Origin: an uncultured Alphaproteobacteria bacterium
GTDB taxonomy: Bacteria; Pseudomonadota; Alphaproteobacteria; HIMB59; GCA-002718135
Assembly: GCA_902621725.1 (NCBI GenBank)
Contig: CACNND010000003.1
Span: 47,782-111,781, forward strand
Length of the DNA stretch: 64,000 bases
Direction: 5' to 3'
The notes below the pieces were generated by a model. The model was not told the DNA's origin and did no database searches. It was given only the letters and a program-made list of their open reading frames with translations. Position numbers and translations under genes: made by a program. The number at the start of each line of letters is the position of its first letter. Positions within the stretch are counted from its first letter, which is position 1. Positions 1-64,000 of this stretch are shown one piece after another.

Positions 1-514
1 TCAACTTATCTTGCCATTGTGAAAGTTTAAAAAAATAACTTTCCTCCTTTACCCATTCTACAGGTGATCCATTATCGGTAACATATTTACCATCAACCTT
101 TTTCAATTCATTTTCTAAATAAAATGCTTCATCTCTAACTGAGTACCAACCTTCATAATTTGAAAGATATATTTGATTATTTTTTTCTAATTGTTTCCAA
201 AGTTCTTGTGATGCTTTAATATGTCTTTCTTCAGTAGTTCTTATAAAATCATCTATTTCACATCCTAAAAAAGGTATTAAGTTAATAAAATTGACTGAAA
301 GTTTATCGACAAATTCTTTAGGTTTTAAGTTTGAATTAATAGCAGCTTTTTCTACTTTTTGCCCATGTTCGTCTGTTCCTGTTAAAAAGAATACATTGTT
401 TCCTAATAATTTATTATATCTCGCAATAATATCACAAGCTATACTAGTATAAGCATGACCTATATGAGGAATATCATTAGTGTAGTAAATTGGTGTAGTT
501 ATATAAAAATTCAT
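1..514 (-). CDS. metG: Methionyl-tRNA synthetase, N-terminal part (runs off the window edge)
   Basis: Manual translation from the ATG at 514 gives MNFYITTPIYYTNDIPHIGHAYTSIACDIIARY...LTGTDEHGQKV (HIGH motif). It lies downstream of holB, as is usual in alphaproteobacteria. Not in the ORF track. Confidence 0.95.
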   Translation of the reverse strand, partial: MNFYITTPIYYTNDIPHIGHAYTSIACDIIARYNKLLGNNVFFLTGTDEHGQKVEKAAINSNLKPKEFVDKLSVNFINLIPFLGCEIDDFIRTTEERHIKASQELWKQLEKNNQIYLSNYEGWYSVRDEAFYLENELKKVDGKYVTDNGSPVEWVKEESYFFKLSQWQDKL

Positions 515-515
515 T

Positions 516-1501
516 TTATTGAGTTAAAAAATTTAATATAAATATTTTCTTATCAAGATTTAAACTAAATAATTCTTTTTGGTTATTAGTTAAATAATCA
601 AATCTATCAATAAGATTTTTTTTTGGGTAAGATTTTCAGATAAAGACTCTAACTCTAGATAATTAGGCATATTAACAAAGATTTTATCATCTCTGTTTAC
701 TTTTAGCTTATTAACAACAATTAGGATAAATTTAAGCATTGATAAATAATTATTAAATTCATCATTGGTAAGTTTTGATAACATATTTGATAAATTTATT
801 TTATCATCATCTAGGTCATTGGATAAAAGACATTTAATTGATAATTGGAAAATATCCAAGAAATCATTATTATAATAAAGAATAGTTGTTCCTGGTGATC
901 CGTACGTTAATTCAAAGTAGAAGTTTATTTCTTCATTAGATATTTCATCTATTTGATCTTTAATAATATTAGTAAAATTAGTCAAATTATGAGTATTAAA
1001 TTTAATTTTTAAACATCTTGATCTGATTGTTGGCAAAAGTAATGAAATCTGATTTGATATTAAAAAGATATATGTGTTTTCTTTTGGTTCTTCTAATATC
1101 TTGAGCATACTATTTGCAGAATTAATGTTTAAATAATCTGCAGTATCAACAATAACTATTTTAGAAGAATGTTGAAATACTGATGTTGAATTTAAAAATG
1201 TTTTTAGTATTCTAATTTGATCAATAGCTATGTTGGATTTAATTTTCCCTGTTTTACTATCAATTTCTTTCTCAATTATTTTTATATTTGGATGTGTATT
1301 ATTATTAAATAAATTTAAATGATGATTAAAATTATCATCTTTGAATTCAATATTCAGAATATCTATGACAAATTTATTAAGAAAAGTTCTTTTACCTATT
1401 CCATTTAATCCATGAATTAAAATTGAATTTGGAAGATTATTAGATTTATATCTATTAAGAAGATCGCTATATTCTTTATCAAAACCAATTAGTTTAGTCA
1501 T
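516..1501 (-). CDS. holB: DNA polymerase III subunit delta' (frameshifted at the A9 run, 616-624)
   Basis: ORF 590..1501 has GLNGIGK, HPNI, IDQIR, SANSMLKILEEP and LLPTIRSRC. The expected C-terminus (..NLIDRFDYLTNNQKELFSLNLDKKIFILNFLTQ*) is in a shifted frame, with its stop at 516-518 next to the metG start. Confidence 0.9.
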
Positions 1502-1504
1502 TTG

Positions 1505-2116
1505 TTATAAATTTAATTTTTTAATAATATTTTTATGAATAATCTCTTTAGATAAACTAGCATTTACTGTTATATATCTTTTGGAATTCGATATTTTTTT
1601 ATATCCTTGAATTACTTTTTGATGAAATAATAAGTTAAATTTATCATATTTATTTTTAACTTTTCTCTGTTTTAATCTTTTGATTATTTCTTTTGGATTG
1701 ACTTTGAAAATAAAAGTGTAATCAGGAAAGAAATTTTTTAGAAGTTCTTTATGAAGTTTTTGTGCTCTTTTTATACCAAATTTATTTACATATCCTTGGT
1801 AGACAAATGAGGAGTCTGCATATCGATCTGAAATCACAATCTTACCTTTTTTAAGATTAGGAATTATTATTTCATTGATATGGTTAGACCTAGCTGCCAT
1901 AAGAAGAAGCAATTCTTCCAAATTACTAATTGTAGATTTATTATCTAAAATTAATTTTCTTAATTTTTCTGCAAAACCAGTTCCTCCCGGTTCTCTTGAT
2001 ATGATAAAAGGAATTTTCTTTTTTTTTAAGTATTTTGATAAAAGTAATATTTGAGATGATTTTCCACTTGCCTCAGGTCCTTCAAAACTTATGAATAAAC
2101 CTTTATTTAATTTCAT
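1505..2116 (-). CDS. tmk: Thymidylate kinase
   Basis: FISFEGPEASGKS P-loop, REPGGT, DRYADSSFVYQG. Confidence 0.96.
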   Translation of the reverse strand: MKLNKGLFISFEGPEASGKSSQILLLSKYLKKKKIPFIISREPGGTGFAEKLRKLILDNKSTISNLEELLLLMAARSNHINEIIIPNLKKGKIVISDRYADSSFVYQGYVNKFGIKRAQKLHKELLKNFFPDYTFIFKVNPKEIIKRLKQRKVKNKYDKFNLLFHQKVIQGYKKISNSKRYITVNASLSKEIIHKNIIKKLNL

Positions 2117-3236
2117 CTAAGCTTCTTCCAAAAATTAAATATTTTGCTGCAGCGAAAATTTTAAATAAAGGATTTACTTCAGTTACATCTTTTTCGGCAA
2201 CAAGAGGTATTTGTATAGTTGGCTTTCCATCTATATTTATTATTAACTTTCCTAATACATCGCCTTTTTTAATTGGAGCGGATATCGGTTTTGTATATGT
2301 AATAGAAGAATTCATTAACTGAATTTGATCAAATGATAATGTTGAAACTAATTTTTGAGCACTAATTAAATTTACAGTACTCTCTCTACCTTGCCAAACA
2401 TCTACTTCTTTAATAAATTGATCTTTTTCAACTAATGTCTGTTGTGAGGTTTGGTTAAATGCCCAATTTATTAAATTAGAAGATTCATTTAATCTTGATC
2501 TAGAGCTATTTGTACCATTTATAACAACTGTAATCCTTCTGTTATTTCTTAATGCTGTTGCAGCTATTCCCCACCCAGATTCTTTTGTAAAACCTGTTTT
2601 TAATCCATCAGCTCCTTGGACTTGATATAAAAGTTTATTTCTATTTGGCTGAGTAATATCATTATAAGTAAATTCTTCCATTTTGAAATACATATAAAGT
2701 TCAGGGAAATCTCTAATTATCGCATTTGAAAGAATGCCGAGATCATAGACAGTGGAATAATGATTATCATCAGGCCAGCCAGATGAATTAACAAAGTTTG
2801 TGTTTGTCATTCCTAGGCGTTCTGCATAAACATTCATAAGTTTAGCAAAGTCTTCTTCGGTTCCACCTAAACATTCTGCTAGAGCTATAGAAGCATCATT
2901 GCCAGATTGAACAATTATACCTTTTAATAAATCATCAACTGATACATTATCATCTATTTCTAAAAATGTTCTGGAACCTCCCTTTTTATATGCTTTAGGA
3001 GAAACTCTACATTCATTAGAAATCGCAAAATTTGTATTCTTTATTCTATCAAAAGCAACGTAAACAGTCATGATTTTGGTCATTGAGGCCGGTACAACTT
3101 TTGCATTAGAATTTTTTTCAAAAAGAACTTCATTTGTATCAAAATCAATAACAACTGCTTGCTCTGCCTTTGTATCGATGGCGTAAAGTTTTAAAGAAAT
3201 TATAAAAAATAAAAAAAAGCTAAAAATTTTTACCAT
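2103..3236 (-). CDS. dacA: D-alanyl-D-alanine carboxypeptidase (PBP5/6)
   Basis: PASMTK (SxxK), SGN and KTG motifs; signal peptide. Confidence 0.93.
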   Translation of the reverse strand: MVKIFSFFLFFIISLKLYAIDTKAEQAVVIDFDTNEVLFEKNSNAKVVPASMTKIMTVYVAFDRIKNTNFAISNECRVSPKAYKKGGSRTFLEIDDNVSVDDLLKGIIVQSGNDASIALAECLGGTEEDFAKLMNVYAERLGMTNTNFVNSSGWPDDNHYSTVYDLGILSNAIIRDFPELYMYFKMEEFTYNDITQPNRNKLLYQVQGADGLKTGFTKESGWGIAATALRNNRRITVVINGTNSSRSRLNESSNLINWAFNQTSQQTLVEKDQFIKEVDVWQGRESTVNLISAQKLVSTLSFDQIQLMNSSITYTKPISAPIKKGDVLGKLIINIDGKPTIQIPLVAEKDVTEVNPLFKIFAAAKYLIFGRSLDEIK

Positions 3237-3271
3237 AAATATTAATAATTCTTAATTATGACCTTTATTTG

Positions 3272-4207
3272 TTATTCAATAAGAATTTCAGTTTCCTTAT
3301 AACCTTTTGAGATAAAGTATGAAACCAAATTATTTGCTTCTGTATTTTCTAAAGGACCAATAATTACGTCATATTTAGAATTATTTTTTTCAGAAGTATA
3401 TTTTAGATCATTTTGATAATTATCTAATACTGATCGAATACTGTCATAATTTTCAAATCCTATTACTCTTAAATATAATTTGAAATCAGTTATTTTTTCT
3501 GATTTTAGCTCAATTGGTTCCTCTGAAATTGTATTTGTATCATCATTAGATTCTAAAATATCATCAATTTCTTCAATAGATACAATATCTGTTGGTGCTG
3601 AAGAGATAGTTTCATCAAAATTTTCTTCATTTAATGAATTTGCTACACTCTTCCATTGCTTACTAGCATCAGAAAGTATTTCTACTCTTACAGTAGCTAT
3701 TTTAGATTTATAAAATCCAAGAAGTTGAGCAACTTTTCTTGAAACCTGAATAATAACTGCATTATCATCATGTCTATCTATAATTTTAACATTTATTGAA
3801 AGACCACTATTTAAATTGGTAACCTTGACCATACTTGGAATAGGCAGTGTTTTATGCCTACCAAGTAATTCTGTAACTTTATTTGTATCATTATTTACAG
3901 TTTTAATATTATGTAATTCCTTACCATAGAAAGAAGAAAGACCAATTTCAGAATAATTATAATCCTCCTCTGGAATATAACTAACTCCTTCAATAAAATA
4001 AGGCTCACCGATATAATAAAAAATACTATCATTTGTTTGTTTATTTATTGATTGATTTTTTTTCTTTTTATCTTCTTTTTTATTTTCAATTATTTCTTCT
4101 ATTTTGTTTGTACTATTTTCTACAACATCAGAAACATTATCAAGATTTAATTCATTACAAGAGAATAAAAAGAAAAGAAAAATTATACTAGTTAGATATT
4201 TTATCAC
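3272..4207 (-). CDS. rlpA: Septal ring lytic transglycosylase RlpA family lipoprotein (divergent)
   Basis: Lipobox FLFSC; IGEPYFIEG..Y.P, GLSSFYG, HKTLPIPSMVKVTNL; SPOR-like C-terminus; sits between mltB and dacA. Confidence 0.85.
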   Translation of the reverse strand: MIKYLTSIIFLFFLFSCNELNLDNVSDVVENSTNKIEEIIENKKEDKKKKNQSINKQTNDSIFYYIGEPYFIEGVSYIPEEDYNYSEIGLSSFYGKELHNIKTVNNDTNKVTELLGRHKTLPIPSMVKVTNLNSGLSINVKIIDRHDDNAVIIQVSRKVAQLLGFYKSKIATVRVEILSDASKQWKSVANSLNEENFDETISSAPTDIVSIEEIDDILESNDDTNTISEEPIELKSEKITDFKLYLRVIGFENYDSIRSVLDNYQNDLKYTSEKNNSKYDVIIGPLENTEANNLVSYFISKGYKETEILIE

Positions 4208-5225
4208 TTAAAAGACCTACTGAAACTGCATAATAAGATGAACAGTTATAATAAAGAATATTTTTATAATTTGGATAAACTATGAACATCCTTCCATCTA
4301 TCCCATCTGGCATTATTAATCTAGCTTCTAAATCATCTCTTATTGGTAAAGGATCTCCATTAATTTTGGTAAAACCTAAATTTGACCATTCTGATAGAGT
4401 TTTTGGAATTGATCTACGTTTTACTGCTCCACAACCTTTGGGGTTAATTTGCTTTATAGAATCAAAAAATGATGAAGAAATATTTTTTGGAGGGAGTATT
4501 TCTCTTCCCCATGTACTATCATAAGACCATGGATTTTTATCTAATGATGTTAGATAATTTGCAGTACTAGCAAAAGCATCTGCATAACTATTCCATATAT
4601 CTATTCCATCGCCATCCCAGTCGTATGCTGTTTCTAAAAAAGTTGTTGGTATCATCTGAGTCATACCAACAGCTCCACCCCAACTTCCTTTAAGTTCACC
4701 ATTAGGTACAAGATTTTTATCTAATATTTCAAGAGCAGCAAATAGTTGTTTTTTATAAAAATCACTTCTTCTTCTATCAAAAGCTAAAGTAGTTATTGCA
4801 ATTATGGAATTTATTTTTCCTTGATTTCTTCCATAATAACTTTCCATACCTAATACAGCCACTATAAATCTGGGTTGTATTTTAAAATAATCTCCAATTT
4901 CTTTTAATATATCTTTATGTTTTTTTAAAAAATTTTTCCCAGCAAATATTTTATCTTTTGTAATAGTATAAAATAAATATTCATCTAAAGTCATTGTAGA
5001 TGCCGGCTGACATCGATCACGCATAATAATTTTACTTTGTGGCTTAACATTATTTAAATGTTTTGAGATAGTATTTTGACTTATACCTAAATCTAGAGCT
5101 TCTTTTTTAATAGTTAAAAGCCAGTTACCCCACTCATCATCAGTTGGCATTTTTGGTTTTTCACATTCAGTTGAGTAAGCATGAAATGATATAAATAAAA
5201 ATATTAATACAATCCTAAAAATCAT
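4188..5225 (-). CDS. mltB: Lytic murein transglycosylase (MltB/SLT_2 family)
   Basis: LGMESYYG, LAFDRRRSDF, GSWGGAVGMTQMIPTTF, DWDGDG, YNCSSYYA. Confidence 0.9.
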   Translation of the reverse strand: MIFRIVLIFLFISFHAYSTECEKPKMPTDDEWGNWLLTIKKEALDLGISQNTISKHLNNVKPQSKIIMRDRCQPASTMTLDEYLFYTITKDKIFAGKNFLKKHKDILKEIGDYFKIQPRFIVAVLGMESYYGRNQGKINSIIAITTLAFDRRRSDFYKKQLFAALEILDKNLVPNGELKGSWGGAVGMTQMIPTTFLETAYDWDGDGIDIWNSYADAFASTANYLTSLDKNPWSYDSTWGREILPPKNISSSFFDSIKQINPKGCGAVKRRSIPKTLSEWSNLGFTKINGDPLPIRDDLEARLIMPDGIDGRMFIVYPNYKNILYYNCSSYYAVSVGLLSDKISN

Positions 5226-5318
5226 TATATAAAATTACCAAAACTATCGTTAATTAGGAAACGTTATATACTTAATATTTTGACTTTTTTATGTTGAAAC
5301 TATAGTAAGCATTTAAAC

Positions 5319-5408
5319 GGAGAGATGGCTGAGCGGTTGAAAGCACCGGTCTTGAAAACCGGCAACGGGGCAACTCGTTCGTGAGTTCGAATCTCACTCT
5401 CTCCGCCA
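5319..5408 (+). tRNA. tRNA-Ser (anticodon TGA)
   Basis: GGAGAGATGGCTGAGCGGTTGAAAGCACCGGTCTTGAAAACCGG, long variable arm, GTTCGAATC T-loop, encoded CCA. Confidence 0.97.
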
Positions 5409-5441
5409 AAATTCCTTTAAAACATTAAAACTAATAAAAAG

Positions 5442-5558
5442 TTAATTTTTATCTTCTAGCTTATCAACTCTTTTTTTTAAATCTTGAACTAAAAAATAAA
5501 TATATACTATCGGTCCCATTATCATAACACCGACTAAAAAAGCTAAAAATTCAAACAT
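5442..5558 (-). CDS. Small single-TM membrane protein (38 aa), hypothetical
   Basis: Manual translation MFEFLAFLVGVMIMGPIVYIYFLVQDLKKRVDKLEDKN*: a hydrophobic helix plus a charged, coiled-coil-like tail; fills an otherwise large gap. Confidence 0.6.
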   Translation of the reverse strand: MFEFLAFLVGVMIMGPIVYIYFLVQDLKKRVDKLEDKN

Positions 5559-5605
5559 ATACTTACTATAAATCAAAAAGAATATTTCTCAAACATATGA
5601 AGATG

Positions 5606-6703
5606 TTATTTTTTTTCAAATTTCCATAATTTATCTTGAGCTAAAAAGAATAGTTTACCGTTTTCTGGATGGATTTTAATATCTCTTATTCTTCCTATTT
5701 TGTTCTTAAAAATAATATCTTCTTCTACATTATCTAAGTTAGAAAAATCTAATGAGCGTAAAGATTGATCTTTTAAAGATGTTACAAGTGCTAGTCCTTC
5801 AAATTCTGGAAATTCTTCTCCATCATATATAGTGATTGCACTTACAGCTATTGAAGGTATCCAGTAATGAATTGCTCTTGTATAACCAGGTAACCATTTA
5901 GGTCCTATTTTTGTATTATTATAATTTGTTCCACCCCAACCTAGTATTTTCCATCCATAGTTTTCACCTTTCTTTACTTCACCAATCCAATCACCACCTT
6001 TAGCACCGTGATTACTAATGTATAATTTATTATCAAAAGAAGATATTGCCATTCCTTGAGGATTTCTGACGCCAATTTGAAAAATTTCAGGAAGCCATAA
6101 AGGTTGGTCTTTAAAATGTGGGTTATCTTTTGGTACTGAACCATCTAAATTAATTCTAATAATACTACCTGGATGTTTATCTACTTCTTGAGCAATCATT
6201 CCTTTTCCTCTTTCACCTAAAGAAGCAAACAAATAATTATCTTTAATTACTATTCTAGAACCAAAATGATAAGGTGATCTTATTGGGGGCTCAGATCTAA
6301 ATATATTATTAAAATTTAGTTTTTCTTTATTGAATTTAGCTTTTGCAATTGACGTAGATGATGGTCCATATAATTTAAATTCACCTCTTTTCTCAGAGTA
6401 GGTAATATAAACATGATCATCATGATATAAAATTTCTAGCAAACCACCTTGAGAGTTTATATCTTCAATAAAATTTAAATTATGTTTTATCTCAAAAATA
6501 CTTCCATTGGTTTGATTAAATAATTTTATTTTACCTGTTTTCTCACTAATCAATATTTCATTTTTATTAATAAATGAAATGCTCCAAGGCTGATCTAGAT
6601 CTTTTTTTAATATTGATAATTTATAATCATTACTTAAAGAATAAACATTCTTGTTGAATATTAAGAAAATAGTTACAATAGATAAATTTACAAAAAATCT
6701 CAT
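5606..6703 (-). CDS. PQQ-dependent sugar dehydrogenase (glucose/sorbosone dehydrogenase family)
   Basis: LDQPWS, QGGLLE, HFGSRI, GVRNPQG, GENYGW, GRIRD. Confidence 0.88.
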   Translation of the reverse strand: MRFFVNLSIVTIFLIFNKNVYSLSNDYKLSILKKDLDQPWSISFINKNEILISEKTGKIKLFNQTNGSIFEIKHNLNFIEDINSQGGLLEILYHDDHVYITYSEKRGEFKLYGPSSTSIAKAKFNKEKLNFNNIFRSEPPIRSPYHFGSRIVIKDNYLFASLGERGKGMIAQEVDKHPGSIIRINLDGSVPKDNPHFKDQPLWLPEIFQIGVRNPQGMAISSFDNKLYISNHGAKGGDWIGEVKKGENYGWKILGWGGTNYNNTKIGPKWLPGYTRAIHYWIPSIAVSAITIYDGEEFPEFEGLALVTSLKDQSLRSLDFSNLDNVEEDIIFKNKIGRIRDIKIHPENGKLFFLAQDKLWKFEKK

Positions 6704-9700
6704 TTTAATAAATTAATAATTTTTTTTGATAATTCAAATCTATCACCAATTAAATTACCACCAAAATCATAAAATATTTTTTGATCCGGTCTTAAAATTA
6801 GAGAATTTTTATTAGATAATGAAAGTTGTAATAATTTTTCTGGATTTTTTGGTTTATTTTGAAAAAAACTGATTAATATACCTTTTCTACTAAACTCAAA
6901 TTTTTCAATTTTATTATTTAAACAAATAATTTTTATTTCTACTAATTTTAATAAATTAATTAATTGAATAGGCAATTTGCCAAATCTGTCTATTAATTCT
7001 ATTTTTATATCTTCAATTTCTTTATTATTATTTATATTTGAGATTCTTTTATAAATGGACAATCTTAGATCAACATCATTTATAAAATCTTCAGGTATAT
7101 AAATTTCAACAGGGATTTTTATAATTGGTTGAAAATTATCTTTTTTTACAAAGTCAGAATTAATTTTACTTTTTTGTAAATTTATCTCTTCTTCAAGCAT
7201 CTGATGATAAAGCTCGGTTCCTATTTCTTTTATGAAACCACTCTGTTCTTCTCCAATAATAGAACCACCACCTCTAAGATCAAGATCTTGAGAGGCTATA
7301 TTAAAACCTGCTCCGAGATGATCGGAAGAGTTTATTATTGATAATCTTTTTCTACCATTATCTATTAGTTCGCTCTCTTTATATGTAATGTATGCGTATC
7401 CACGTTTGGAAGATCTACCTACCCTTCCCTTCAATTGATACAAAGCCGCTAAAGAAAATATATTTGATCGGTAAACAATAATTGTATTTACATGAGGCAA
7501 ATCTAAACCATTTTCAATAATATTTGTGCTTAACATTAAAGGTACTTCTTGGTTATAAAACTTTGATATTCTACTTTCTAATAATTTAGGACTAAGTTGA
7601 CCGTGAGTAATTACATATTTAATTTCTGGTAAATTAACATTTAAAAATTGCTCAACAAAAGTTAAGTCTTTTTTTCTTGGAACAACAAAATAAACCCCAT
7701 TTTTTCTGCCATATATTTCTCTTTTTATAGCTTCTGTGATAGTCAAAGAATCAAAAGGTGAAACGTAAGTCCTAACTGCCATTCTTTCAAATGGTGCTGT
7801 AAGAATTAGACTTAGATCTCTTATTCCTGAAAGAGACATGCTTAAAGTTCTTGGAATAGGTGTTGCACTAAGTGAGATACAATGCGCTTTTGGTGCAATT
7901 TCTTTAAATTTTTCTTTTTGAATTGTGCCTAGTTTTTGCTCTTCATCGTAAACTATTAGACCAAGCCTGTTAAATTTTAATTTATCATTTAATAATGCAT
8001 GAGTTCCAACTAATACATCGATTTTACCAGAATTACATTTTTCAAAAATTTCTTTTTTATCTTTTAATGATACTAATCTAGAAATTTCTGCAATATTAAT
8101 ACCAAAAATAGATAATCTTTTTTTGAAATTAATAAAATGCTGTCTAGATAAAATGGTAGTTGGAACTAAAACTACAGATTGTAAATTTGATTTTGCTGCT
8201 AGAAAAATAGCTCTCAAAATTACTTCTGTTTTACCAAATGCTACATCGCCTACAATTAATCTATCAGATGGTATCATTTTAGAAAAATCATTAATCACAT
8301 CTTGAATTGCATTCAATTGATCATCAGTTTCAACATATGGGAAAGTACTAACAAATTTATCGTATTCAGGTATATTTGTATTAATTTCATAAGATTGAGA
8401 TTGAAGTCTCTTAGAAGCTATTGAAATAAGTTTTTTTGCAGCGTCTCTAATTTTCTTTTTTGCATCTGCTTTCCTTTTTTGCCAATGTGAAGCACCGAGT
8501 TTATCTAAAATAATGTTTCCATCAGTATCATCACTGTATTTTGATACATAACTTAAATTTTCAACTGGTAAAAAAAGTTTTTGATTTTCAAAAAATTCTA
8601 ATTCTAAACACTCATGAATTGAATCATTTAATTCAATTTTTCTAATATTATTAAACTTACAAAGACCGTACTCAGAATGAACCAGAATAGAATCAATAGA
8701 TAATTTATTTAATTCTTCAAAAAATATAGTTTGTTTACGTGATTTAGATATTTGCGTGTTAAAAAAATAACCAAATAAGGATTTTTCATTAATAAAAATA
8801 TATTTATTTAGTTTAAATGACTCCTCAATATCTAGTATAGTTAAAAGTATATTATCTGTGAATGAATGATTAAAACTTGTTACATCATTTAATTTTAAGC
8901 TTAAATTATTTTCTAATATCTTAGATACCCTTTCTAAACTTCCTTTACTACGACAACATATATAAATTATATTATCTTTAGAATTAGCTGTAAAAAATTG
9001 ATTTATAAAACTAAAATCTATTTCCTTTTTAATAGATGATAAATTATGAATAATATTTACATCAATATTTATATGATTATTTTTATCGAATGTATTGAAG
9101 TAAAAGTGCTCATTATTTTCTAAACATTTTTTAAATATTTCTTTATTCAAATAAAAATATTCAGGAGGTAGAAAAAAACTTTCTTTATTATTTTTTCTTG
9201 CTAAATAAAAATCATTTATGTTTTCTAATCTATTTTCAAAAATGTTATTAAATTCATCGTTTAGTAATATTGTATATTCTGCAATATAATCAAACAATGT
9301 TTCAAGATTATCGTAAAATAAAGGGATAAATTGTTCGCCGCCAGATGGAATAATTTTTTCAGAAAAAAGATTATAAACTTGACTATTCCTATAATCGGGA
9401 AATATTTCCCTAAAATTTTTTCTAAATAAGTTCAGATTATCTTCATTAAGAATTAATTCATTAACAATATTAAACTCTAAATCACTATTTATTTCTTTTA
9501 ATCTTTTTTGAGTAATTGGATCAAATTCAAAAATTGTCTCTATTTCTTCATCAAAAAAATCTATTCTTATTGGCTTTGATCTATCATTTGGAAAAATATC
9601 TAAAATTGATCCTCTAACTGAAAATTCAGATTTATCACGAACTAAAGAAGTTCTTTGGAAGCCTAAAAGTACAAGGTTATTTATAATATCCTCTAGTTTA

Positions 9701-10077
9701 AATTTTTGTTTTTTTGAAATTTTAAAAAGTTGTGAATTTATAATTGATTTAGGAATTATTTTTTGTGTTATTGAATTAATTGTTGTAAGTATTATTCTTT
9801 TTGCATTAGAATTTGATAAAATTTTAAGAGTTTTTAATCTTTCGATTTGAATTTCTTTTGAGGGTGATACATTATCGTAGGGTATTTGATCCCAAGATTT
9901 AAATAATAAAATCTCAACATCTGGTAATAACCATTTAATTTTTTCTTCCATAGATGATATTTCTCTTTCATCTTTTCCGATGTATAAAATTGATTTATTG
10001 GAATTTTGATAAAACTGCGAAATGAAAAAGGGTTCAACATTATGAATTGATGGACCGATAGTATTTTTATTTATCAT
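6700..10077 (-). CDS. mfd: Transcription-repair coupling factor
   Basis: PYDNVSPS, EFSVRGSILDIF, GDVAFGKTEV, LSATPIPRTL, LYQLKGRVGRS, TRCF C-terminal domain. Confidence 0.96.
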   Translation of the reverse strand: MINKNTIGPSIHNVEPFFISQFYQNSNKSILYIGKDEREISSMEEKIKWLLPDVEILLFKSWDQIPYDNVSPSKEIQIERLKTLKILSNSNAKRIILTTINSITQKIIPKSIINSQLFKISKKQKFKLEDIINNLVLLGFQRTSLVRDKSEFSVRGSILDIFPNDRSKPIRIDFFDEEIETIFEFDPITQKRLKEINSDLEFNIVNELILNEDNLNLFRKNFREIFPDYRNSQVYNLFSEKIIPSGGEQFIPLFYDNLETLFDYIAEYTILLNDEFNNIFENRLENINDFYLARKNNKESFFLPPEYFYLNKEIFKKCLENNEHFYFNTFDKNNHINIDVNIIHNLSSIKKEIDFSFINQFFTANSKDNIIYICCRSKGSLERVSKILENNLSLKLNDVTSFNHSFTDNILLTILDIEESFKLNKYIFINEKSLFGYFFNTQISKSRKQTIFFEELNKLSIDSILVHSEYGLCKFNNIRKIELNDSIHECLELEFFENQKLFLPVENLSYVSKYSDDTDGNIILDKLGASHWQKRKADAKKKIRDAAKKLISIASKRLQSQSYEINTNIPEYDKFVSTFPYVETDDQLNAIQDVINDFSKMIPSDRLIVGDVAFGKTEVILRAIFLAAKSNLQSVVLVPTTILSRQHFINFKKRLSIFGINIAEISRLVSLKDKKEIFEKCNSGKIDVLVGTHALLNDKLKFNRLGLIVYDEEQKLGTIQKEKFKEIAPKAHCISLSATPIPRTLSMSLSGIRDLSLILTAPFERMAVRTYVSPFDSLTITEAIKREIYGRKNGVYFVVPRKKDLTFVEQFLNVNLPEIKYVITHGQLSPKLLESRISKFYNQEVPLMLSTNIIENGLDLPHVNTIIVYRSNIFSLAALYQLKGRVGRSSKRGYAYITYKESELIDNGRKRLSIINSSDHLGAGFNIASQDLDLRGGGSIIGEEQSGFIKEIGTELYHQMLEEEINLQKSKINSDFVKKDNFQPIIKIPVEIYIPEDFINDVDLRLSIYKRISNINNNKEIEDIKIELIDRFGKLPIQLINLLKLVEIKIICLNNKIEKFEFSRKGILISFFQNKPKNPEKLLQLSLSNKNSLILRPDQKIFYDFGGNLIGDRFELSKKIINLLK

Positions 10078-10315
10078 TAAGTATTTTTTTAAATATTTCC
10101 TTAAATCCCAATGGAATAGTTACCTTAGAAGTAAGAAAATCATAAATCTCGTTATCAGAGAATTGATTAAATAATAATTTGATTTGCTCAAGATCTTTTT
10201 CACTAAATTTATCTAACTGATTTATAAAATATCTTTTGTATAAAATATCAGTCTCTTTTGTTCCAGAGTAAGAAACCCTATATTTTATAGTTTTTTTTAG
10301 TGAATTGAATGACAT
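10067..10315 (-). CDS. sdhE: Succinate dehydrogenase flavinylation factor (SdhE/Sdh5)
   Basis: KYRVSYSGTKETDIL resembles the RGxxExD motif; conserved position between mfd and recG. Confidence 0.8.
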   Translation of the reverse strand: MSFNSLKKTIKYRVSYSGTKETDILYKRYFINQLDKFSEKDLEQIKLLFNQFSDNEIYDFLTSKVTIPLGFKEIFKKILNDK

Positions 10316-10358
10316 AAAAATTGAATATAGAATATAGTTTATAATTTTATAAAAATCT

Positions 10359-12440
10359 ATGAGACCAGAAAAATTAAATTATATATTATCCTCTATATCT
10401 TCTCTCAGAGGAGTTGGTCCAAAGTTAGAACTGATTATTAATAAATTAGGTATTTATAAGAATATTCATTTTGTTTGGAACATACCAAATAATATTCTGG
10501 AAAGAAAATTCTATGAAAATATTCATGATGCAGAAATTAATTCTTTAGTAACATTAAATTTAAAAATTATTAAACATGAGCCTTCGAGGTTTAAAAGACA
10601 GCCTTACAAAATTAAATGTATCTGCGGAGATACAAATATTGATTTAGTATATTTTAATGCAAGACATCCTATGTTGAGACAAATGCTTCCAACAAATGAA
10701 AATAGATTAATATCTGGCAAATTAGAATATTTTAGAAACACTTTTCAAATAACACACCCTAGTCATGTAAGTGCTTTAAACAATAATAAAATCATCAAAA
10801 GTAAAGAGGCAGTTTACAGTTTAACTAGTGGGCTCAATCAAAAAATAATGAATAAATTAACAGATCAAATATTAAATAATTTACCAAATTTTAATGAATG
10901 GATAGAAACTTCAATAATAAATAAATATAAATTTAAAAGATGGAATGAAGTAGTTAAAAATCTTCATAATCCAAGTGATGATAATATAAAAAATAAAAAT
11001 TTACTCAGAAGAAGACTAGCATTTGATGAATTATTATCTCATCAATTAGCTATAGGCATTATGCGAAATTTTAATCAAAAGAAAAAAGGTCTAAAAATTA
11101 CTAGTGAAAATAAAACATTAAATAAATTTTATAGTAATTTAGATTTTCAACTTACAAATTCACAAAATAATGTAATCAAAGAAATACTTCAGGACTTAGC
11201 AAGTTCCAATCAAATGATCAGATTGTTGCAAGGAGATGTTGGATCTGGAAAAACTATTGTAGCTTTAATATCAATGATAAAGGTATTTGAAAGCAATTTT
11301 CAATCTGCTTTAATGGTACCCACTACAATTCTGGCATTTCAGCATTATGAAAATATATTAAATTTATTAAAAGATTCAAAAATAAAGGTTCTTGTTCTTA
11401 CTGGAAAGGATAAAGGTAAGGAAAGAAATGAAAAATTAGATAAAATTAAAAATGGGGATGCAGATATTATAATTGGGACTCATGCTTTAATACAAGATAC
11501 TGTAAAATTTAACAATTTAGGTTTAGCAGTTATTGATGAACAGCATAGATTTGGTGTTTATCAAAGGATGGTATTTAACCATAAAAATCATAAACCAAAT
11601 ATTTTGGTAATGAGTGCGACTCCCATTCCAAGAACATTAACTTTAGCAGCATATGGAGATATGAAAGAAAGTAAATTAATTGAAAAACCTTTAGGTCGTA
11701 AACCAATTATAACTAGTTCTTTGTCATTAAAAAAAGAAATTCAACTTGTTGATAGAATAAAAGAAAAAATAAAAAATTCATCATCAAAATTTTACTGGGT
11801 ATGCCCTTTAATAGAAGAATCTGAAGAATTAGATCTAAAAGCTGCAGAAGAAAGATACAAAATTTTAAAAAAATATTTCAAAAATAAAGTTCTTTTAATG
11901 CATGGACGTTTAAGTGAAATAGAAAAAGAAGAAATAATGACAAAGTTTAAAAATGAGGATTATAAAATTTTGGTTTCAACAACTGTTATTGAAGTTGGTG
12001 TAGATATTCCTTCTGCAACAACAATTGTAATTGAACATGCAGAAAGATTTGGTTTAGCTCAACTTCATCAATTAAGAGGTCGTGTTGGTAGAAATGATAT
12101 TCAATCATATTGTATACTTTTACATAAAGACAATATTGGAGAAATTTCTAAAAAAAGAATTGATATAATGAAACAAACAAATGATGGTTTTAAAATTGCT
12201 GAAGAAGATTTAAAAATAAGAGGTCCAGGAGAAATTTTAGGGAAAAAACAATCTGGTAGCCCATCTTTTTATGTAGCTGATCTTAGTTTTGATTATGATC
12301 TATTAGAAGATGCTAAAATTATGGTAGAAGATATATTATCCAAAAATCCAAAATTGGAAAATATTGAAGGAGAAAATCTTCGAAATTTATTATATCTTCA
12401 AGAAAGGGATGCAGCAATTTTAACACTGACTGCCGGGTAA
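10359..12440 (+). CDS. recG: ATP-dependent DNA helicase RecG
   Basis: RLLQGDVGSGKT, IDEQHRFG, MSATPIPRTL, HAERFGLAQLHQLRGRVGR. Confidence 0.97.
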   Translation: MRPEKLNYILSSISSLRGVGPKLELIINKLGIYKNIHFVWNIPNNILERKFYENIHDAEINSLVTLNLKIIKHEPSRFKRQPYKIKCICGDTNIDLVYFNARHPMLRQMLPTNENRLISGKLEYFRNTFQITHPSHVSALNNNKIIKSKEAVYSLTSGLNQKIMNKLTDQILNNLPNFNEWIETSIINKYKFKRWNEVVKNLHNPSDDNIKNKNLLRRRLAFDELLSHQLAIGIMRNFNQKKKGLKITSENKTLNKFYSNLDFQLTNSQNNVIKEILQDLASSNQMIRLLQGDVGSGKTIVALISMIKVFESNFQSALMVPTTILAFQHYENILNLLKDSKIKVLVLTGKDKGKERNEKLDKIKNGDADIIIGTHALIQDTVKFNNLGLAVIDEQHRFGVYQRMVFNHKNHKPNILVMSATPIPRTLTLAAYGDMKESKLIEKPLGRKPIITSSLSLKKEIQLVDRIKEKIKNSSSKFYWVCPLIEESEELDLKAAEERYKILKKYFKNKVLLMHGRLSEIEKEEIMTKFKNEDYKILVSTTVIEVGVDIPSATTIVIEHAERFGLAQLHQLRGRVGRNDIQSYCILLHKDNIGEISKKRIDIMKQTNDGFKIAEEDLKIRGPGEILGKKQSGSPSFYVADLSFDYDLLEDAKIMVEDILSKNPKLENIEGENLRNLLYLQERDAAILTLTAG

Positions 12441-12445
12441 TAGCT

Positions 12446-12883
12446 ATGGATATAGAAAAGGGTATAAGATTTGAATGTCAGGGTTCAGGAAATTGTTGTG
12501 TTTCAAGAGGTAATTATGGTTTTGTTTATTTAAGTAAGAAAGATATTAAAAAATTGTCAATTGGATTTAAAACAACAGAACAAAACTTTGTAAAAAACTA
12601 TTGTCAAAAAACTAATGGTTTCATTCACTTAAAGGAACTAAAAAAAAATAATGGAAATTGCATATTTTTGAAAGATAACAAATGCACTGTTTATAAGTCG
12701 AGACCTACACAATGTAGAACCTGGCCTTTTTGGCCTGAAAATATGAATACAAAAACTTGGAATAATGATATTGCTAAAAATTGCCCTGGCATAGGTAAAG
12801 GTAAAATAAAAACAAAGAAAGAAATTTTAAAACAAGTAGAAATTGATTATGAAAACGAATTAAATATTAGGAATAAAGATTAA
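12446..12883 (+). CDS. YkgJ family cysteine-cluster (Zn/Fe-chelating) protein
   Basis: FECQGSGNCC, CIFL..NKCTVYKSRPTQCRTWPFW, CPGIG. Confidence 0.85.
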   Translation: MDIEKGIRFECQGSGNCCVSRGNYGFVYLSKKDIKKLSIGFKTTEQNFVKNYCQKTNGFIHLKELKKNNGNCIFLKDNKCTVYKSRPTQCRTWPFWPENMNTKTWNNDIAKNCPGIGKGKIKTKKEILKQVEIDYENELNIRNKD

Positions 12884-13062
12884 CCATCAGACTCAAATTC
12901 CATTTCTTTAAAATATCCAATATATTTATTAGTCTTTTTTTTTAGTAATATCTTTATTGTTGTTCCTTCAAGAACTACTTCAAGAATGTTATCATTTTTT
13001 CTTAAAATATCGCAATTTTTTTCAATGCCAGAAGTGATATTTTTAATTTTTGCTTTTTTCAT
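12880..13062 (-). CDS. Hypothetical protein (60 aa)
   Basis: The ORF fills the gap between YkgJ and tRNA-Lys, with a plausible beta-rich composition. Confidence 0.65.
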   Translation of the reverse strand: MKKAKIKNITSGIEKNCDILRKNDNILEVVLEGTTIKILLKKKTNKYIGYFKEMEFESDG

Positions 13063-13068
13063 TTTGGA

Positions 13069-13144
<76 letters not shown>

Positions 13145-13194
13145 ATCGAATTTGTATTCTATATAGTTCAAATATTGTAAGCGCAAGGGATTAA

Positions 13195-13686
13195 CTAAGA
13201 GTTTTTTTTATTAAGTTGTTCTAAAGTATCTTTAGAAACAAAATTTGAAACATCTCCACCTAGTTTATGAACTTCTTTGACAAAATTAGATGAAATGAAT
13301 GAGTTTTTTTCAGAAGTCATAAGAAATATTGTCTCAATATCAGGGTTAAGTTGATAATTCATCCCTGTCATTTGAAATTCATACTCGAAATCAGATACTG
13401 CTCTTAAACCACGTATTATACATGTGGCATTTTGATCTTTAGCAAATGTTGTAAGCAATCCAGATAATTCCATAACATTAATTTTCGAATTTAATTCATT
13501 TACAGAACTAATATTATTTTTGATTATATTAATTCTTTCTTGAACACTAAATAATGAATCTTTATTAATATTATTAGCGACCGCTATTACTAAATTATCT
13601 ACTATTCTTAATGATCTTTTAATAATGTCCATATGACCAGCAGTCATAGGATCAAATGTGCCTGGATATATTCCAATTTTATTCAT
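13195..13686 (-). CDS. coaD: Phosphopantetheine adenylyltransferase
   Basis: [27 protein letters not shown]; start moved to the ATG at 13686 (MNKIGIY), which overlaps the gyrA stop. Confidence 0.96.
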
Positions 13687-16357
13687 TGTCTTCATATTCT
13701 TGTATTCTAGAAACTGAAACAATTCTATCACTTTCTGGTATCTTAAAAATACTTACACCTTTTGTTGACCTTCCAGCTATTCTTATTTGATTTACATTTA
13801 CTCTAATTATTTGACCTTTATCACTTACAAGAATGATCTCGTCATTATTTTTAACGACAAAACAATCAACAACCTCACCATTTTTTTCAGATGTTAATAT
13901 TCCTGTAATTCCTTTCCCTCCTCTATTTGAAATTCTATACTCATAAGCAGATGATCGTTTACCAAAACCTTTTGATGTTATAGCCAGAAGAAATTCTTCG
14001 TTTTTGTTTAATTCCTCGAAACCATTTTTAAGAGAAGATGTTTCTTTTCTGCTTTCGGAAGCTGCTTTTAAGTATTCTTGTCGTATACTCATATCAATCA
14101 ATGAATGTTTTAAAATTGCTAGAGAAATAATTGCATTACCCTTGTCTAATTTTATACCTCTCACTCCAGATGAGTTTAAACCAGAAAATAGTCTAAGTTT
14201 TTCAACTGGAAAACGTAAACATTTACCATTTGATGAAGAAAGTAGAATATCATCATTTACAGTGCAAAGTTTAACACCAATTAATTCATCTTTTTCATCA
14301 AGTTTAATTGATAACTTACCTGAGTCACGTAATTCTCTTTTCCCACTTTTAGCAACATCAATTAATTTATTTTTTCTTACCATCCCATTTTTTGTTGCAA
14401 AAATAACAAAGAACTTATCCCATTGATTTTCATCCTGAGGTAATGGAAGGAAAGTAGAGATTTTTTCAGATGATTTGAACGGTAGTAAATTTACTATTGG
14501 CTTTCCCCTAGCCTTTAAGCTGGCTTCAGGAACATCGTGGGATTTGAGTGAATAGACTTTGCCTAATGATGAAAAGACTAAAAGTTTAGTATGAGTATCT
14601 GCAAAATGAATTTCTTTTACAAAATCTTCTTCTCTTGTTGACATACCAGTTTTACCTTTACCTCCTCTATTTTGAGAACGATAATTAGATAATAATGATC
14701 TTTTTATGTATCCATTATTAGAAATAGTTAAAACTATATCTTCTTGTTGAATATACCTTAAATCATCTACTTGCTCATATTCTTGATCAATAATTTCACT
14801 GCGTCTTTCAGTTGCAAATTCTTTTTTTATTTCAGTTAATTCATTTTCTATTTCTTTTAATAGAATATCCCTTGAATTAAGTATAGATAAGTAATTTTTA
14901 ATCTCTAAAATTAAACTTTCTAAATCTTTTTGTATATCTTCTCTTTCTAAAGCGGTCAATTTTTGTAGTCTTAATTCTAAAATAGCTTTAGCCTGTGCAT
15001 CAGAAAAATTGAAAATGTTGTTTTTTAACTCTACAGTATTATCCTCAACTAATTTAATAAAATTAAGATTTTGTTTAGATACTTTCCAATTTTTTTTAAT
15101 TAATTTTTCCTTTGCTTCTTTTGTGTCTTTTGAACTTTTTATTAATTCTATAATTTCATCAATATGCTCATTTGTAACAACCAATCCTACTAAAATATGA
15201 GCTTTATCTCTAGCTCTGTTCAAGTCGTATATAGTTCTTTTAGTAATTACTTCTTCTCTAAATTCTAAAAATGAAGATAAAATTTCTTTCAAATTCATTT
15301 GCTCAGGCTTACCCTTGTTTAAAGCAAGCATATTAGAATTAAATGTTGTTTGGATAAGTGTATGTTTATATAATTGGTTTAGTATAATATTAGAATCTAC
15401 ATCTTTTTTTAACTCAATTACTACTCGAACTCCATTTCTATCTGACTCATCTCTTAAATCTGATATACCTTCTACAATTCCATTTTTTACAATTTCTGCA
15501 ATTCTTTCTAGTAATTTTGATTTATTAACTTGGTAAGGTATTTCATGAAGAATTATTGCCTCTCTATCTTTCTTAAAATTTTCAATACTAGTCTTTGATC
15601 TTACTACAGAGCCACCTTTACCAGTTTCAAAAGTCTCAGAAATACCTTTTTTACCAATTATCTGACCACCTGTTGGAAAATCTGGACCAAAAATATATTT
15701 TTGAAGATCTGATACAGTGCAATTAGGATTTTTAATAAGATACAATGATGCATCAATAACTTCTCCTAAATTATGTGGAGCAATATTAGTTGCCATCCCA
15801 ACAGCGATACCTGATGCTCCATTTACTAGAAGGTTAGGAAATTGTGATGGTAAAACTGAGGGTTCTTTAGTTGTGTCATCATAATTAGACTGAAAAGTAA
15901 CAGTATTTTTATCAATATCTTCAACAAGCTTTTCAGATACCTTAGCGAGTCGTGCCTCGGTGTATCTCATTGCTGCAGGAGGATCTCCATCTAAAGATCC
16001 AAAATTACCTTGACCGTCAACTAACTCTAATCTCATAGAAAAATCTTGTGCCATTCTAACCATAGAATTGTAAATAGCTGAATCTCCGTGAGGATGATAT
16101 TTACCCATTACATCCCCAACTATTCTTGCAGATTTTTTATATGGTTTGTTAAAATTGTACCCTGACTCACTCATAGAGTACAATATTCTTCTATGAACTG
16201 GCTTTAATCCATCTCTACAGTCTGGAAGTGCCCTACTAACTATTACAGACATTGCATAATCCAGGTAAGATTTTTGCATTTCTTGTTCTAGACTTACTGA
16301 AGGTATATTAGCAGGTTCTAGATTGTCGTTATTTGATGTATCTATATCGTCGGGCAC
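13679..16357 (-). CDS. gyrA: DNA gyrase subunit A
   Basis: [17 protein letters not shown], GyrA box QNRGGKG; GTG start. Confidence 0.97.
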
Positions 16358-16499
16358 TAAAAAAATCCTAGTTTTCTAAGAAAAATTAAGCATTTTTTAT
16401 ATCAAAAAGCTTAATTTAAACCAATATAAATAAATAATTAAATTATATAAAAAAAACTTTATTTTTCAATAAGTAAATAATAATATCTAATATGAAAAT

Positions 16500-16973
16500 T
16501 TAAAAAGGGATATCTTCATCTAAATCATCAGAATCACCTGATTGATTTCCAAATGAATTGTCTTCAATTGGCTTAGATTGATCCATTTCTTGAGAATTAT
16601 CTGATATTTGAGAATTACTATTTCTACTGTCTAAGAGGGTTAAATTGCAATTATATCCCTGTAAAATGACCTCTGTAGTGTATCTATCATTTCCATCTTT
16701 ATCTTGCCATTTCCTTGTTTGAAGTTCTCCTTCAACATAAATTTTTGAACCCTTTTTTACATATTTTTCTACTATATCGACTAAGCCGTCTCCAAATACT
16801 ACTATGTTATGCCAAGAAGTTTTTTCTTTTTGCTCTTGTGTGTTTCTATCTTTCCACCTTTTTGAAGTTGCAATTGAAAATGAAGCCATTTTAGCTCCAG
16901 ACTGCATCGACCTAATCTCAGGATCCCTTCCCAAGTTTCCCAATAAAATTGTTTTATTAACACTACCAACCAT
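16500..16973 (-). CDS. ssb: Single-stranded DNA-binding protein
   Basis: MVGSVNKTILLGNLGRDPE, C-terminal DEDIPF; start trimmed to the ATG at 16973. Confidence 0.97.
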   Translation of the reverse strand: MVGSVNKTILLGNLGRDPEIRSMQSGAKMASFSIATSKRWKDRNTQEQKEKTSWHNIVVFGDGLVDIVEKYVKKGSKIYVEGELQTRKWQDKDGNDRYTTEVILQGYNCNLTLLDSRNSNSQISDNSQEMDQSKPIEDNSFGNQSGDSDDLDEDIPF

Positions 16974-17030
16974 AAGAATTCTATATATATCCATATAACA
17001 TATAAACGTTATTAAATAACACTAATATTC

Positions 17031-19835
17031 ATGAATTTAGATAAAATTGTTATAAAAGGTGCAAGAGAGCACAATCTTAAAAATATAAATTTAGAAATAC
17101 CAAAGAATAAACTGGTAGTAATAACTGGTGTAAGTGGCTCAGGAAAATCTACTTTAGCATTTGACACGATTTATTCTGAGGGACAAAGAAAATATGTTGA
17201 AAGCCTTTCTGCATATGCAAGACAATTTCTTCAAATGATGAATAAACCAGATGTAGATAGCATTGATGGTTTATCACCAGCGATTTCAATAGAACAAAAA
17301 ACTACACAAAAAAATCCAAGAAGTACCGTAGGAACAGTAACTGAAATCTACGATTACCTAAGAGTGTTGTATGCTAGAGTTGGTGTTCCCTACTCTCCAA
17401 CTACAGGTAAGCCAATTAAATCACAATCAGTAAGTGAAATGACTGATCTTATAATTAAAAATAATATTGATAAAAGAATTTATATTTTATCTCCGATAGT
17501 CAGAGATCGAAAAGGTGAATATAGAAAAGAAATAGAGGATTTAAAAAAAAGAGGTTATCAACGTCTTAAAGTAGATAATATTGTCTATGATATTGATGAA
17601 GTGCCTTCACTTAAAAAAAATTTTAAACATAATATTGATGTTGTGATTGACAGACTTGTTGTAAAAAAAAATATCCAACAAAGATTGAGTGAGAGTATAG
17701 AAGTTGCATTAACACTATCAGATGGTTTATTATATTTAGAAAATCTAGATACTAATAAAATATCCATATTCTCATCAAAATTTGCATGTCCTGTATCTGG
17801 ATTTAGTATTGAAGAAATTGAACCTAGATTATTTAGTTTTAATGCACCACAAGGTGCTTGTTCTGAATGTGATGGACTAGGAGTTGAAAAATATTTCGAT
17901 GAATACAAGATTGTACCTGATGAAACTAGATCAATTTCTGATGGAGCTATTAAACCCTGGGAAACCAAAGTATTTGGTTATCAAAAAAAATATTTTGTTG
18001 AAACAATAGATAAAATTTTAAAACAATTTAAAGTAAAGAAAAATGTTCCATGGAGCAAAATTCCAAAAAAAGTAAAGAATATTATTCTTTATGGAGATGA
18101 GAATAGCGAATTAAATTTTTTATACGATTTTGAGGGAATAATAAATTTTATTGATCGTAAATATGAGGAAACTGAAAGATGGTGGCTTCAATATGAGTTA
18201 GAAAAATATTTATCTGAAAGAGATTGTGAAGTTTGCAATGGTTACCGTCTTAATGAGAAAGCTTTAGCCATAAGAATAGATGAAAATCATATTGGTAATA
18301 TTACTAAAAAATCAATAAGCGAGTGTTTAAATTGGTTTTCGTCACTTGAGAATAAGCTTGATAAAAATAATAAAAAAATTGCTGAAGGAGTAATTAAAGA
18401 AATAAAAGATAGATTAGTTTTTCTAAATAGAGTTGGTTTAGATTATCTATCATTGGCAAGAGCTAGTAAAACATTATCTGGAGGAGAAAGTCAGAGAATT
18501 AGATTAGCAAGTCAAATTGGTTCAGGTTTAACAGGAGTTTTGTATGTTTTGGATGAACCATCTATTGGATTACATCAAAAAGATAATCAACAACTAATTG
18601 AAACTTTATTTAGATTGAGAGATTTAGGAAATACAGTGATTGTTGTTGAACATGACGAGGATGCAATTAAACAATCTGATCATATAATTGATATAGGTGT
18701 TAAAGCTGGAGTTAATGGAGGTCACATAATTGCAGAGGGAGATCTTAAAAAAATATTAAAAAATAATAAAAGTTTGACAGCAAAATATTTAAATAAGTCA
18801 CTAGAAATTGAAGTCCCTAAAAATAGAAGAAAATTTAATAAAAATAAAGTTTTCAAACTAAATAAAATAAAGACCAATAATTTAGATAACCTTAATATCA
18901 CTTTACCCTTAGGAAATTTTATCACTGTCACAGGTGTATCTGGAAGTGGTAAATCTTCATTGATTATTGATACATTGTATCAAAGACTAGATGAATATTT
19001 TAATAAATCTTTAAATAAAGATGAAAGTCGATTTAACTTTAAAGGTATTAATCATATCGACAAAGTGATTGATATAGATCAATCTCCTATTGGAAGAACA
19101 CCTAGATCAAATCCAGCAACATACACAGGATGCTTTACTCCTATAAGAGATTGGTTCGCAAACTTAAATGAGTCAAGTGCTAGAGGTTACAAACCAGGTC
19201 GTTTTTCATTTAATGTTAAAGGTGGTAGATGTGAATCATGTGAAGGTGATGGAGTAAAAAAAATAGAAATGCATTTTTTAGCAGATGTTTATGTCGAGTG
19301 TGATATCTGCAAAGGCAAAAGGTACAATAGAGAAACTTTAGAGGTAAAATATAAGGATAAATCAATTTCTGATGTTTTGGAAATGACTGTTGAAGAAGGT
19401 TATAAATTCTTTGATAAAATTCCTTCAATAAAGCAAAAATTACAAACTTTGATGGATGTTGGATTAGATTATATAAAAATAGGTCAATCAGCTACTACTT
19501 TATCAGGTGGTGAGGCACAGAGAATAAAATTATCAAAAGAATTATCAAAAAGATCTACAGGAAAAACATTATATATTCTTGATGAACCAACAACCGGTCT
19601 TCATTTTGATGATGTTAAAAAATTACTTAAAATACTTCATACACTTGTTGATGAAGGAAACACAGTAATTGTTATTGAGCATAATCTTGATGTAATTAAA
19701 ACAGCTGACCACATAATTGATCTTGGACCACTAGGAGGTGTGAATGGTGGTCAAATTGTTGGAACAGGAACACCTGAAGATATTGCAAATAATAAAAAAA
19801 GCTATACAGGTGAATTTTTAAAGAAAATTTTATAA
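17031..19835 (+). CDS. uvrA: Excinuclease ABC subunit A
   Basis: GAREHNLKN, two GVSGSGKS Walker A motifs, LSGGE signatures, zinc fingers. Confidence 0.97.
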
Positions 19836-19850
19836 ATAAAAGGAAATAAA

Positions 19851-20447
19851 ATGATAAATCTAGAGTTACCAGATCTACCCTATAGTAAAGATGCTCTAAT
19901 GCCGTATATGTCGGCTGAAACTTTAGAGTTGCATCATGATAAGCATCATATGGCTTACATTACTAATGGAAATAAGTTTATTAAAGAACAAAATATAGCA
20001 GATGATAATGTTAATGATATTGTAATCAACTCTTATCAAAAAAATGCTCCAGTATTTAACAATGTAGCACAACATATAAATCATGTTCATTTTTGGGAAA
20101 TAATGAAAAATAATCCAGATGGCAAAATTCCCTCAGAGCTCGAAAATAAGATAAACGCAGATATTGGCTCAGTTGAAAAAATGAAAGAAGATTTTATAAA
20201 CGCAGGTATTGGGCAATTTGGATCAGGTTGGTGCTGGTTAGTTTTAAATAATGGAAAATTAGAAATTACCAAAACACCTAATGGAGAAAACCCAATTGTT
20301 CATGGTCATATCCCTCTACTTGGATGTGATGTTTGGGAACACTCGTACTATGTTGATTATAGAAATAGAAGACCCGATTATTTAAAAGCATTTATAGATA
20401 ATTTAGTTAATTGGGAAAAAGTTACAGAAAATTTAAATAAAGCTTAA
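19851..20447 (+). CDS. sodB: Superoxide dismutase, Fe/Mn family (Fe-type signature)
   Basis: HHDKHH, FNNVAQHINH, FGSGW, DVWEHSYY. Confidence 0.9.
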   Translation: MINLELPDLPYSKDALMPYMSAETLELHHDKHHMAYITNGNKFIKEQNIADDNVNDIVINSYQKNAPVFNNVAQHINHVHFWEIMKNNPDGKIPSELENKINADIGSVEKMKEDFINAGIGQFGSGWCWLVLNNGKLEITKTPNGENPIVHGHIPLLGCDVWEHSYYVDYRNRRPDYLKAFIDNLVNWEKVTENLNKA

Positions 20448-21343
20448 TCATCTTCATCTTGCGGTCTGAACTTAAAGATTAACAAAGTTGGGACCGCAAT
20501 AAAAACAGAAGAGTAAGTTCCAATTATTACACCAATAATCATTGTTAAAGCAAAAGGTCTTATAACCTCTCCTCCAAATATAAATAAAGATACTAATGCT
20601 AGAAGTGTTGTTAAACTTGTCATTATCGTTCTAGATAAAGTGTTATTAACTGATAAGTTAAATAGATCTACTAACTCTAACTTTTTATATTTTCTCAAAT
20701 TTTCACGAACTCTATCAAAAATTACAACGGTATCATTAATGGAATAACCAGCAATCGTAAGAATTGCAGCTATTGTTGCAAGAGAAAATTCGATATTTAA
20801 AATAGAAAGTAATCCAAGAGTAAATAATACATCATGAGTTAAGGCAACTACAGCACCAAAACCAAATTGCCACTCAAAACGTAACCAAATATAAATTAAG
20901 ATAGCAATTAATGCAAATGAAACAGCTTGGAAACCTCTAAACAAAAGTTCTGAACTAATTGTCGGACCAACAAATTCAGATCTTCTAAATTCAACAACTT
21001 TATCTTGTATTAAACTTTTAACAGAATTTACTGTTTCAATACTTTCTTGGTTACTTTTATTTTGGAGTCTAATTAAAATTATATTTTCACTACCAAATTC
21101 TTGTAAAGATACATCGCTATAAGAAGATGATAAAATTTCTCTTAATTCTCCAATAGAAGTATTTTTTGTACTTACCTCAATTAATGTACCACCCTTAAAA
21201 TCGATACCTAAATTTAAACCTTTTATGCTTAATAAGCCAATCGAAATTAATATTGCTATAACAGAGACAATTAAAAAATTTCTTCTTAAACCTAAAAAAT
21301 TAAAATTAGGCTCAACAGGAATAATCTTGTTTAAACCAAACAT
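20444..21343 (-). CDS. secF: Protein translocase subunit SecF
   Basis: LNLGIDFKGG, VGPTIS, GYSINDTVVIFDRVRE. Confidence 0.96.
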   Translation of the reverse strand: MFGLNKIIPVEPNFNFLGLRRNFLIVSVIAILISIGLLSIKGLNLGIDFKGGTLIEVSTKNTSIGELREILSSSYSDVSLQEFGSENIILIRLQNKSNQESIETVNSVKSLIQDKVVEFRRSEFVGPTISSELLFRGFQAVSFALIAILIYIWLRFEWQFGFGAVVALTHDVLFTLGLLSILNIEFSLATIAAILTIAGYSINDTVVIFDRVRENLRKYKKLELVDLFNLSVNNTLSRTIMTSLTTLLALVSLFIFGGEVIRPFALTMIIGVIIGTYSSVFIAVPTLLIFKFRPQDEDD

Positions 21344-22893
21344 TATAAATTTAATTCCTTTTTATTTGCAAATGATAAATATAAATATACTAAAAAATTT
21401 GTTAGCATTAAAGCAGTAAACATAGATGCTATTACACCTAGAGATAATGTGATAGAAAAACCTCTTATCGGACCTGAGCCAAAAGCAAATAATAAAACTG
21501 CTGCAATCAGTGTAGTAATATTAGCATCAAGTATAGTTGACATAGCTCGGTCAAAACCATTTTTTACAATCTGATAAATTTTTTTTTGTTTTGAGCTCTC
21601 TTCCTTTATTCTTTCAAATATTAGAACATTTGCATCTACTGCCATACCAATTGTTAACACAATTCCAGCTATACCTGGCAATGTTAACGTTGCACCAATT
21701 GTTCCTAACAAAGAAATAATTATAAATAAATTTACTATTAATGAAATATTAGCAAGAGCACCAAAAATTCCATATATTAATATCATAAATACGCATACTA
21801 AAACCATACCAATAATAGCAGCAATTTGACCTGCTGCTATAGAATCAGCACCCAAACCTGCACCAACTGATCTTTCTTCCACTATTTCTAGAGGAGCTGG
21901 TAATGCTCCAGCTCTTAATAGTACTGCTAGATCTGCTGCTTCCTGAGCATTAAAATTTCCTGTTATAATTCCAGATCCACCAGTAATTGCACTATTAATT
22001 CTTGGTGCAGTAATAACAACTCCATCCAAAAGAACGGCCATTCTTTTTCCAATATTATTTGTTGTTACTTTTCCAAATTTTTGAGCACCCTCTGTGTCAA
22101 AACGAAAAGATACAGCATGTCCTTCTGTTTGATCAAATGATCCTTTAGCATCTACTAAATTTTCTCCACCAACGACCGATCTTTTTTCTAATAAATATTT
22201 TATATTTTCATCATAGATATCTGAAACAATAATTTTACCAAAAGGTGTTAAATTATTTTGCAAAGCAGATGTATTTTCATCATCAACAATATGAAAAGTA
22301 AGTTTAGCAGTTTTACCTAATAAATCTTTTATTCTTTCAGGATCTTTTACACCTGGTAATTGTAAAAGAATTCTTTTCTTGCCAGATCTTTGAATTAAAG
22401 GTTCTTTAGTTCCAGATTCATCAATTCTTTTTCTAACTATTTCAAGTGATTGTTTTATTGCTGAATCTTGTATAATTTTTTTATATTCATCATTTAACTT
22501 TATATTAAGTTTATTATTATTAATTTTTAAAGTTACTCCTCTATACATTTGAAAAAAACTATCCCTAATTTCTTTGATTTTATTATTATCGGTAAAAGTA
22601 ACTATGACCTCGTTTTCTTCAATGACTATTTTTTCAATTTTTGTGGCATTATCTCTTGATATTAAACGGACACTATCAGCAAAATTTTCTAATTCCTCTT
22701 TATATAAAACATCAAGTTGAACTTCTAATAATAGATATGATCCACCCTGCAAATCTAAACCTAGATTAATTTTATTTTTTAAAAACCAATTTTCAGAATT
22801 TTCATCATATATAATTGAAGGTATTGCAAAAATTATTCCTAACAAAACTAATGATAGAACAGTGAGTGATTTCCAGATAGGATAATTTTTCAT
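21343..22893 (-). CDS. secD: Protein translocase subunit SecD
   Basis: LGLDLQGG, LRAGALPAP, GMAVDANVLIFERIKE. Confidence 0.96.
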   Translation of the reverse strand: MKNYPIWKSLTVLSLVLLGIIFAIPSIIYDENSENWFLKNKINLGLDLQGGSYLLLEVQLDVLYKEELENFADSVRLISRDNATKIEKIVIEENEVIVTFTDNNKIKEIRDSFFQMYRGVTLKINNNKLNIKLNDEYKKIIQDSAIKQSLEIVRKRIDESGTKEPLIQRSGKKRILLQLPGVKDPERIKDLLGKTAKLTFHIVDDENTSALQNNLTPFGKIIVSDIYDENIKYLLEKRSVVGGENLVDAKGSFDQTEGHAVSFRFDTEGAQKFGKVTTNNIGKRMAVLLDGVVITAPRINSAITGGSGIITGNFNAQEAADLAVLLRAGALPAPLEIVEERSVGAGLGADSIAAGQIAAIIGMVLVCVFMILIYGIFGALANISLIVNLFIIISLLGTIGATLTLPGIAGIVLTIGMAVDANVLIFERIKEESSKQKKIYQIVKNGFDRAMSTILDANITTLIAAVLLFAFGSGPIRGFSITLSLGVIASMFTALMLTNFLVYLYLSFANKKELNL

Positions 22894-22904
22894 TAATAAA
22901 AAAA

Positions 22905-23246
22905 TTATTTTTTTCTAGAAAATAAAGAGAATCCAGATTTACCTTTATTATCTTCCCTTGGTGGTTCTTTTTTTTGAATTTCGGGCATTGCGTATAAATC
23001 AGCAACCATTCCTGTCGCTATCTTAATTTCAACATTTTCTGCCACTTCTAAAGTTATTTCTCTATTATCTGCAACCTTATTTATGGTTCCAATAATTCCA
23101 CCTGATGTTACTATTTTATCCCCTCTTTTTAAATTAGCAAGCATCTCTTTATGCTGTTTAACTTTTCTTTGTTGGGGTCTAATTAGTAAAAAATAAAAAA
23201 CTACGAATATTAAGATAAGTGGTAAAAAAGTTCCAAAAGCTTCCAT
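22905..23246 (-). CDS. yajC: Preprotein translocase subunit YajC
   Basis: FYFLLIRPQQ, GDKIVTSGGIIG. Confidence 0.95.
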   Translation of the reverse strand: MEAFGTFLPLILIFVVFYFLLIRPQQRKVKQHKEMLANLKRGDKIVTSGGIIGTINKVADNREITLEVAENVEIKIATGMVADLYAMPEIQKKEPPREDNKGKSGFSLFSRKK

Positions 23247-23321
23247 AATAGTACCTATGATGAATTAATTTGAGTGATTTATTATACTGTGTAATAAGAA
23301 AAATCAAATAAAGTATTCATT

Positions 23322-24125
23322 ATGTTTTTAAATAATTTTTTATCAAATCTTACTGTCTCAAGGGGAAGTGCATTTATTTGGGATAGTAAAATAAAAAATC
23401 TCAAAATATTATCAAATTTTAGATGTTTGGATTTAGATCTTCTGATTGGACTCGAAAGACAGAAAAAAACTATATTAAATAATACTATAAATTTTTCAGA
23501 GGGTAATTTTACAAATAATGCTTTACTATGGGGATCTAGGGGTAATGGTAAAAGTTCTCTAATTAAATCTGTTTTTAATGAAGTAAATAAAAAAAATAAA
23601 AACTTGAAATTAATACAATTAAATAAAAACAATATTTTTGATATTGAAATAATTTATGAAAATTATGCAAATTTAAAAAATTTTAATTTTATAATTTTTA
23701 TTGATGATTTATCATTTGAAAAAATAGATAGTGACTATAAAATAATTAAATCTACTTTGGATGGTAGTGTTCAAAATCAACCTAAGAATATTATTTTATA
23801 CGTTACCTCAAATAGAAGACATTTGATGCCAAGGGATATGATAGAAAATGAAAGATCTTCAGCAATTCATACAGATGAAAGTGTTGAGGAAAAAATAAGT
23901 TTAAGTGATCGATTTGGTTTATGGATTGGTTTTCATAATATTTCTCAAAGTGATTTTATAAAGATTATAGGTAAATATTGTGAAAAATTTAATTTACCAT
24001 TTAATGAAAATATAGAAAAAGATGCAATTAGATGGAGTATACAAAGAGGTAATAGAACAGGTAGATCAGCGTGGCAATTTATTATTAATTATGCAGCTGA
24101 GCAAAATAAAAAAATAGATTTTTAA
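23322..24125 (+). CDS. DUF815 family AAA+ ATPase
   Basis: NALLWGSRGNGKSS, FIDDLSFE, TSNRRHL, EEKISLSDRFGL; divergent from yajC, as in other alphaproteobacteria. Confidence 0.9.
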   Translation: MFLNNFLSNLTVSRGSAFIWDSKIKNLKILSNFRCLDLDLLIGLERQKKTILNNTINFSEGNFTNNALLWGSRGNGKSSLIKSVFNEVNKKNKNLKLIQLNKNNIFDIEIIYENYANLKNFNFIIFIDDLSFEKIDSDYKIIKSTLDGSVQNQPKNIILYVTSNRRHLMPRDMIENERSSAIHTDESVEEKISLSDRFGLWIGFHNISQSDFIKIIGKYCEKFNLPFNENIEKDAIRWSIQRGNRTGRSAWQFIINYAAEQNKKIDF

Positions 24126-24126
24126 T

Positions 24127-24852
24127 TTATTCAAAATCAAAATTTATTTTTTCTAGGCCAGAAACACCATCTTTTAAATGATAGATATTAATCTGATTTA
24201 GCTGTTCAACAAATCCATTCGCTAAGATTGATGATATATCTCCGTTCTGGCTTACAAAAATAACTTTTTCTCCAATTTGTACATTCTCTTTATACTTATC
24301 AAAAAAATTGGGGAAAAAATTTCCATTTTTATCAAATGCAGTTATTTGAATAGCACCAGGTATTTTGTTTGAATTAATGATTTCATCCTTATTTCTAATA
24401 TCTATAATTTTAAAATCATCAGTCATTGCTAATTTTAGTTGATAACCATCTATTTCTTTATACCCTGGCGGAATAACTTTTATTACTTCAATTTCAAAAA
24501 TAAGATTTGATTTTGGAGGGATTAAATTACCTGCACCACTTTCACCATATGCTAACTCATATGGAATAAAAATTGTTCTTTTACCTCCTTCTTTCATCCC
24601 AAGCAATCCAGTCTCCCAACCTAAGATTACTTGCCTTACCCCTATTTGAAAATCAAACAATTGCCCCCTATCGTAGGAATTATCAAAAATAGTATTATCT
24701 TCTAGTTTACCAATGTAATGAACAGATAATTTTGAGTGATTTTTTACTTCTAAACCATTTCCTATAGTTTCATTTAAAATTTTTACTTCGTTAGAAAAAG
24801 ATTTGAAGCTTAAGATACAAATAAATAAAAATAAAAAAATCTTTACCATCAA
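24127..24852 (-). CDS. FKBP-type peptidyl-prolyl isomerase with a C-terminal rhodanese-like domain
   Basis: Signal peptide; VHYIGKLED..FDNS, VILGWE, IPYELAYG, IPPKSNLIFEIE; then IIDIR...KIPGA...IYHLKDG. Confidence 0.88.
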   Translation of the reverse strand: MMVKIFLFLFICILSFKSFSNEVKILNETIGNGLEVKNHSKLSVHYIGKLEDNTIFDNSYDRGQLFDFQIGVRQVILGWETGLLGMKEGGKRTIFIPYELAYGESGAGNLIPPKSNLIFEIEVIKVIPPGYKEIDGYQLKLAMTDDFKIIDIRNKDEIINSNKIPGAIQITAFDKNGNFFPNFFDKYKENVQIGEKVIFVSQNGDISSILANGFVEQLNQINIYHLKDGVSGLEKINFDFE

Positions 24853-25727
24853 TTAGCTTCCTTTAATTGTTTAATTTGCGATGGCAATGAAACAATTCCA
24901 CTTAAAACTATCAATATTGCTCCAATATATGCATATAAATTCATATATTCATTAAATATAAATATTCCAACCAATGATGACCACAAAACCTGAAGGTAAA
25001 CTAAACTAAATACTGACGCATAATGTTTTTGTGCAATCTTAAATGCAGTAGTTGCAAAAAACATTGCTGAATTAATAAATAATGCAGCAGTTGATATTAA
25101 AAAAAATTCAAAAAAAGTTACTTTTAATGGATTCATTAAAAATAAAGGTATTGAAATTAAGTGAACAAAGAAACCACCATAAAGAAAGTATCCAATATTT
25201 GTAGTTACATGATTATATTTATTTACAACAAATGTTGTAATTGTAATTAATAATACCCCAATAAGCACAATTAGGTAATAAATATTAAAGCTTTCAAATC
25301 CTGGCTGTATAATAAATAGTACGCCTAAAAAACCAATTAACAAGGATATATATGTTAAAAAATTCAATTTTTCATTTAGAAAAAAAATAGCAAATATTGT
25401 TCCCATCAATGGAGCAGTCATATTTAATGTTGTGAATTCTGGAAGTTTAATTTGTTCAAGTGTAATAAAGGCAATAAAAGGCAGAGGAATATTTAAAAAA
25501 CCTCTGAAAACAGGTGGAAAATAATTAGTACATTTTATATTTTTTTTTAAAGTTCCATTAAAAAATAAATATAACGGGAAACATAAAAAAATTGGTATTC
25601 CATAGAAGATGAAATGATAAAATTTTACATCTGTTTGAGATAAATAGTTTATTATTGCATCATTTGTTACAAAAAAAATTCCAGCAAAAAATAAAAGAAT
25701 TGAAGAATAAATTATACTTTTTTTCAT
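24849..25727 (-). CDS. DMT/EamA family transporter
   Basis: About 10 TM segments; FLNEK and IFNE motifs. Confidence 0.85.
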   Translation of the reverse strand: MKKSIIYSSILLFFAGIFFVTNDAIINYLSQTDVKFYHFIFYGIPIFLCFPLYLFFNGTLKKNIKCTNYFPPVFRGFLNIPLPFIAFITLEQIKLPEFTTLNMTAPLMGTIFAIFFLNEKLNFLTYISLLIGFLGVLFIIQPGFESFNIYYLIVLIGVLLITITTFVVNKYNHVTTNIGYFLYGGFFVHLISIPLFLMNPLKVTFFEFFLISTAALFINSAMFFATTAFKIAQKHYASVFSLVYLQVLWSSLVGIFIFNEYMNLYAYIGAILIVLSGIVSLPSQIKQLKEAN

Positions 25728-25780
25728 ATAATGAATTGAAGGATTGTATGATAAAAAAAAGTACTTATATTGATACTACA

Positions 25781-26077
25781 ATGAATACAAACGAAATAAA
25801 AACTTATCGACTTATTATTAAAGGAAAAGTTCAAGGAGTAGGCTTCAGACATTGGTTTAGTGATCTAGCAATATCTTTGGGATTAAATGGATATATTCAA
25901 AATAAAGAAAGTAAAGATGAGGTAGAGGCTATAATTCAAGGAGATATGAAGAGTATACTATCTATTACTGAAAAAGCCAAAGATGGGCCATCACTTGCTC
26001 TAGTTGAAGGAGTTATTCCAAATAGTATAATTAGCAATGTCAAGTATTCAGGTTTTATAGTTAAATACGAAACTTAA
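25781..26077 (+). CDS. acyP: Acylphosphatase
   Basis: IKGKVQGVGFR, GYIQN, GPSLA; start trimmed to the ATG at 25781. Confidence 0.9.
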   Translation: MNTNEIKTYRLIIKGKVQGVGFRHWFSDLAISLGLNGYIQNKESKDEVEAIIQGDMKSILSITEKAKDGPSLALVEGVIPNSIISNVKYSGFIVKYET

Positions 26078-27408
26078 TTAAAAACTTGCTTTATAGTTTT
26101 ATGAAGAGAGTCAAATATTTCATCAATCTGATTTTTAGTAATTATAAACTGAGGACATAAAACAATTGCAGGTCCTAGAGGTCTGCAAATTAATCCATTA
26201 TCAATTGACAAATTAGCAACTTTATCACCCATGTTAAGATATCCTTCAAATGGTTCTTTTGTATCTTTATTTCTTACCATCTCTAATGCAGCCATAAGAC
26301 CTATTCCTCTAGTTTCTCCAATGTGCTCATAATCATTAAATTCATTTAATCTCTCAAAAAAATAGGGTTCCATCAACTTTACATTATCTAATAAACCTTC
26401 ATTCATAATTACATCTATTGCTTTCAAAGCAATTGCACATCCAACAGGATGACCCCCAGCTGTAAAACCATGTGGAAATTCTTCTGCTTCTTCTGATACT
26501 TCAACAAATTTATCTGAAAATTCTTTATTAACTATAACTGCTCCCATAGGAAAGTATCCAGCAGTTAAACATTTAGATGAGATAATTATATCTGGTTTGA
26601 TATTGTAAGTTTCACAACCCCATAAATTTCCAGTTCTACCAAATCCACAAATTACTTCATCTGCGATAAAAGGAATATTATATTTTTTTAATATAGGCTG
26701 AACTAAATCAAAATACGATTTTGAAGGAGGTATACAACCTCCTGCACCTTGAACAGGTTCTGCAACAAAACCTGCAATAGTTTCAGGATCTTCTTTGATG
26801 ATTTTTTCTTCTAAATTTTTGGCCATCCTAAGAGAAAATTCTTCTTCCGTTTCATTCTCTAATCCATATTTCCAATAATGAGGACATTCAATATGAATAA
26901 ATTCTTCAGATGGTAAACCAAACTCTTTATTATATGGTTTGGCTGTCATTGAAGAAGCTCCTAAAGTAACGCCATGATATCCATTAATTCTTGTTATAAT
27001 TTTTCGTCTATTTGGCTTTCCAATTCTTGCATTTAACATCCATAACATTTTGACCATGGTGTCATTTGCTTCAGACCCTGAATTACAAAAGAATACACGA
27101 CCTTGATCAAAAGGTGATACTTCAATAATTTTTTCAGATAACTGCAACGTTTCTTCAGACAATCTTCCAAATAAAGAATGATAGCCAGCAAATTTTTCAT
27201 ATTGTTTTTTTGCAACTTCAATTAAGCCAGGATGATCAAAACCAGCACACTGATTCCATAGACCAGAATTCCCATCTAGATATTTATTACCTTTAGTATC
27301 GTAAACATATATTCCTTTTCCATAAGAAATAACTAATGGACCTCTTTCATTTAATGACTTAAGATCAGTAAATCCGTATAAATGGCTTGAAATATTTCTT
27401 TGTAACAT
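26074..27408 (-). CDS. Class III PLP aminotransferase (omega-amine transaminase, Vibrio fluvialis/Paracoccus type)
   Basis: LYGFTD, NSGSEANDTMVKMLW, DEVICGFGRTG, SSKCLTAG, EFPHGFTAGGHPVGCA. Confidence 0.9.
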   Translation of the reverse strand: MLQRNISSHLYGFTDLKSLNERGPLVISYGKGIYVYDTKGNKYLDGNSGLWNQCAGFDHPGLIEVAKKQYEKFAGYHSLFGRLSEETLQLSEKIIEVSPFDQGRVFFCNSGSEANDTMVKMLWMLNARIGKPNRRKIITRINGYHGVTLGASSMTAKPYNKEFGLPSEEFIHIECPHYWKYGLENETEEEFSLRMAKNLEEKIIKEDPETIAGFVAEPVQGAGGCIPPSKSYFDLVQPILKKYNIPFIADEVICGFGRTGNLWGCETYNIKPDIIISSKCLTAGYFPMGAVIVNKEFSDKFVEVSEEAEEFPHGFTAGGHPVGCAIALKAIDVIMNEGLLDNVKLMEPYFFERLNEFNDYEHIGETRGIGLMAALEMVRNKDTKEPFEGYLNMGDKVANLSIDNGLICRPLGPAIVLCPQFIITKNQIDEIFDSLHKTIKQVFN

Positions 27409-27432
27409 ATCAGTTAAATATTTTTTTTTATT

Positions 27433-28326
27433 ATGAAAAGCAAGATTTTATTTTCAGTTGGGACGATAGGTGTAATTTTTATGATGGCTGGCCAACTATC
27501 ATTCTCTATAAATGATAGCTATGTCAAACTTATTGTAAAAAATATTGGTAATGACAATTCATTATATTCTGTAATTTTTATAAGAGGTTTATTTACCTCT
27601 AGCTTATTAGGTTTATATTTAATATTTTTTGAAAAAAAGAATTTAATTAAAATACTTTCAATCAAAAGTTTTCATGTCAGGGGTTTGTATGAAGTATTAA
27701 CAGCATTATTTTTTTTGGTTGGATTAATATTACTACCAATATCTGAGGTTTATACACTTTTAATGACTAATCCTTTCTTTGTCACAATTTTTGCTTTTCT
27801 TTTTTTGGGAGAGAAAGTTGGAATAAGAAGATGGTGTGCAGTTATTATTGGTTTCATAGGTGTGCTAGTTGTTGTAAATCCACAAAATTTTCAATTTAAT
27901 TATCTTTTACTATTACCTATTTTAGCTGCTATTTTTTTAACTATTAGAGATATTGCTACCAAGAGCTTAGCAACTAATTCAAATAGTGTTGAAATTACAT
28001 TTGTGACTGCTTTGTTGATTACTGGGTTTGCAGGGTTGGGTTCAATAATTTTTGGTTATCAAGTAAGCAGTGAAGATGTAAATTATATTCTTGTTTCTAG
28101 TATATTTGTTTTATTTGGATATTTATTTTCAGTATTAACAGTTTTTTATGCACCACTCTCTTTAACGGCCTCTGCAAGATACAGTGTGATTATATTTGGT
28201 ATGATTTTTGGGTATTTAATACTAGGTGAAACTCCAACTTATAATATGATTGTAGGTGCAATCATTATTACATTAAGTGGTTTATTTGTAATCAAAAGAG
28301 AAAAAGAAATAGGTAAAATTAAATAA
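27433..28326 (+). CDS. DMT/EamA family transporter
   Basis: FLGEKVGIRRW, GFIGVLVV, ILGETP. Confidence 0.88.
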   Translation: MKSKILFSVGTIGVIFMMAGQLSFSINDSYVKLIVKNIGNDNSLYSVIFIRGLFTSSLLGLYLIFFEKKNLIKILSIKSFHVRGLYEVLTALFFLVGLILLPISEVYTLLMTNPFFVTIFAFLFLGEKVGIRRWCAVIIGFIGVLVVVNPQNFQFNYLLLLPILAAIFLTIRDIATKSLATNSNSVEITFVTALLITGFAGLGSIIFGYQVSSEDVNYILVSSIFVLFGYLFSVLTVFYAPLSLTASARYSVIIFGMIFGYLILGETPTYNMIVGAIIITLSGLFVIKREKEIGKIK

Positions 28327-28330
28327 AAAT

Positions 28331-28774
28331 TTACTGATCCTTACAAAAATTATAAACTTCTTCAACATGACCTTTAACTTTAACTTTACTCCAGGAATTT
28401 AGAATTTTTCCATTTTTATCCATTACAAATGTAGATCTATCTATCCCAAAATATTTTCTACCGTACATAGATTTTTCTATCCAAATACCAAGTTTATCAC
28501 AATTTTTTCCTTCATCCGAACCAAGTGGGTATTTCAATTTATACTTATCTGAAAATTTTTTATTCCGATCAACAGGATCTTTAGAAGCTCCTATTACATC
28601 AAAGCCAATGTTATTAAATTTTGTTAAATATTTCTGAAAATCTGCAACTTCTACTGAGCATCCACCAGTTAACGCCTTAGGGTAAAAGAATAATACTGTT
28701 TTATTCTTTAATTTAGATGAATCAAACTCTTTGTCGTTTGTTAATTGTAGTTTTATTTTAGGAATTTTTTTCAT
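28331..28774 (-). CDS. bcp: Peroxiredoxin (BCP/PrxQ)
   Basis: FFYPKALTGGC, EKSMYGRKY.GIDRSTF, VKVKGH. Confidence 0.92.
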   Translation of the reverse strand: MKKIPKIKLQLTNDKEFDSSKLKNKTVLFFYPKALTGGCSVEVADFQKYLTKFNNIGFDVIGASKDPVDRNKKFSDKYKLKYPLGSDEGKNCDKLGIWIEKSMYGRKYFGIDRSTFVMDKNGKILNSWSKVKVKGHVEEVYNFCKDQ

Positions 28775-28776
28775 AA

Positions 28777-29898
28777 TTATACTACTAGTTTAAGACCGTA
28801 ACCGGCTTTTTTTACTCTTGTTTTAAAATAATTTTTATTAAATTTATTTAAGGTTGGCTTTGTATTTATTTGATTTACAACTTTAATTCCAGCTTTCTTA
28901 ATAGAATTTATTTTATTTTTATTATTTGTAATAAGATTAACTTTATTTATTTTTAATAATTTGAGTATTCTAGCTGCAATATTAAAATCTCTTTCATCAT
29001 CTAAAAAACCAATATTATGATCGGCGTCTATTGTATCCATACCCCTTGCTTGAAGAGAATAGGCTCTCATTTTATTAGCTAATCCTATTCCTCTACCTTC
29101 TTGTTCTAAATATAATATAATTCCACCATTATTTCTAACCATGTAATTGATTGATTGATTTAACTGTTCACCGCAATCACATTTTAAAGAATGAAAAATA
29201 TCACCTGTAAAACAAGCTGAATGTATTCTTAAATTAACAGATTTTTTATTTATTTTTTTTGGATTAACAATTATCGCTACATGTTTATCAGATCCAATAT
29301 ATGATTTGAATATTTTAAAATTAGAATTTTCATTTTTTGGTAGTGGAACTTTTGCACTAGAAACTAATTTGATACTTTCACAAATTAATTCATTTTGCTT
29401 CAATAAATCTTTGTAATCAAATATTAAAATTCCATTTTTAAATCCAAATTCATTTATATTTTTGTAATTTTTTTTATTAATTTTTTTAAAAACTAGAGAT
29501 GGTATCATTTTAGCATTTTTGGAAAGATCAATACAAACATTATGAAAATTTTTAGCTTTGAATTTTTTAATATTGGTAAATTTAATTACTTTATTATTGC
29601 TAAGAGGATTGACAAATAAATTTATTATTTGATTTACATCTGTTTTGGGATTTATCTCAAAATAAATATTACTTTTAATATTCTTATTAAAAATTGATTG
29701 AGCTTTTTGTTTAGTAATAAGTAAGTATTTTTTATCAAATAAGTGCTTATTGAATTGATTAAAAATTTTACTTTGGGAATGCTCTATATTAAAGAACATC
29801 CAATATTCCTTGTTATTCTGAATTATTAAGGGTCTTCCGGTCCTGAGTTCGTTAATTGCCCTGTCTATTATAGTTCCTGTATTAGATTTGAAACTCAT
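28777..29898 (-). CDS. ribA: GTP cyclohydrolase II with an N-terminal degenerate RibB-like region
   Basis: RIHSACFTGD, CDCGEQL, QEGRGIGLANKMRAY, LITNN; N-terminal RAINELRTGRP; likely start at ATG 29898. Confidence 0.92.
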   Translation of the reverse strand: MSFKSNTGTIIDRAINELRTGRPLIIQNNKEYWMFFNIEHSQSKIFNQFNKHLFDKKYLLITKQKAQSIFNKNIKSNIYFEINPKTDVNQIINLFVNPLSNNKVIKFTNIKKFKAKNFHNVCIDLSKNAKMIPSLVFKKINKKNYKNINEFGFKNGILIFDYKDLLKQNELICESIKLVSSAKVPLPKNENSNFKIFKSYIGSDKHVAIIVNPKKINKKSVNLRIHSACFTGDIFHSLKCDCGEQLNQSINYMVRNNGGIILYLEQEGRGIGLANKMRAYSLQARGMDTIDADHNIGFLDDERDFNIAARILKLLKINKVNLITNNKNKINSIKKAGIKVVNQINTKPTLNKFNKNYFKTRVKKAGYGLKLVV

Positions 29899-29934
29899 TA
29901 AAACTTTATATAGATATAATTGTAATAAAAACAA

Positions 29935-30768
29935 ATGATTACATCAAAAAATATAGGAATTTTACTAGATTTTATAAAAAATTCTAAAAAGAATAATGAT
30001 TTATATTTATTGGTTAAAAAAAATAGTATTTCTTTATCATCAAAAAGAAAAAGTAATTTTTACATAAGAAATAATAATCTGGAATCTAAAATTAATATAA
30101 GTAAATATTATCAATCTATCTTAAATATCCTTCTCCCGATATTAAGAAAAAACAAAAAATTAGTTATAGCTCAGATAGGACAAAGTATTGATGGTAGAAT
30201 TGCATTAAATAATGGAAATTCTCACTACATAAATAATCCTAAGAGTATAATTTATCTACATTGTTTAAGAAGTATCAGTGATGCAATTATTGTAGGCTCA
30301 AATACCATTAAAAAAGACGACCCCCTATTAACAACAAGAAAAATAAAGGGCACAAATCCAAAAAGAATTATTATCGATGGCAGTCTTTCTCTAAATAACA
30401 AATATAAAATATTTAATGACGGTAATGAAAATATAATTTTTACAAAAAGTAATAAAAATATTAGATTGAATAATTCAACAATAATAAGATTAAAAGAAAA
30501 AAATTTTACTAAAAATTTAATTACGCAAATAAAAAAACTTAAATATAAAAATATTTTAGTAGAGGGAGGATCAAAAACTATTTCAGAATTAATAAATAAT
30601 AAATATATTGATATTCTTCAATTTATGATTGCCCCAATATTAATAGGTTCCGGAATTAATTCATTAAATTTAAAAGTAATTTCAAATCTCAATAAAGCTA
30701 TCAGACCAAAACATAATTTTAATGAATTAGAAAATGAAATTATTGTTAATTTATTTCTTAATAGCTAA
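29935..30768 (+). CDS. RibD C-terminal-type reductase (no deaminase domain)
   Basis: AQIGQSIDGRIA, HCLRSISDAIIVG, DDPLLTTR, LVEGG, APILIGSG. Confidence 0.88.
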   Translation: MITSKNIGILLDFIKNSKKNNDLYLLVKKNSISLSSKRKSNFYIRNNNLESKINISKYYQSILNILLPILRKNKKLVIAQIGQSIDGRIALNNGNSHYINNPKSIIYLHCLRSISDAIIVGSNTIKKDDPLLTTRKIKGTNPKRIIIDGSLSLNNKYKIFNDGNENIIFTKSNKNIRLNNSTIIRLKEKNFTKNLITQIKKLKYKNILVEGGSKTISELINNKYIDILQFMIAPILIGSGINSLNLKVISNLNKAIRPKHNFNELENEIIVNLFLNS

Positions 30769-31539
30769 AAAATCTGTATTATTTAAAATAAATCTAGAAT
30801 TTTTTTCTTTAATACATTTTAAACGAAATTTTAACCAATCATCAAAGTTAAGTTTATTTTTTTGAATAATTTCTCTACAAAAATTTAAGAAATAAATTTG
30901 AAATTCATAATTTTTACTAACATCCCATGTAGAGTCTAAAACATATGTGTTATGAGACCTTTTAAATACTTTATTTATTAATTCAGTACAATCTGGTCCA
31001 ACGGCCACTTCACCTATTCCTTTGTCAGATTTTTGATCTTTATTAAAAATATTAAGAATTTTTTTATCATCCTTGTGTTTTGGAATAAATTTAAAATTAC
31101 CGTTATAATTTAAGGCAAAGTAGACAATTTCTGTATCAACATTTAATTTATGAAAATTTTTAAACCATGTTCTTGGAAGAATATCTAAAAAAGCAGATCC
31201 TGTAACTAAATTATAATCATTAAAATTTATTTTTTCTAGATTATTAATTACATCAACAATTTTAAATTTAGTTTTTTTTATTTTAGATGATAATTTTATA
31301 TTTTTTTTAAAATAATTTGTTGATTGATGTGATATATCTACAAAAGACCAATGTTGATTATTTAATAATCTTGATTTAAGAAATCTATAATTAGATCCAG
31401 CACCTGAACCTAAGTCAACTATTCTAATATTTTTTTTATTTTTAAATAATTTATTAATTAAATATAGTATTCTTTTGTTTCTTGAATTCCTATCGACAGT
31501 TTCTCTAAGATTTAACCATTTATTTTGAAATTCATGCAT
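30751..31539 (-). CDS. SAM-dependent methyltransferase-like protein
   Basis: WLNLRETVD, IVDLGSGAGSN, VTGSAFLD, FALNYNG. Confidence 0.8.
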   Translation of the reverse strand: MHEFQNKWLNLRETVDRNSRNKRILYLINKLFKNKKNIRIVDLGSGAGSNYRFLKSRLLNNQHWSFVDISHQSTNYFKKNIKLSSKIKKTKFKIVDVINNLEKINFNDYNLVTGSAFLDILPRTWFKNFHKLNVDTEIVYFALNYNGNFKFIPKHKDDKKILNIFNKDQKSDKGIGEVAVGPDCTELINKVFKRSHNTYVLDSTWDVSKNYEFQIYFLNFCREIIQKNKLNFDDWLKFRLKCIKEKNSRFILNNTDFLAIKK

Positions 31540-31540
31540 A

Positions 31541-32587
31541 TTAAATTAAATTAACAAATTTCTTAGCTGACTCTAGAGGAGTAAGAAGATATCTTTTATT
31601 TTTATGAATATCAATATTTAGTTTTTTAAAATTTTTTTTATTTAATATATTTTTAATAATTATATTTCTAAGATCATTTACTTCAAATTTTTTGAAATAA
31701 ATAACACCCTTTTTTCCTAGTGTATTTAAGATAGTATTAGTGAAAAAGGTTATAATTGGCTTTTTAATTATTAATGCATTTGCTAAAGACATACCAAAAC
31801 CTTCATATTTACTTACCGAAATGTAACAATCTGTTTTAGAATATAATTTAGCTAATTTTGTATCTGAAATAGTACCATGGAATATTATTTTTCTGTTCAT
31901 TGAATTTTTAGAAATAAATTTTTTGAGTTTTTTGTAATAACTTATATCTCTTGTAGTATCACCAACAATTTCTAAAATAAAATTATCTAAAGGCTTTAAA
32001 ACTTTTAATAAAAAAAGATAATTTTTTCTATTTATTATACTTCCACATGTTAAAAAATGAATTTTACTATTATTTTTAAAATTATATTTTGAAAGTCTTT
32101 CTATACCAGGTTCAACTACAGAAATTTTATTATTTAGTACCTTAAATTCATTTATTAATAAATTTTTTGTATTTTTAGAAGTAACAATAAATTTATTTAT
32201 TTTTTTGAAATTTTCTTTTTCTAATCGTAAGAATTTTTTTGACCTATGACTTTTAAATTCAAGATATAAAGGATGATGTATTAGGGCGATAACATTATAA
32301 GTAAGTATTTTTTTAAAAATGGAATACATTCCTTCTAAAGCTAATCCATCTATGATAATTTTAGAGTCAGGATCAATTTTATCTAAAATTTTTAGAAAAT
32401 ATTTTATATCGTTATTTGTAGGAAAAGGATAATTTTCACTTAGAGCAATTGGTCTAATATTTATATTTCTTATCTTTGCATATTCTAGGATATTTTTTTC
32501 ATAAATATATCCTCCAGTTTTTGCATTAATATTTCCTGGATAAACAAAATAGATATCAGATTTATTTTTAGATAACCTCTTTTTCAT
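31541..32587 (-). CDS. Glycosyltransferase (GT4/group 1)
   Basis: TGGYIYE, IIDGL, LIHHPL, GSIINRKNY, SKYEGFGMSLANAL; likely start at ATG 32587, overlapping the upstream gene. Confidence 0.88.
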   Translation of the reverse strand: MKKRLSKNKSDIYFVYPGNINAKTGGYIYEKNILEYAKIRNINIRPIALSENYPFPTNNDIKYFLKILDKIDPDSKIIIDGLALEGMYSIFKKILTYNVIALIHHPLYLEFKSHRSKKFLRLEKENFKKINKFIVTSKNTKNLLINEFKVLNNKISVVEPGIERLSKYNFKNNSKIHFLTCGSIINRKNYLFLLKVLKPLDNFILEIVGDTTRDISYYKKLKKFISKNSMNRKIIFHGTISDTKLAKLYSKTDCYISVSKYEGFGMSLANALIIKKPIITFFTNTILNTLGKKGVIYFKKFEVNDLRNIIIKNILNKKNFKKLNIDIHKNKRYLLTPLESAKKFVNLI

Positions 32588-32966
32588 ATGATGCCCATGC
32601 AACATTTGATTCTTGCAAGGTTATTTTAATTTTTTTTAAAGATTTATAATCTTCAGAGAATTCATTTCTTAGTCTATTCAAGATCTTATTGCAGATATCC
32701 TCTGCTAAAAACTCTGTTGAGGTAATTTTTCCCTTAAATTCATCAATTTCATCTAAATTTTGATAATTATATATTTTAAGAATATCTTTTAAAGTCGTGG
32801 ACACTATTCCTAAATCCATAATTATATTGTATTTATTAAGTTTATCAGTGAAAAATTCTGCATCTACTAAATATGTAGCTCCATGCATATTTTGAGCTGG
32901 TCCAAATACTTCTCCAGGTAAAGAATGAGCTATTAGAATATTTTCTCTTACTTTTATAGAATACAT
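32568..32966 (-). CDS. 6-pyruvoyl-tetrahydropterin synthase/QueD-like T-fold protein
   Basis: IAHSLPGEVFGPAQNMHGATY, YQNLDE, STEFLAE, TLQES. Confidence 0.88.
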   Translation of the reverse strand: MYSIKVRENILIAHSLPGEVFGPAQNMHGATYLVDAEFFTDKLNKYNIIMDLGIVSTTLKDILKIYNYQNLDEIDEFKGKITSTEFLAEDICNKILNRLRNEFSEDYKSLKKIKITLQESNVAWASYEKEVI

Positions 32967-32968
32967 TA

Positions 32969-33928
32969 TTAATATTTAATTAGATGCATTATTGTATCCT
33001 TATTTTGAAGAATTTTATAGTAATCTTTTTCTAAATCAAAAAAATTACTTTCACTAGTAATTAATTTTTCTAATTTTGAATTTTTTAAAGATTTAATTGC
33101 TAATTTTAATCTCCCATCAAAATCATATTTATTTTTCATGTATTTTGGTATTTTAGATACCTGTGAGCTGATTATTTTTAATCTTTTAGAATGAAAATAC
33201 CCGCCTAGGGAAACTTCTCCTTTATTTTTACCATACCAACTAGCTTCTACTATTTTTCCTTCGATAGATAATTTTTCCATTAAAGAATTTAAAACTTTAT
33301 AATTAGCTGTAGTGTTTATTGCTACATCTATTTTCTCAATCTTTCTTATGTCAATAAAATTTAATCCTAAATAATTAGCAATTTTTCTTTTATTTTTATT
33401 ATTATCAAAAACATAAACATCTTTATATCCATTAATTTTAAAAAAAAATGCAGTTAATAATCCTACAGAGCCAAGTCCTACAATTAGAATTTTGTGATTA
33501 CTTTTAGATTGAGCGTCCCAAAAGATATTAATTGCTGTTTCCATATTTGCAGTAAGAATATATTTTCTCAAATTTCCGGTTGGAAGAAAAATTAAATTTT
33601 GAATAGAAATTTCATATAAATCTTGATGGGGATAAAGGCTAAATATTTTTTTATTTATATATTTACCTGGACCATCGATAATATTCCCAACATTTATATA
33701 ACCGTATTTTATAGGTAAATTAAAAGAACCCTCTTGAAATGGGGCTTTCATTAATTCAAATTGATCCTTACTTACGCTTTTAGATGAAACTAATTTTTCA
33801 GTTCCCTTACTAATACCTGAGTAAATAGTTTTAACTAAAACTGTTTTGTTATTTTTATTGTAAACAAGTTTTTTTTGATAAATTTTAGCTTGTTTTTTTT
33901 TATCAATCCATAAAGAATAAGATTTCAT
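32969..33928 (-). CDS. Zinc-binding alcohol dehydrogenase-like (MDR) protein
   Basis: YSGISKGTE, PIKYGY..VG, PHQ, ANMETAIN, GLGSVG, EASWYG, FHSKRL.IISSQV. Confidence 0.85.
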   Translation of the reverse strand: MKSYSLWIDKKKQAKIYQKKLVYNKNNKTVLVKTIYSGISKGTEKLVSSKSVSKDQFELMKAPFQEGSFNLPIKYGYINVGNIIDGPGKYINKKIFSLYPHQDLYEISIQNLIFLPTGNLRKYILTANMETAINIFWDAQSKSNHKILIVGLGSVGLLTAFFFKINGYKDVYVFDNNKNKRKIANYLGLNFIDIRKIEKIDVAINTTANYKVLNSLMEKLSIEGKIVEASWYGKNKGEVSLGGYFHSKRLKIISSQVSKIPKYMKNKYDFDGRLKLAIKSLKNSKLEKLITSESNFFDLEKDYYKILQNKDTIMHLIKY

Positions 33929-33956
33929 AATTTACTTATAAATGTATAATAAAAAA

Positions 33957-34709
33957 ATGCTAACAAACTTTTGGGAAGAATTAACAACAAATGAAATTAA
34001 AAAAATAAATAGAAAAACAGTTTTAATTTTCCCATTTTCATCAATAGAACAACATGGTACGCACCTTCCATTAAATACTGATAAAAAAATTCTTGAAGGA
34101 ATATTATTAGAATTCAATAAAAAATATAATTCAAATAAATATTTAATTATGCCTGAAATATATTTTGGTTCAGCTGCTGAACATACAGATTTTGATGGAA
34201 CTATAAGTATTGATTCATTGGAATTTATATCGCACTCTTTATCAATTTTAGAAAATATATGTAAATTGAAATTTAAAAATATATTACTTTTAAATAGTCA
34301 TGGTGGACAAATTAGTCATATAGATATTATTGCTAAAGAATTGAAATCAGAATTTAAGATAAACATAGTAAAAGGCACATATTTTTTATTTGATCAATTT
34401 AAAGGGATTATATCAAGTAAAGAAAAAGACTTTGGTTATCACGGTGGAGAATTTGAAACATCTATTATGTTATATTTATTTCCAAACTTAGTTAGACAAT
34501 CTAAAATTTCCAAACATAGATTATCTCCCGATTATTTATCATCTAAAACCATTTCTTATGAGAAAAATATTAAGAAAGCTTGGGTAACTAAAGAATTAAG
34601 TAAAAGTGGAATTATTGGAGATCCTAGAAAATCCAATGCAGAGATAGGAAAAAAAATAATTGATAGAGTAACACAAAAATTAAATAAAATAATAAATGAG
34701 ATGTTTTAG
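33957..34709 (+). CDS. Creatininase-family amidohydrolase
   Basis: SIEQHGTHLPLNTD, EHTDFDGT, NSHGG, HGGEFETS, GIIGDP. Confidence 0.9.
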   Translation: MLTNFWEELTTNEIKKINRKTVLIFPFSSIEQHGTHLPLNTDKKILEGILLEFNKKYNSNKYLIMPEIYFGSAAEHTDFDGTISIDSLEFISHSLSILENICKLKFKNILLLNSHGGQISHIDIIAKELKSEFKINIVKGTYFLFDQFKGIISSKEKDFGYHGGEFETSIMLYLFPNLVRQSKISKHRLSPDYLSSKTISYEKNIKKAWVTKELSKSGIIGDPRKSNAEIGKKIIDRVTQKLNKIINEMF

Positions 34710-34732
34710 ATTTTTATTTATTAAGAATTAAA

Positions 34733-35296
34733 TTAAAAAAATTTTTCGTATACCTCATTGTACTCACAATCATATACCTCACAGTTATCCAGCATATATT
34801 CAGTTATTTGACTTAAGAATGTACCATGACTGACTAATACAATTTTTTGTAAATTAAGTTTTTTGATAGATAGTAGAAAAGACCTTAATCTTATTTTAAT
34901 ATCATTGTGAGACTCTTGTATAATTTTTTTTTCATTAATAGGTTTGTTATTATTCCACCAAAAATCATTTAAATTATTAAAATCAAAATCATTAAATTCT
35001 TTTTTTAATTTTTTTGGTTGTCTTCCTACATCACATGAATGGTACAAATGTTCTCTTATTAATGGTTCAATTACAGGTTTATTTGATGGAAAAACAATAG
35101 AGAATGTTTCCAAAGTTCTTGTTAAGGGGGAGCAAAAATAATTATCAAATTTGATATTTTTAATTCTATTATTTAATTTTTTTGCTTGCTCAACTCCTCT
35201 TTGAGTAATTCTTGCATCATAATAATAAGTTGGATTATCTAAATCTGATGCTGCATTAGCTTCTGACTCTGCATGTCTAATAAGATATAATTTCAT
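34733..35296 (-). CDS. Histidine phosphatase (phosphoglycerate mutase family)
   Basis: LIRHAES, SPLTRT, CDVG, LVSHG. Confidence 0.88.
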   Translation of the reverse strand: MKLYLIRHAESEANAASDLDNPTYYYDARITQRGVEQAKKLNNRIKNIKFDNYFCSPLTRTLETFSIVFPSNKPVIEPLIREHLYHSCDVGRQPKKLKKEFNDFDFNNLNDFWWNNNKPINEKKIIQESHNDIKIRLRSFLLSIKKLNLQKIVLVSHGTFLSQITEYMLDNCEVYDCEYNEVYEKFF

Positions 35297-35351
35297 TTTT
35301 TAACTATAAATACGATAAACGATCATGCATCAGTAAGTATAAAACTTAGCT

Positions 35352-35489
35352 TTATTTACGGGAAGAAACGGCCAATAGCAATGGCACAATCATAACTAAA
35401 GTTGTTAAGACTGATGGATTAAATAACCAATAAAGAACACCTAGAGAAAATATTAACATCCAGAATTCATTTTTATATAAAAATTTCAT
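35352..35489 (-). CDS. Small membrane protein (45 aa), hypothetical
   Basis: Manual translation MKFLYKNEFWMLIFSLGVLYWLFNPSVLTTLVMIVPLLLAVSSRK*; starts 15 bp after the mtkB stop. Confidence 0.55.
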   Translation of the reverse strand: MKFLYKNEFWMLIFSLGVLYWLFNPSVLTTLVMIVPLLLAVSSRK

Positions 35490-35504
35490 TATTTTTTAAT
35501 TATA

Positions 35505-36401
35505 TTAATTCAAATTATTTTCTACTAATACTTTTTTAACAGTTTCACCCATTACAGAAGGGTTTTTGGAAATTGTAACTCCACACTCTTTAAGAAGTTC
35601 TACTTTTTCTATTGCGCTTTCACCATAAGCAGAAACAATTGCGCCAGCATGGCCCATAACACGACCTTTAGGTGCAGTTAGTCCTGCTATATACGCAATG
35701 ACCGGTTTACTCATATTTTCTCTAGCAAATTGTCCAGCTTCAACTTCTTGTGGACCACCTATTTCACCTATCATTAAAACTGCAATAGTTTCATCATCAT
35801 TTTCAAACTTTTCAATTATATCCCTAAAAGAACTTCCATTTATTGGATCGCCTCCTATACCTACACTTGTTGAAACACCAATTTCCAAATCTTTAAGTTG
35901 TTGTGCAGCTTCATATCCCAAAGTGCCAGATCTACTAACTATTCCTATTTTACCTTCTTTGTAAATGTGGCCAGGCATAATACCTAACATAGATTTACCA
36001 GGGCTAATTATTCCTGCACAATTTGGACCTACTAATCCCATTTTTTTATCTTTTGGATATCTTCTCATGTATCTTTTTATTTTAACCATATCATGAGAAG
36101 GAATACCGTCAGTAATAGCCACACAGGTCTTAATACCTGCATCAGCAGCTTCCATTGCTGAGTCAGCTGCAAAGGCTGGTGGAACAAATAAAATTGATGT
36201 TGATGCTCCAGTTTGATCTACAGCTTCTTTAACAGTATTAAAAACAGGAAGATTTAAATGAGTCATGCCACCCTTACCAGGCGTTACCCCGCCAACAACG
36301 TTAGAACCATACTTAATCATTTCTTCAGCATGAAAACTTCCAATTTTTCCAGTGAAACCTTGGACTAAAATCTTTGTATTTTTGTGAATGATTATAGACA
36401 T
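35505..36401 (-). CDS. mtkB: Malate--CoA ligase (malate thiokinase) alpha subunit / SucD-like
   Basis: VGGVTPGKGG, GPNCAG, SRSGTLGYE, MGHAGA; follows mtkA and mcl. Confidence 0.8.
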   Translation of the reverse strand: MSIIIHKNTKILVQGFTGKIGSFHAEEMIKYGSNVVGGVTPGKGGMTHLNLPVFNTVKEAVDQTGASTSILFVPPAFAADSAMEAADAGIKTCVAITDGIPSHDMVKIKRYMRRYPKDKKMGLVGPNCAGIISPGKSMLGIMPGHIYKEGKIGIVSRSGTLGYEAAQQLKDLEIGVSTSVGIGGDPINGSSFRDIIEKFENDDETIAVLMIGEIGGPQEVEAGQFARENMSKPVIAYIAGLTAPKGRVMGHAGAIVSAYGESAIEKVELLKECGVTISKNPSVMGETVKKVLVENNLN

Positions 36402-36403
36402 GA

Positions 36404-37564
36404 TTATCCAAGAGCCTTCACTGCTTTATTTGCTGCATCTTCTAAAGTTGATGCTTCAATGTAATTTATATTGCTTTTTTTAAGTATTTCATTTCCCTTT
36501 TCGACGTTAGTTCCAGCTAAACGTATAACTAAAGGATGTTTAATTTCAATTTTTGATAAAGCTTGAACAATTCCTTCTGCAACCCAATCACATCTGTTAA
36601 TCCCTGCAAAGATATTAACTAATATCACCTTAACTTTTGTGTCCATAGAGATTAATTTAAAAGCTTTAACTATTTTTTCAGGTGTTGCACCTCCGCCAAC
36701 ATCTAAAAAATTTGCAGGTTCACCACCAGCAAGTTTTATCATATCCATTGAAGCCATTGCTAAGCCTGCACCATTAATAATATTACCAATATTCCCATCT
36801 AGACTTACATAATTCATTCCTCTGTCAGAAGCATAAACTTCATTTGAATTTTCTTGTGTTTTATCTCTAAGTTCTGAAATTTCATCTCTTCTAAACATTG
36901 CATTATTATCAAAACTCATTTTACAATCTAATGCTAGTATTTCATCTTGTTGTGATACAACTAATGGGTTAACTTCAACCATTGTCGCATCAAGCTCACT
37001 AAAAGCTTTATAACAACCAATAATTGTATTTGCTGCTCTTGAGATCAATTTGGATTCAATTCCTAAACCAAAAGCTATTTCTCTTGCTTGAAATTGTTGA
37101 ATTCCAACTGCTACTTCTATTTTAGATCGTATAATTGTTTCAGGTTTTTCTTTTGAAATTTCTTCGACACTCATTCCACCTTCTGTTGAGGCTACAACCA
37201 TTATACTTTCTGAAGATCTATCAAACACTAAACCTAAATATAATTCATGTTTGATATCAGTTGCTTCTTCAATATAAATTCTATTTATTATCTTACCCTC
37301 TGGACCAGTTTGGTTTGTAATTAATTTTTTACCTAACAATTTATCAGTTGCATCAGCAACTTCTAACGGAGAATTACATATTATAATTCCTCCCGCTTTA
37401 CCTCTAGCACCAGAGTGAACTTGTGCTTTTACAACCCATTTTGAACCACCAATTTCTCTCGCTTTATTTTCTGCATTTTCTGGACTATAAACAATACCGC
37501 CAGTGGGAATTTTAACTCCAAAATCGGACAATATTTTTTTTGCTTGATATTCGTGTATGTCCAT
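36404..37564 (-). CDS. mtkA: Malate--CoA ligase beta subunit / SucC-like
   Basis: MDIHEYQAK, VHSGARGKAGG; NIFAGINRCDWVAEG is MtkA-type rather than SucC NIFGGI.RCD; adjacent to mcl. Confidence 0.82.
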   Translation of the reverse strand: MDIHEYQAKKILSDFGVKIPTGGIVYSPENAENKAREIGGSKWVVKAQVHSGARGKAGGIIICNSPLEVADATDKLLGKKLITNQTGPEGKIINRIYIEEATDIKHELYLGLVFDRSSESIMVVASTEGGMSVEEISKEKPETIIRSKIEVAVGIQQFQAREIAFGLGIESKLISRAANTIIGCYKAFSELDATMVEVNPLVVSQQDEILALDCKMSFDNNAMFRRDEISELRDKTQENSNEVYASDRGMNYVSLDGNIGNIINGAGLAMASMDMIKLAGGEPANFLDVGGGATPEKIVKAFKLISMDTKVKVILVNIFAGINRCDWVAEGIVQALSKIEIKHPLVIRLAGTNVEKGNEILKKSNINYIEASTLEDAANKAVKALG

Positions 37565-38502
37565 TACTTACTTTCAATTAACTTATTAATATTTACAACA
37601 TTTTCAGCCATTCTAGCAGATGCAGCATCTATCATTCTTCCATCAAGCTGAGCAGCGCCCTTTCCTTCAGCAGCTGCTTTTTCTAATTCTAATAATATTC
37701 TTTTTGCTTTATCTATTTCTTCTTTGGGTGGAGAAAAAACTTCATTAGCTAAATCTATTTGCGATGGATGTATTGCCCATTTACCCTCAAAACCAATTGC
37801 TGCCGCTCTTTTTGCTGCATCAAGATATCCTTGTTTGTCATTAAAATCTCCAAAAGGTCCGTCTATTGCTCTTAAGCCATATGATCTACAGGTCATTACT
37901 AAAGTTGATAAGCCATGATGCCATTGATCACCAGGGTAATCAGGATTTAAACCTCCTATGACAACAGTTCTTGCTCGCATACTTGCAGCATAATCTGCAA
38001 CTCCAAAGTGTAATGCTTCTAGCCTAGAACTTGATGTTGCAATTGATTGGATGTTAGACATTCCTAGCGCTGTTTCAATTAAACATTCTAAACCTATTCT
38101 ATTTTCAAATTTTTTATTTTGTTCAATTTGATTGAGCATACAATCAACCATATATACATCAGATGATGAGCCTACTTTTGGAATTAATAATGTATCAATC
38201 TTATCACCGACCTCTTCTATAATTTCAATCACATCACGATACATATAGTGTGTATCCAAACCGTTAATTCTTATAGAGATTGTTTTACCTTCTTCTCTCC
38301 AATTGTATTCTTTTATTGCATTTATAACATTTTTTCTTGCATCAATTTTATCATTTGGAGATACTGCATCTTCTAAATCTAAAAAAATATAATCGGCATT
38401 TGATTTTAATGCTTTTTCAAACATCCTTGGATTAGAGCCTGGAACCGCCAATTCACTTCTGTGTAATCTAGATTTTGCAGGTTTATAAAATAAATGGCTC
38501 AT
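37564..38502 (-). CDS. mcl: Malyl-CoA lyase (CitE/HpcH family)
   Basis: RLHRSELAVPGSN, DLEDAV, RINGLDTHYMYRD, LHFGVADYAAS, IDGPFGDF, GKWAIHPSQ. Confidence 0.87.
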   Translation of the reverse strand: MSHLFYKPAKSRLHRSELAVPGSNPRMFEKALKSNADYIFLDLEDAVSPNDKIDARKNVINAIKEYNWREEGKTISIRINGLDTHYMYRDVIEIIEEVGDKIDTLLIPKVGSSSDVYMVDCMLNQIEQNKKFENRIGLECLIETALGMSNIQSIATSSSRLEALHFGVADYAASMRARTVVIGGLNPDYPGDQWHHGLSTLVMTCRSYGLRAIDGPFGDFNDKQGYLDAAKRAAAIGFEGKWAIHPSQIDLANEVFSPPKEEIDKAKRILLELEKAAAEGKGAAQLDGRMIDAASARMAENVVNINKLIESK

Positions 38503-38558
38503 TAGAGAAAAATTATATATTTGATTAATATTATAAAAGCGATAAAAAAATTTAAATA

Positions 38559-39215
38559 TTATAAAGATATTTCTTTAAGGCAATTTTCATCATTATTTTT
38601 TGGATTATTTACAATTTTTGATACTGGATAAAAGTCTAAATCATCCTCGATAACACTTTTGTTTTTATGTAGAAATTCATTTTCATTATCATTAAGAAAA
38701 TCAAGACCCTCATTATGAGACATAATAAGAGGCATTCTATTATGTATATGGGAAAGATTTTCATTTGCCTCCTTAGTAATGATGCAGACAACATTCATTT
38801 TTTTATTATCTCTTATTTCTTCCCTCCAAATTCCCCCAAAAAATAATAATTCATTTCTAGGAATTGATATTAAATAGGGTTGTTTTTGATTATTTATATT
38901 TTTCCATTCATAATATCCATTTGCAATAATAAGACATTTTCTTTTAGTAAATGATTCTTTAAATAAATATTTATCATTAATCGTTTCAATTCTTGCATTA
39001 ATAACAAATTGAGTAACATTATTTTGTTTACTAAAAAAACTATAACTCCAAATAAAAGTATCTATTAAAAGTTTATGATTATTTTCATAAATAATATTAA
39101 CGATATTAGAAGGCGATATATTATATGACTTATGTGCGTAATTTAAAACTTCTGAGTTAGGAAATAGTTTTGTAATTTTTTCTTTATCTTCAGTGCTTGT
39201 AAATCTTCCGCACAC
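38559..39215 (-). CDS. SOS response-associated peptidase (SRAP/YedK/HMCES), abasic-site protection protein
   Basis: MCGRF N-terminus, INARIET, GYYEW, IHNRMP, VNNPKNN. Confidence 0.92.
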   Translation of the reverse strand: MCGRFTSTEDKEKITKLFPNSEVLNYAHKSYNISPSNIVNIIYENNHKLLIDTFIWSYSFFSKQNNVTQFVINARIETINDKYLFKESFTKRKCLIIANGYYEWKNINNQKQPYLISIPRNELLFFGGIWREEIRDNKKMNVVCIITKEANENLSHIHNRMPLIMSHNEGLDFLNDNENEFLHKNKSVIEDDLDFYPVSKIVNNPKNNDENCLKEISL

Positions 39216-39673
39216 TATGATGCTTGTGATAAAGGCATTGGTCTAGAAACACCGACAGTCATCCAGCAATCTTTAAACTCACCGTTTTGCTCTACTTTTT
39301 CTACTGTCCATTCGAAACCAAATTTTTTTCCATTACTATCTGTAAGTTCTACAAAGTAATATGAGCTTTTTTCTTGTTCCTGAACAGGAATTATATTGTG
39401 TTCTAAGTGATCAATCATCATTGCGTAAGATGGATTTTTAATCATCCTAATAAAATTGTCTAGAGGACCTGTATACATTCTATTATTAGGATGTGCAAAT
39501 TCCCAAGTTTGTTCAATACCGGCATCGTCAAAAGGTAAATTATTTTTTTGTAGTGCTTTTAATTGAATTGAAATAACTTCTTTAGGGCCAATTGAAGGGT
39601 CTGGTTTTATCATTTCTCCATAAACATTTTTTGATAATAAAATAAACAAACTAAACAATATAATTTTGTGCAT
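39215..39673 (-). CDS. Exported DUF4864-like protein
   Basis: Signal peptide; QLKALQKN, FAHPNN, F.RMI..P.Y, CWMT.GV. Confidence 0.65.
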   Translation of the reverse strand: MHKIILFSLFILLSKNVYGEMIKPDPSIGPKEVISIQLKALQKNNLPFDDAGIEQTWEFAHPNNRMYTGPLDNFIRMIKNPSYAMMIDHLEHNIIPVQEQEKSSYYFVELTDSNGKKFGFEWTVEKVEQNGEFKDCWMTVGVSRPMPLSQAS

Positions 39674-39708
39674 ATTTTTAAAATAGTGTAATTACAATTT
39701 AAGGCAAT

Positions 39709-40308
39709 ATGTATATTTATGATTTTATCCAAGGATTAATAATTGGAGGAACATTAATTATAGCCATAGGACCTCAAAATTTATTTGTAATACAGCAAGG
39801 GCTTAAAAAATCTTATGTTTTTACAGTTACTTTATTTTGCAGTCTATCAGACAGTTTACTAATTATAATTGGAATATATTTATCTAATTATATTGTTCAA
39901 ATTAATCCAAGTATTATAGGAATAATAAAAGTATTAGGTGGAATTTGGCTTATATCTTATGGATTAAATAAAATTATAAAATTAAATAAATTTAAAAATA
40001 TAAATAAAGAATTAAATATAATTAACGAATTCGGTAAAATATTAATTACCTTGCTTCTTATTACATACGCAAATCCTCATGTTTATATAGATACAATTAT
40101 TTTGCTTGGATCATTATCAACAAATTTTAATGATCAATTTTCATTTGGTATTGGAGCAATTTCAGCTAGTTTTTTGTTTTTCTTTTCTTTGGGATATATG
40201 TCAAAGTTCATATCAAAATATATTTATTCAAATAAAACTTGGTTTTGGATTGATCTAACCATTGGCATGCTAATGATTAGTTATGGGATATATTTTATAA
40301 TTTTTTAA
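39709..40308 (+). CDS. LysE/ArgO family amino acid exporter
   Basis: LIIAIGPQNLFV.QQG, NPHVYIDT. Confidence 0.9.
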   Translation: MYIYDFIQGLIIGGTLIIAIGPQNLFVIQQGLKKSYVFTVTLFCSLSDSLLIIIGIYLSNYIVQINPSIIGIIKVLGGIWLISYGLNKIIKLNKFKNINKELNIINEFGKILITLLLITYANPHVYIDTIILLGSLSTNFNDQFSFGIGAISASFLFFFSLGYMSKFISKYIYSNKTWFWIDLTIGMLMISYGIYFIIF

Positions 40309-43306
40309 AGAAAGTTTCTAAGTTTTTACATACCTGATCAACATTTAATTTTGTAAATACAAGAGGTGGTTTTATTTTAATAACATTGTCATAAGGGCCA
40401 TCAGTGCTCAACAAAATACCTTGATTCCTCATATAATTAATAAGCAATTTAGCTAATTTTTTGTTTGGTTTAGACACATTACTATTTTGAATAATATCTA
40501 TTCCTAAAAAAAGCCCCCTACCCCTAACTTCACTAATATATTTTTTATATTTAAGTTTGATTTTTTTTAATTCTTTTAAAAAATAATTACCAACTAACAA
40601 GGCATTTTTTTGTAATTTATTATTATCAATAGTCTCTAATACTGCTTTACCGATAGCGCAGGAAACGGGATTACCACCGAATGAATTAAAATATTCCATC
40701 CCATTATTAAAAGTTGAAGCTATTTTTTCTGTAGTTATAACAGCAGCTATAGGGTGACCATTACCCATAGGTTTGCCCAAGGTTACTATATCAGGAACGA
40801 CATCATGCTCTTCAAATGACCAAAAATTTCTTCCAACGCGTCCAAAACCAGTTTGTACTTCATCAACAATACATAATGCATTGTTTCTTCTAATTTCTGA
40901 AAATATTTCTTTTAAATAATTTTTTGGAAGAATTACTTGACCACCGCAACCAAGTATACTTTCTGTAAAAAAACATGCAATTTTTGTTTCTTTAATTTTA
41001 TTTCTAATTACTGTTTTAGCTTCATCTATATATTTTTGAATCCAATTTGAATTTTGATATTTCCACTTACCTCTTAAAGGATCAGGCATATCTAATACAT
41101 GAACATAATCTTTTTTACCTAAACCACCCTTACTATTAAATTTGTATGGACTTAGATCAATTAAAGCATTGGTATGCCCGTGATAAGCATTGTCCATCAC
41201 AAAGACATCTTTCGCACTAGTATAAGTTTGAGCTATTCTATAAGCTAAATCATTAGCTTCAGATCCTGTACATACAAAAAATATCTTATTTAATTTCTTT
41301 GGAAACTTACTTAAAAGTAATTCACTATAATCGTTAATTGTATCGTATAGATATCTCGTATTAGTATTAAGTTTTAAATTTTGTTTAATCATAGCTTCAT
41401 GGACATAGGAATTTGAATGCCCAACATGGGAAATATTATTTACACAATCTAAGTATCTCCTGCCATATCTATCAAAAAAATACTGATCTTTAGCTTCAAG
41501 CATATAAAGAGGTTTCTTGTAAGAAATTGATAAATTATCAGAAATATTTTTTCTTCTTTTTTTTAAAGTATCTTTAAAATCATTATTATTAGAATAAAAA
41601 GATTTTGGAATTCGTAGAATTAAATTTGGATCAGGTGAAATTTTATTCCAAATATTGAATAAAAATTCTTCACCTACTCCTGGAAAATTGTTATCATATC
41701 CTAATAAATCTAAAATAATTTGAAAATGTAAATGTGGTAACCATTTTCCATTTTCATTAGAATTACCAATTTTACCAATCCATTCGCCTTTCTTAATTTT
41801 TTTTCCAATTTTTAGTTTTTGAAACATTATTTTGGATAAATGACCGTATAGAGTATAAAATTTATATTTTTTAAAACTATGTTCTAAAACTAGAGTGGGA
41901 CCATAGTCATATTTAAAATTGTTATTTTTTAAAATTATAATTTTACCATCTATTGGCGCAAATAAATCTGTTCCTTGGTCAATAAAGATATCTACGCCTA
42001 AATGAATATTACGTCTTTCATTCGTTTTTAATTCAGAAATAAAGTTAGGTCCCTTATAAACTTTTCTTTTTTCATTGTATAAACCTATTCCTATACGAGA
42101 ATTATCTTCTTTAAATATTTTATTAACCCTTTTTTTAAGCAAACTATTATCTGGGTTACCTTTTAATAAAGGTGAATCAGAACTTAATTTTAAGATAGAT
42201 TTATTTTTATCAAGTATATTAAATTTAAAAATATTATCAAAGTTGAATTTATTTATATAATTTATAATTTCATTATGATGGTGAATAATCTCAAAGCCGC
42301 ATATTTCACGAACAATATATATTAAAAAATTGATAGGAATTTTGTCTAATTTTTCTAATAAAGACCATGCATCTTTCTCACTAATACTTAAATATTGATT
42401 TGATGGATATTTAATTCTTTGTTTTTTTGCCATTACAACAGTAATCATAAGTCTTGACTTACATAATGATATTAATGAATTAATTTCATCTTCATTAATA
42501 GAAAATTGTTTATTGTACTCTGTGATTATATTTTTAAGTGTAAGATAAATATTATCATTATTCATTAATGCATATGAAAGGCATATAGCTAAATCATTTA
42601 TTGTTGGAGAATAAATAGAATCTCCATAATCTAGTAAACCACAAACATTGTTTTTTTTAATAACAATATTATAATTATTTGGATCTGAATGAGTTATTGA
42701 ATATCTTAATTTATTTAAATTATTTTTTACAAATTTTTCATATTCTGAAAAACATTTTAATAAAATTAATTTTTTTGAACCAGTAAAAATATTAATATCT
42801 TTTTTAATCCAACTAATATTTGATGGATCCCAAATAAAATTTCTATGAGCATCTAAATCGTTAAATGCTTGCAACTTAGTTGATACTTTTCCAAGCAACT
42901 TACCTAAAGAATTTTCAATTATATCGTTACTTTTTGTATCTCCATACATTCGCCCATCAATATAAGATAAGATCCTAACAAAGCATTCTCTATTTTTTTT
43001 ATCTAAATATTTTAGAATCTTTGAATGGTGTATTTTTGGTATAAAAGATTTAAGACTAAGATCAGTTCGTAAATAATTTATTAATCTATCTTGGTATTTT
43101 AATATATTTATTTTTTCTGATGGGTTTGAAATTTTTAATACATATTTTTTTTTATTATTTATGAATATAATAAAATTTATATCCCTTTCACTATCAAGTT
43201 GTTTAATTGTGAGTAATTTATTTCTTAAGAAAGAAAAATTAATCTTTAACCATTTAATTAAATGTTTATTATCAATAATAGGTGGATCAACATCAAAAAC
43301 TGACAT
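40295..43306 (-). CDS. Fusion of an APH/hydroxylysine-kinase-like phosphotransferase, an M23 peptidase-like domain and a class III PLP aminotransferase/phospho-lyase
   Basis: SERDINF, HSDPNNYN, DYGD (kinase); HLGVD, LYGHL, PHLHFQ (M23); YLDCVNN..HVGH, GSEANDLA, DEVQTGFGR, LGKPMGNGHP (AGXT2L-like). Start uncertain (43306, 43324 or 43345). Confidence 0.88.
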   Translation of the reverse strand: MSVFDVDPPIIDNKHLIKWLKINFSFLRNKLLTIKQLDSERDINFIIFINNKKKYVLKISNPSEKINILKYQDRLINYLRTDLSLKSFIPKIHHSKILKYLDKKNRECFVRILSYIDGRMYGDTKSNDIIENSLGKLLGKVSTKLQAFNDLDAHRNFIWDPSNISWIKKDINIFTGSKKLILLKCFSEYEKFVKNNLNKLRYSITHSDPNNYNIVIKKNNVCGLLDYGDSIYSPTINDLAICLSYALMNNDNIYLTLKNIITEYNKQFSINEDEINSLISLCKSRLMITVVMAKKQRIKYPSNQYLSISEKDAWSLLEKLDKIPINFLIYIVREICGFEIIHHHNEIINYINKFNFDNIFKFNILDKNKSILKLSSDSPLLKGNPDNSLLKKRVNKIFKEDNSRIGIGLYNEKRKVYKGPNFISELKTNERRNIHLGVDIFIDQGTDLFAPIDGKIIILKNNNFKYDYGPTLVLEHSFKKYKFYTLYGHLSKIMFQKLKIGKKIKKGEWIGKIGNSNENGKWLPHLHFQIILDLLGYDNNFPGVGEEFLFNIWNKISPDPNLILRIPKSFYSNNNDFKDTLKKRRKNISDNLSISYKKPLYMLEAKDQYFFDRYGRRYLDCVNNISHVGHSNSYVHEAMIKQNLKLNTNTRYLYDTINDYSELLLSKFPKKLNKIFFVCTGSEANDLAYRIAQTYTSAKDVFVMDNAYHGHTNALIDLSPYKFNSKGGLGKKDYVHVLDMPDPLRGKWKYQNSNWIQKYIDEAKTVIRNKIKETKIACFFTESILGCGGQVILPKNYLKEIFSEIRRNNALCIVDEVQTGFGRVGRNFWSFEEHDVVPDIVTLGKPMGNGHPIAAVITTEKIASTFNNGMEYFNSFGGNPVSCAIGKAVLETIDNNKLQKNALLVGNYFLKELKKIKLKYKKYISEVRGRGLFLGIDIIQNSNVSKPNKKLAKLLINYMRNQGILLSTDGPYDNVIKIKPPLVFTKLNVDQVCKNLETFFKKL

Positions 43307-43325
43307 AAAAGGTGTATAATTCATA

Positions 43326-44213
43326 ATGCTGAAATCTAAAAACATTTTTGTTTGTATTGGGGCAATTCACCACGATTATTTATTAAATCTTAAAAAAAAT
43401 ATTATTAATTTTAGATCTAATCAAATTATACAAAAAAGCAGAATTGGTGGAGTGGCGTACAATATTGCAGAATTACTTTCGAATTTTGTTGATGTAAATT
43501 TTTATAGTTTAGCTATCAATGAAGAGATTAGAAAAAAAATCTCAAAAAAAATATATGTTCATCAAGTGAATAAAAATTATACAGATAGATACTATTTAGC
43601 TTTATCAGATAAAAATAATAAATTTTTATTAGGATTAGCTAACACAGATGAATATGAAAATAATAAATCTTTAAAAATACCGAACATCAAGAATAAAAAT
43701 ATAATATTTGATCTAAATTTTTCTAAAACCTATTTGGAAAAATCAATAAACAAACTATCAAAAACAAATAAAATTATAGTGTGCGCAACATCAGTGCATA
43801 AAGTTATTAAAATTAAAAGGATTATAAATAAAATTGATTTTATATTCTTAAATAAAGCAGAGTTACTTAAACTTACAAATTCTTCAAATATAATATTAGG
43901 TGTAAAAAAAATATTAAAACAAAATAAAAAAATAAAAATAATTACTACTAATTCAAAAAATAATGTAATCTTTGGAAGTAATGAATTTATAAAAAAAATA
44001 AAACCCCCATCAATCAAAGTAGTAAACGAAAATGGAGCTGGAGACGCACTAGCAGCTATGATGCTGTATTTGTTCAGTGTAAATGAGAAAATGAATTATA
44101 TTTTGAAAACTTCTGTAGCATGCGGATCTTATTATGCTAGTGGTAAAAGTCTAAAAACTAAGAGAGATTTTTTAAAAATTAAAAATCTTTCTAAGAAAGT
44201 GAGTGTACAATAG
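43326..44213 (+). CDS. PfkB-family kinase, probable pseudouridine kinase (divergent)
   Basis: GGVAYNIA, FLNKAE, NENGAGDA; directly upstream of psuG. Confidence 0.75.
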   Translation: MLKSKNIFVCIGAIHHDYLLNLKKNIINFRSNQIIQKSRIGGVAYNIAELLSNFVDVNFYSLAINEEIRKKISKKIYVHQVNKNYTDRYYLALSDKNNKFLLGLANTDEYENNKSLKIPNIKNKNIIFDLNFSKTYLEKSINKLSKTNKIIVCATSVHKVIKIKRIINKIDFIFLNKAELLKLTNSSNIILGVKKILKQNKKIKIITTNSKNNVIFGSNEFIKKIKPPSIKVVNENGAGDALAAMMLYLFSVNEKMNYILKTSVACGSYYASGKSLKTKRDFLKIKNLSKKVSVQ

Positions 44214-44214
44214 T

Positions 44215-45123
44215 ATGCATGAAATATTTGATTTAAGTAAAAAAATTCAAGAAGCAATAAATAGAAAAAAACCAATAGTAGCTTTAGAAAGTACGTTGAT
44301 TAGTCATGGATTACCCTATCCAGAAAATATTAAAGTCGCAAATGAGTCTATAAAGGCTGTTGAAGATAACGGTGCAATTGCTGCAACAATAGGAATAATT
44401 AGAGGTAGGGTTAAAATAGGATTATCGGAAGAAGACATTGAAATATTAGCAAAAGAAAAAAATGTACAAAAAGTTTCAAACAACAATATAAATTTATCAA
44501 TATTTAATAAAGAAAATGCTGCTACAACAGTAGCAAGTACAATTGCTATAGCTTCTAAATTTCAAATAAGATTTTTTGCAACAGGAGGAATTGGTGGTGT
44601 GCATCTAAATGCTGAAAATACCAATGATGTATCTGCAGATCTATATGCACTATCTGAGAATTCAAATTTTGTAATCTGTAGTGGTGCTAAATCTATTTTA
44701 GATATAAGTAAAACAAATGAACTTCTTGAAACTTTAGGAATTACAAGAATTGGTTATCAAACAAATTATATGCCTGGTTTTTGGTATGAAGAAACAGAAA
44801 ATAAAGTCGATAATAAATTTGATGAAATTCATGAAATTTCTTCTTTTTTAAAACTCAATGAAAATATAGGAAATAAAAAATCAATTCTCATATTTAATAA
44901 AGTTCCATCAGAAAAAGCACTTAATAAAAATGACGTAAAAAAATGGATAAATAATGCAACAATAAAAGCTGATAGAAATAATATTATTGGAAAAGAATTA
45001 ACTCCGTTTCTCATAAAAGAAATTAACGAACAATCAAAAAATGAAACTCTAAATGCTAATGTATCTTTAATAATTAATAATGCGAATTTAGCTGGAAAGA
45101 TTGCAAAGAGTTTTTATAGTTAA
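44215..45123 (+). CDS. psuG: Pseudouridine-5'-phosphate glycosidase
   Basis: VALESTLISHGLPYPEN, ATTVAST, FATGGIGGVH, DVSADL, GAKSILD, GKELTPF. Confidence 0.95.
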   Translation: MHEIFDLSKKIQEAINRKKPIVALESTLISHGLPYPENIKVANESIKAVEDNGAIAATIGIIRGRVKIGLSEEDIEILAKEKNVQKVSNNNINLSIFNKENAATTVASTIAIASKFQIRFFATGGIGGVHLNAENTNDVSADLYALSENSNFVICSGAKSILDISKTNELLETLGITRIGYQTNYMPGFWYEETENKVDNKFDEIHEISSFLKLNENIGNKKSILIFNKVPSEKALNKNDVKKWINNATIKADRNNIIGKELTPFLIKEINEQSKNETLNANVSLIINNANLAGKIAKSFYS

Positions 45124-46064
45124 GGTAATAACGATAATTTAGCTTTAAGTAATTGAAAGAATTTTTCATCATTAGCTTCATTCATCACAAAACAATTTAC
45201 TGGTCTTTTAGTAACACCTAGCCAATCAACAACAGTCTCCCCTCTTGTTAATTCAGAATTTTCTTCAACTGTGACATTAACTTTTTTTCCACTAAAAATA
45301 GATGGATCTAACAAATATGCAATAACACATGGGTCATGCAAAGGAGTTTCCTCAGTTTCGTATAATTCTTTATGAAATATTGTATAAAATTCCATTAGTT
45401 CTCCAAAAAACTTAGAACTTTTATTATTATTTTCATTCATTGATTTGATAATTTTTGAATTTACATTTACCTGATGAGTAACATCTAAACCCATCATTGT
45501 TAAAGGAATGCCTGATTCTAAAACAATATTAGCCGCATGTGGATCTACATAAATATTAAATTCAGCTGATGGTGTAGTATTTCCTAAGCACATAGCAGCC
45601 CCACCCATAAAAACTATTTCTTTTATATTTTCTTTAATAGACGGATCTTTTTTTAAACTTAAGGCAATATTTGTAAGAGGTCCTGTTGGACATAAATAAA
45701 TTTGCTCTGTTGAAGATTTACAAGTTTCTACTATGAAATCAACTGCATGTTTTTCTTGAGGTTTATAATTTGTATCTATTATTATAGGATCACCTTTTTT
45801 ATCTAATCCGGTTTTTCCGTGAACATATTCAGCTGTAAATAATTCATAATGAATAGGTTTATTTGCACCAGAGTAAACTTTAATGTCCGTTCTTTCAATT
45901 AACGTACAAACTTTAAGAGCGTTATTTACTGTATTATTTAAACCACTATTTCCACCCACACAGGTGATACCCAGTATGTCAATCTCCTTAGAAGAAGAAG
46001 CTAACATTATTGCTACAGCATCATCATGACCTGGGTCACAATCTAAAATTATTTTTTTAGTCAT
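45120..46064 (-). CDS. Nucleoside hydrolase (IU-NH/Rih family)
   Basis: DCDPGHDDA, VHGKTGL, TGPLTNIA, AEFNIYVDP, LHDP; start trimmed to ATG 46064. Confidence 0.93.
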   Translation of the reverse strand: MTKKIILDCDPGHDDAVAIMLASSSKEIDILGITCVGGNSGLNNTVNNALKVCTLIERTDIKVYSGANKPIHYELFTAEYVHGKTGLDKKGDPIIIDTNYKPQEKHAVDFIVETCKSSTEQIYLCPTGPLTNIALSLKKDPSIKENIKEIVFMGGAAMCLGNTTPSAEFNIYVDPHAANIVLESGIPLTMMGLDVTHQVNVNSKIIKSMNENNNKSSKFFGELMEFYTIFHKELYETEETPLHDPCVIAYLLDPSIFSGKKVNVTVEENSELTRGETVVDWLGVTKRPVNCFVMNEANDEKFFQLLKAKLSLLP

Positions 46065-46920
46065 TAATAAAACTTTTAAGAGGTATTGAAGACCTTTGTA
46101 ACCAATTCCATTCAGGATATTCGTTGTTATTCTCAATTACATGAATTGTGTAAGCATGTCTTGATTTTAAACTTGTGTTCTCACATGAGTAATGAGGGAG
46201 TCTACCATGTAATAAAACAAGTGATCCTTTTTTTACTTCTACAAAAGTATCAGTTTCAGGAAATGGTTCATGATTTAGATCTATCATTTGCATTTTACCG
46301 TCTACTTTTTTAAAAAGTTTTCTTAATGGGCCTTTATGACCTCCACTTGCAACCTGTAAACATCCGTTTGTTTTATTTGCGTCTTCTAATGCAAACCAAA
46401 AACCGATAGTACTTTCTGGCTCGGTATATAAAAAGGTAGAATCTTGATGACAAACTACTTCACCACCTATTTTAGGTTGTTTAAAAATATACATAGACTG
46501 AAGTAATTTTGGTTTTGAGAAACCAAGTGATAAAGCTATATCTTGAAGTTTTTGTTTATGAGAAAATTTATAAAAAACTTTATCCAAGTCATGCAAAGCA
46601 TGACCGATTTTGTTTACAATATAATGTTTATTTTCTTTTATGTTATCATCTTTTAAATTAGCTTTTTCTTCAAAGAAGAAACGAATTTTATCTCCTGATT
46701 CTAGAAAATAACTATCATCATTATGAGCTTGATTTACTGTATCAAAAATAGATTTTTGATTATTAAAATTATTATGTTCGATAAGATATGATGATCGTTC
46801 CATCAATTCATCACATTCTTTATCTGTGTTGAAATTTTCTATAACCAAATATCCATTATTATTCCAAAAATTAATCATTTCATCGTTTAAGGGTAAATCA
46901 TTTGTTGAGAAATATTTCAT
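46057..46920 (-). CDS. Fe(II)/2-oxoglutarate dioxygenase, PhyH family (PHYHD1-like)
   Basis: FLESGDKIRFFFEE, NKIGHALHD, QSMYIFKQPKIGGEV..HQDSTFLYTEP, WFALEDA, SRHAYT. Confidence 0.9.
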   Translation of the reverse strand: MKYFSTNDLPLNDEMINFWNNNGYLVIENFNTDKECDELMERSSYLIEHNNFNNQKSIFDTVNQAHNDDSYFLESGDKIRFFFEEKANLKDDNIKENKHYIVNKIGHALHDLDKVFYKFSHKQKLQDIALSLGFSKPKLLQSMYIFKQPKIGGEVVCHQDSTFLYTEPESTIGFWFALEDANKTNGCLQVASGGHKGPLRKLFKKVDGKMQMIDLNHEPFPETDTFVEVKKGSLVLLHGRLPHYSCENTSLKSRHAYTIHVIENNNEYPEWNWLQRSSIPLKSFIND

Positions 46921-47153
46921 TATATTCCTATTAATCTTGTCAAGAATGGTAAACCAACTTTAATAAGATTTAATAACTGTGGTATCAAGAATTTTCCAGT
47001 TGTTGCAAGAAAGAAGATTATACCTCCAATTATGACTATCAGAATTAAATTTCTATAAAAGCTACCATAATTATTATATTGTGATTTAGCTCTTGATCTC
47101 AAAATAAATAGTATAATTACTATAACAATTAAAACTATTAACAATCGGAACAT
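46920..47153 (-). CDS. Small membrane protein, hypothetical
   Basis: Two TM segments; translationally coupled to the PhyH gene. Confidence 0.7.
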   Translation of the reverse strand: MFRLLIVLIVIVIILFILRSRAKSQYNNYGSFYRNLILIVIIGGIIFFLATTGKFLIPQLLNLIKVGLPFLTRLIGI

Positions 47154-47221
47154 ATATTTTCTATATTTAGTAAAAATTAATTTGCAATACTAATTATATC
47201 TAAATAAATAGTTTTTAGTAG

Positions 47222-47605
47222 ATGATCAAATTAAGCATATTATTTTTATCAATTTTTTCTTTAATTTATGGAATATATTTTTTATTTTTTCCATATAGTT
47301 TTGTTAATTTAACTGCTGCTGAAAGTACCAATATAGCATGGCTTAGAAATCTTGGTGGAGCTATAACAGGTCTTTTATTTATTGGTCTTTTCATGATCTA
47401 CTTGAATACAAAAGGCTCTATTAGATTACTAAATGTTATTATAATTACATCCATTATACAGACTTCAGCTTTAATATATTCAAGAATAGCAAATGAATTT
47501 TCTGCAAATAATGTTATAATTATCGATGTAACTATTTATGCAGCAATAATCGTTACTCTTTATTTACTATTCATTTCAATTAGATTTAAAAAACTATTTA
47601 TTTAA
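47222..47605 (+). CDS. Four-TM hypothetical membrane protein
   Basis: 127 aa hydrophobic ORF. Confidence 0.7.
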   Translation: MIKLSILFLSIFSLIYGIYFLFFPYSFVNLTAAESTNIAWLRNLGGAITGLLFIGLFMIYLNTKGSIRLLNVIIITSIIQTSALIYSRIANEFSANNVIIIDVTIYAAIIVTLYLLFISIRFKKLFI

Positions 47606-48191
47606 ATTTAAAAAAAATTCTAAATAATAAAAAAATAATTAATAGTAAAAAAATTAAAATTAATTCAAATGATATAATATTACTAAGCTGAAATTCTTTA
47701 ACTTCAATAAGATCAGAAAATTGATCACCAATAAATGAAAAAAAAAGAAAATAAGGAGAGAAACCGATAAAAGATGAAATGATAAATTTAGTTTTAGAAA
47801 TATTTAAAGTTGATAAAAATAAATTTTGAACAAATAATGGTACTCCAAAGATTAGTCGTAATAATACTAAGTATTCAAAAGATGATTTTTTAATAATTTT
47901 ATTTAGCTTATCACTAAATTTTTCTATTTGTTTATTAAAATATTTTTTAAATATATTTTTAAAAAAAAGAAAAAAACATAAACTGCCTAAAACGATGGTT
48001 AATATATTAATTATAAAACCTGTAATAAATCCAAAAAAGAAACTTGATGCTAGTATAATTATTAAACCGCCAGGTAGAGAAAAAGTAAAAAACAAAAATG
48101 AAAATAAAAAATATAAAATTAAAGATAATTCTAAATTATTTTTAATTAATAATTCAAATTGAAGTAAAAAATTAAAAATAACATCAATCAT
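47598..48191 (-). CDS. VTT domain (TVP38/TMEM64/DedA-like) membrane protein
   Basis: SLPGG, FFFG, LLRLIFGVPLFVQN, FIGFSP. Confidence 0.8.
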   Translation of the reverse strand: MIDVIFNFLLQFELLIKNNLELSLILYFLFSFLFFTFSLPGGLIIILASSFFFGFITGFIINILTIVLGSLCFFLFFKNIFKKYFNKQIEKFSDKLNKIIKKSSFEYLVLLRLIFGVPLFVQNLFLSTLNISKTKFIISSFIGFSPYFLFFSFIGDQFSDLIEVKEFQLSNIISFELILIFLLLIIFLLFRIFFKFK

Positions 48192-48949
48192 TTAATAATT
48201 TTAAAACCTTTAAAAAAAATAAATGATGTAATAATAAAAGTTATCAAAATAAAAAATATTATAAAGATATTTTCAACTAAATTAAATGAAAATTCATTAT
48301 TAAATGAGTTTCTAAAAAAGCTTACGACATAATAGTAAGGATTATATAAAAGTATTGCCTTAAAATTATCAGGAAGATAATTAATTGAAAAAAAAGTTCC
48401 TGATAAGAAATTAATAGGTGCAACAAAAAAACTTGAGAATGTACTTTGAGAGTCCCAAGAATTAAAAATTATTCCCACTAAACATCCTAAACATGAGAAA
48501 AATATTATTACTAAAAATATGTAATAAAAAAAATAAAAAAAACTATAAATTTCAATATCTATAAAAAAAGTAAATATTAAAAAATTAAATAGTGCTAAAA
48601 TAATTCCAATAATAAGTGATGTGAATATCAATGATATTAATATTTCTATTCTATAAATAGGTGCTATTAACCAATCATCTAAAGAGCCAATTTGTTTCAT
48701 ATGAATTAAAGTAGCAGATGAATTATCGTAACTTTCTTGAGCAACAATCATGATAATTAATCCAGGAGCTATAAACTCAACAAAAGATCCAGAATCTATA
48801 GATAGTGAATAATAGCTCTCTACAGTAAGAAATACCAAAATAAATAATAGATTTGTCGTAAGAGGAGCTAATAGTGAATAATGATATTCATAAAAAAATT
48901 CCCTAAGTCTGGAAGCAACAATTGTATAAATTGCACTTAAGTTAAACAT
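48188..48949 (-). CDS. ABC-2 type transporter permease
   Basis: FVEFIAPGLI, APINFLSGTFFSI..LP, YNPYYY. Confidence 0.85.
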   Translation of the reverse strand: MFNLSAIYTIVASRLREFFYEYHYSLLAPLTTNLLFILVFLTVESYYSLSIDSGSFVEFIAPGLIIMIVAQESYDNSSATLIHMKQIGSLDDWLIAPIYRIEILISLIFTSLIIGIILALFNFLIFTFFIDIEIYSFFYFFYYIFLVIIFFSCLGCLVGIIFNSWDSQSTFSSFFVAPINFLSGTFFSINYLPDNFKAILLYNPYYYVVSFFRNSFNNEFSFNLVENIFIIFFILITFIITSFIFFKGFKIIK

Positions 48950-48963
48950 TAAAAAAAAATTTT

Positions 48964-50142
48964 TTAATTTGAAAAATATTTCTTAACTAAATCTACCCAA
49001 AAGTTCACACCAATAGGTAGTAATTTATCATTAAAATCATACTTAGTTGTATGAAGACTTGCTGTATGTTCTTCATCTCCCTGACCTATAAATAAATATG
49101 AACCAGGTTTTTCTTCTAATAAATAAGAAAAATCCTCACCACCCATACAAGGATCTATATCAGTTTGTACATTATCTTCCCCCACAAGGTTTTTTGCAAC
49201 CTGAGATGCAAAGATTGATTCTTTTTTAGAATTATAAGTTGGAGGATATTTGTTAGTTAAATCAAATTTAATTTTGACATCCGCCCCATGAGCCTTTGCT
49301 ATACCTTCTGTTATTTCATTAATTCTTTTTTCAACATAGGATCTTGTTTCTTTTTTAAACGTTCTAATAGTACCTCCAAAAGTAGCCTCATTACTTATTA
49401 CATTATGAGCACTACCTGAATTAATTTTAGTTATACTGACTAAAGCCTTATCTACTGGATCAATTGATCTACTCACTATTGTTTGTATTGAATTGATTAT
49501 TTGACTGGCAATAACAATGGGATCTATGGTTAAATGAGGCATAGCAGCGTGGCCTCCTTTACCTATCACAGTTATGTCAAACTCATCTACAGCTGCCATC
49601 ATGGGGCCATTATTTACCCCAAAAGTTCCTAGTGGTGTTTCTGGCCAGTTATGAAGAGCATAAACTTCGTCTATCTTGAAATCTTTAAACATTCCATCAT
49701 CAATCATTTTTTTACCACCAGCAAAACCCTCCTCACCAGGCTGAAAAATAAAATAAACTTTTCCATTAAAATTTTTGTTTTCACTTAAATATTTAGCAGC
49801 TCCAAGCAACATAGTCGTATGGCCATCATGACCACAACCATGCATCATACCAGCATTAGTTGATTTGTGTTCAAAATCATTTTTTTCAGTCATTGGTAGG
49901 GCATCAAAATCAGCTCGCAATCCTATAGTTTTATCACTATTATTATTATCACTTTCAACCCAAGCAACTATACCCGTACCTGCATATCCTTCTTTAAAAT
50001 CAATATTAAATTCTTTTAGTTTATTTTTAATATATTTAGATGTTTCATATTCTTGAAGGCCAATTTCAGGGATTCTATGAAGATCTTGACGCCATTCTTT
50101 CATCTGATCTTGCATTTGATTTATACTATTGAGTATTGGCAT
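48964..50142 (-). CDS. M20D amidohydrolase (hippurate hydrolase-like)
   Basis: HRIPEIG, LRADFDALP, MHGCGHDGH, FQPGEE, GGHAAMP, GGEDF. Confidence 0.92.
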   Translation of the reverse strand: MPILNSINQMQDQMKEWRQDLHRIPEIGLQEYETSKYIKNKLKEFNIDFKEGYAGTGIVAWVESDNNNSDKTIGLRADFDALPMTEKNDFEHKSTNAGMMHGCGHDGHTTMLLGAAKYLSENKNFNGKVYFIFQPGEEGFAGGKKMIDDGMFKDFKIDEVYALHNWPETPLGTFGVNNGPMMAAVDEFDITVIGKGGHAAMPHLTIDPIVIASQIINSIQTIVSRSIDPVDKALVSITKINSGSAHNVISNEATFGGTIRTFKKETRSYVEKRINEITEGIAKAHGADVKIKFDLTNKYPPTYNSKKESIFASQVAKNLVGEDNVQTDIDPCMGGEDFSYLLEEKPGSYLFIGQGDEEHTASLHTTKYDFNDKLLPIGVNFWVDLVKKYFSN

Positions 50143-50774
50143 TATAGTATTCCAAAGAAACCTTTTTTATTAAGATTTTCTTCACATTGTTTTAGTTGTT
50201 TATTAAACATCTTAGTATTTCTTTCTACATTTTTAGCAACATCAATCAACCAATCTTTACTTTTAAATGTCTCTTTAGACCAACCATTTTGACCTTCATG
50301 GTATGCTAAATATTGATTATAGTAATCATTTTTTGAAATTCCAATCATATTTTCTGACTGTGTAGTGTACCAACCAATAAAATCTGTTACATCTTTAAAA
50401 TTCGCCCTTGATGCATTTTGATTTCCAGTTTTATTCTTATACCAATCCCAAGTAGGATTTGTTATTTGCGCATAACCAAAAGCAGTTGATGGTCTAAAGG
50501 TTGGAATTAAACCTAGAAATTTTTTTCTTTTAGGTTTTGCAAATTGGGTAAAAGATGATTCTTGTTTTATAACTGCTAATTGGAATGCTATTGGGGTATT
50601 CCATTTATCGTAAGAATTTTTAGTTGCTTTATACCATCTTTTCTTTTCATCAAAAATTATGCAACTATCAGCAGTATTTGTTAACTGATTTGAAGTACAT
50701 GCATATAAAAATAGCAATGTAATGCACAATATTTTTAAAAAATTATCAATTTTCATTAAAAACTTAAATACCAT
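50142..50774 (-). CDS. Lipoprotein with a lytic transglycosylase (SLT-like) domain
   Basis: Lipobox LYAC; QESSF, AFGYAQ, TWDWY, YLAYHEG. Confidence 0.82.
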   Translation of the reverse strand: MVFKFLMKIDNFLKILCITLLFLYACTSNQLTNTADSCIIFDEKKRWYKATKNSYDKWNTPIAFQLAVIKQESSFTQFAKPKRKKFLGLIPTFRPSTAFGYAQITNPTWDWYKNKTGNQNASRANFKDVTDFIGWYTTQSENMIGISKNDYYNQYLAYHEGQNGWSKETFKSKDWLIDVAKNVERNTKMFNKQLKQCEENLNKKGFFGIL

Positions 50775-50857
50775 AACTTTTACTTATATAATCTTAAATG
50801 TGGCAAAAAATTATTGCTTACTATTGAATTATAGATATGAATGCTTAAATTTCTACA

Positions 50858-52717
50858 ATGGCAGAAAAAAATAGAGAAAATTTAACTTTTCAAGCTGAAG
50901 TAAGCAAGCTTTTAGATCTTGTTGCTAATTCTCTTTATAGCGAAAGGGAAATATTTCTAAGAGAACTAATATCTAATTCAGCTGATGCCTGTGAAAAATT
51001 AAGATATCAATCACTCTCCAAAAAAAATCTTCTGAAAGATGAAAAGGATTTAAAAATTAACATCAGAGTTTCAAAAAAGAAAAAGATTATTGAAATAGAA
51101 GATAATGGAATTGGAATGTCTAAAAATGAACTTATTGATAATCTAGGAACTATAGCGAGATCAGGAACTAGTAAATTTATCGAAACAATGAAAAATAAAA
51201 AGAGTAACGATATTTCTGCAATTGGACAGTTTGGTGTTGGTTTTTATTCCTCATATATGGTTGCTGATAATGTTGAAGTACTCTCTAAAGACGCTGAGAA
51301 TGAAGAAACAAATCTTTGGTCTTCCAATGGAAAAGAAAATTATACCATAGAAGATGCTAAAAAAGATAAAAGAGGTACTTGTATAACTCTAAGTATAAAG
51401 AAAGATGCTGATGAATTTTTAGATTCATTTCGTTTAAGATCAATTATAACAAAATACTCAAATTATATTCCTTTCCCAATTTATCTTAAGGATCTTGACG
51501 ATAAAGAAAAAGAAGAAAAAATAAATGAAGGTAGTCCATTATGGCTAAAAGATAAAAAAGATATAAAAGAAGAAGACTATAAGCAATTTTATAATAATAT
51601 TTCATTTAACTTTGATGATCCCTTAAAAACTATTCACTATAACGCAGAGGGTGTTATTAGTTATAAGGCTTTACTATTTTTTCCTACAAATCAACCTATG
51701 GATTTATTCAATGCTGATAGGAAAAATAAAATAAAATTATATGTTCAAAAAGTTTTTATCACTGATGATTGTGAAGACATAATTCCTAATTGGCTTCGTT
51801 TCATTCCAGGAGTAGTGGACTCTCAAGATATTTCTCTCAATATAAGTAGAGAAATGCTTCAAAATAATCCAATCATTACAAAAATTAAAAAAGGTATTAC
51901 AAACAAAATTTTAAGTGAAATTGATAGTTTAGCTAAAAAAGAAAAGGATAAATTTGAGACATTTTGGAAAAATTTTGGTCCAGTTCTAAAAGAAGGTTTA
52001 TACGAACATAATGATCATCATGAAAAAATCCTGCCGCTACTAAGGTTTGAAAATTCTTTAAATGATAAAAAAATATCACTTGAAGAGTACACTAAGTTAA
52101 TGGCTAAAGATCAAAAAGAAATTTATTATTTTGCTAATACTGATAAGGATCATATAAAAAACTCCCCTCAATTAGAAGTTTTCACTGATAAAAAGATACC
52201 AGTATTGTTTATGGTTGATGCAGTAGATGAGTTTTGGATACAAAATGTAAATAAATTTAAAGACTTAGAATTTAAATCAATAACCAAAGGCAAGGTTGAT
52301 GTTTCAAAAGTTGGTGAAAAATCAAGTAAGAAAGATGAAAATAAAAAAGAAATAGATAGTAAAATCAATGATTTAATTAACATTCTTAAAACAGAGCTAA
52401 AAGAAACTATATCTGATGTTATTGTATCTGAAAGATTAACCAAAAGCCCAATTCTACTTGTTGCTGAAGAAACTGGAATGGATATAAATATGGAAAAACT
52501 GATGAAAATGCATAATCAAAAAACTCCTGTTTCAAAAAAGATACTTGAAATTAATCCGAACCATCCGATGATTGTAAATTTATCTAAAAATTTAACAAAA
52601 ATTGACCACAAAAAAGCTTCAAATTTAATTTTAGATCAAGCTAATATATTAGATGGTAACATTCTCTCAAATCCATCTGCTTACCTAGAAAATTTAACTG
52701 AAATTTTTATTAAGTAA
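50858..52717 (+). CDS. htpG: Hsp90 chaperone HtpG
   Basis: FQAEV, FLRELISN, DNGIGM, NLGTIARSG, IGQFGVGFYS, LNISRE. Confidence 0.97.
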   Translation: MAEKNRENLTFQAEVSKLLDLVANSLYSEREIFLRELISNSADACEKLRYQSLSKKNLLKDEKDLKINIRVSKKKKIIEIEDNGIGMSKNELIDNLGTIARSGTSKFIETMKNKKSNDISAIGQFGVGFYSSYMVADNVEVLSKDAENEETNLWSSNGKENYTIEDAKKDKRGTCITLSIKKDADEFLDSFRLRSIITKYSNYIPFPIYLKDLDDKEKEEKINEGSPLWLKDKKDIKEEDYKQFYNNISFNFDDPLKTIHYNAEGVISYKALLFFPTNQPMDLFNADRKNKIKLYVQKVFITDDCEDIIPNWLRFIPGVVDSQDISLNISREMLQNNPIITKIKKGITNKILSEIDSLAKKEKDKFETFWKNFGPVLKEGLYEHNDHHEKILPLLRFENSLNDKKISLEEYTKLMAKDQKEIYYFANTDKDHIKNSPQLEVFTDKKIPVLFMVDAVDEFWIQNVNKFKDLEFKSITKGKVDVSKVGEKSSKKDENKKEIDSKINDLINILKTELKETISDVIVSERLTKSPILLVAEETGMDINMEKLMKMHNQKTPVSKKILEINPNHPMIVNLSKNLTKIDHKKASNLILDQANILDGNILSNPSAYLENLTEIFIK

Positions 52718-53648
52718 CTGAGTTTATAATTTTTTTATTATTAAAAAATTCAACAAACTGATTAGCAACCATTTCTGCAACAACTATTTGTGCTTCATCA
52801 GTAGAAGCAGCAATGTGTGGAGTTAAAATTATATTATCTAAATTATAAAACCCACTTTCTTCTAAAGGCTCATTTTTAAAAACATCTAATGCAGCACCTT
52901 TAATTTCTTTTTTTTCTAGAGCATTTTTAAGATCATCTTCATCAACTAAGTTACCTCTAGCAGTATTGATAATGATGCAATTTTTTTTCATTAGTGATAG
53001 ATGATTTTTATTAATAATCGGAACTCCATCCTTATTGGGCTTACAGTGAAAAGAAATTATATCTGAATCTTTAATAATCTCATCGATAGAACAAGAATAA
53101 TATTCAGGATACTTATCCTTAATTTTTTCAAAGTATGAAGAAAATATTGAAACGTGCATTCCCAATACATTCGATATTTCTGCAACTCTTTTGCCTACAT
53201 TACCAAAACCTACGATACCAATTTTCTTGCCTTTAATTTCATTTCCCTTAAGTTTCTTTTTTTCCCAAAGACCCTTATGAGTTGTCTCATTGGCCATAGT
53301 AATTTTTCTTTGTAATGCAAAAATTAAACCAATTGTGTGTTCTGCTGTAGCATTTGTATTTCCTCCTGGAGTATTCATTACAATAATATTTTTATTTTTA
53401 GCAGCTTCCACATCAACATTATCTACTCCTGCCCCTGCCCTACCTATAATTTTTAAATTTGAAAGAGAATCGATTAAATCTTTTCGCACTTTAGTTGCAG
53501 AACGAACGATTAAACCATCATAGTTATCAATTATTTTTTTTAATTCTTCAGGAGATAAGTTTGTTTTTGTGTCAACTGAAATGTTATTCTTTATTAAAAT
53601 TTCAGATGCTATGTTATCTAATGAATCTGATATTAATACTTTAGGCAT
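52710..53648 (-). CDS. serA: D-3-phosphoglycerate dehydrogenase (short form, no ACT domain)
   Basis: GLIVRSATKV, GRAGAGVDNVD, MNTPGGN, INTARG, TPHIAAST.EAQ; coupled to serC. Confidence 0.88.
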   Translation of the reverse strand: MPKVLISDSLDNIASEILIKNNISVDTKTNLSPEELKKIIDNYDGLIVRSATKVRKDLIDSLSNLKIIGRAGAGVDNVDVEAAKNKNIIVMNTPGGNTNATAEHTIGLIFALQRKITMANETTHKGLWEKKKLKGNEIKGKKIGIVGFGNVGKRVAEISNVLGMHVSIFSSYFEKIKDKYPEYYSCSIDEIIKDSDIISFHCKPNKDGVPIINKNHLSLMKKNCIIINTARGNLVDEDDLKNALEKKEIKGAALDVFKNEPLEESGFYNLDNIILTPHIAASTDEAQIVVAEMVANQFVEFFNNKKIINSVT

Positions 53649-54804
53649 GTTTTGATTTAATCTCTGAATAGGCCCAATCTATCCAAGGTAAAACTAATTC
53701 TACATCTGAAGTTTGAACCGTGCCTCCAGCCCATATTCTAAAAGAAGGTGGTGCTTTTGGATATCCATTACAATCAAATCCAACATTATTTTCAGAAAGC
53801 AATTTGCAAATATCAGCCATTACAGCTCTTTGACCACTTTCATCTTTATCAGTAAACCAATCTTCAACAATTTTAAAAGTTATCCCAGTGTTTGAAATAT
53901 AATTCTCATCCTCAATTTCAGATAAAAAAGTAACCCAATCTCTCTCACTAATCCATTCTCGGATTTTTTGTAAAGAGTTCTGAGATTTGGAGATTAATGA
54001 ATTTAATCCTCCTTGAGAAGAAACCCAGTTTAAAGAATCAATAATATCCTCAACACATATCATTGATGGCGTATTAATTGTATTTCCTTCAAAAATACCT
54101 TTTATTAATTTTTGTTTTTCAGCCAATCTAAATAATTTTGGTACTGGCCAGCTAGGTGTAAAACTTTCTAATCTTTCAACAACGCGTGGAGAAATTGCAA
54201 TCATTCCATGAGCGGCTTCTCCTCCAAGTATTTTTTGCCAAGACCAAGTTATAACATCACATTTGTTATAATCTATAGGCATACCAAAGATTGCTGAAGT
54301 AGCATCACAAATCGTTAGGCCTTTTCTGTCATCAGGTATCCAATCTCCATTAGGAACTTTGACACCAGATGTTGTTCCATTCCATGTAAAAATAACATCA
54401 TTATCAAAATTGACTTTGGAAAGGTCAGGTAGCTTGCCATAATCTTCTTCATGAATATTTAAATTGTCTAATTTTAATTCACTAATTGCATCGATTACCC
54501 AATCTTTACCAAAATTTTCCCATGCAAGAATATCGACTCCCGTTTTACCTAATAGGCACCACATAGCAGCTTCTAAAGCACCAGTATTTGATCCAGGCAT
54601 TATACCCAACAAATAATCATCAGGTAATTTTAGAATTGCTTTAGATTTATCTATTGCTTCTTTTAGTCTTGCTTTACATTCAACAGATCTATGAGATCTG
54701 CCAGTTAAAGCATTACTCAAAACAGATATGTCCCAACCTGGTCTTTTTGAGGTTGGGCCACTTGAAAAGTTTGGATTGTTAGGTTTGGTATTAGGTTTAT
54801 TCAT
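53641..54804 (-). CDS. serC: Phosphoserine aminotransferase (alphaproteobacterial/Methanosarcina type)
   Basis: PNFSSGPTSKRPGW, GRSHRS, WNGTTSGV, DATSA, SWQK, TINTPS. Confidence 0.93.
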   Translation of the reverse strand: MNKPNTKPNNPNFSSGPTSKRPGWDISVLSNALTGRSHRSVECKARLKEAIDKSKAILKLPDDYLLGIMPGSNTGALEAAMWCLLGKTGVDILAWENFGKDWVIDAISELKLDNLNIHEEDYGKLPDLSKVNFDNDVIFTWNGTTSGVKVPNGDWIPDDRKGLTICDATSAIFGMPIDYNKCDVITWSWQKILGGEAAHGMIAISPRVVERLESFTPSWPVPKLFRLAEKQKLIKGIFEGNTINTPSMICVEDIIDSLNWVSSQGGLNSLISKSQNSLQKIREWISERDWVTFLSEIEDENYISNTGITFKIVEDWFTDKDESGQRAVMADICKLLSENNVGFDCNGYPKAPPSFRIWAGGTVQTSDVELVLPWIDWAYSEIKSKHA

Positions 54805-56015
54805 ATACTTTTTTCAAACTCATAAACTACTAAGCCATCTAAAGGTTTTGGATCAAACCATGTTGATTTAGGAGGCATAGTCAAATTTTTATTCGCGACT
54901 TTAATAACATCACTTATTGAAGATGGAAAGATAGAAAATGCCACACTGTCATTATTTTCATCAACTTTTTTTTCTAATGCTTCCAAACCATGGCATCCGG
55001 CAATAAATCTTATTCTTTCATCATTATTAACATCAGAAATATTTAAATGTTTTTTGAAAATGAAATTGTTTAAAATATTAATATCCAGTGTATCTACAAA
55101 ATTATCTGTTTTTAACTCAGTTTTAAAATGCAATGAATACCACTTTTTTTCATGATACATTCCAAATTGTTTATTTGATAAAGGTTTGAATGGATTTTTT
55201 TCATTTTTTATTTCAAAGTTTTCAGAAAGAATTTTTAAAAACTTTTCTTCACTCAAACCATTTAAATCTTTAACAACTCTATTATAGTCAAATATTTTAG
55301 CCTCATCACTTGGAAAAGCTGCTATCATGAAATCTTCCTGTAAAATATTTTTATTATAATTTAATTCTCCAATAATCTTCATTGCACCCATTCTATGATG
55401 TCCATCTGCAATATAAAAATTTTCTACTTCATTTATAAAAACAGAAGATAAGTTTTTGATAAAAGATTGATCAGAAATACACCAAAGTTTATGAATAGAT
55501 TTATCGAAGCTTTCAAAATCATAATCTGGAATTTTTGATATTATAGAGGATAACAAATATTTTATCTTATTATTTTTTTTATATACTACATAGATAGGGC
55601 CAATTTGTGTTTTTATATTTAACATTTGCTCTGCTCTTTCTCTCATCCTTGTCTCATATATTTTTTCATGTGCTTTAATTTTTTCATCTACAAAATCTGA
55701 GATTTTAGAAAGAGATAAAAACCCTAGTTGAGTATGACCTTTAAATTCAATTTGATAAACATAATAAAATAATTCTTCATCTTTTTTGATTACTTCATTT
55801 TCTTTCATTTCCTTAAAATGCAATTTTGCTTCTAAAAGAGTATCTGCTTCTTTTAATTGTCCAACGGGATTCAAAATTTTTAAGTAATTCCAATAATTAT
55901 TTTTTTTAAATATTTCTATATTTTCAATGCTTAAATGATCAGTAGAAGGAGCAATTAAATTCTTTGCATCTTCGTTATAGGGGCGTGTTCCTTTAAAAGG
56001 TTTAATTTCAACCAT
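54801..56015 (-). CDS. DUF1015 family protein
   Basis: IKPFKG.RP, IKAHE, YIADGHHR, IFDYNRVVKDLNG, MPPKSTWFDPK. Confidence 0.9.
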   Translation of the reverse strand: MVEIKPFKGTRPYNEDAKNLIAPSTDHLSIENIEIFKKNNYWNYLKILNPVGQLKEADTLLEAKLHFKEMKENEVIKKDEELFYYVYQIEFKGHTQLGFLSLSKISDFVDEKIKAHEKIYETRMRERAEQMLNIKTQIGPIYVVYKKNNKIKYLLSSIISKIPDYDFESFDKSIHKLWCISDQSFIKNLSSVFINEVENFYIADGHHRMGAMKIIGELNYNKNILQEDFMIAAFPSDEAKIFDYNRVVKDLNGLSEEKFLKILSENFEIKNEKNPFKPLSNKQFGMYHEKKWYSLHFKTELKTDNFVDTLDINILNNFIFKKHLNISDVNNDERIRFIAGCHGLEALEKKVDENNDSVAFSIFPSSISDVIKVANKNLTMPPKSTWFDPKPLDGLVVYEFEKSI

Positions 56016-56061
56016 AATAAAGTAACACCTTTAATTAAATAAAAAAAAATTTAAACTTAAA

Positions 56062-57426
56062 TTACGCTACTTCTGGTATTTGCGAAATGGATTTACCTAT
56101 TCCATCATCATCAATAACATCATCAGCCATTGATCCATTTAGATAATCATCATAAGCTGACATATCAAAATATCCATGACCACATAAATTAAATAGAATA
56201 GTTTTTGACTCACTTTTTTCTTTACATTCTAATGCTGCATCAATTGCACCTTTTATTGCATGGTTTCCTTCTGGTGCAGGAATAATTCCTTCTTGTTTTG
56301 CAAAAGTAAGACCAGCTTCAAAACAATCTTTTTGACCGTAAGCCTTTGCTCTCATTAGACCAAGCTCGTATAAATGACTTAAATGATAAGACATACCATG
56401 GTATCTTAATCCGCCAGAGTGATTAGCCGGTGGTAAGAAATCAGATCCAAGAGTGTGCATTTTAATTAATGGCGTCATTTTTGCCATATCACCATGATCA
56501 TAAGCATACTTACCCTTAGTAAATGAAGGACATGATGCAGGCTCGCAACCAATTATATCAATTTTTTGACCACCTCTTAATTGTTGACCTAAAAATGGAA
56601 ACATTAATCCAGAAAGATTACTACCACCGCCTGTACATCCAACAATTATATCAGGATAATCTCCAGCCATCTCCATTTGCATAATAGCTTCATTACCATT
56701 TATAGTTTGATGCATTAAAACATGACCTAAAACACTTCCAAGTGAGTATTTTGCTTTACCACCACTTTTAACAGTTGCTTCTATTGCCTCTGATATAGCT
56801 ATTCCCAAGCTTCCGGGGTTATCAGGATTTTCTGATAATAATTTGTTACCGAAATCAGTTAAATTAGATGGACTAGCGTGACAGTTAGCGCCGAATGATT
56901 GCATCATTAATTTTCTGTAAGGCTTATGATCAAAACTAACTTTAACCATGAAAACTTCAATATCAATGCCAAAGATCTGACCTGCAAAAGCTAAAGAACT
57001 TCCCCATTGACCTGCACCCGTTTCAGTAAATATTTTACTAATTCCCTCTTCTTTATTAAAAAAAGCTTGTGGGACTGCAGTATTTGGTTTGTGACTTCCA
57101 GTAGGACTAACACCTTCATATTTATAATAAATTTTAGCTGGTGTATCTAAAAACTTTTCCAATCTTCTTGCTCTAAATAATGGAGAAGGTCTCCATTGTT
57201 TATATACTTCTCTTACTGGTTCAGGTATTTCTATTTCTCTTTCAGTAGAAACTTCTTGCATAATTAAACTCATAGGAAATAAAGGTGCGAAGTCATCAGG
57301 ACCAGCTGGTTGTTTAGTTCCAGGGTGTAAAGGTGGTGGTGGTGGACTTGGTAAGTCAGCATTAATATTATACCAAAACTTTGGAGCTTTATTTTCTTCT
57401 AATAAGTATTTAATTGAGTCACTCAT
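56062..57426 (-). CDS. trpB2: TrpB2 (stand-alone tryptophan synthase beta-like PLP enzyme)
   Basis: WYNINADLP, WRPSPL.RA, KYEGVSPTGSHKPN, TETGAGQWG, LGIAISEA, GGLRYHG, FNLCGHG. Confidence 0.92.
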   Translation of the reverse strand: MSDSIKYLLEENKAPKFWYNINADLPSPPPPPLHPGTKQPAGPDDFAPLFPMSLIMQEVSTEREIEIPEPVREVYKQWRPSPLFRARRLEKFLDTPAKIYYKYEGVSPTGSHKPNTAVPQAFFNKEEGISKIFTETGAGQWGSSLAFAGQIFGIDIEVFMVKVSFDHKPYRKLMMQSFGANCHASPSNLTDFGNKLLSENPDNPGSLGIAISEAIEATVKSGGKAKYSLGSVLGHVLMHQTINGNEAIMQMEMAGDYPDIIVGCTGGGSNLSGLMFPFLGQQLRGGQKIDIIGCEPASCPSFTKGKYAYDHGDMAKMTPLIKMHTLGSDFLPPANHSGGLRYHGMSYHLSHLYELGLMRAKAYGQKDCFEAGLTFAKQEGIIPAPEGNHAIKGAIDAALECKEKSESKTILFNLCGHGYFDMSAYDDYLNGSMADDVIDDDGIGKSISQIPEVA

Positions 57427-57518
57427 AATAAAAGTATATTGAACTATAAAATATTAAATTTCAACCATAAATGAAATACTTTAACTTCAAAAATGTGTCT
57501 ATTTTTATAGCTTTGTTA

Positions 57519-58442
57519 TTAGTATTGTACGTTTTTTTCGGATATTTTACTCATTGATTTTTTTTGACCCACAAAAAGGCCAATAAAAACTAAAATAATC
57601 CCAATTACTGAACTAAATACTATTTGCTCAGAAAGAAATATGAATCCCCATATTAAAGCAAAAACAGGGATTAAATATGCGACGTAAGATAAGAAGACTG
57701 GACCAGATTGTTTAACTATATGGTATCTCATATGAAATGCAATTGCTGTTGGGAAAACACCTAAGTAAATAATAGAAATTATAGAAATTTTATTAATATT
57801 AGTTTCATAATTTATAAAATCATAGAATAAGAATGGTAATGATATTAATGCTCCAAATAAAGTAGCAAAAGTAGTAATTGAAATGGGACTTAATTTTTTT
57901 AATTTATTGTATGCAGCAATATTTGAAATCATGTAGCCAAATGCTGCTACAATTACAAATATTTTTGCGATTGTGCTAATGTAATTGTCTTTTTGAAAAT
58001 TGAACTTACTAATATCTAATATAAAAATTATACCAAGAAAACCTATAATAATGGATAAAAATTTAATCCAAGTAAATTTATCATCTGATGTTAAAATATG
58101 AGACATAAGTAATGTAATTAAGGGACCTACTGACATTAATAAACCAGCTGTGGAAGAAGGTATATATTGTTCAGCCCAACTAATAAGATAAAAGGGTAAA
58201 AAATTGCCTGTGATTCCTATAAAGGTAAGAATAAAAATTAATTCAAAATTTAATTTAGGATTTTTATTGTATGAATAATAAAGAATAATTAAAAAAATTG
58301 ATGCAATAATCAACCTCAAAGAGGCAATACTTGTTGGGGTAAAACTAGACAAACAAATTTTAATTACAAAAAATGACGACCCCCAGATAGCTGATAAAAT
58401 GATTAAAAGAAGTAAATTATTAGATGAAAGTTTATTTAACAA
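57519..58442 (-). CDS. DMT/EamA family transporter
   Basis: IWGSSF, YLIPVFALIWG..FLSE; TTG start. Confidence 0.88.
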   Translation of the reverse strand: MLNKLSSNNLLLLIILSAIWGSSFFVIKICLSSFTPTSIASLRLIIASIFLIILYYSYNKNPKLNFELIFILTFIGITGNFLPFYLISWAEQYIPSSTAGLLMSVGPLITLLMSHILTSDDKFTWIKFLSIIIGFLGIIFILDISKFNFQKDNYISTIAKIFVIVAAFGYMISNIAAYNKLKKLSPISITTFATLFGALISLPFLFYDFINYETNINKISIISIIYLGVFPTAIAFHMRYHIVKQSGPVFLSYVAYLIPVFALIWGFIFLSEQIVFSSVIGIILVFIGLFVGQKKSMSKISEKNVQY

Positions 58443-58445
58443 AAA

Positions 58446-58745
58446 CTAGATTTTGTTTTTTGGTAATGGGATTTCTATATTGTCAGCATTTTTCATAAAC
58501 TCATCTCTTCTTCCGTCCCATAAATATTCTGCATAATCAAATTCAGTAATCATCCTGTCGGAACGTTCAAAGGTAAGACCATATTTCCGACAATAACTTG
58601 CAAATTCTTCAGCATTATCAATTGGTAAATTTTCTACTGTCCATTTTCTAGAACTTCTATCAAATTTAAAACCATTTTTTTTAAACCAATCTCTATGATA
58701 GTAAGAGTCTCTTCCAAAAGCAGAAAATGTAATTTTTTTTGACAT
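58446..58745 (-). CDS. Hypothetical soluble protein (99 aa)
   Basis: ORF with a K..GFKFD....KW motif, resembling small beta-rich DUF5710-like domains. Confidence 0.75.
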   Translation of the reverse strand: MSKKITFSAFGRDSYYHRDWFKKNGFKFDRSSRKWTVENLPIDNAEEFASYCRKYGLTFERSDRMITEFDYAEYLWDGRRDEFMKNADNIEIPLPKNKI

Positions 58746-58855
58746 AAAGGATCATGCTATTACATGAAAATAACAAAAAAAACAAATTTAATTTTAAAAA
58801 TATATTTTATGTAAAAATAGTAGAAATATAACCTTAATTATAATAAGATAAAAAT

Positions 58856-59188
58856 ATGGATCTTTATAGTAGCAGTGAAATAACAGTTCATCGATTAAAT
58901 GAACTTAAACAAGATGATAAAAAAATTCAAATTATAGATGTAAGAGAAGATACGGAAAGAGATCATGCTCATATTAAGGGCACGATACATATGAAGCTAT
59001 CTGAAATTGCCGAAAGATATAAAGAATTAGATAAAAATAAGAATATCTTTGTTATGTGTCATACAGGTACAAGAAGTCAAGCAGTATGCAAATGGCTAAA
59101 AGCTCAAGGTTGCAATCATTGTGTTAATGTACTTGGAGGAATAGATGCTTGGGCAGCATTAATAGACAGAAATATAAGAAGATATTAA
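58856..59188 (+). CDS. Single-domain rhodanese/sulfurtransferase
   Basis: IIDVRE, HIKG, CHTGTRS active-site loop, GGIDAW. Confidence 0.92.
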   Translation: MDLYSSSEITVHRLNELKQDDKKIQIIDVREDTERDHAHIKGTIHMKLSEIAERYKELDKNKNIFVMCHTGTRSQAVCKWLKAQGCNHCVNVLGGIDAWAALIDRNIRRY

Positions 59189-59373
59189 CCTATGCTTTCA
59201 ATATAAAGACCAAAAAAAATAATAATAACGCTAATAAAAAAAAGTATAGTTCTCAATAAAATTTCAAAAAATAAATTAAAATTTACTCTTTTTTTAACTA
59301 TTAATTTATAAAATGGATTACTTAATGATATAGAAATTAAAATAATTCCAAATAATATTATTACCCAATGCAT
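59185..59373 (-). CDS. Small two-TM membrane protein, hypothetical
   Basis: 62 aa ORF, two hydrophobic helices, fills the gap. Confidence 0.6.
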   Translation of the reverse strand: MHWVIILFGIILISISLSNPFYKLIVKKRVNFNLFFEILLRTILFFISVIIIFFGLYIESIG

Positions 59374-60045
59374 AGTAGTAATTCATACATAGCTGAAGAT
59401 TATAAATTTTCAAATCAAACTATTAAAGAGATGAAAATTAATTCTTTTAATTTTTATAAAAAAATAAAAGAAAGACGGAGTATACGTGATTTTAATAAAA
59501 CAAAAATAGATATAGAAATTATAAAAAATGCAATTTTATCTGCCGGATCTGCACCAAATGGTGCCAATCTTCAACCATGGCATTTTGTTATTATAAAAGA
59601 TCAAGATATTAAGAAAAAGATTAGAATAGCAGCAGAAAAAGAAGAAAGAACTTTTTATGAATATAAAGCTCCAAAAGAATGGTTAGATGCATTAAAACCC
59701 TTAGGTACTGATGAAAACAAAAAGTTTATTGAAAATGCACCTTATCTAATTGCAGTATTTGAAAAAAAATATTCTATTTCCAAAAATAAAAAAATTAAAA
59801 ATTATTATGTTAAAGAGTCTGTAGGAATTGCTACCGGTATTTTAATTACATGTTTACATTTTTGTGGTTTAGCAATGTTAACACATACTCCCAGCCCTAT
59901 GACTTTTCTAAATAAAATTTTAAATAGACCAATTAATGAAAAACCATTTGTTTTGTTAATTGTAGGTTATCCCAAAAAGAATACTAAAGTTCCAAAATTT
60001 GCTAAAAAGAAAAAAAATTTTAACGAGATTTCTAGTATTTTTTAA
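59368..60045 (+). CDS. Nitroreductase superfamily, iodotyrosine deiodinase (IYD)-like
   Basis: RRSIRDF, APNGANLQPWHF, KKIRIAAEKEE..FY, LGTD..K.F, YYVKESVGIA, LTHTP. Confidence 0.87.
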   Translation: MHSSNSYIAEDYKFSNQTIKEMKINSFNFYKKIKERRSIRDFNKTKIDIEIIKNAILSAGSAPNGANLQPWHFVIIKDQDIKKKIRIAAEKEERTFYEYKAPKEWLDALKPLGTDENKKFIENAPYLIAVFEKKYSISKNKKIKNYYVKESVGIATGILITCLHFCGLAMLTHTPSPMTFLNKILNRPINEKPFVLLIVGYPKKNTKVPKFAKKKKNFNEISSIF

Positions 60046-60545
60046 CGAAGTTCTTCAGGTTTCATTGTTTCATATACCTCATAAGGCATATGTATCCATG
60101 GAGAATCTTTTAAGTAATCTACATAATAATCAGGTTTAAATGAAGAAACGGCCTTATAAAATAATACGCCAGTTCTAATAGGTTCCTCAATATAAAAACC
60201 ATAAGTATGGTTTAACCAATCAATGCTTTTTTTTAAGGTAATACCAGAGTCAGCTAAATCATCAACTATTAATACTTTAGAGCCAATATTTGGGCTAGTT
60301 TTTGCTAAATCTCGTGAGAAAGTAATAGCACCCCTTTTGTTTTTTACTCCTTCACCTTTATAAGACTCTACTGATAGGATTGCTAAAGGCACATCAAATA
60401 TTCTTGCCATTACATCACCTACTCTCATACCACCTTTTGCAATACATACTACCTGATTAAATTCCCATCCATCTTTATGAATTTGTTTAGCTAAGTTTTC
60501 TGTTTTACTTCTATACTCATCCCAACTAATGTGTAGATCAGACAT
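60042..60545 (-). CDS. Purine phosphoribosyltransferase (Gpt/Hpt-like)
   Basis: ISWDEY, IAKGG, VLIVDDLADSGITL PRPP motif, PDYY, WIHMPYE. Confidence 0.85.
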   Translation of the reverse strand: MSDLHISWDEYRSKTENLAKQIHKDGWEFNQVVCIAKGGMRVGDVMARIFDVPLAILSVESYKGEGVKNKRGAITFSRDLAKTSPNIGSKVLIVDDLADSGITLKKSIDWLNHTYGFYIEEPIRTGVLFYKAVSSFKPDYYVDYLKDSPWIHMPYEVYETMKPEELR

Positions 60546-60579
60546 AAATATTCCCTATTCCTTTTGAAATTAGATTTCA

Positions 60580-60607
60580 TACCTCTCTCTTAGAGTAGAG
60601 AGAGGTA
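60580..60607 (-). terminator. Perfect 11-bp stem-loop downstream of the BMP gene (terminator or mRNA-stabilising hairpin)
   Basis: TACCTCTCTCT-TAGAGT-AGAGAGAGGTA; no long U-tract follows on the minus strand. Confidence 0.6.
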
Positions 60608-60619
60608 AATTTGATTTAA

Positions 60620-61687
60620 TTATTGTGGTACTTCCCCATCAATACCTTGAACATAAAAGTTCATTCCAAGTAACATTCCATCAGGTGCTACTTCACCTTC
60701 AGGAACCACAAGCTCACCAGCTTGATTGTAAATTGGACCTGTGAAAGGATGGATAGTTCCATCTTTAATTCCAACTTCCATATTTACAGCTTCTTGAATT
60801 AAACTTGCTGGCATAAGTTTAGTATTATATGGTGACATTACAACCATACCTTTATCCATACCATCCCAAGTATCACCTGAAGACCAAGTACCATCCACAA
60901 CAGCTTTTGCTCTTTCAGCATAGTAAGGGCCCCAGATATCTTCAATTGAAGTTAAGTGTGCATCAGGACAAAATTCCTCTTGGTTTGAAGCTTGACCAAA
61001 TGCATAAACACCTGCTTTTTGAGCGGCTTGGCAAGGAGCATATGTATCTGTATGCTGAACAATTATGTCAGCTCCTTGATTAATCAATGTATTAGCTGCA
61101 TCAGCTTCTTTACCTGGGTCATACCAAGTAAATACCCAAATAATTTTCATTTTGATATCTGGATTTACTTTAGATGCCGCTAGATAAAATGCATTAATTC
61201 CTCTTACAACTTCTGGAATAGGGAATGAAGCTATATAACCAATAGTATTAGTTTCAGTCATATGACCAGCAATATGACCTTCAATCATTCTACCTTCGTA
61301 AAATCTAGCTGAATACGTAGCAACGTTATCTGCTTGGATATACCCAGTAGCATGTTCAAATTTTATGTCAGGAAAATCCTTAGCTACTTCATGTGTCTGA
61401 TCCATATAATTGAAAGACGTTGTAAATATTAAATCATGTCCTGAGTCTGCTAGTTTCCGGATTGCTCTCACTGCATCTGCATTTTCAGGAATATTTTCAA
61501 GATAAGTAGTAGTAATAGAGTCACCAAGTTGGCTCTCCATATATTTTCTACCTACATCATGCATATAAGTCCAACCATGATCACCTGGAGGACCTATGTA
61601 TATAAATCCAACTTTTTTAGGGTCTGCATATACTGAACCAAATGCAAATACCAAAAAAGTAGATAAAAAAGTTATTATTCTAATCAT
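60620..61687 (-). CDS. BMP family ABC transporter substrate-binding protein (purine/nucleoside)
   Basis: GFIYIGPPGDHGW, FTTSF, FEHATGY, PIPEVVRGINAF, WYDPGKE, QHTD. Confidence 0.92.
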   Translation of the reverse strand: MIRIITFLSTFLVFAFGSVYADPKKVGFIYIGPPGDHGWTYMHDVGRKYMESQLGDSITTTYLENIPENADAVRAIRKLADSGHDLIFTTSFNYMDQTHEVAKDFPDIKFEHATGYIQADNVATYSARFYEGRMIEGHIAGHMTETNTIGYIASFPIPEVVRGINAFYLAASKVNPDIKMKIIWVFTWYDPGKEADAANTLINQGADIIVQHTDTYAPCQAAQKAGVYAFGQASNQEEFCPDAHLTSIEDIWGPYYAERAKAVVDGTWSSGDTWDGMDKGMVVMSPYNTKLMPASLIQEAVNMEVGIKDGTIHPFTGPIYNQAGELVVPEGEVAPDGMLLGMNFYVQGIDGEVPQ

Positions 61688-61793
61688 TTTAACCTCACCT
61701 GCTAATATAACGATTACTCAATCACATACTTAATATATACAAATAGATTTGATCAATAATTGTATATGATTATAGAAAAAAAAAAGTGGATAT

Positions 61794-62663
61794 TTATCTG
61801 CCTTTGTAAAAAGGTATAGTTAACGAAGCTGGAGCACTAAGCTTTATTCTTAATTTATTACTAGAAATTAACACTAAAACTATAATAGTTGCAATATATG
61901 GAGCCATGCTGAAAAATTGGCCAGGGAATCTTAAACCTAAAGCCTGGAGATTCATTTGAAGAATAGTAACACCTCCGAATATATAGGCACCAATAAGCAC
62001 TCTTTCTGGTTTCCAAGTTGCAAATACAACTAAAGCTAACGCAATCCATCCACGTCCAGCTGTCATACCCTCTTGCCACATTGGAGCATAACAAATTGAA
62101 ATATATGATCCTGCAAGTGCGCACATAGAACCTCCAAATAAGATTGATAAAAATCTAATTTTAATAACGCTATATCCTAAAGCATGTGCAGAATTATGGG
62201 ATTCCCCTACTGCTCTTAAAATCAAACCAGCTTTAGTTTTATAAAAAAAATAACTAACCAAAAAAACAATTAAGAAAGAAAATATAACAAAAAACCATGG
62301 TGATAGACCATCAATTGGTGTTCCAATATATTGTTTGCCAAGCATCGAACTAAGACCTATTCCAAAAATGGTTAATGCTAATCCTGTTGCAATTTGATTT
62401 GACATTAAAAATAGAACTAAAAACGCAAATAAACCAGACATAATAATTCCTGATAATATAGATACAAAAAAAGCTAAAAAATAACTTCCTGTAATTACTA
62501 GGATAATAAAAGCGGACACTGCTCCTACCAACATCATTCCTTCTACACCTAAATTTAAAACACCAGATTTTTCTGTAACTAACTCACCTATACCAGCAAA
62601 AACAAGAGGTGTTGTTGCAATTAAAACAATTTGTAATATTCCAAGTATTAAATCTAAATTCAT
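61794..62663 (-). CDS. Nucleoside ABC transporter permease
   Basis: EKSGVLNLGVEG, LRAVGE, AGRGWIALALV, PYIATI. Confidence 0.92.
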   Translation of the reverse strand: MNLDLILGILQIVLIATTPLVFAGIGELVTEKSGVLNLGVEGMMLVGAVSAFIILVITGSYFLAFFVSILSGIIMSGLFAFLVLFLMSNQIATGLALTIFGIGLSSMLGKQYIGTPIDGLSPWFFVIFSFLIVFLVSYFFYKTKAGLILRAVGESHNSAHALGYSVIKIRFLSILFGGSMCALAGSYISICYAPMWQEGMTAGRGWIALALVVFATWKPERVLIGAYIFGGVTILQMNLQALGLRFPGQFFSMAPYIATIIVLVLISSNKLRIKLSAPASLTIPFYKGR

Positions 62664-63733
62664 AATAATTTTTTGTAAGTTAATTTATAGTTAATTAGTA
62701 ATTCTGCACCCAATAAATAAAATAAAACCAAACCCTGAAATATAAAACCTACCGCTGAAGGAATTTGTAAAAACAATTGTGCATCTTCAGCACCAAGATA
62801 AGTAAGAGCGATAACTAAAGAAGCAAAAATAATACCTATTGGGTGAAGTCTACCTAAAAAAGCAACAATAATTGCAGTAAATCCATAATTTGGAGAAATA
62901 TCTCTATACAATAATCCAATTGGGCCAGATACTTCAGCTAAACCTGCAATACCTGCAAAAGCGCCACAAATTGCAAAAGCAAAAAAAACTAAAGTTGTTT
63001 GATTAAAACCAGCATATCTAGCAGCTTTAGGACTGTAACCAGAAACTTTTAATTGAAAGCCAAAAATAGTTTTTGAAAATATAAACCAAGATACAAAAAT
63101 TAAAAATAGCGTTATAATTAGTCCAAAGTGCACCCTTAAACCATCAAATAATAGAGGCATTCTTCCAGATTCACTAAATGGTCTTGATTTAGGAAAACTA
63201 TAACCAAATGGATCTTTCCACGGCCCCACTACTAAATAATCTAAAATAAATAAAGCAACATAAACTAACATTAAACTTGTTAAAATTTCATTTGTATTAA
63301 ATTTTGTTTTTAAAATAGCAGGTATTAAACCCCATAATGCTCCTCCAATTGCTCCTGCAAAAATCATTAATGGCAACAACCAGAAAGCATTTGTATCATG
63401 AAATAATATTCCAATACCTCCACCAAAAATTGCACCCATGGTAAGTTGTCCTTCAGCTCCAATATTATAAATATTATTCTTAAAACAATATGAAAGACCA
63501 ATTGCAATTAAGGCTAAAGGAGTTGCTTTTACAAACAATTCAGAAATACCGTAGGTTGAAGAAATAGGTGAAATAAAAAATGTATACAATGCATAAACTG
63601 GATCAAAACCAAGAAGAACAAAAATAATTGAACCTGTAATTAAAGTTAAAACTATTGATATTATAGGAACAAAAAAATTCATTAAACCCGAACTCTGTGA
63701 GCGAGAAACTATTGATGGAAATAAACTATTCAT
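62660..63733 (-). CDS. Nucleoside ABC transporter permease
   Basis: NIGAEGQ, NEILTSLML, AARYAG, YGFTAIIVAFLGRLHP; start at ATG 63733 or GTG 63742. Confidence 0.92.
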   Translation of the reverse strand: MNSLFPSIVSRSQSSGLMNFFVPIISIVLTLITGSIIFVLLGFDPVYALYTFFISPISSTYGISELFVKATPLALIAIGLSYCFKNNIYNIGAEGQLTMGAIFGGGIGILFHDTNAFWLLPLMIFAGAIGGALWGLIPAILKTKFNTNEILTSLMLVYVALFILDYLVVGPWKDPFGYSFPKSRPFSESGRMPLLFDGLRVHFGLIITLFLIFVSWFIFSKTIFGFQLKVSGYSPKAARYAGFNQTTLVFFAFAICGAFAGIAGLAEVSGPIGLLYRDISPNYGFTAIIVAFLGRLHPIGIIFASLVIALTYLGAEDAQLFLQIPSAVGFIFQGLVLFYLLGAELLINYKLTYKKLL

Positions 63734-64000
63734 TTTTTCCACCCATCAATAATCCTAATTTTTCTATTTCTATTTCGCTAGTTTTAAAAGGTTTGGATAA
63801 ATTACCATCATAAATAACAGATATTTTATGAGTAATTTCAATTAACTCATCTAAATCTTGAGAAATAACAATTATAGACGTTCCATTTTGAGATAATTCT
63901 ATCAAAGACTCTCTTATAGAATGCTCAGCACCAGCATCTATCCCCCAAGTTGGATGTGAAATAATTAATATTTTTGGCTTAGATGATATTTCTCTACCAA
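63726..64000 (-). CDS. Nucleoside ABC transporter ATP-binding protein, C-terminal part
   Basis: Manual translation ..GREISSKPKILIISHPTWGIDAGA...IVISQDLDEL...LGLLMGGKNE*; not in the ORF track. Confidence 0.88.
   Translation of the reverse strand, partial: GREISSKPKILIISHPTWGIDAGAEHSIRESLIELSQNGTSIIVISQDLDELIEITHKISVIYDGNLSKPFKTSEIEIEKLGLLMGGKNE

Follow-up and report, generated by a model that had tools for sequence, protein, structure and literature searches.

The toxoflavin (tox) operon combines a dedicated GTP cyclohydrolase II (GCH II) paralogue, a RibD-type enzyme and a SAM methyltransferase, and its product is a heterocycle derived from GTP. The SCO6650-SCO6655 region of Streptomyces coelicolor includes a T-fold protein and a GCH II homologue, which we take to be SCO6650 and SCO6655, respectively. 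Spoonamore and Bandarian are said to have found that SCO6655 yields a formylated product (FAPy). The early steps of archaeal riboflavin and F420 synthesis use a GTP ring opener, a creatininase-family AFRPP formamidase and a reductase that acts before deamination, and precedent thus exists for creatininase-family AFRPP formamidases (PMC9478397). Moreover, work on Chlamydia shows that the product of GCH II can be converted to a pterin (PMC4161248), and the pteridine glycosyltransferase of Chlorobium is filed with GT-1/AviGT-4-like proteins (PMC5683033).

Here we describe a cassette from the tiny genome of a marine bacterium, comprising seven to eight genes. The window, as we call the 64,000-nucleotide stretch that was analysed, holds seven of these genes tightly packed between positions 28777 and 34709. 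We put at about even the chances that this cassette is a self-contained, two-part system converting GTP into a soluble, methylated product in which a sugar is attached to a pterin-like or ribitylaminopyrimidine compound. Roles in the entry module (GCH II, RibD_C reductase and creatininase-family hydrolase) are assigned provisionally by homology, and we infer the steps of the core module (MDR dehydrogenase, T-fold protein, histidine phosphatase, GT4 glycosyltransferase and methyltransferase, MT). The core genes recur in many bacterial phyla without any known product. Our literature searches found no published product assignment for the cassette, in agreement with the original prediction, which had called the end product unknown.

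Organization and enzymes of the cassette

All seven open reading frames and the trailing histidine phosphatase were present where they had been predicted (Table 1), as were the motifs quoted for them: AHSL, FGPAQNMHGAT without Cys, and the Tyr in MRAYSLQ. The start of GCH II is corrected: it is most likely the ATG at 29898, giving 373 aa, because orthologues begin there. The eight genes follow the strand order -,+,-,-,-,-,+,- and are not one operon. The predicted coupling of central genes holds for MT, GT4, T-fold and MDR, a single unit on one strand in which GT4 overlaps the end of the T-fold gene by 20-38 nt and the other gaps measure 1 and 2 nt. The RibD_C and MT genes are convergent and overlap by 18 nt. 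The identical seven genes occur in identical order in three unrelated flanking contexts within the order, and the arrangement is far beyond chance.

Table 1. Genes of the cassette and the adjoining histidine phosphatase, with their profile matches
Gene product	Coordinates	Strand	Profile match
Long-form GTP cyclohydrolase II (GCH II) paralogue	28777..29898	-	GTP_cyclohydro2 PF00925 166.6 bits, residues 193-356 of 385
Stand-alone RibD_C-type pyrimidine reductase, 277 aa	29935..30768	+	RibD_C PF01872 108.2 bits
Class I SAM-dependent methyltransferase (MT), 262 aa	30751..31539	-	Weak Pfam MT matches, best 22.7 bits
GT4-type (GT-B fold) glycosyltransferase, 348-354 aa	31541..32605	-	Glycos_transf_1 PF00534 68.4 bits; PF13439 28.6 bits
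SCO6650-type T-fold protein (PTPS fold), 132 aa	32568..32966	-	PTPS PF01242 74.5 bits
Zinc-less MDR dehydrogenase, 319 aa	32969..33928	-	ADH_zinc_N 25.1 bits, cut-off 31.8
Creatininase-family metal amidohydrolase, 255 aa	33942..34709	+	Creatininase PF02633 186.2 bits
Histidine phosphatase, 187 aa	34733..35296	-	His_Phos_1 PF00300 80.9 bits

Counting that of the cassette, the genome encodes three GCH II homologues. The cassette GCH II matches NCBIfam NF001591 at 218.7 bits (above the cut-off of 148) and PRK08815 at 266.8 bits (below the cut-off of 464). It is colinear with the genome's own RibBA (hhalign probability 97.8%, 320 columns). Its N-terminal half is a degenerate RibB-like domain that has lost the acidic DHBPS motif. 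The C-terminal half is intact: it has the zinc Cys triad, and one Tyr corresponds to Tyr105 of E. coli RibA. In 7 of 7 long-form orthologues, these Cys and Tyr residues are unchanged. This Tyr is the residue that enables GCH II to deformylate by itself. Since it is kept, a dedicated formamidase is not obviously needed, and the creatininase-family protein may act elsewhere. That protein scores too low to pass any NCBIfam equivalog cut-off (MftE, creatininase, IolN and ArfB), and its E/H/D, HGG and H..E..ETS motifs align with 3lub; by homology, it is a candidate AFRPP (FAPy) formamidase. The RibD_C reductase has no deaminase domain, so its product would retain the 2-amino group. It matches TIGR00227 at 116.9 bits (below the cut-off of 150) and the archaeal rib_reduct family at 2.2e-26, and its PDB matches are RibD and archaeal reductases (2hxv, 2.5e-17; 2azn, 4.8e-14).

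The T-fold protein is clearly homologous to S. coelicolor SCO6650 (PDB 3d7j), to which it aligns end to end with an E value of 7.9e-34. Mapping its residues against rat, human and C. elegans PTPS revealed that it lacks the PTPS/QueD catalytic Cys, the Asp-His pair and one zinc His, the Cys being replaced by an invariant Ala and HGH by HGA, and that both pterin-anchoring Glu residues are retained. It is the sole match to PF01242 in the genome. Because that match exceeds the cut-off and PGAP calls the orthologues QueD, the protein might be taken for an ordinary QueD/PTPS ('6-carboxytetrahydropterin synthase') in an incidental neighbourhood. However, we consider this highly improbable: the TIGR03367 QueD score of 37.3 bits falls short of the 89.25 cut-off, the catalytic residues are changed as described, and the genome has no FolE to provide the substrate and no genuine QueC (three matches, the best at 23.6 bits, partial and inside ORFs of 373-530 aa). 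The T-fold domain is also found in one chain (fusion P0259) with a weak HAD-like stretch, a methyltransferase and a cluster-type MDR, the last matching the cluster MDR with an hhalign probability of 99.9% (E 7e-36). Such fusion proteins link the functions of the cassette.

The window's own MT and MDR have only Pfam matches below the cut-offs, and both identities were confirmed by better-scoring orthologues and profile searches. MT orthologues at the same position score up to 3.9e-13, and PGAP names them class I SAM-dependent methyltransferases. In 26 of 26 sequences, the MDR has GxGxxG and an invariant SxGTE motif without Cys. By sequence it is similar to polyol dehydrogenases and BchC: its profile (A3) matches the former (best hit 4oh1, 1.2e-10, with the alignment confined to the Rossmann part), and BchC TIGR01202 matches at 1.6e-13, far under the cut-off. 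Searching the GT4 against PDB sequences gave two weak matches, both to other glycosyltransferases, and its gene lies directly downstream of the T-fold gene in other phyla too. The histidine phosphatase adjoins the cassette in 7 of the 8 loci of the window's lineage; at L023 it sits on the other side, still adjacent, and in the L022 context it is absent. It is a probable accessory member of the cassette and a candidate 5'-phosphatase.

Riboflavin, queuosine and folate genes in the same genome

A check for a second ribA and ribD, proposed with the original prediction, found both elsewhere in the genome. As had been noted, neither ribE nor ribH is near the cassette; ribA, ribE-ribBA-ribH and nrdR-ribD all lie on contigs other than its own. 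With the canonical ribA, ribBA, ribH, ribE and ribD elsewhere, the cassette constitutes a separate pathway. Thus, a distinct GTP-derived cluster, apart from riboflavin and queuosine synthesis, is supported, and the overall reading offered for it largely stands, although we infer the individual chemical steps. A further role of its GCH II in riboflavin synthesis, which had been suggested, need not be invoked given a stand-alone ribA on contig C5 with zinc Cys and Tyr intact.

Could the cassette nevertheless be a redundant or alternative riboflavin entry branch, similar to BrbF of S. meliloti, with unrelated sugar-modifying neighbours? All three entry enzymes have riboflavin-pathway counterparts, the genome's RibBA has lost the zinc Cys of its GCH II half, and in one carrier (G471) the cluster copy is the only GCH II found (1 match). 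We regard this as unlikely, as at least two GCH II homologues occur in 4 of 5 other carriers tested, and the intact ribA is accompanied by a canonical ribD in the window's genome. Retention of the 2-amino group by the deaminase-less RibD_C also argues against it, as does the association of MDR, T-fold, GT4 and MT, which is conserved across phyla and in fusion proteins.

The lineage appears to have no GTP cyclohydrolase I: a search of 41 relatives gave no FolE, and the window's genome did not yield FolE2 either. The cassette might therefore supply the folate pterin, as in Chlamydia, where the GCH II product and an Amadori-type step give dihydroneopterin phosphate (PMC4161248). In genus g2 (n=24), cassette and HPPK occur together in 15 genomes and are both missing from 6, with the cassette alone in 1 and HPPK alone in 2. 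However, a divergent TrpF-like gene directly beside folK (pabBAC-folP-folB-folK) in the window's genome suits that role, which makes a FolE bypass by the cassette decidedly unlikely. When 52 genomes of the order were searched, a strong TrpF-like match lay beside folK in 36 of 40 HPPK-bearing genomes; two of the other four have the gene elsewhere, and the remaining two show only fragments of it where contigs end. Its distribution in genus g2 coincides with that of HPPK (17 of 24 genomes). Moreover, at least eight HPPK-bearing genomes have no trace of the cassette, FolE is present in 5 of 5 carriers tested from other phyla, and folate synthesis has no use for GT4 or MT. Counting against our own reading of the cassette as well, genomes of the order show no evident client for a pterin: aromatic amino-acid hydroxylase was found in 0 of 52, and pterin-4a-carbinolamine dehydratase is present in 50 of 52 regardless of the cassette.

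Conservation and recruitment across phyla

Scanning across phyla confirmed at least 584 loci among at least 599 candidate stretches, and the co-occurrence of the genes across genomes, on which the original prediction had staked itself, is thereby confirmed. The order MDR, T-fold, GT4, MT is kept in Actinomycetota, Alpha-, Beta- and Gammaproteobacteria, Gemmatimonadota and Bacteroidota. For neighbourhood counts, genes lying up to 9 kb from the T-fold gene were tallied in 80 retained loci. MDR, as its direct neighbour, was found in 76/80, MT in 68/80, creatininase in 53/80, GCH II in 52/80, GT4 in 42/80 (an undercount owing to low sequence identity) and RibD_C in 23/80. The rarity of RibD_C suggests that the reduced ribityl intermediate may not be universal. 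GCH II, creatininase or RibD_C has been recruited to the core repeatedly, and GCH II in two architectures. Across all 52 loci with GCH II, the Tyr position is occupied by Met (40) or His (4) in the short form, which occurs in Actinomycetota, and by Tyr in the 8 loci with the long form.

Membrane genes are a further addition. A CDP-alcohol phosphatidyltransferase divergent from MDR is found in 59/80 loci, an LPG_synthase_TM (MprF-like) membrane protein after MT in 50/80 and a sulfatase/LtaS-like membrane protein of about 550 aa in 15/80, and PGAP annotation independently agrees on these genes. The first two have been added to the core in most other lineages, so the ancestral product may be membrane-linked rather than a soluble glycoside, and outside the window's lineage its fate likely shifts to a phospho-linked or lipid conjugate. 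For the cassette in general, a GTP-derived polyol or pterin that is glycosylated, methylated and joined by a phosphodiester to a lipid or envelope polymer is possible but doubtful; in the window's lineage, housekeeping transferases would finish it or only a soluble precursor would be made. All three membrane genes are absent from the 8 loci of that lineage, and tblastn (E < 1e-3) with the proteins of L048, L052 and L061 gave no membrane-gene match in the 82%-complete genome. Furthermore, CDP-alcohol transferases can equally make soluble phosphodiesters.

Within the order, the cassette is accessory: about 35 of the 52 genomes carry it, and none was found in a closed genome of 99% completeness. 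All eight genes have dN/dS of 0.00-0.20 at dS of 0.17-0.39 (T-fold 0.000 against L028; histidine phosphatase 0.092) and are under purifying selection. The predicted retention in a minimal genome thus holds as selection on the genes, but not as universal presence.

Proposed pathway and comparison with known systems

We propose that the long-form GCH II would convert GTP to a ribosylaminopyrimidine 5'-phosphate, from which the creatininase-family hydrolase could strip any leftover N5-formyl group (AFRPP to DARoPP). The deaminase-less RibD_C would reduce ribosyl to ribityl with the 2-amino group kept, in the archaeal step order, and the zinc-less polyol-type MDR may oxidise a side-chain hydroxyl. 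Gripping the 2-amino-4-oxopyrimidine ring via its two conserved Glu, the T-fold protein would perform a step unlike that of PTPS, perhaps closing a ring or rearranging the compound to give a neopterin-like pterin. The histidine phosphatase could cleave off the 5'-phosphate, GT4 would attach a sugar and MT would methylate.

Compared with the tox operon, the window lacks a deaminase domain and has additional T-fold, MDR, GT4 and creatininase genes. The predicted link to the SCO6650-SCO6655 region is real: besides the homologous T-fold protein, which has no assigned function on either side, Streptomyces loci carry the same set of MDR, T-fold, GT4, MT, creatininase and GCH II in matching relative order. 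However, 37/37 Streptomyces loci with a GCH II match have the short form, in which Met replaces the Tyr, unlike the window's long form with its dead RibB-like half and Tyr. Streptomyces adds the CDP-alcohol phosphatidyltransferase (39/39 loci) and the MprF-like TM protein (37/39), and mostly lacks RibD_C (present in 4/39) and the histidine phosphatase (present in 0/39).

The logic of archaeal ArfA/ArfB/ArfC and bacterial BrbF (PMC9478397) matches the window's entry genes. However, the window's proteins are under the cut-offs (ArfB, 28.4 bits against 180; archaeal rib_reduct, 92.4 against 186), its ring opener is a GCH II rather than a GCH III, and the downstream genes are not riboflavin genes. 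In the Chlamydia FolE bypass, RibA and a promiscuous TrpF yield dihydroneopterin phosphate (PMC4161248); the counterpart in the window's genome is the separate TrpF-like gene beside folK, not the cassette. Finally, cyanobacteria and Chlorobium make pteridine glycosides with GCH I, PTPS, a reductase and a pteridine glycosyltransferase. The window's genome has no GCH I, the cassette's T-fold protein lacks the PTPS catalytic residues, and entry would be via GCH II, the formamidase and RibD_C. Nevertheless, both systems have an enzyme of PTPS fold, an oxidoreductase for the side chain and a GT-B glycosyltransferase that act on a GTP-derived heterocycle.

Conservation of the core and layout of the cassette

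The MDR dehydrogenase, PTPS-fold (T-fold), GT4 glycosyltransferase and methyltransferase genes form the core of the cassette, and their order on one strand held throughout the loci compared. These loci come from a scan that took a single genome for each species and returned at least 599 candidate stretches, of which at least 584 were confirmed. The best 80, which we kept, derive from single-cell genomes of the window's lineage, Streptomyces and other Actinomycetota, Alpha-, Beta- and Gammaproteobacteria, Gemmatimonadota, and Bacteroidota. The T-fold family itself numbers 1059 representatives in a 50%-clustered library at E ≤1e-3 and 415 at E ≤1e-10. Neighbours were counted by tblastn within 9 kb of the T-fold gene (table), and at only 56 of the best 80 loci does the sequence extend 8 kb or more to each side of it. 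Wherever a gap at the GT4 position was checked, it was filled by a GT4. The original prediction of an orphan cluster making a GTP-derived glycoconjugate allowed that its genes might not co-occur across genomes; they do, at no fewer than 584 confirmed loci and at the MDR and methyltransferase frequencies in the table.

Features of the cassette in the window, with dN/dS against the cassette of a close relative (L028; dS 0.17-0.39) and the number of loci, among the best 80 of at least 584, with a homologue near the T-fold gene
Feature	Position	Strand	Assignment	dN/dS	Loci of 80
GCH II ORF	28777-29934	minus	ATG at 29898 is the start used by orthologues	0.024	52
RibD_C	29935-30768	plus	Pfam	0.114	23
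Methyltransferase	30751-31539	minus	below curated Pfam/NCBIfam cut-offs; orthologues elsewhere score better	0.195	68
GT4	31541-32605	minus	Pfam	0.195	42 (undercount at 19-28% identity)
T-fold (PTPS-fold) protein	32568-32966	minus	Pfam; 132 aa	0.000	
MDR dehydrogenase	32969-33928	minus	below curated Pfam/NCBIfam cut-offs; orthologues elsewhere score better	0.117	76
Creatininase-family protein	33942-34709	plus	Pfam	0.094	53
Histidine phosphatase	34733-35296	minus	Pfam	0.092	7 (window's lineage only)

Among the 52 GCH II proteins of these 80 loci, the Tyr position holds Met in 40, His in 4 and Tyr in 8. The Met and His copies are all short-form and from Actinomycetota, and the eight Tyr copies are long-form. 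Because two GCH II architectures are joined to the same core, and fusion proteins agree, functional coupling of the genes is well evidenced. One such protein, P0259 (1032 aa), unites in one chain a T-fold domain, a HAD-like stretch that matches weakly (E 2.8e-4), a methyltransferase with weak colinearity to that of the window, and a cluster-type MDR (hhalign 99.9%, E 7e-36 against the cluster MDR). Four others (P0124, P0144, P0146 and P0123) have three T-fold stretches each in the representative search, and Pfam finds all three in P0124, P0144 and P0146. All five come from a metagenome/transcriptome library, and their composition looks eukaryote-like; some of the tandem T-fold proteins have a methyltransferase-like tail. 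In the purple sulfur bacterium Candidatus Thiodictyon syntrophicum, the cluster (L108, 11528-12085) lies on the 417-kb plasmid pTs417, with a cytochrome b gene inserted between the methyltransferase and RibD genes.

In the window, the eight ORFs (28777-35296) are packed with near-zero spacers between genes. At 20.5-22.8% G+C, the block is the window's most AT-rich part (elsewhere about 23-34%), and its surroundings are housekeeping genes including gyrA, uvrA, secDF and mfd. We found no mobile-element borders or flanking repeats at the cassette, the sole repeats seen being low-complexity and AT-rich, and an Rfam gathering-threshold scan of the whole window matched two tRNAs and no riboswitch. 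The promoter and terminator scan was uninformative (53 promoter-like sites against 66.2 expected; 0 terminators), and contigs from 14 metatranscriptome runs contain 23-32% of the sampled words of the block, which does not amount to evidence that it is transcribed.

Adjoining the cassette on the minus strand, 35505-38502 encodes in turn the beta (NF010647, 624.2 bits, cut-off 604) and alpha subunits of a malate--CoA ligase and a CitE/HpcH-type lyase that is under every curated cut-off (best RipC, 189 bits vs 375). This trio looks like an mtkAB-mcl-type malyl-CoA set rather than TCA-cycle sucCD. A 1016-aa ORF at 40295-43345 (minus) is an unusual fusion of Peptidase_M23 (residues 447-544) with a C-terminal class-III aminotransferase (613-1011). 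Nucleoside salvage is represented at 43326-46136 and 60042-63742 by a PfkB kinase, an inosine-uridine nucleoside hydrolase and an Indigoidine_A-like protein of the pseudouridine-5'-phosphate glycosidase type; farther along lie a PnrA-like binding protein with a pair of permeases, and a phosphoribosyltransferase.

The signature T-fold protein and its partner enzymes

What does the signature protein of the cluster do? It aligns with S. coelicolor SCO6650 (PDB 3d7j) over its full length (E 7.9e-34 as a single sequence, 1.9e-54 as a profile) and bears the signature of that family, AHS...FGPAQ.LHGAT...NLD...TTE...ES, with MDR, GT4 and methyltransferase neighbours. Nine positions are invariant in a 40-sequence family alignment (S15, F21, G22, A24, H28, T31, D51, L71 and D72), and H14, E85 and E119 are nearly so. 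When the family profile is aligned to PTPS of rat, human and C. elegans, the invariant Ala24 falls at the catalytic Cys position, in agreement with the original prediction that this homologue lacks the QueD Cys. The same mapping places HGA where PTPS has HGH and 'lnY' against the Asp-His 'LDH' of rat PTPS, and the two pterin-ring-binding Glu of PTPS are retained. Since the Glu are kept and the Cys, HGH and Asp-His are lost, the protein probably still binds a 2-amino-4-oxopyrimidine or pterin ring and is predicted to be incapable of PTPS or QueD chemistry. QueD and PTPS enzymes are marked by a catalytic Cys in CxxxHGH or CxxxxxHGH, three zinc-binding His and the Asp-His pair, the motifs being as defined in a 2016 review (PMC5041015).

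We rejected a QueD or PTPS identity on these residues, on curated score (TIGR03367 QueD, 37.3 bits vs 89.25; TIGR00039, 28.1 vs 125.5) and on pathway context. The T-fold gene is the sole PF01242 match in its genome, where we found no genuine QueC, partial matches of at most 23.6 bits lying inside larger ORFs. PGAP names the orthologues '6-carboxytetrahydropterin synthase', and the only ESM Atlas matches are 'putative 6-carboxy-tetrahydropterin synthase' clusters. Public annotation labels the cluster's signature protein a queuosine enzyme, a widespread misannotation that identification of the product would correct. The SCO6650-type family is possibly the PTPS-V subfamily of de Crecy-Lagard and co-workers, a part of COG0720 whose function, in the words of the 2016 review, 'is still unclear' (PMC5041015).

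The cassette GCH II scores 166.6 bits with PF00925 (cut-off 23.3) and 218.7 with the NF001591 subfamily model (148), and is under the cut-off of PRK08815, the long-form RibA equivalog (266.8 vs 464). It has the Zn-binding Cys triad (HSACF...KCDCG) and the Tyr of MRAYSLQ, both invariant in 7/7 long-form orthologues, and so keeps the Tyr in RAY as predicted. We take this Tyr to be at the position of E. coli RibA Tyr105 (E. coli numbering). The genome (1.38 Mb in 65 contigs, 82% complete) has three GCH II homologues, the others being a stand-alone 196-aa ribA that retains its Zn Cys and Tyr, and RibBA (L003:1489-2643), which lies outside the cassette in a ribE-ribBA-ribH-nusB operon on contig C12. 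Whether a second ribA and ribD exist elsewhere in the genome had been left as a question; both are present, as the 196-aa ribA and as a canonical nrdR-ribD with the deaminase motif at the end of contig C25.

In the housekeeping RibBA, the DHBPS half is good and the GCH II half is without the three Zn Cys. The cassette GCH II is colinear with this RibBA over 320 columns (hhalign probability 97.8%), the C-terminal half dominating the match. In the cassette protein this C-terminal GCH II half is intact, and the N-terminal half is degenerate and DHBPS-like, with the acidic DHBPS motif gone. Because that half alone has no significant BLASTP match to the genome's own RibBA, its RibB-like origin is probable rather than proven. 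Judged by motifs, the cassette GCH II is the mirror image of RibBA, and the genome holds two complementary, half-dead RibBA-type proteins.

RibD_C passes PF01872 (108.2 bits, cut-off 24.1) and is under the TIGR00227 cut-off (116.9 vs 150.15). Its sole Pfam match, RibD_C, covers residues 77-240 of 277, with no cytidine-deaminase-type domain. By homology, the cassette has a live GCH II and a deaminase-free pyrimidine-type reductase. The Tyr of GCH II should make a separate formamidase unnecessary, yet a creatininase gene accompanies the Tyr-form GCH II in the window's lineage and at two carrier loci elsewhere (L048 and L065). The creatininase-family protein (PF02633, 186.2 bits) has metal ligands in E/H/D, HGG and H..E..ETS motifs that align with 3lub, and is far under the cut-off of the ArfB equivalog NF033501 (28.4 bits vs 180). 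It is a putative hydrolase with its metal site intact and a candidate AFRPP (FAPy) formamidase; the family includes the proven AFRPP formamidases ArfB and BrbF, according to PMC9478397. Finally, a 26-sequence profile of the cassette MDR finds polyol dehydrogenases in the PDB (best 4oh1, E 1.2e-10), with the match confined to the Rossmann part. The Rossmann GxGxxG is present, and the catalytic-zinc Cys position of GxCxxD is an invariant Ser (SxGTE) in 26/26 sequences. The protein is a member of the MDR superfamily and is probably without zinc.

Distribution, selection and the folate alternative

How widely is the cassette kept within the window's order? In 52 genomes at least 85% complete, the T-fold query matches 33 and the MDR query 34. 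Contigs that end inside the cassette make such single-gene counts underestimates. In G055 (L112, contig C12) the creatininase and MDR genes run to the contig end, and in G048 (L114, contig C26) a creatininase fragment stands at the contig start. Since these two apparent misses are assembly breaks, we place the cassette in about 35 of the 52. Of the eight genera, g1 (at least 18 of 21 genomes) and g2 (16 of 24) have carriers, and the remaining six gave 0/6. A search of G025, a closed genome of 99% completeness, did not find the cassette either; this patchy occurrence makes it accessory. Of 396 high-quality genomes sampled from the class, spanning 294 genera, 44 genomes and 34 genera have the T-fold family. 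Among the matches listed, carriers outside the order have genomes of 2.8-6.3 Mb, and no carrier below 2 Mb comes from any order but the window's. The cassette occurs in three unrelated flanking contexts.

The argument that retention in a minimal genome suggests selective value stands in part: dN/dS values of 0.000-0.195 (table) indicate purifying selection, but the cassette is accessory, being in about two thirds of the order (about 35/52). One locus is a mosaic (L024, G015:C11 7400-10200), in which GCH II through T-fold share 86-94% protein identity and MDR, creatininase and phosphatase 57-75%. The drop falls between the T-fold gene and MDR, which appears there as two overlapping HSPs and may be frameshifted.

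Could the cassette stand in for FolE in folate synthesis? FolE (GCH I, PF01227) was found in 0/41 relatives and a search of the window's genome for FolE2 (PF02649) gave no match, and HPPK is present in 40 of the 52 order genomes despite the lack of FolE. In the window's genome, pabB-pabA-pabC-folP-folB-folK (contig C5:23941-28682) is directly followed by a divergent TrpF-like ORF of 216 aa (PF00697, 23.4 bits; best PDB match the PRAI 4aaj, E 1.6e-6), and a canonical trpF lies elsewhere, on contig C4. A strong match to this paralogue stands beside folK in 36 of the 40 HPPK-bearing genomes of the order. It is on another contig or several kb from folK in G053 and G070, and in G050 and G071 it is represented by fragments at contig ends or a frame with a stop codon. 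In g2, the paralogue and HPPK occur in the same 17 of 24 genomes. The pairing of folK with a TrpF-like gene mirrors the RibA plus TrpF route that bypasses FolE in Chlamydia, as described in PMC4161248, and by analogy looks like a bypass of that style. If so, it would undercut folate-auxotrophy predictions for such marine lineages; for HIMB59 and Pelagibacterales, auxotrophy is predicted to be extensive (PMC13408713).

At least eight HPPK-bearing genomes (G042, G045, G060, G062, G063, G064, G033 and G034) have no T-fold or MDR match, and in G051 a contig end leaves the presence of the cassette undecided. FolE is present in 5/5 carriers tested in other phyla. Given the TrpF-like gene by folK, the HPPK genomes without the cassette and the FolE of carriers in other phyla, the cassette is probably not a FolE bypass, and we rejected that role as the main explanation despite the absence of FolE. 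A BH4-type cofactor was likewise rejected, as Biopterin_H (aromatic amino-acid hydroxylase) is found in 0/52 order genomes and pterin-4a-carbinolamine dehydratase in 50/52 irrespective of the cassette. No pterin-dependent client enzyme is visible in the 52 genomes.

A possible product and its relation to known pathways

Outside the window's lineage, the core has membrane-gene companions, on which PGAP annotation agrees. Among the best 80 of at least 584 loci, 59 have a CDP-alcohol phosphatidyltransferase divergent from MDR, 50 an MprF-like (LPG_synthase_TM) protein that follows the methyltransferase, and 15 a sulfatase/LtaS-like membrane protein. All three are absent from the eight loci of the window's lineage within that set, and tblastn (E <1e-3) found none anywhere in the 82%-complete window genome. 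The missing membrane genes mark the window's cassette as a 'soluble' variant that adds RibD_C and the histidine phosphatase.

We offer, as a doubtful and tentative reading, that the core and a dedicated GTP-opening module make an undescribed class of molecule, in which a neopterin-like pterin or a ribityl-diaminopyrimidinone is glycosylated and methylated. Most bacteria would pass this product to the CDP-alcohol phosphatidyltransferase and MprF-like flippase, so that a pterin or pyrimidine becomes the head group of a phospholipid or of an envelope decoration. The soluble version would be what streamlined marine alphaproteobacteria retain, and the long multidomain proteins would fuse the same activities. 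As to mechanism, our main reading is that GCH II, the creatininase-family hydrolase and RibD_C would first give 2,5-diamino-6-ribitylamino-pyrimidinone 5'-phosphate, whose side chain the zinc-less, polyol-type MDR would oxidise. Oxidation at C2' would produce the very keto-amine that GCH I makes via Amadori rearrangement, and ring closure would then lead to a neopterin-type dihydropterin. Ring binding and a non-PTPS step would fall to the T-fold protein, and the phosphatase, GT4 and methyltransferase would finish the methylated glycoside.

Why does the product matter? The literature on the enzymes of the cluster, SCO6650/SCO6655, COG0720, PTPS-V and pterin glycosides yielded no publication assigning it a product, and a 2026 pterin review makes no mention of 'cyclohydrolase II', 'PTPS' or 'glycosyltransferase'. 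This is a conserved gene set without an assigned product in at least 584 species-level genomes; in the sample of the window's class, 44/396 high-quality genomes have it. Identifying the product would open a new branch of GTP, pterin and flavin metabolism, and the membrane-linked reading, if true, could bring to light a lipid head group of a new type. With eight genes in a marine genome of 1.4-1.6 Mb, the window's cassette is the most compact form seen and hence convenient for heterologous expression.

Pteridine glycoside pathways differ in their entry enzyme, GCH I, which the window's genome and its relatives are without (PF01227 0/41; PF02649 none). The cluster type itself was reportedly noticed in S. 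coelicolor years ago by Spoonamore and Bandarian. Against that earlier-noticed type, the window's version is new in its long-form Tyr GCH II, its added RibD_C and histidine phosphatase, and its freedom from membrane genes.

Follow-up and report, generated by a model that had tools for sequence, protein, structure and literature searches.

A predicted PHYHD1-type dioxygenase and its adjoining nucleoside hydrolase as a probable salvage module for 2'-O-methylated ribonucleosides in a HIMB59-type marine bacterium

We describe a compact locus in an uncultured HIMB59-type alphaproteobacterium in which the gene for a predicted Fe(II)/2-oxoglutarate dioxygenase overlaps that of a nucleoside hydrolase, and conclude that this minus-strand unit probably constitutes a two-step salvage module for 2'-O-methylated ribonucleosides from RNA breakdown. 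The demethylase chemistry of the family is taken from the literature; our own analysis, which started from a 64,000-nucleotide stretch of genomic DNA (the window), contributes the family assignments, the active-site residues, the coupling of the two genes and the repeated occurrence of nucleoside genes around the dioxygenase.

Layout of the locus and its accessory genes

Five open reading frames, tightly packed, were all found where the initial annotation had placed them. They are listed here with the upstream spacer and a more distant gene set:

43326–44213, plus strand: divergent pfkB-family kinase, PsuK by context (295 aa; PF00294 4.4e-15, partial match)
44203–45123, plus strand: PsuG, pseudouridine-5'-phosphate glycosidase (306 aa; PF04227 1.6e-99, full length)
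45120–46064, minus strand: RihA-like inosine-uridine-type nucleoside hydrolase, predicted (314 aa; PF01156 5.3e-104, full length)
46057–46920, minus strand: PHYHD1-type Fe(II)/2-oxoglutarate dioxygenase, predicted 2'-O-methyl nucleoside demethylase (287 aa; PF05721 1.1e-39)
46920–47153, minus strand: hydrophobic membrane ORF of 77 aa, without Pfam family; first gene of the minus-strand unit
47154–47221, no strand: spacer of 68 nt, likely promoter region (inferred; sequence read directly)
60042–63742, minus strand: phosphoribosyltransferase, BMP-family binding protein and two permeases (PF00156, PF02608, PF02653 twice; context only)

The strong family scores of four of the five ORFs, together with their conservation in relatives, indicate that the locus is more than a chance arrangement. 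By their coordinates, pfkB and psuG have 11 nt in common, and the two convergent units meet without a spacer at a TTAA (45120–45123), the 4 nt shared by their stop codons. On the minus strand the junctions were read from the sequence: the stop codon of the small membrane ORF has 1 nt in common with the dioxygenase start (TAATG), and the dioxygenase stop and hydrolase start share the 8-nt overlap originally proposed (ATGACTAA), by which the hydrolase is predicted to be translationally coupled to the dioxygenase. Contigs spanning this junction occur in four marine RNA libraries and give a weak hint of a joint transcript, these being contigs only, with DNA carry-over possible. The spacer at 47154–47221 is the sole non-coding DNA 5' of the minus-strand unit (a divergent gene begins at 47222), and is therefore the likely promoter region. 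A promoter scan returned 29 sites versus 36.6 expected, which is uninformative in AT-rich DNA, and no Rfam family was found in the 68 nt.

The hydrolase ORF, taken mechanically, runs from a TTG codon (45120–46136), and the ATG at 46064 marks the beginning of its conserved N-terminus (MTKKIILDCDPGHDD). The PF01156 match spans positions 1–297 of 297, and residues 8–15 (DCDPGHDD) fit the N-terminal DxDxxxDD pattern that we take to be the calcium/ribose motif of IU-NH enzymes. The protein matches E. coli RihA (3g5i) at 4.5e-75 and scores below the NCBIfam RihA equivalog cut-off (NF007761; 341.9 versus 433 bits); we describe it as a putative RihA-like hydrolase rather than as a RihA equivalog. The 77-aa membrane ORF contains two hydrophobic stretches, belongs to no Pfam or NCBIfam family and appears in the protein atlas in unnamed clusters only; tblastn places it at the same position in 19 of 19 HIMB59-type loci, with 42–97% identity.

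The plus-strand genes had been read as PsuK-like and PsuG, a reading that stands for PsuG and, for the divergent kinase, mainly by context. PsuG aligns with the E. coli enzyme (4gij) at 2.2e-73 over residues 7–304, including the segments ALESTxISHG, GGIGGVH and GAKSILD, which presumably have catalytic roles. The kinase matches PF00294 at 56 bits, the PsuK model NF007355 is absent among its NCBIfam matches at E ≤ 0.001, and a PDB search with the single sequence did not reach E. coli pseudouridine kinase (7vkp); a profile of five orthologues reached it over the full length at 3.3e-9, third behind two uncharacterised kinases. A separate true ribokinase is encoded in the genome, and pfkB accompanies psuG in 17 of the 19 HIMB59-type loci; the remaining two loci stop short of the kinase gene. 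We call the kinase PsuK-like mainly because of its overlap with psuG and its context.

Family, fold and active site of the dioxygenase

The motifs that had suggested membership of the PHYHD1 subfamily (NKIGHALH and QSMYIFKQP.IGGEV..HQD.TFLYTEP) are present, and both sequence and fold bear out that assignment. The PF05721 match spans profile positions 1–213 of 213, and human PHYHD1 (2opw/3obz) is the protein's closest sequence match in the PDB (E 1.5e-53, 185 bits), compared with 2.7e-8 and 37 bits for PHYH (2a1x). A Foldseek search with the AlphaFold model (pLDDT 93.7) likewise returned 3obz at TM 0.86, with PHYH (2a1x) the runner-up at TM 0.62. The genome holds four other PhyH paralogues, and only one of the five is of the PHYHD1 type (a single genome match at E ≤ 1e-40). 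From its sequence and predicted fold, we assign the dioxygenase as a PHYHD1-type enzyme.

A report that PHYHD1-like enzymes demethylate 2'-O-methyl nucleosides, which the initial annotation had mentioned, does exist (Stonkus et al., NAR 2025, PMC12709175). According to that paper, enzymes of this type demethylate free 2'-O-methyl nucleosides with 2-oxoglutarate, releasing formaldehyde, and leave nucleotides and RNA untouched; the active members are FJS, the human, fish, mouse, fly, fungal and plant enzymes, three bacterial ones and one viral one. In the docking described there, K102, H105, Q139 and W277 contact the ribose and F161 stacks on the base, the 2'-O-methyl of the bound ribose points at the iron, and human S154 is proposed to hold purines. 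The conservation of the four ribose contacts is stated there for the tested non-bacterial enzymes, so the bacterial ones may represent a different branch. The main text of PMC12709175 does not place the bacterial members in a physiological context and, by term search, does not discuss the genomic setting of a dioxygenase with a nucleoside hydrolase.

In the enzyme described here the iron triad (H158/D160/H243) aligns with the human triad and is invariant in 40 relatives. Alignment gives K104, H107, Q141, W273 and F163 as counterparts, in the same order, of the five docking-proposed residues; across 40 relatives K104, H107 and W273 never vary and Q141 hardly does. The proposed purine contact is not kept, human S154 corresponding to Val156. 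The segment equivalent to the extra helix at the mouth of the human pocket (Q56–L71) is present and four residues shorter, and is modelled as two short helices (65–68 and 70–73) with pLDDT of 66–74, the lowest in the model. The wider proposal that the dioxygenase removes methyl groups from modified nucleosides is supported for 2'-O-methyl groups by the published family chemistry (PMC12709175), and found no support for base methylations (m6A, m1-pseudouridine). We infer that the substrate of the dioxygenase itself is a 2'-O-methyl nucleoside.

A nucleoside-active enzyme might instead have another main substrate, either hydroxylating deoxyribonucleosides at C2', as in the fungal pyrimidine deoxynucleoside 2'-hydroxylase activity, or removing some other alkyl group from ribose or base. 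Either reaction would yield a ribonucleoside cleavable by a ribose-specific hydrolase, so that linkage to a hydrolase needing a free 2'-OH suits both, and the published substrate table contains no 2'-deoxynucleosides and thus says nothing against them (PMC12709175). We nevertheless consider such a substrate unlikely, since every tested family member having activity removed 2'-O-alkyl groups (PMC12709175), the docking-proposed residues that would orient the ribose, 2'-O-methyl toward the iron, are all conserved, and a literature search for a 2'-hydroxylase gene yielded nothing usable. A 2'-hydroxylase would also be redundant, because a thymidine/pyrimidine nucleoside phosphorylase (in this genome and in other clusters), with deoC and deoB elsewhere, already handles deoxynucleosides.

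Genomic association of the dioxygenase with nucleoside genes

In all 19 HIMB59-type loci the small membrane gene is followed by the dioxygenase and then the nucleoside hydrolase, with psuG–pfkB facing them, and the offset from dioxygenase to hydrolase is constant (dioxygenase identity 63–98%). Among 61 other loci, 31 have the dioxygenase among nucleoside uptake or catabolism genes, and in 30 of those 31 a nucleoside gene directly adjoins it; the neighbours are deoA, deoB, deoC, deoD, cdd, add, nupC, BMP transporter and nucleoside hydrolase genes. Woeseiaceae, several alphaproteobacterial families and Acidimicrobiales account for the linked loci. In a phylogeny of 81 dioxygenases, those with nucleoside linkage fall into distinct clades, each with good support. 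Linkage to nucleoside genes, on which the initial annotation had staked its reading, recurs in at least four lineages with varied gene orders. Matches to nucleoside genes occur at 2.89 per 10 kb within 2.5 kb of the dioxygenase versus 0.32 at 7.5–10 kb, and all of those within 2.5 kb (82 of 82) lie on the dioxygenase strand. BMP permeases are found inside the dioxygenase clusters of other Alphaproteobacteria, and a Woeseiaceae-type lineage (15 loci) independently has a nucleoside hydrolase in the dioxygenase operon; most other lineages pair the dioxygenase with phosphorylases, not a hydrolase.

With the queries used, no nucleoside gene was found near the dioxygenase in 30 of the 61 other loci, nine of which show a ChrA–dioxygenase–GNAT arrangement in Acidobacteriota-type MAGs. 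No psuG was found near the dioxygenase in any of the 61; the psuK/psuG link is confined to the HIMB59-type lineage and represents one evolutionary event.

The hydrolase might itself cleave 2'-O-methyl nucleosides, in which case the two enzymes would work in parallel or on different substrates and their coupling would reflect co-expression only. Hydrolases of the same family (LbNH, AgNH and RK9NH) are described as cutting 2'-O-methyl nucleosides directly (PMC12709175), so a demethylase acting before the hydrolase is not strictly required, and the score below the RihA cut-off would allow such a specificity. We find this arrangement quite unlikely, because under it little selection would keep the demethylase joined to the hydrolase in 19 of 19 loci, and the phosphorylase pairing in most other lineages fits a supply of plain nucleosides to whichever cleaving enzyme is present. 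Very unlikely, in our judgement, is a non-nucleoside substrate in the HIMB59-type lineage, with the position beside the hydrolase an inherited order without functional meaning: PF05721 enzymes have very diverse substrates, four further PhyH paralogues are present, nearly half of the non-HIMB59 loci lack a nucleoside neighbour and streamlined genomes generally keep gene order, which makes 19 of 19 in one lineage a single event, but the 8-nt overlap, the independent recurrence of same-strand nucleoside neighbours in varied orders (Woeseiaceae, several alphaproteobacterial families, Acidimicrobiales) and the dioxygenase's standing as the sole PHYHD1-type paralogue all argue against it.

A proposed salvage route and its relation to known systems

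We therefore favor the two-step salvage module. With Fe(II), O2 and 2-oxoglutarate, the dioxygenase would place a hydroxyl group on the carbon of the 2'-O-methyl, and the hemiacetal would collapse to formaldehyde and an ordinary ribonucleoside. The hydrolase, translated from the same message via the overlapping stop and start codons, would then split the plain nucleoside into base and ribose, destined for a uracil phosphoribosyltransferase and a ribokinase, respectively, both encoded elsewhere in the genome. This serial order, demethylation and then hydrolysis, is suggested by the gene coupling. Plain nucleosides could alternatively enter the genome's cdd/phosphorylase cluster; the genome encodes cdd, two phosphorylases and an adenosine deaminase, the phosphorylase genes being on a different contig from the dioxygenase module. 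The pfkB–psuG pair would do the equivalent job for pseudouridine, by phosphorylation and then cleavage to uracil and ribose-5-phosphate; to our knowledge, no hydrolase can cut the C-glycosidic bond of pseudouridine.

A BMP-type importer and a phosphoribosyltransferase had been noted about 13 kb from the locus, and were found 12.9 kb away (phosphoribosyltransferase, 60042–60545; BMP-family binding protein, 60620–61687; two permeases, 61794–63742). The binding protein and permeases are a candidate nucleoside importer, a role that is only plausible, and the phosphoribosyltransferase, which matches the xanthine phosphoribosyltransferase model weakly (52 bits versus a cut-off of 138), may serve base salvage.

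The two convergent units may also be functionally tied. It is possible, if doubtful, that the five genes form one co-inherited island for RNA modifications beyond the ordinary salvage enzymes, in which a base-tolerant demethylase would feed both arms, converting Nm nucleosides to plain nucleosides for the coupled hydrolase and 2'-O-methylpseudouridine to pseudouridine for PsuK/PsuG. If so, the AEGEAN-169/HIMB59-type bacteria, an abundant oligotrophic ocean lineage, would be specialised to harvest dissolved modified nucleosides, which would then add a real, hitherto unaccounted component to the turnover of marine dissolved organic matter.

The linkage of dioxygenase orthologues to nucleoside operons in at least three further lineages provides independent genomic support for the published PHYHD1-type activity and suggests a concrete pathway: demethylate, cleave, and salvage base and ribose. 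The host belongs to a very abundant, streamlined, small-genome marine lineage, and the module suggests that oligotrophic bacterioplankton invest in recovering modified nucleosides from RNA decay as a nutrient.

The locus places a known enzyme in a sensible pathway and is not a new kind of system. The dioxygenase resembles the human PHYHD1/FJS-type demethylases (PMC12709175; 2OPW/3OBZ) in Pfam family, fold (TM 0.86), HxD...H triad, the five proposed ribose- and base-contact positions and length (287 versus 291 aa). It differs in being a predicted bacterial enzyme (36% identity in the structural alignment), in the Ser154-to-Val change and the shorter pocket-mouth segment, and in the translational coupling predicted for its gene with that of a nucleoside hydrolase. 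The deo/nup-type clusters (Woeseiaceae-type, Kiloniellaceae/Pelagibius/Dongia-type and Acidimicrobiales) contain an orthologous dioxygenase of 46–53% identity, directly adjoining same-strand nucleoside-cleaving or transport genes. They are large, with deoA, deoB, deoC, deoD, cdd, add, nupC or a BMP ABC transporter and sometimes a TonB receptor, whereas the module described here is pared to dioxygenase and hydrolase, with psuK/psuG as its neighbour. Compared with E. coli PsuK/PsuG (YeiC/YeiN), PsuG is a clear orthologue and the pfkB kinase gene overlaps it as in the textbook operon, but the kinase is very divergent and no NupC-type transporter gene adjoins. RK9NH, LbNH and AgNH, as described in PMC12709175, share the hydrolase family and the physiological theme; they bypass demethylation and release 2'-O-methylribose, whereas in the module proposed here a demethylase would precede the hydrolase.

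Organization of the island

The island consists of two convergent, tightly packed gene units. ORF calls, Pfam searches and direct reading of the junctions bore out the initial annotation on its five genes and their coordinates, on the 8-nt overlap between the dioxygenase and hydrolase genes, and on the BMP transporter and phosphoribosyltransferase neighbours.

Genes of the island and the neighbouring transporter cluster
43326-44213, + strand: pfkB-family kinase (PF00294, 4.4e-15)
44203-45123, + strand: PsuG (PF04227, 1.6e-99), overlapping the kinase gene by 11 nt
45120-46064, - strand: inosine-uridine-type nucleoside hydrolase (PF01156, 5.3e-104)
46057-46920, - strand: PhyH-family dioxygenase (PF05721, 1.1e-39)
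46920-47153, - strand: 77-aa hydrophobic ORF, assigned to no family
60042-63742: BMP-family binding protein, two permeases and a phosphoribosyltransferase

Read directly from the sequence, the stop codon of the small ORF and the start codon of the dioxygenase gene share one base (TAATG), and the dioxygenase gene runs 8 nt into the hydrolase gene within ATGACTAA. The mechanically called hydrolase ORF begins at a TTG codon at position 46136; the conserved N-terminus of the protein (MTKKIILDCDPGHDD) begins at the ATG at 46064, and it is this start that produces the 8-nt overlap. The stop codons of psuG and the hydrolase gene both lie within a palindromic TTAA (45120-45123), giving a 4-nt overlap without any spacer and therefore leaving no room for a terminator between the units. 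A promoter and terminator scan, which returned 29 sites versus 36.6 expected (shuffled sequences do as well), found no terminator-like site between them, and Rfam gave no match in the island region. The transcript of each unit would continue antisense into the other.

Part of the window is present in 14 marine libraries recorded as RNA, and in the four of them that were aligned contigs (90-99% identity) cover all five genes. The junction between dioxygenase and hydrolase is bridged in each of those four (library X1, 45547-46422; X3, 45811-46419; X2, 45811-46141; X12, 45765-46090), and a single contig (X1, 46607-47400) bridges the junction between the small ORF and the dioxygenase. Such bridging is a weak hint that the dioxygenase and hydrolase are co-transcribed: these are assembled contigs that carry no strand, level or transcript ends, may include carried-over DNA and are uninformative where coverage is missing, and a contig spanning two genes is not proof of one transcript.

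The island is adjoined by a gene (40295-43345, - strand) encoding a 1016-residue, three-domain fusion of an APH-like phosphotransferase, an M23 peptidase domain and a class-III aminotransferase, which scores 1013 bits against NCBIfam PRK06148, under that model's cut-off of 1128. The same gene adjoins the island in all 17 of the HIMB59-type loci (those in which the small ORF, dioxygenase and hydrolase face psuG-pfkB) that extend that far. The annotated starts of this gene and of the divergent pfkB gene overlap by 20 nt, which probably means that one of them is placed too early.

The dioxygenase and its neighbouring enzymes

The best solved relative of the dioxygenase is human PHYHD1 (2opw/3obz; E 1.5e-53, 185 bits, residues 16-277), as against only 37 bits for phytanoyl-CoA hydroxylase. 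An AlphaFold model computed from an alignment of 40 relatives (pLDDT 93.7, pTM 0.92) matches 3obz with a TM score of 0.86, the next entry reaching 0.62, and the iron-binding triad is formed by H158, D160 and H243. The host genome carries five PhyH-family genes, among which the window dioxygenase is the only one of PHYHD1 type (the single match at E<=1e-40). One 600-residue protein of the representative library (P0121) contains two tandem PHYHD1-like stretches (E 1e-99), the result of a duplication or fusion or else of two genes merged in gene calling.

The statement in the initial annotation that PHYHD1-like enzymes are reported to demethylate 2'-O-methyl (Nm) nucleosides is borne out by the work of Stonkus et al. 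(Nucleic Acids Res 2025; PMC12709175). That study, whose genetic selection depends on the inability of E. coli to use 2'-O-methylcytidine, describes a dioxygenase (FJS) isolated from a soil metagenome. FJS, human PHYHD1 and homologues from fish, mouse, fly, fungus, plant, three bacteria and one giant virus were active, using 2OG to strip free nucleosides of their 2'-O-methyl group with release of formaldehyde. Many bases are tolerated; 5'-phosphates, 3'-O-methyl nucleosides and a methylated RNA duplex are not acted upon, and fish lacking phyhd1 accumulate free Nm nucleosides (PMC12709175). A term search of the main text gave no mention of bacterial gene context.

Docking in the same study has K102, H105, Q139 and W277 contacting the ribose and F161 supporting the base. 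By alignment with PHYHD1 these correspond to K104, H107, Q141, W273 and F163 of the window enzyme, all of which are conserved; across the 40 relatives (37-74% identity), K104, H107, H158, D160, H243 and W273 are invariant, and Q141 is nearly so. The two proteins differ at the proposed purine contact, which is S154 in human PHYHD1 and Val156 here, and in a PHYHD1-specific helix segment that is four residues shorter in the window enzyme and is the least confident part of its model.

The hydrolase is closest to E. coli RihA (3g5i, 4.5e-75) and scores 341.9 bits against the NCBIfam RihA model, under its cut-off of 433; we describe it as RihA-like and assign it no base specificity. PsuG is clearly orthologous to its E. 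coli counterpart (4gij, 2.2e-73). The kinase beside it is the weak point among the island genes as regards identity: it matches the pfkB model partially, does not match the NCBIfam pseudouridine-kinase model and, as a single sequence, retrieves only two uncharacterised kinases from the PDB. A profile of five orthologues retrieves E. coli pseudouridine kinase (7vkp, 3.3e-9) over its full length, ranked third. The host genome encodes a separate ribokinase (306 bits versus a curated cut-off of 299.65), so the kinase is not needed in that capacity, and by context we assign it as PsuK. The small membrane ORF has no Pfam or NCBIfam match and only unnamed atlas clusters, and lies at the same place in 19 of 19 related loci.

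Conservation of the island and linkage to nucleoside genes

The host genome (1.38 Mb in 65 contigs, 81.6% complete, ~27% G+C) has its nearest named records of the same gene order in single-cell and metagenome assemblies labelled uncultured Alphaproteobacteria, and two more distant records of that order are labelled HIMB59 and MarineAlpha5. From these genome features and labels we place the host among the streamlined marine Alphaproteobacteria of HIMB59/AEGEAN-169 type. Of 36 genomes of the genus, the same 27 carry the dioxygenase, the hydrolase and PsuG, whereas searches of 24 sister-family genomes of the same order (81-99% complete) gave no match to any of them, a pattern that counts as one observation rather than three because the genes are adjacent. 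Five of the nine genus genomes without the island genes were checked; in two the flanking gene is cut at a contig end and in three it is absent too, and these absences look like assembly gaps, not losses. The flanking aminotransferase-fusion gene is also absent from five sister-family genomes. Close relatives of the dioxygenase are very numerous in marine metagenomes (at least 8000, all scored candidates at E<=1e-10; 71-98% identity among the 120 matches listed).

A pattern scan covering a single genome from each prokaryote species gave at least 600 candidate stretches, with at least 566 confirmed relatives among them. We surveyed the best 80 of these relatives, chosen by score and not at random, up to 10 kb on each side; neighbouring ORFs were clustered, and recurrent clusters were named by Pfam and searched back by tblastn, the nucleoside-gene queries being drawn from the surveyed loci themselves. 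Linkage of the dioxygenase to nucleoside genes, on which the salvage proposal of the initial annotation hinged, recurs in all 19 HIMB59-type loci and in 31 of the 61 others, across at least four clades.

In the HIMB59-type loci (dioxygenase identity 63-98%), the small ORF, dioxygenase and hydrolase are in the same register with psuG convergent in 19 of 19; the kinase is present in 17, and the remaining two stop short of its position. In three close relatives (loci L162, L170 and L172) the psuG match, which begins at query residue 1 or 2, is interrupted by a single in-frame TAA; a start codon lying further downstream or an error in sequencing may account for it better than gene decay would. The other 61 loci (identity 46-53%) include 31 with at least one gene of nucleoside uptake or catabolism, lying within 200 nt of the dioxygenase in 30 of them.

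Gene content of the linked loci outside the HIMB59 type
Woeseiaceae and other Gammaproteobacteria, 15 loci: dioxygenase, pyrimidine nucleoside phosphorylase, NupC-type transporter, nucleoside hydrolase, ribokinase
Alphaproteobacterial families (Kiloniellaceae, Pelagibius, Dongia, others), 13 loci: BMP-type ABC permeases, deoD, deoC, deoA, deoB, dioxygenase, then adenosine deaminase or 5'-nucleotidase
Acidimicrobiales, 3 loci: cdd, deoA, add, dioxygenase, add, deoC

The Woeseiaceae-type loci (L058, L065, L069 and 12 similar) also have cytidine deaminase and phosphopentomutase close by and, divergent and upstream of the dioxygenase-deoA-nupC-hydrolase-ribokinase operon, an amidohydrolase and a TonB-dependent receptor, an arrangement that suggests outer-membrane uptake of nucleoside-like compounds. 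Nucleoside-gene matches thin out with distance from the dioxygenase: their density is 2.89 per 10 kb up to 2.5 kb away, where all 82 are on the dioxygenase strand, and 0.32 per 10 kb at 7.5-10 kb. A maximum-likelihood tree of 81 proteins gives SH-aLRT support of 100% to each of the HIMB59-type, Woeseiaceae-type and Acidimicrobiales clades. Context labels change seven times on that tree versus a shuffle mean of 48, a contrast inflated by relatedness; the safer statement is that linkage is carried by at least four separate clades with differing gene orders.

With the survey queries, 30 of the 61 loci showed no nucleoside gene. Nine of these have the order ChrA (chromate-transporter family), dioxygenase, GNAT acetyltransferase, in metagenome-assembled genomes labelled Acidobacteriota or Heliobacteriaceae (L060, L063, L076, L083, L093, L108, L116 and others); a uridine-kinase-family gene lies 5-7 kb off in six, no nucleoside catabolic neighbour was found, and for that reason the role of the dioxygenase there may be different. 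The other 21 have nothing recurrent, nine of them extending under 5 kb to one or both sides; 23 neighbours spot-checked in 11 of these 21 loci included MFS transporters, LexA and a GDPD. Across the 80 loci psuG lies near the dioxygenase in the HIMB59 type only. PsuK and PsuG fit a theme of salvaging the commonest RNA modifications, but what connects them with the dioxygenase is adjacency within a single lineage.

A proposed route for 2'-O-methyl nucleosides

The observed family membership, active-site residues, gene coupling and linkage lead us to a sequence of demethylation, cleavage and salvage that we regard as the probable function of the minus-strand unit. The dioxygenase would demethylate free Nm nucleosides, imported or internal, to plain nucleosides, formaldehyde, succinate and CO2; the co-translated hydrolase would then cut the plain nucleosides to base and ribose, both of which would be salvaged. 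In the nucleoside hydrolase family the ribose hydroxyls bind the active-site calcium, and a free 2'-OH therefore matters to these enzymes. Direct cleavage of Nm nucleosides has been reported for three hydrolases of the family (PMC12709175), so the need for demethylation would not be absolute. The demethylase chemistry is taken from that study; the substrate of the window enzyme and the order of steps are our inference.

The host genome is equipped to use both products, since it encodes a uracil phosphoribosyltransferase, a ribokinase and, on another contig, a cluster of cdd, purine-uridine phosphorylase and pyrimidine nucleoside phosphorylase, near which lie genes for adenosine deaminase and a further pfkB kinase. 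That cluster (contig C5, locus L126, 5347-8537) continues directly into an O-methyltransferase gene (PF01596, 4.8e-62), which places a methyltransferase in a nucleoside catabolic operon. The dioxygenase might instead be a deoxynucleoside 2'-hydroxylase that makes deoxynucleosides cleavable, an idea weakened by the pyrimidine nucleoside phosphorylase that the host already has.

The enzyme activity on which the demethylation route draws is already published for the family. The literature searched yielded no account of the island module for HIMB59/AEGEAN-169, and none of a cluster joining demethylase and hydrolase; one AEGEAN-169 paper describes Bmp nucleoside transporters as highly expressed. 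Particular to the island are its minimal form, in which a hydrolase takes the place of phosphorylases as partner of the dioxygenase, the presence of psuK/psuG as its neighbour, and its host, which belongs to an abundant oligotrophic ocean lineage.

Follow-up and report, generated by a model that had tools for sequence, protein, structure and literature searches.

A phosphorylated serine pathway operon of the SerBK form preceded by trpB2 and an EamA transporter gene in a marine alphaproteobacterial family

Results

Organization of the locus

The window, the whole stretch of 64,000 nucleotides that was analysed, stems from an abundant open-ocean bacterium. It carries the operon of the phosphorylated serine pathway, in its SerBK form, of a marine alphaproteobacterium of the AEGEAN-169/HIMB59 order. 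Four co-oriented minus-strand open reading frames (ORFs), trpB2, DUF1015, serC and serA, lie at exactly the coordinates given in a preliminary description of this DNA, and the overlaps and the 46-bp gap described there were likewise recovered: DUF1015 runs 4 bp into serC, and serC runs 8 bp into serA. At the far end, the serA stop overlaps the convergent htpG gene by 8 bp. Directly upstream of trpB2, an EamA-family gene and the small gene small99 are co-oriented with the four and form part of the conserved block:

58446..58745, minus strand: small99, conserved hypothetical gene of 99 aa, 3 bp upstream of the EamA gene (ORF list)
57519..58442, minus strand: EamA-family (drug/metabolite transporter) membrane protein, 92 bp upstream of trpB2 (PF00892)
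56062..57426, minus strand: trpB2, 454 aa, stand-alone TrpB2-type PLP enzyme (tryptophan synthase beta-2; NF009057)
56016..56061, minus strand: trpB2/DUF1015 spacer, 46 bp, A+T-rich (sequence reading)
54801..56015, minus strand: DUF1015/SerBK, 404 aa, predicted SerK/SbnI-like (ParB/Srx-fold) serine/phosphoserine enzyme (PF06245)
53641..54804, minus strand: serC, 387 aa, phosphoserine transaminase type 2 (NF002841)
52710..53648, minus strand: serA, 312 aa, short D-3-phosphoglycerate dehydrogenase (PF02826 and PF00389)

SerC matches NF002841 with 585.8 bits (cut-off 477) and TIGR01365 with 517.9 bits (cut-off 448). SerA displays the 2-hydroxyacid dehydrogenase pair PF02826 (184 bits) and PF00389 (128 bits); its best NCBIfam match, the PGDH model TIGR01327, reaches 326 bits and stays below the cut-off of 454 bits because the C-terminal half of the profile is missing. 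The match covers profile positions 1–308 of 525, and Pfam and NCBIfam profile searches detected neither an ASB nor an ACT domain, in keeping with the earlier observation that this SerA lacks ACT. The EamA protein contains two EamA repeats (PF00892, 139.7 bits), and its NCBIfam matches all fall under their cut-offs (2A78 79 bits, YedA 66, YddG 35). Small99 has no Pfam or NCBIfam match and hits only hypothetical-protein clusters in the Atlas; it is syntenic in all related loci long enough to show the gene.

The spacer between trpB2 and DUF1015 harbours an AGGTG ribosome-binding site about 11 nt ahead of the ATG start codon of DUF1015. A terminator scan found no terminator-like hairpin in these 46 bp, and a promoter scan did not rise above shuffles (42 found versus 40.3 expected). 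Contigs from four seawater metatranscriptome runs cover all four genes, and two of them bridge the spacer (X1 record 5 and X19 record 21); such assembled contigs do not prove that the genes share one transcript, and DNA may be present in RNA libraries.

The DUF1015 protein is a SerBK enzyme

The DUF1015 protein matches PF06245 with 218.8 bits (cut-off 25.8). The family was named SerBK in the GapMind 2026 preprint, where Clostridium botulinum CBO1128 complements E. coli serB::kan and where the SbnI-like fold and the serA/serC neighbourhood are already published (10.1101/2024.10.14.618325). For the copy studied here, an AF2 model (pLDDT 95.4) returned nine Foldseek matches at E<=1e-3, all nine of them SerK or SbnI. 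VIA Z scores ranged from 11.5 to 13.3 for SerK/SbnI (214–227 aligned residues), compared with at most 5.2 for Noc, sulfiredoxin and ParB. Sequence similarity to SerK and SbnI is not significant (E 0.15 and 1.5), and phmmer gave no match. In profile-to-PDB alignments, the HE, DGHHR and PKxT motifs superimpose on SerK 'KPHEQ', 'IVDGHHR' and 'SPKTT', respectively; entries 5x0e and 5x0j carry a mutation of Glu30 in 'KPHEQ'. The DGHHR motif, already pointed out in the preliminary description, is part of ADGHHR at residues 203–208, and a 112-sequence family alignment identifies His116, Glu117, Asp204 to Arg208, Lys383, Thr385, Pro389 and Lys390 as invariant. The copy represents a divergent branch, with 28–37% identity to most family representatives and 219 bits versus 280–380 bits for most alphaproteobacterial copies.

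SerB (TIGR00338) has no match in the source genome (G000, assembly 81.6% complete) or in any of five relatives with 92–99% completeness, which include one closed genome. The published family as well as the fold and motifs of this copy agree with the earlier proposal of a SerB substitute or reversible kinase-like enzyme: the DUF1015 protein is SerBK and stands in for the missing SerB, a role that is already in print.

The preprint also raised the kinase-versus-phosphatase question and left direction and nucleotide use unresolved (10.1101/2024.10.14.618325). Operation mainly in the catabolic or kinase direction would mean that SerBK phosphorylates imported serine to O-phospho-L-serine (OPS), which is then either turned into 3-phosphoglycerate by SerC and SerA or handed to TrpB2, in a pairing like that of SbnI with SbnA. 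In favour of this reading, the fold and catalytic motifs match those of kinases, growth with L-serine as nitrogen source depends on BT1151, and reversal of the kinase reaction is thermodynamically unfavourable (10.1101/2024.10.14.618325). In addition, the genome encodes glyA, which offers another source of serine, and trpB2, DUF1015 and serA remain together in one genome (G301) despite relocation of serC. However, as no SerB was found, a purely catabolic operon would need another route to serine, and glyA requires glycine; moreover, complementation of serB by a family member indicates that conversion of OPS to serine is possible (10.1101/2024.10.14.618325). We thus regard a kinase-directed operon as unlikely, albeit compatible with, rather than exclusive of, the explanation preferred below.

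TrpB2 is an additional copy and belongs to a long-stemmed clade

TrpB2 scores 700 bits against NF009057 (cut-off 366) and 606 bits against TIGR01415, also above cut-off, but only 133 bits against the TrpB1 model TIGR00263. Its best solved relatives are the Sulfolobus solfataricus TrpB2 structures (6hul_B 458 bits, 4qys_B 386, 6hte_B 385). The enzyme is an extra copy beside a complete canonical pathway, as trpF-trpB1-trpA is located on contig C4 and trpE, trpD and trpC on contig C16 of the same genome. Hence, the preliminary statement that serB and trpA are lacking is accurate for the window and, for serB, extends to the 81.6%-complete assembly searched, but does not hold for trpA in the genome. 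A tryptophanase was not found in the genome.

In the TrpB2 tree, the sequences of this HIMB59/AEGEAN-169 family form a clade that is set apart by a long stem branch (0.56). Beyond the stem they are 98–100% identical among species whose DUF1015 is 93–96% identical, and 86–88% identical between genera, compared with 44–54% for DUF1015. Ten substitutions are fixed in the clade at sites with at least 90% conservation among 63 other TrpB2 sequences, including N234G, where all 63 carry Asn. The long stem, the extreme conservation that follows and these substitutions could reflect a shift to another OPS beta-replacement, either with water to yield serine and phosphate, which would add the irreversibility missing from a reversible SerBK, or with sulfide to yield cysteine. 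The thermodynamic puzzle stated for SerBK (10.1101/2024.10.14.618325) also speaks for such a shift, and the sole CysK-like match in the genome is under its model cut-off (265 versus 344 bits). Nonetheless, DUF1015 alone rescues E. coli serB (10.1101/2024.10.14.618325), the sister family copes with SerBK without an adjacent TrpB2, and the characterized relatives are tryptophan synthases. All sites invariant across the TrpB2 alignment are retained as well, including Lys113 in SHKPN, presumably the PLP lysine, and the TETGAGQWG segment, which we take to line the indole site. A changed reaction is therefore highly improbable.

Conservation and origin of the trpB2–DUF1015 adjacency

The adjacency extends well beyond the source genome. 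trpB2 adjoins DUF1015 in 57 of 66 related genome loci, the other nine being cut by contig ends, and in an order-level sample both genes are neighbours on one strand in 64 of the 65 genomes of the family that hold them (8 genera). EamA accompanies trpB2 in every genus of the family. By contrast, none of the 44 sister-family genomes with both genes shows the adjacency, and pairs on the same contig are 128–162 kb apart. The sister family retains small99-DUF1015-serC-serA without trpB2, with small99 directly upstream of DUF1015 (G030, L095). Small99 thus ancestrally preceded the DUF1015-serC-serA block, which is older than the arrival of EamA-trpB2; the latter pair entered at the small99–DUF1015 junction once, in the ancestor of a single family of the HIMB59/AEGEAN-169 order.

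Within the family, the whole neighbourhood from rhodanese through htpG is syntenic, so that retention may reflect general genome stasis instead of selection for the trpB2–DUF1015 pairing. Accordingly, the arrangement could be a historical accident: SerBK, SerC and SerA would form the functional unit, and EamA-trpB2 would have arrived by chance and been kept by the low rearrangement of streamlined genomes, with TrpB2 salvaging indole independently of the ser genes and with any amino-acid donor. The single insertion, the missing link in the sister family and the equal synteny of the flanking rhodanese, small99 and htpG fit this account, as does the spacer of about 180–190 bp in the distant family members L067 and L068, which leaves room for a separate promoter. 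So do the surroundings of TrpB2 elsewhere. SerA, SerC and DUF1015 were absent within about 9 kb of TrpB2 at all 20 other alphaproteobacterial loci, neighbourhoods were heterogeneous across 79 metagenomic loci, and EamA adjoined TrpB2 in neither set; in the analysis of Merkl 2007, trp operons were the only conserved setting of trpB2.

On the other hand, serine-pathway genes stand beside TrpB2 in 2 of the 79 unrelated metagenomic loci: L161 has the order serA-trpB2-x-serC with a type-1 SerC, and L123 has serB-trpB2, SerB being a competitor for OPS. These two TrpB2s belong to different clades of the tree, which makes the links independent. Only 2 of 108 nearest-neighbour ORFs in 73 other metagenomic loci were serine-pathway genes, which, like the competition by SerB, counts against a functional coupling. 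Under a rough null, about 0.1–0.3 links would be expected instead of the two observed (Poisson P about 0.005–0.04). The survival of the trpB2–DUF1015 adjacency in G301, the spacer-bridging contigs from two metatranscriptome runs and the reported OPS dependence of TrpB2s also speak against chance, and we consider an accidental neighbourhood possible but rather doubtful.

Discussion

On the basis of these results, we favour, at a probability of roughly 0.55, a SerBK-form serine operon with an OPS-consuming TrpB2 and a transporter in front. The short SerA would oxidise 3-phosphoglycerate and SerC would transaminate the product to OPS, which SerBK, with its free-serine-kinase-like ParB/Srx fold, would interconvert with serine in place of SerB. 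TrpB2 may draw on the same SerA/SerC pool to convert indole and OPS into tryptophan and phosphate, so that OPS formation and one OPS-consuming step would be governed by the same promoter region; EamA might move a related solute. Like TrpB2, both SbnA and the OPS sulfhydrylase that SerK supplies belong to the fold-type-II PLP enzymes. The OPS use of TrpB2 enzymes is attributed to Busch 2014 in the text of PMC11917138, and the literature describes OPS as preferred and indole as tightly bound. The preference was measured in TrpB2s outside the present clade, whose long stem and ten specific substitutions count against a simple transfer. Given this reported dependence, a pairing with ser genes is chemically sensible. 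We infer that TrpB2 uses OPS in vivo and that its operon position reflects functional coupling; a coupling to the ser genes through OPS is plausible.

The preliminary description had seen in the gene order direct contextual support for both functions. For DUF1015 this view is sustained by the published work, the fold and the motifs; for TrpB2 it was overstated, considering one insertion, 0 of 44 sister-family genomes, 0 of 20 alphaproteobacterial loci and two parallels in 79. As the SerBK part is already in print, the TrpB2 link is the only part that we did not find published, a modest, lineage-restricted new twist.

Comparison with known systems

SerBK occurs with serA and serC in Clostridioides difficile (CDIF630erm_01132), C. 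botulinum (CBO1128) and Bacteroides thetaiotaomicron (BT1151; 10.1101/2024.10.14.618325; Hofmann 2018 as cited there). The present protein shares with them the Pfam family, the invariant motifs and the SerK/SbnI-like fold, a likeness at family level. Operon partners (serC and a short serA) and the lack of a detectable SerB are alike. The present operon has trpB2 and the EamA transporter in front; the preprint contains no occurrence of trpB, indole or O-phosphoserine.

SerK of Thermococcus kodakarensis (PDB 5x0b and related entries) and SbnI of Staphylococcus (5uje, 5ujd, 6nr6) are each paired with an OPS-using PLP enzyme, OPS sulfhydrylase and SbnA, respectively; according to a review that lists Verstraete 2018, SbnI provides the OPS from which staphyloferrin B is built. 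DUF1015 has the ParB/Srx-type fold, HE (with the catalytic Glu30 of SerK), DGHHR and PKxT in common with them, and in all cases a gene for a serine/OPS enzyme is paired with one for a PLP beta-replacement enzyme. It differs in length (404 versus about 240 residues, with extra N-terminal and inserted parts), in its net direction, which may be OPS to serine, and in its partner, as the literature searched yielded no report of a TrpB2–serine kinase pairing.

The stand-alone TrpB2s of S. solfataricus, Thermotoga maritima and T. kodakarensis are indole-salvaging tryptophan synthases reported to be OPS-dependent. Membership of the present enzyme is clear (700 bits; 386–458 bits to solved structures), and it too is encoded away from trpA and trpB1, both in the genome. 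In contrast to these enzymes, it belongs to a bacterial clade with a long stem and ten clade-specific substitutions and is embedded in a serine-pathway operon, the earlier context being trp operons only (Merkl 2007).

A further counterpart is the sister-family genome G030, a closed 1.41-Mb genome of a HIMB59-type genus with the same order small99-DUF1015-serC-serA. Its SerC, SerA and DUF1015 are 57%, 49% and 31% identical to the window's proteins, its DUF1015 scoring 134 bits, but its block is devoid of EamA and trpB2, and its TrpB2, 63% identical, is encoded 136 kb away.

Architecture of the gene block

An ORF listing returned trpB2, DUF1015, serC and serA as four co-oriented minus-strand genes with exactly the boundaries of the preliminary description. 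Two further co-oriented genes precede them, so that the block reads as follows.

58446-58745, minus strand: small99, a 99-aa hypothetical gene upstream of the EamA gene
57519-58442, minus strand: EamA transporter gene, directly upstream of trpB2
56062-57426, minus strand: trpB2, 454 aa
54801-56015, minus strand: DUF1015, 404 aa
53641-54804, minus strand: serC, 387 aa
52710-53648, minus strand: serA, 312 aa

The 46-bp spacer between trpB2 and DUF1015 contains an AGGTG ribosome-binding site, and a terminator scan found no terminator-like hairpin in it. DUF1015 adjoins serC with a 4-bp overlap and serC is followed by serA with an 8-bp overlap, an order kept in related loci; htpG is convergent with serA. 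No Rfam riboswitch or leader was found in the interval 52000-59500, and a promoter scan was uninformative in this DNA of about 27% G+C (42 promoter-like sites versus 40.3 in shuffles). Twenty seawater metatranscriptome runs contain 15-18% of the block's sampled words, and in four runs from four studies pieces 88-99% alike, taken from assembled contigs only, cover all four genes. The spacer between trpB2 and DUF1015 is bridged by record 5 of run X1 (55885-56355) and record 21 of run X19 (55876-56580), the DUF1015/serC junction by record 12 of run X16 and the serC/serA junction by record 9 of the same run; such bridging contigs do not prove a single transcript, and DNA may be present in RNA libraries. 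The low cover of EamA and of parts of DUF1015 in this contig-based RNA is not interpretable.

The serC product belongs to the type-2 phosphoserine transaminases (NF002841, 585.8 bits, cut-off 477; TIGR01365, 517.9 bits, cut-off 448). The serA gene encodes a short D-2-hydroxyacid dehydrogenase, the best model of which is PGDH (TIGR01327); its 326 bits remain below the 454-bit cut-off because the short form covers the profile from position 1 to 308 out of 525. It has no counterpart of the ASB and ACT half, in line with the original remark that this SerA has no ACT domain. The second-best model, glyoxylate reductase, reaches 212 bits, and the serC context favours an assignment as PGDH.

The small99 gene is a conserved upstream neighbour of DUF1015-serC-serA in both families of the HIMB59/AEGEAN-169 order. 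It has no Pfam or NCBIfam match, and Atlas returned hypothetical clusters only, together with a weak DUF5710 lead (0.83). It may belong to the serine operon as a component or regulator that has gone unnoticed. In most close relatives the EamA protein shows 90-94% identity, but it drops to 56-60% in four loci (L010, L027, L035 and L063) where TrpB2 is 97-99% identical, an apparent allelic replacement of the transporter inside an otherwise conserved block. Genes for a permease and a BMP-family binding protein lie at 60620-62663 on the minus strand; their matches to NF047927 and NF047928, models for a 'putative B6 ABC transporter', are weak and below cut-off, and a purine-type phosphoribosyltransferase adjoins this pair.

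The DUF1015 protein is predicted to share the fold of SerK and SbnI

The DUF1015 protein matches PF06245 with 218.8 bits (cut-off 25.8) over residues 4-311, corresponding to profile positions 1-323 of 325. Its ADGHHR sequence occupies residues 203-208, and H116, E117, D204, G205, H206, H207, R208, K383, T385, P389 and K390 are all invariant (11 of 11) in a 112-sequence alignment that includes the window's copy. The invariant motifs are HE, DGHHR and a C-terminal PKxT..PK. The preliminary description had likened DGHHR to the motif of ParB/Srx-fold enzymes. With an AlphaFold2 model built on the same alignment (pLDDT 95.4, pTM 0.93), Foldseek gave nine matches at E<=1e-3, every one of them SerK (5x0b, 5x0e, 5x0g, 5x0j, 5x0k, 1vk1) or SbnI (5uje, 5ujd, 6nr6), and the next matches have a probability below 0.15. 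The VIA-align Z scores of these nine entries are 11.5-13.3 (214-227 residues aligned) versus 5.2 for the next best (Noc), 4.8-4.9 for sulfiredoxin and 4.5 for ParB, so that the predicted structure bears out a ParB/Srx-type fold.

Significant sequence similarity to SerK or SbnI was not found, with no match in phmmer and E values of 0.15 (1vk1) and 1.5 (5x0b) in a profile search. The profile alignment to SerK places kkHE on 'KPHEQ', IADGHHR on 'IVDGHHR' and PPKST on 'SPKTT'; E30 of the 'KPHEQ' segment is the residue altered in the E30A and E30Q PDB entries. As judged from the model, the DUF1015 protein would work like SerK and SbnI and share their fold, and it is not classed within their sequence family.

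The proposal that DUF1015 is a serine/O-phospho-L-serine (OPS) enzyme replacing SerB coincides with a function already published under the name SerBK (GapMind 2026; preprint 10.1101/2024.10.14.618325), where reaction direction and nucleotide are left open. According to that work, DUF1015 homologs adjoin serA and serC, 47 of 50 genomes with close homologs have no confident SerB, and the top Foldseek match of the family is SbnI. Clostridium botulinum CBO1128 rescues E. coli serB::kan and is the only family member for which this has been shown, and BT1151 is required for growth with L-serine as nitrogen source (GapMind 2026). A C. difficile DUF1015 protein had been proposed as the missing phosphatase (Hofmann 2018, as cited by GapMind 2026). 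The function of DUF1015 is therefore known and not new. The window's copy is a new, divergent member of this family, for which a role has been described before, and the GapMind supplementary tables may list the lineage. Its identity to most of the best 150 family representatives (of 6258 clusters at E<=1e-3) is 28-37%, and its 219 bits compare with 280-380 bits for most alphaproteobacterial copies. The copy of the sister family (L095, G030:C1, 9196-10287) is shorter (380-aa frame) and far more divergent, with 134 bits and 31% identity, and still lies beside serC and serA.

Serine and tryptophan genes in the remainder of the genome

The window is part of contig C3 of a 1.38-Mb, 65-contig assembly (G000) that is 81.6% complete. 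Close relatives of its DUF1015 gene occur in marine single-cell genomes labelled uncultured Alphaproteobacteria, and relatives include 'Pelagibacteraceae bacterium AG-337-I02' and 'MarineAlpha5_Bin5'. The account in PMC8692485 places AG-337-I02 in AEGEAN-169, order HIMB59, formerly SAR11 clade V. Going by the titles of related loci, the window probably comes from the AG-337-I02-type family of this order. As sampled here (151 genomes), the order consists of two families, the window's own with eight genera and a sister family of one genus, among whose genomes is a closed one of 1.41 Mb.

The SerB model TIGR00338, to which this search was confined, had no match in the 81.6% of the genome represented in the assembly and none in five of five relatives that are 92-99% complete, the closed genome included. 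By this model, the lack of serB first remarked for the window extends to the assembly and these five relatives. For trpA, likewise reported missing, this is true of the window but not of the genome: trpF-trpB1-trpA-accD-folC are found on contig C4, and trpE, trpD and trpC on C16. TrpB2 is therefore an extra copy. The genome contains glyA; tryptophanase was not found in it (best PF01212 score 34 bits). The sole CysK/CysM-like gene found (G000:C11:11603-12520, minus strand) reaches 265 bits, short of the subfamily cut-off of 344; its sulfur-acceptor substrate may be O-acetylserine or OPS. Two other PALP-fold ORFs, on C27 and C11, were set aside as Ser/Thr-dehydratase-like rather than cysteine synthases.

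TrpB2 is the most conserved protein of the block

TrpB2 (COG1350) scores 700 bits with NF009057 (cut-off 366) and 606 bits with TIGR01415 (cut-off 519), and the TrpB1 model TIGR00263 yields 133 bits, below its cut-off of 392. An alignment of 24 TrpB2 sequences shows no variation at K113 (SHKPN), T134-G142 (TETGAGQWG) or G338-M345 (GGLRYHGM); we take SHKPN with K113 to be the PLP-lysine segment and the other two to be active-site segments. Archaeal and Thermotoga TrpB2 enzymes are described as preferring OPS over serine and as binding indole tightly (Busch 2014, Hettwer 2002).

Conservation of TrpB2 exceeds that of the rest of the block by far. Among species it is 98-100% identical where DUF1015 is 93-96% identical, and between genera 86-88% versus 44-54% for DUF1015 and 67-79% for HtpG. 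In a quick IQ-TREE tree, the TrpB2 sequences of the window's own family form a fully supported clade with a long stem (0.56) and internal branches of 0.01-0.09; TrpB2 of the sister family falls in the same unresolved alphaproteobacterial group, a placement that speaks neither for nor against horizontal acquisition of TrpB2. The own-family clade is fixed for a different residue at ten sites whose conservation among 63 other TrpB2 sequences is at least 90% (L46F, E176Q, V215I, N234G, F271L, A293G, L302F, A337S, P347Y and E397A).

A single insertion placed EamA-trpB2 upstream of DUF1015

In 57 of 66 related genome loci, trpB2 lies directly upstream of DUF1015; at the remaining nine a contig ends inside or beside one of the two genes, and none has another neighbour. 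A synteny survey had been called for at the outset, and it shows that the adjacency is not unique to the window's genome. Both genes are adjacent on the same strand in 64 of the 65 own-family genomes that contain them, in all eight genera, the sole exception having both at contig ends. The sister family shows the adjacency in none of 44 genomes with both genes; in four of these the genes share a contig, 128-162 kb apart. Its closed genome carries small99-DUF1015-serC-serA without EamA or trpB2, and its TrpB2 is 63% identical to that of the window. Because the own family keeps the adjacency and the sister family keeps the block without EamA-trpB2, we conclude that one insertion event, in the own family's ancestor, brought these two genes to their place between small99 and DUF1015.

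The main rival explanation holds that the trpB2 adjacency arose by accident and was then frozen by the slow rearrangement of a streamlined genome. The family-wide order descends from one event, and the block has since been rearranged in one genus (genome G301), where serC has moved to another contig (G301:C6:25672-26808) and trpB2-DUF1015-serA are contiguous (locus L097, G301:C18, 7440-11009).

Neighbours of TrpB2 outside the order

The total sample comprised 301 and 151 genomes and 80 metagenome contigs. Among the 301 alphaproteobacterial genomes, a tally that includes one (G240) with neither gene, TrpB2 was found above cut-off in 27 and DUF1015 in 32. Five have both, and the two are adjacent only in the window's genome and its congener. 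No homolog of SerA, SerC, DUF1015 or EamA was detected near TrpB2 in 20 alphaproteobacterial loci (about 9 kb on each side, tblastn E<=1e-5), which sample the 24 TrpB2 genes that lie outside the order. In the account of Merkl (2007), trp operons are the only conserved trpB2 neighbourhood.

A metagenome scan with the 24-sequence TrpB2 alignment gave 80 loci at 55-89% identity, one of which belongs to the own family. At 74 of these loci there are 110 nearest-neighbour ORFs (within 600 bp), of which 109 were compared with Pfam, one of 2464 aa being left out for size; the neighbours are highly varied. Five belong to the aromatic pathway (TrpA, TrpRS, two PDH or chorismate-mutase genes and chorismate synthase). 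At two loci the neighbours are genuine serine-pathway genes. At L161 (262-5242, plus strand), a short SerA (TIGR01327, 435 bits), TrpB2, an ATPase-like ORF and a type-1 SerC (NF003764, 494 bits) follow one another on one strand, an independent joining of TrpB2 to both OPS-forming enzymes in an unrelated lineage. At L123 (2-2212, plus strand), TrpB2 is immediately preceded by a co-oriented SerB (TIGR00338, 199 bits, cut-off 144). A third locus, L151, has DUF1015 6.5 kb from TrpB2 on the opposite strand and was left out of the link count. The TrpB2 sequences of L161, L123 and L151 fall into three different clades of the tree, and the links are therefore independent. Under a rough null of three ser genes in about 3000, 0.1-0.3 serine-pathway neighbours are expected versus two observed (Poisson P 0.005-0.04), an excess that is suggestive, not strong. 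The link of trpB2 to serine genes thus consists of one insertion event and two distant parallels.

Several candidates were discarded: a weak SerA-like match at L148 (23-25% identity, 5 kb away) and a class-V aminotransferase at L149, which is BhcA-like (291 bits; SerC model 28 bits), were not counted. A small ParB/Srx-like, serine-kinase-like gene beside TrpB2 was found in none of 79 metagenomic loci. The sole DGxHR-like motif among 43 unannotated neighbours (L155:11378-11956) is spurious, lying in an Arg-rich low-complexity sequence with no Pfam match and an hhalign probability of 0.7%.

Discussion

In its best-supported reading, the block is a phosphorylated serine operon of the SerBK type that gained a transporter and a TrpB2 using OPS. 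SerA and SerC would produce OPS, SerBK would convert OPS to serine or serine to OPS, and TrpB2 would join OPS with indole to form tryptophan. In the literature on DUF1015, on TrpB2 and on TrpB2 with phosphoserine (full text), we found no trpB2 link to serine-pathway genes. GapMind 2026 makes no mention of trpB, indole or O-phosphoserine, and serine, tryptophan and glycine do not appear in the main text of the genomics paper on AEGEAN-169.

The in-vitro preference of TrpB2 for OPS has so far had no genomic support for a physiological meaning, as far as the account of Merkl (2007) goes. Here, a family-wide block of widespread ocean bacterioplankton sets TrpB2 directly before the enzymes that make and interconvert phosphoserine. 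This arrangement opens the OPS idea to tests with four genes that can be cloned. SerBK, a family named only recently, gains a divergent marine branch from this locus, and AEGEAN-169/HIMB59 genomes encode a phosphorylated serine pathway without SerB.

A more far-reaching scenario, which we consider improbable, would make OPS rather than serine the branch-point metabolite of the AEGEAN-169 family. The co-inserted EamA-TrpB2 module would take up or retain indole and convert it with OPS from the SerA-SerC/SerBK pool. TrpB2, with its burst of change on the stem followed by near-standstill, would be a core and possibly dominant or multifunctional OPS beta-replacement enzyme, adding the irreversible, phosphate-releasing pull that is missing from a reversible SerBK kinase.

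SbnA, the partner of SbnI, belongs with TrpB2 to one fold type of PLP enzymes, and so does the OPS sulfhydrylase that SerK supplies. Production of OPS for staphyloferrin B biosynthesis is reported for SbnI (Verstraete 2018, as cited in a review), and SerK acts in serine use by Thermococcus (Makino 2016, in the citation by GapMind 2026). By analogy with these systems, in which SbnA and OPS sulfhydrylase are the PLP partners, TrpB2 would here be a third such partner.
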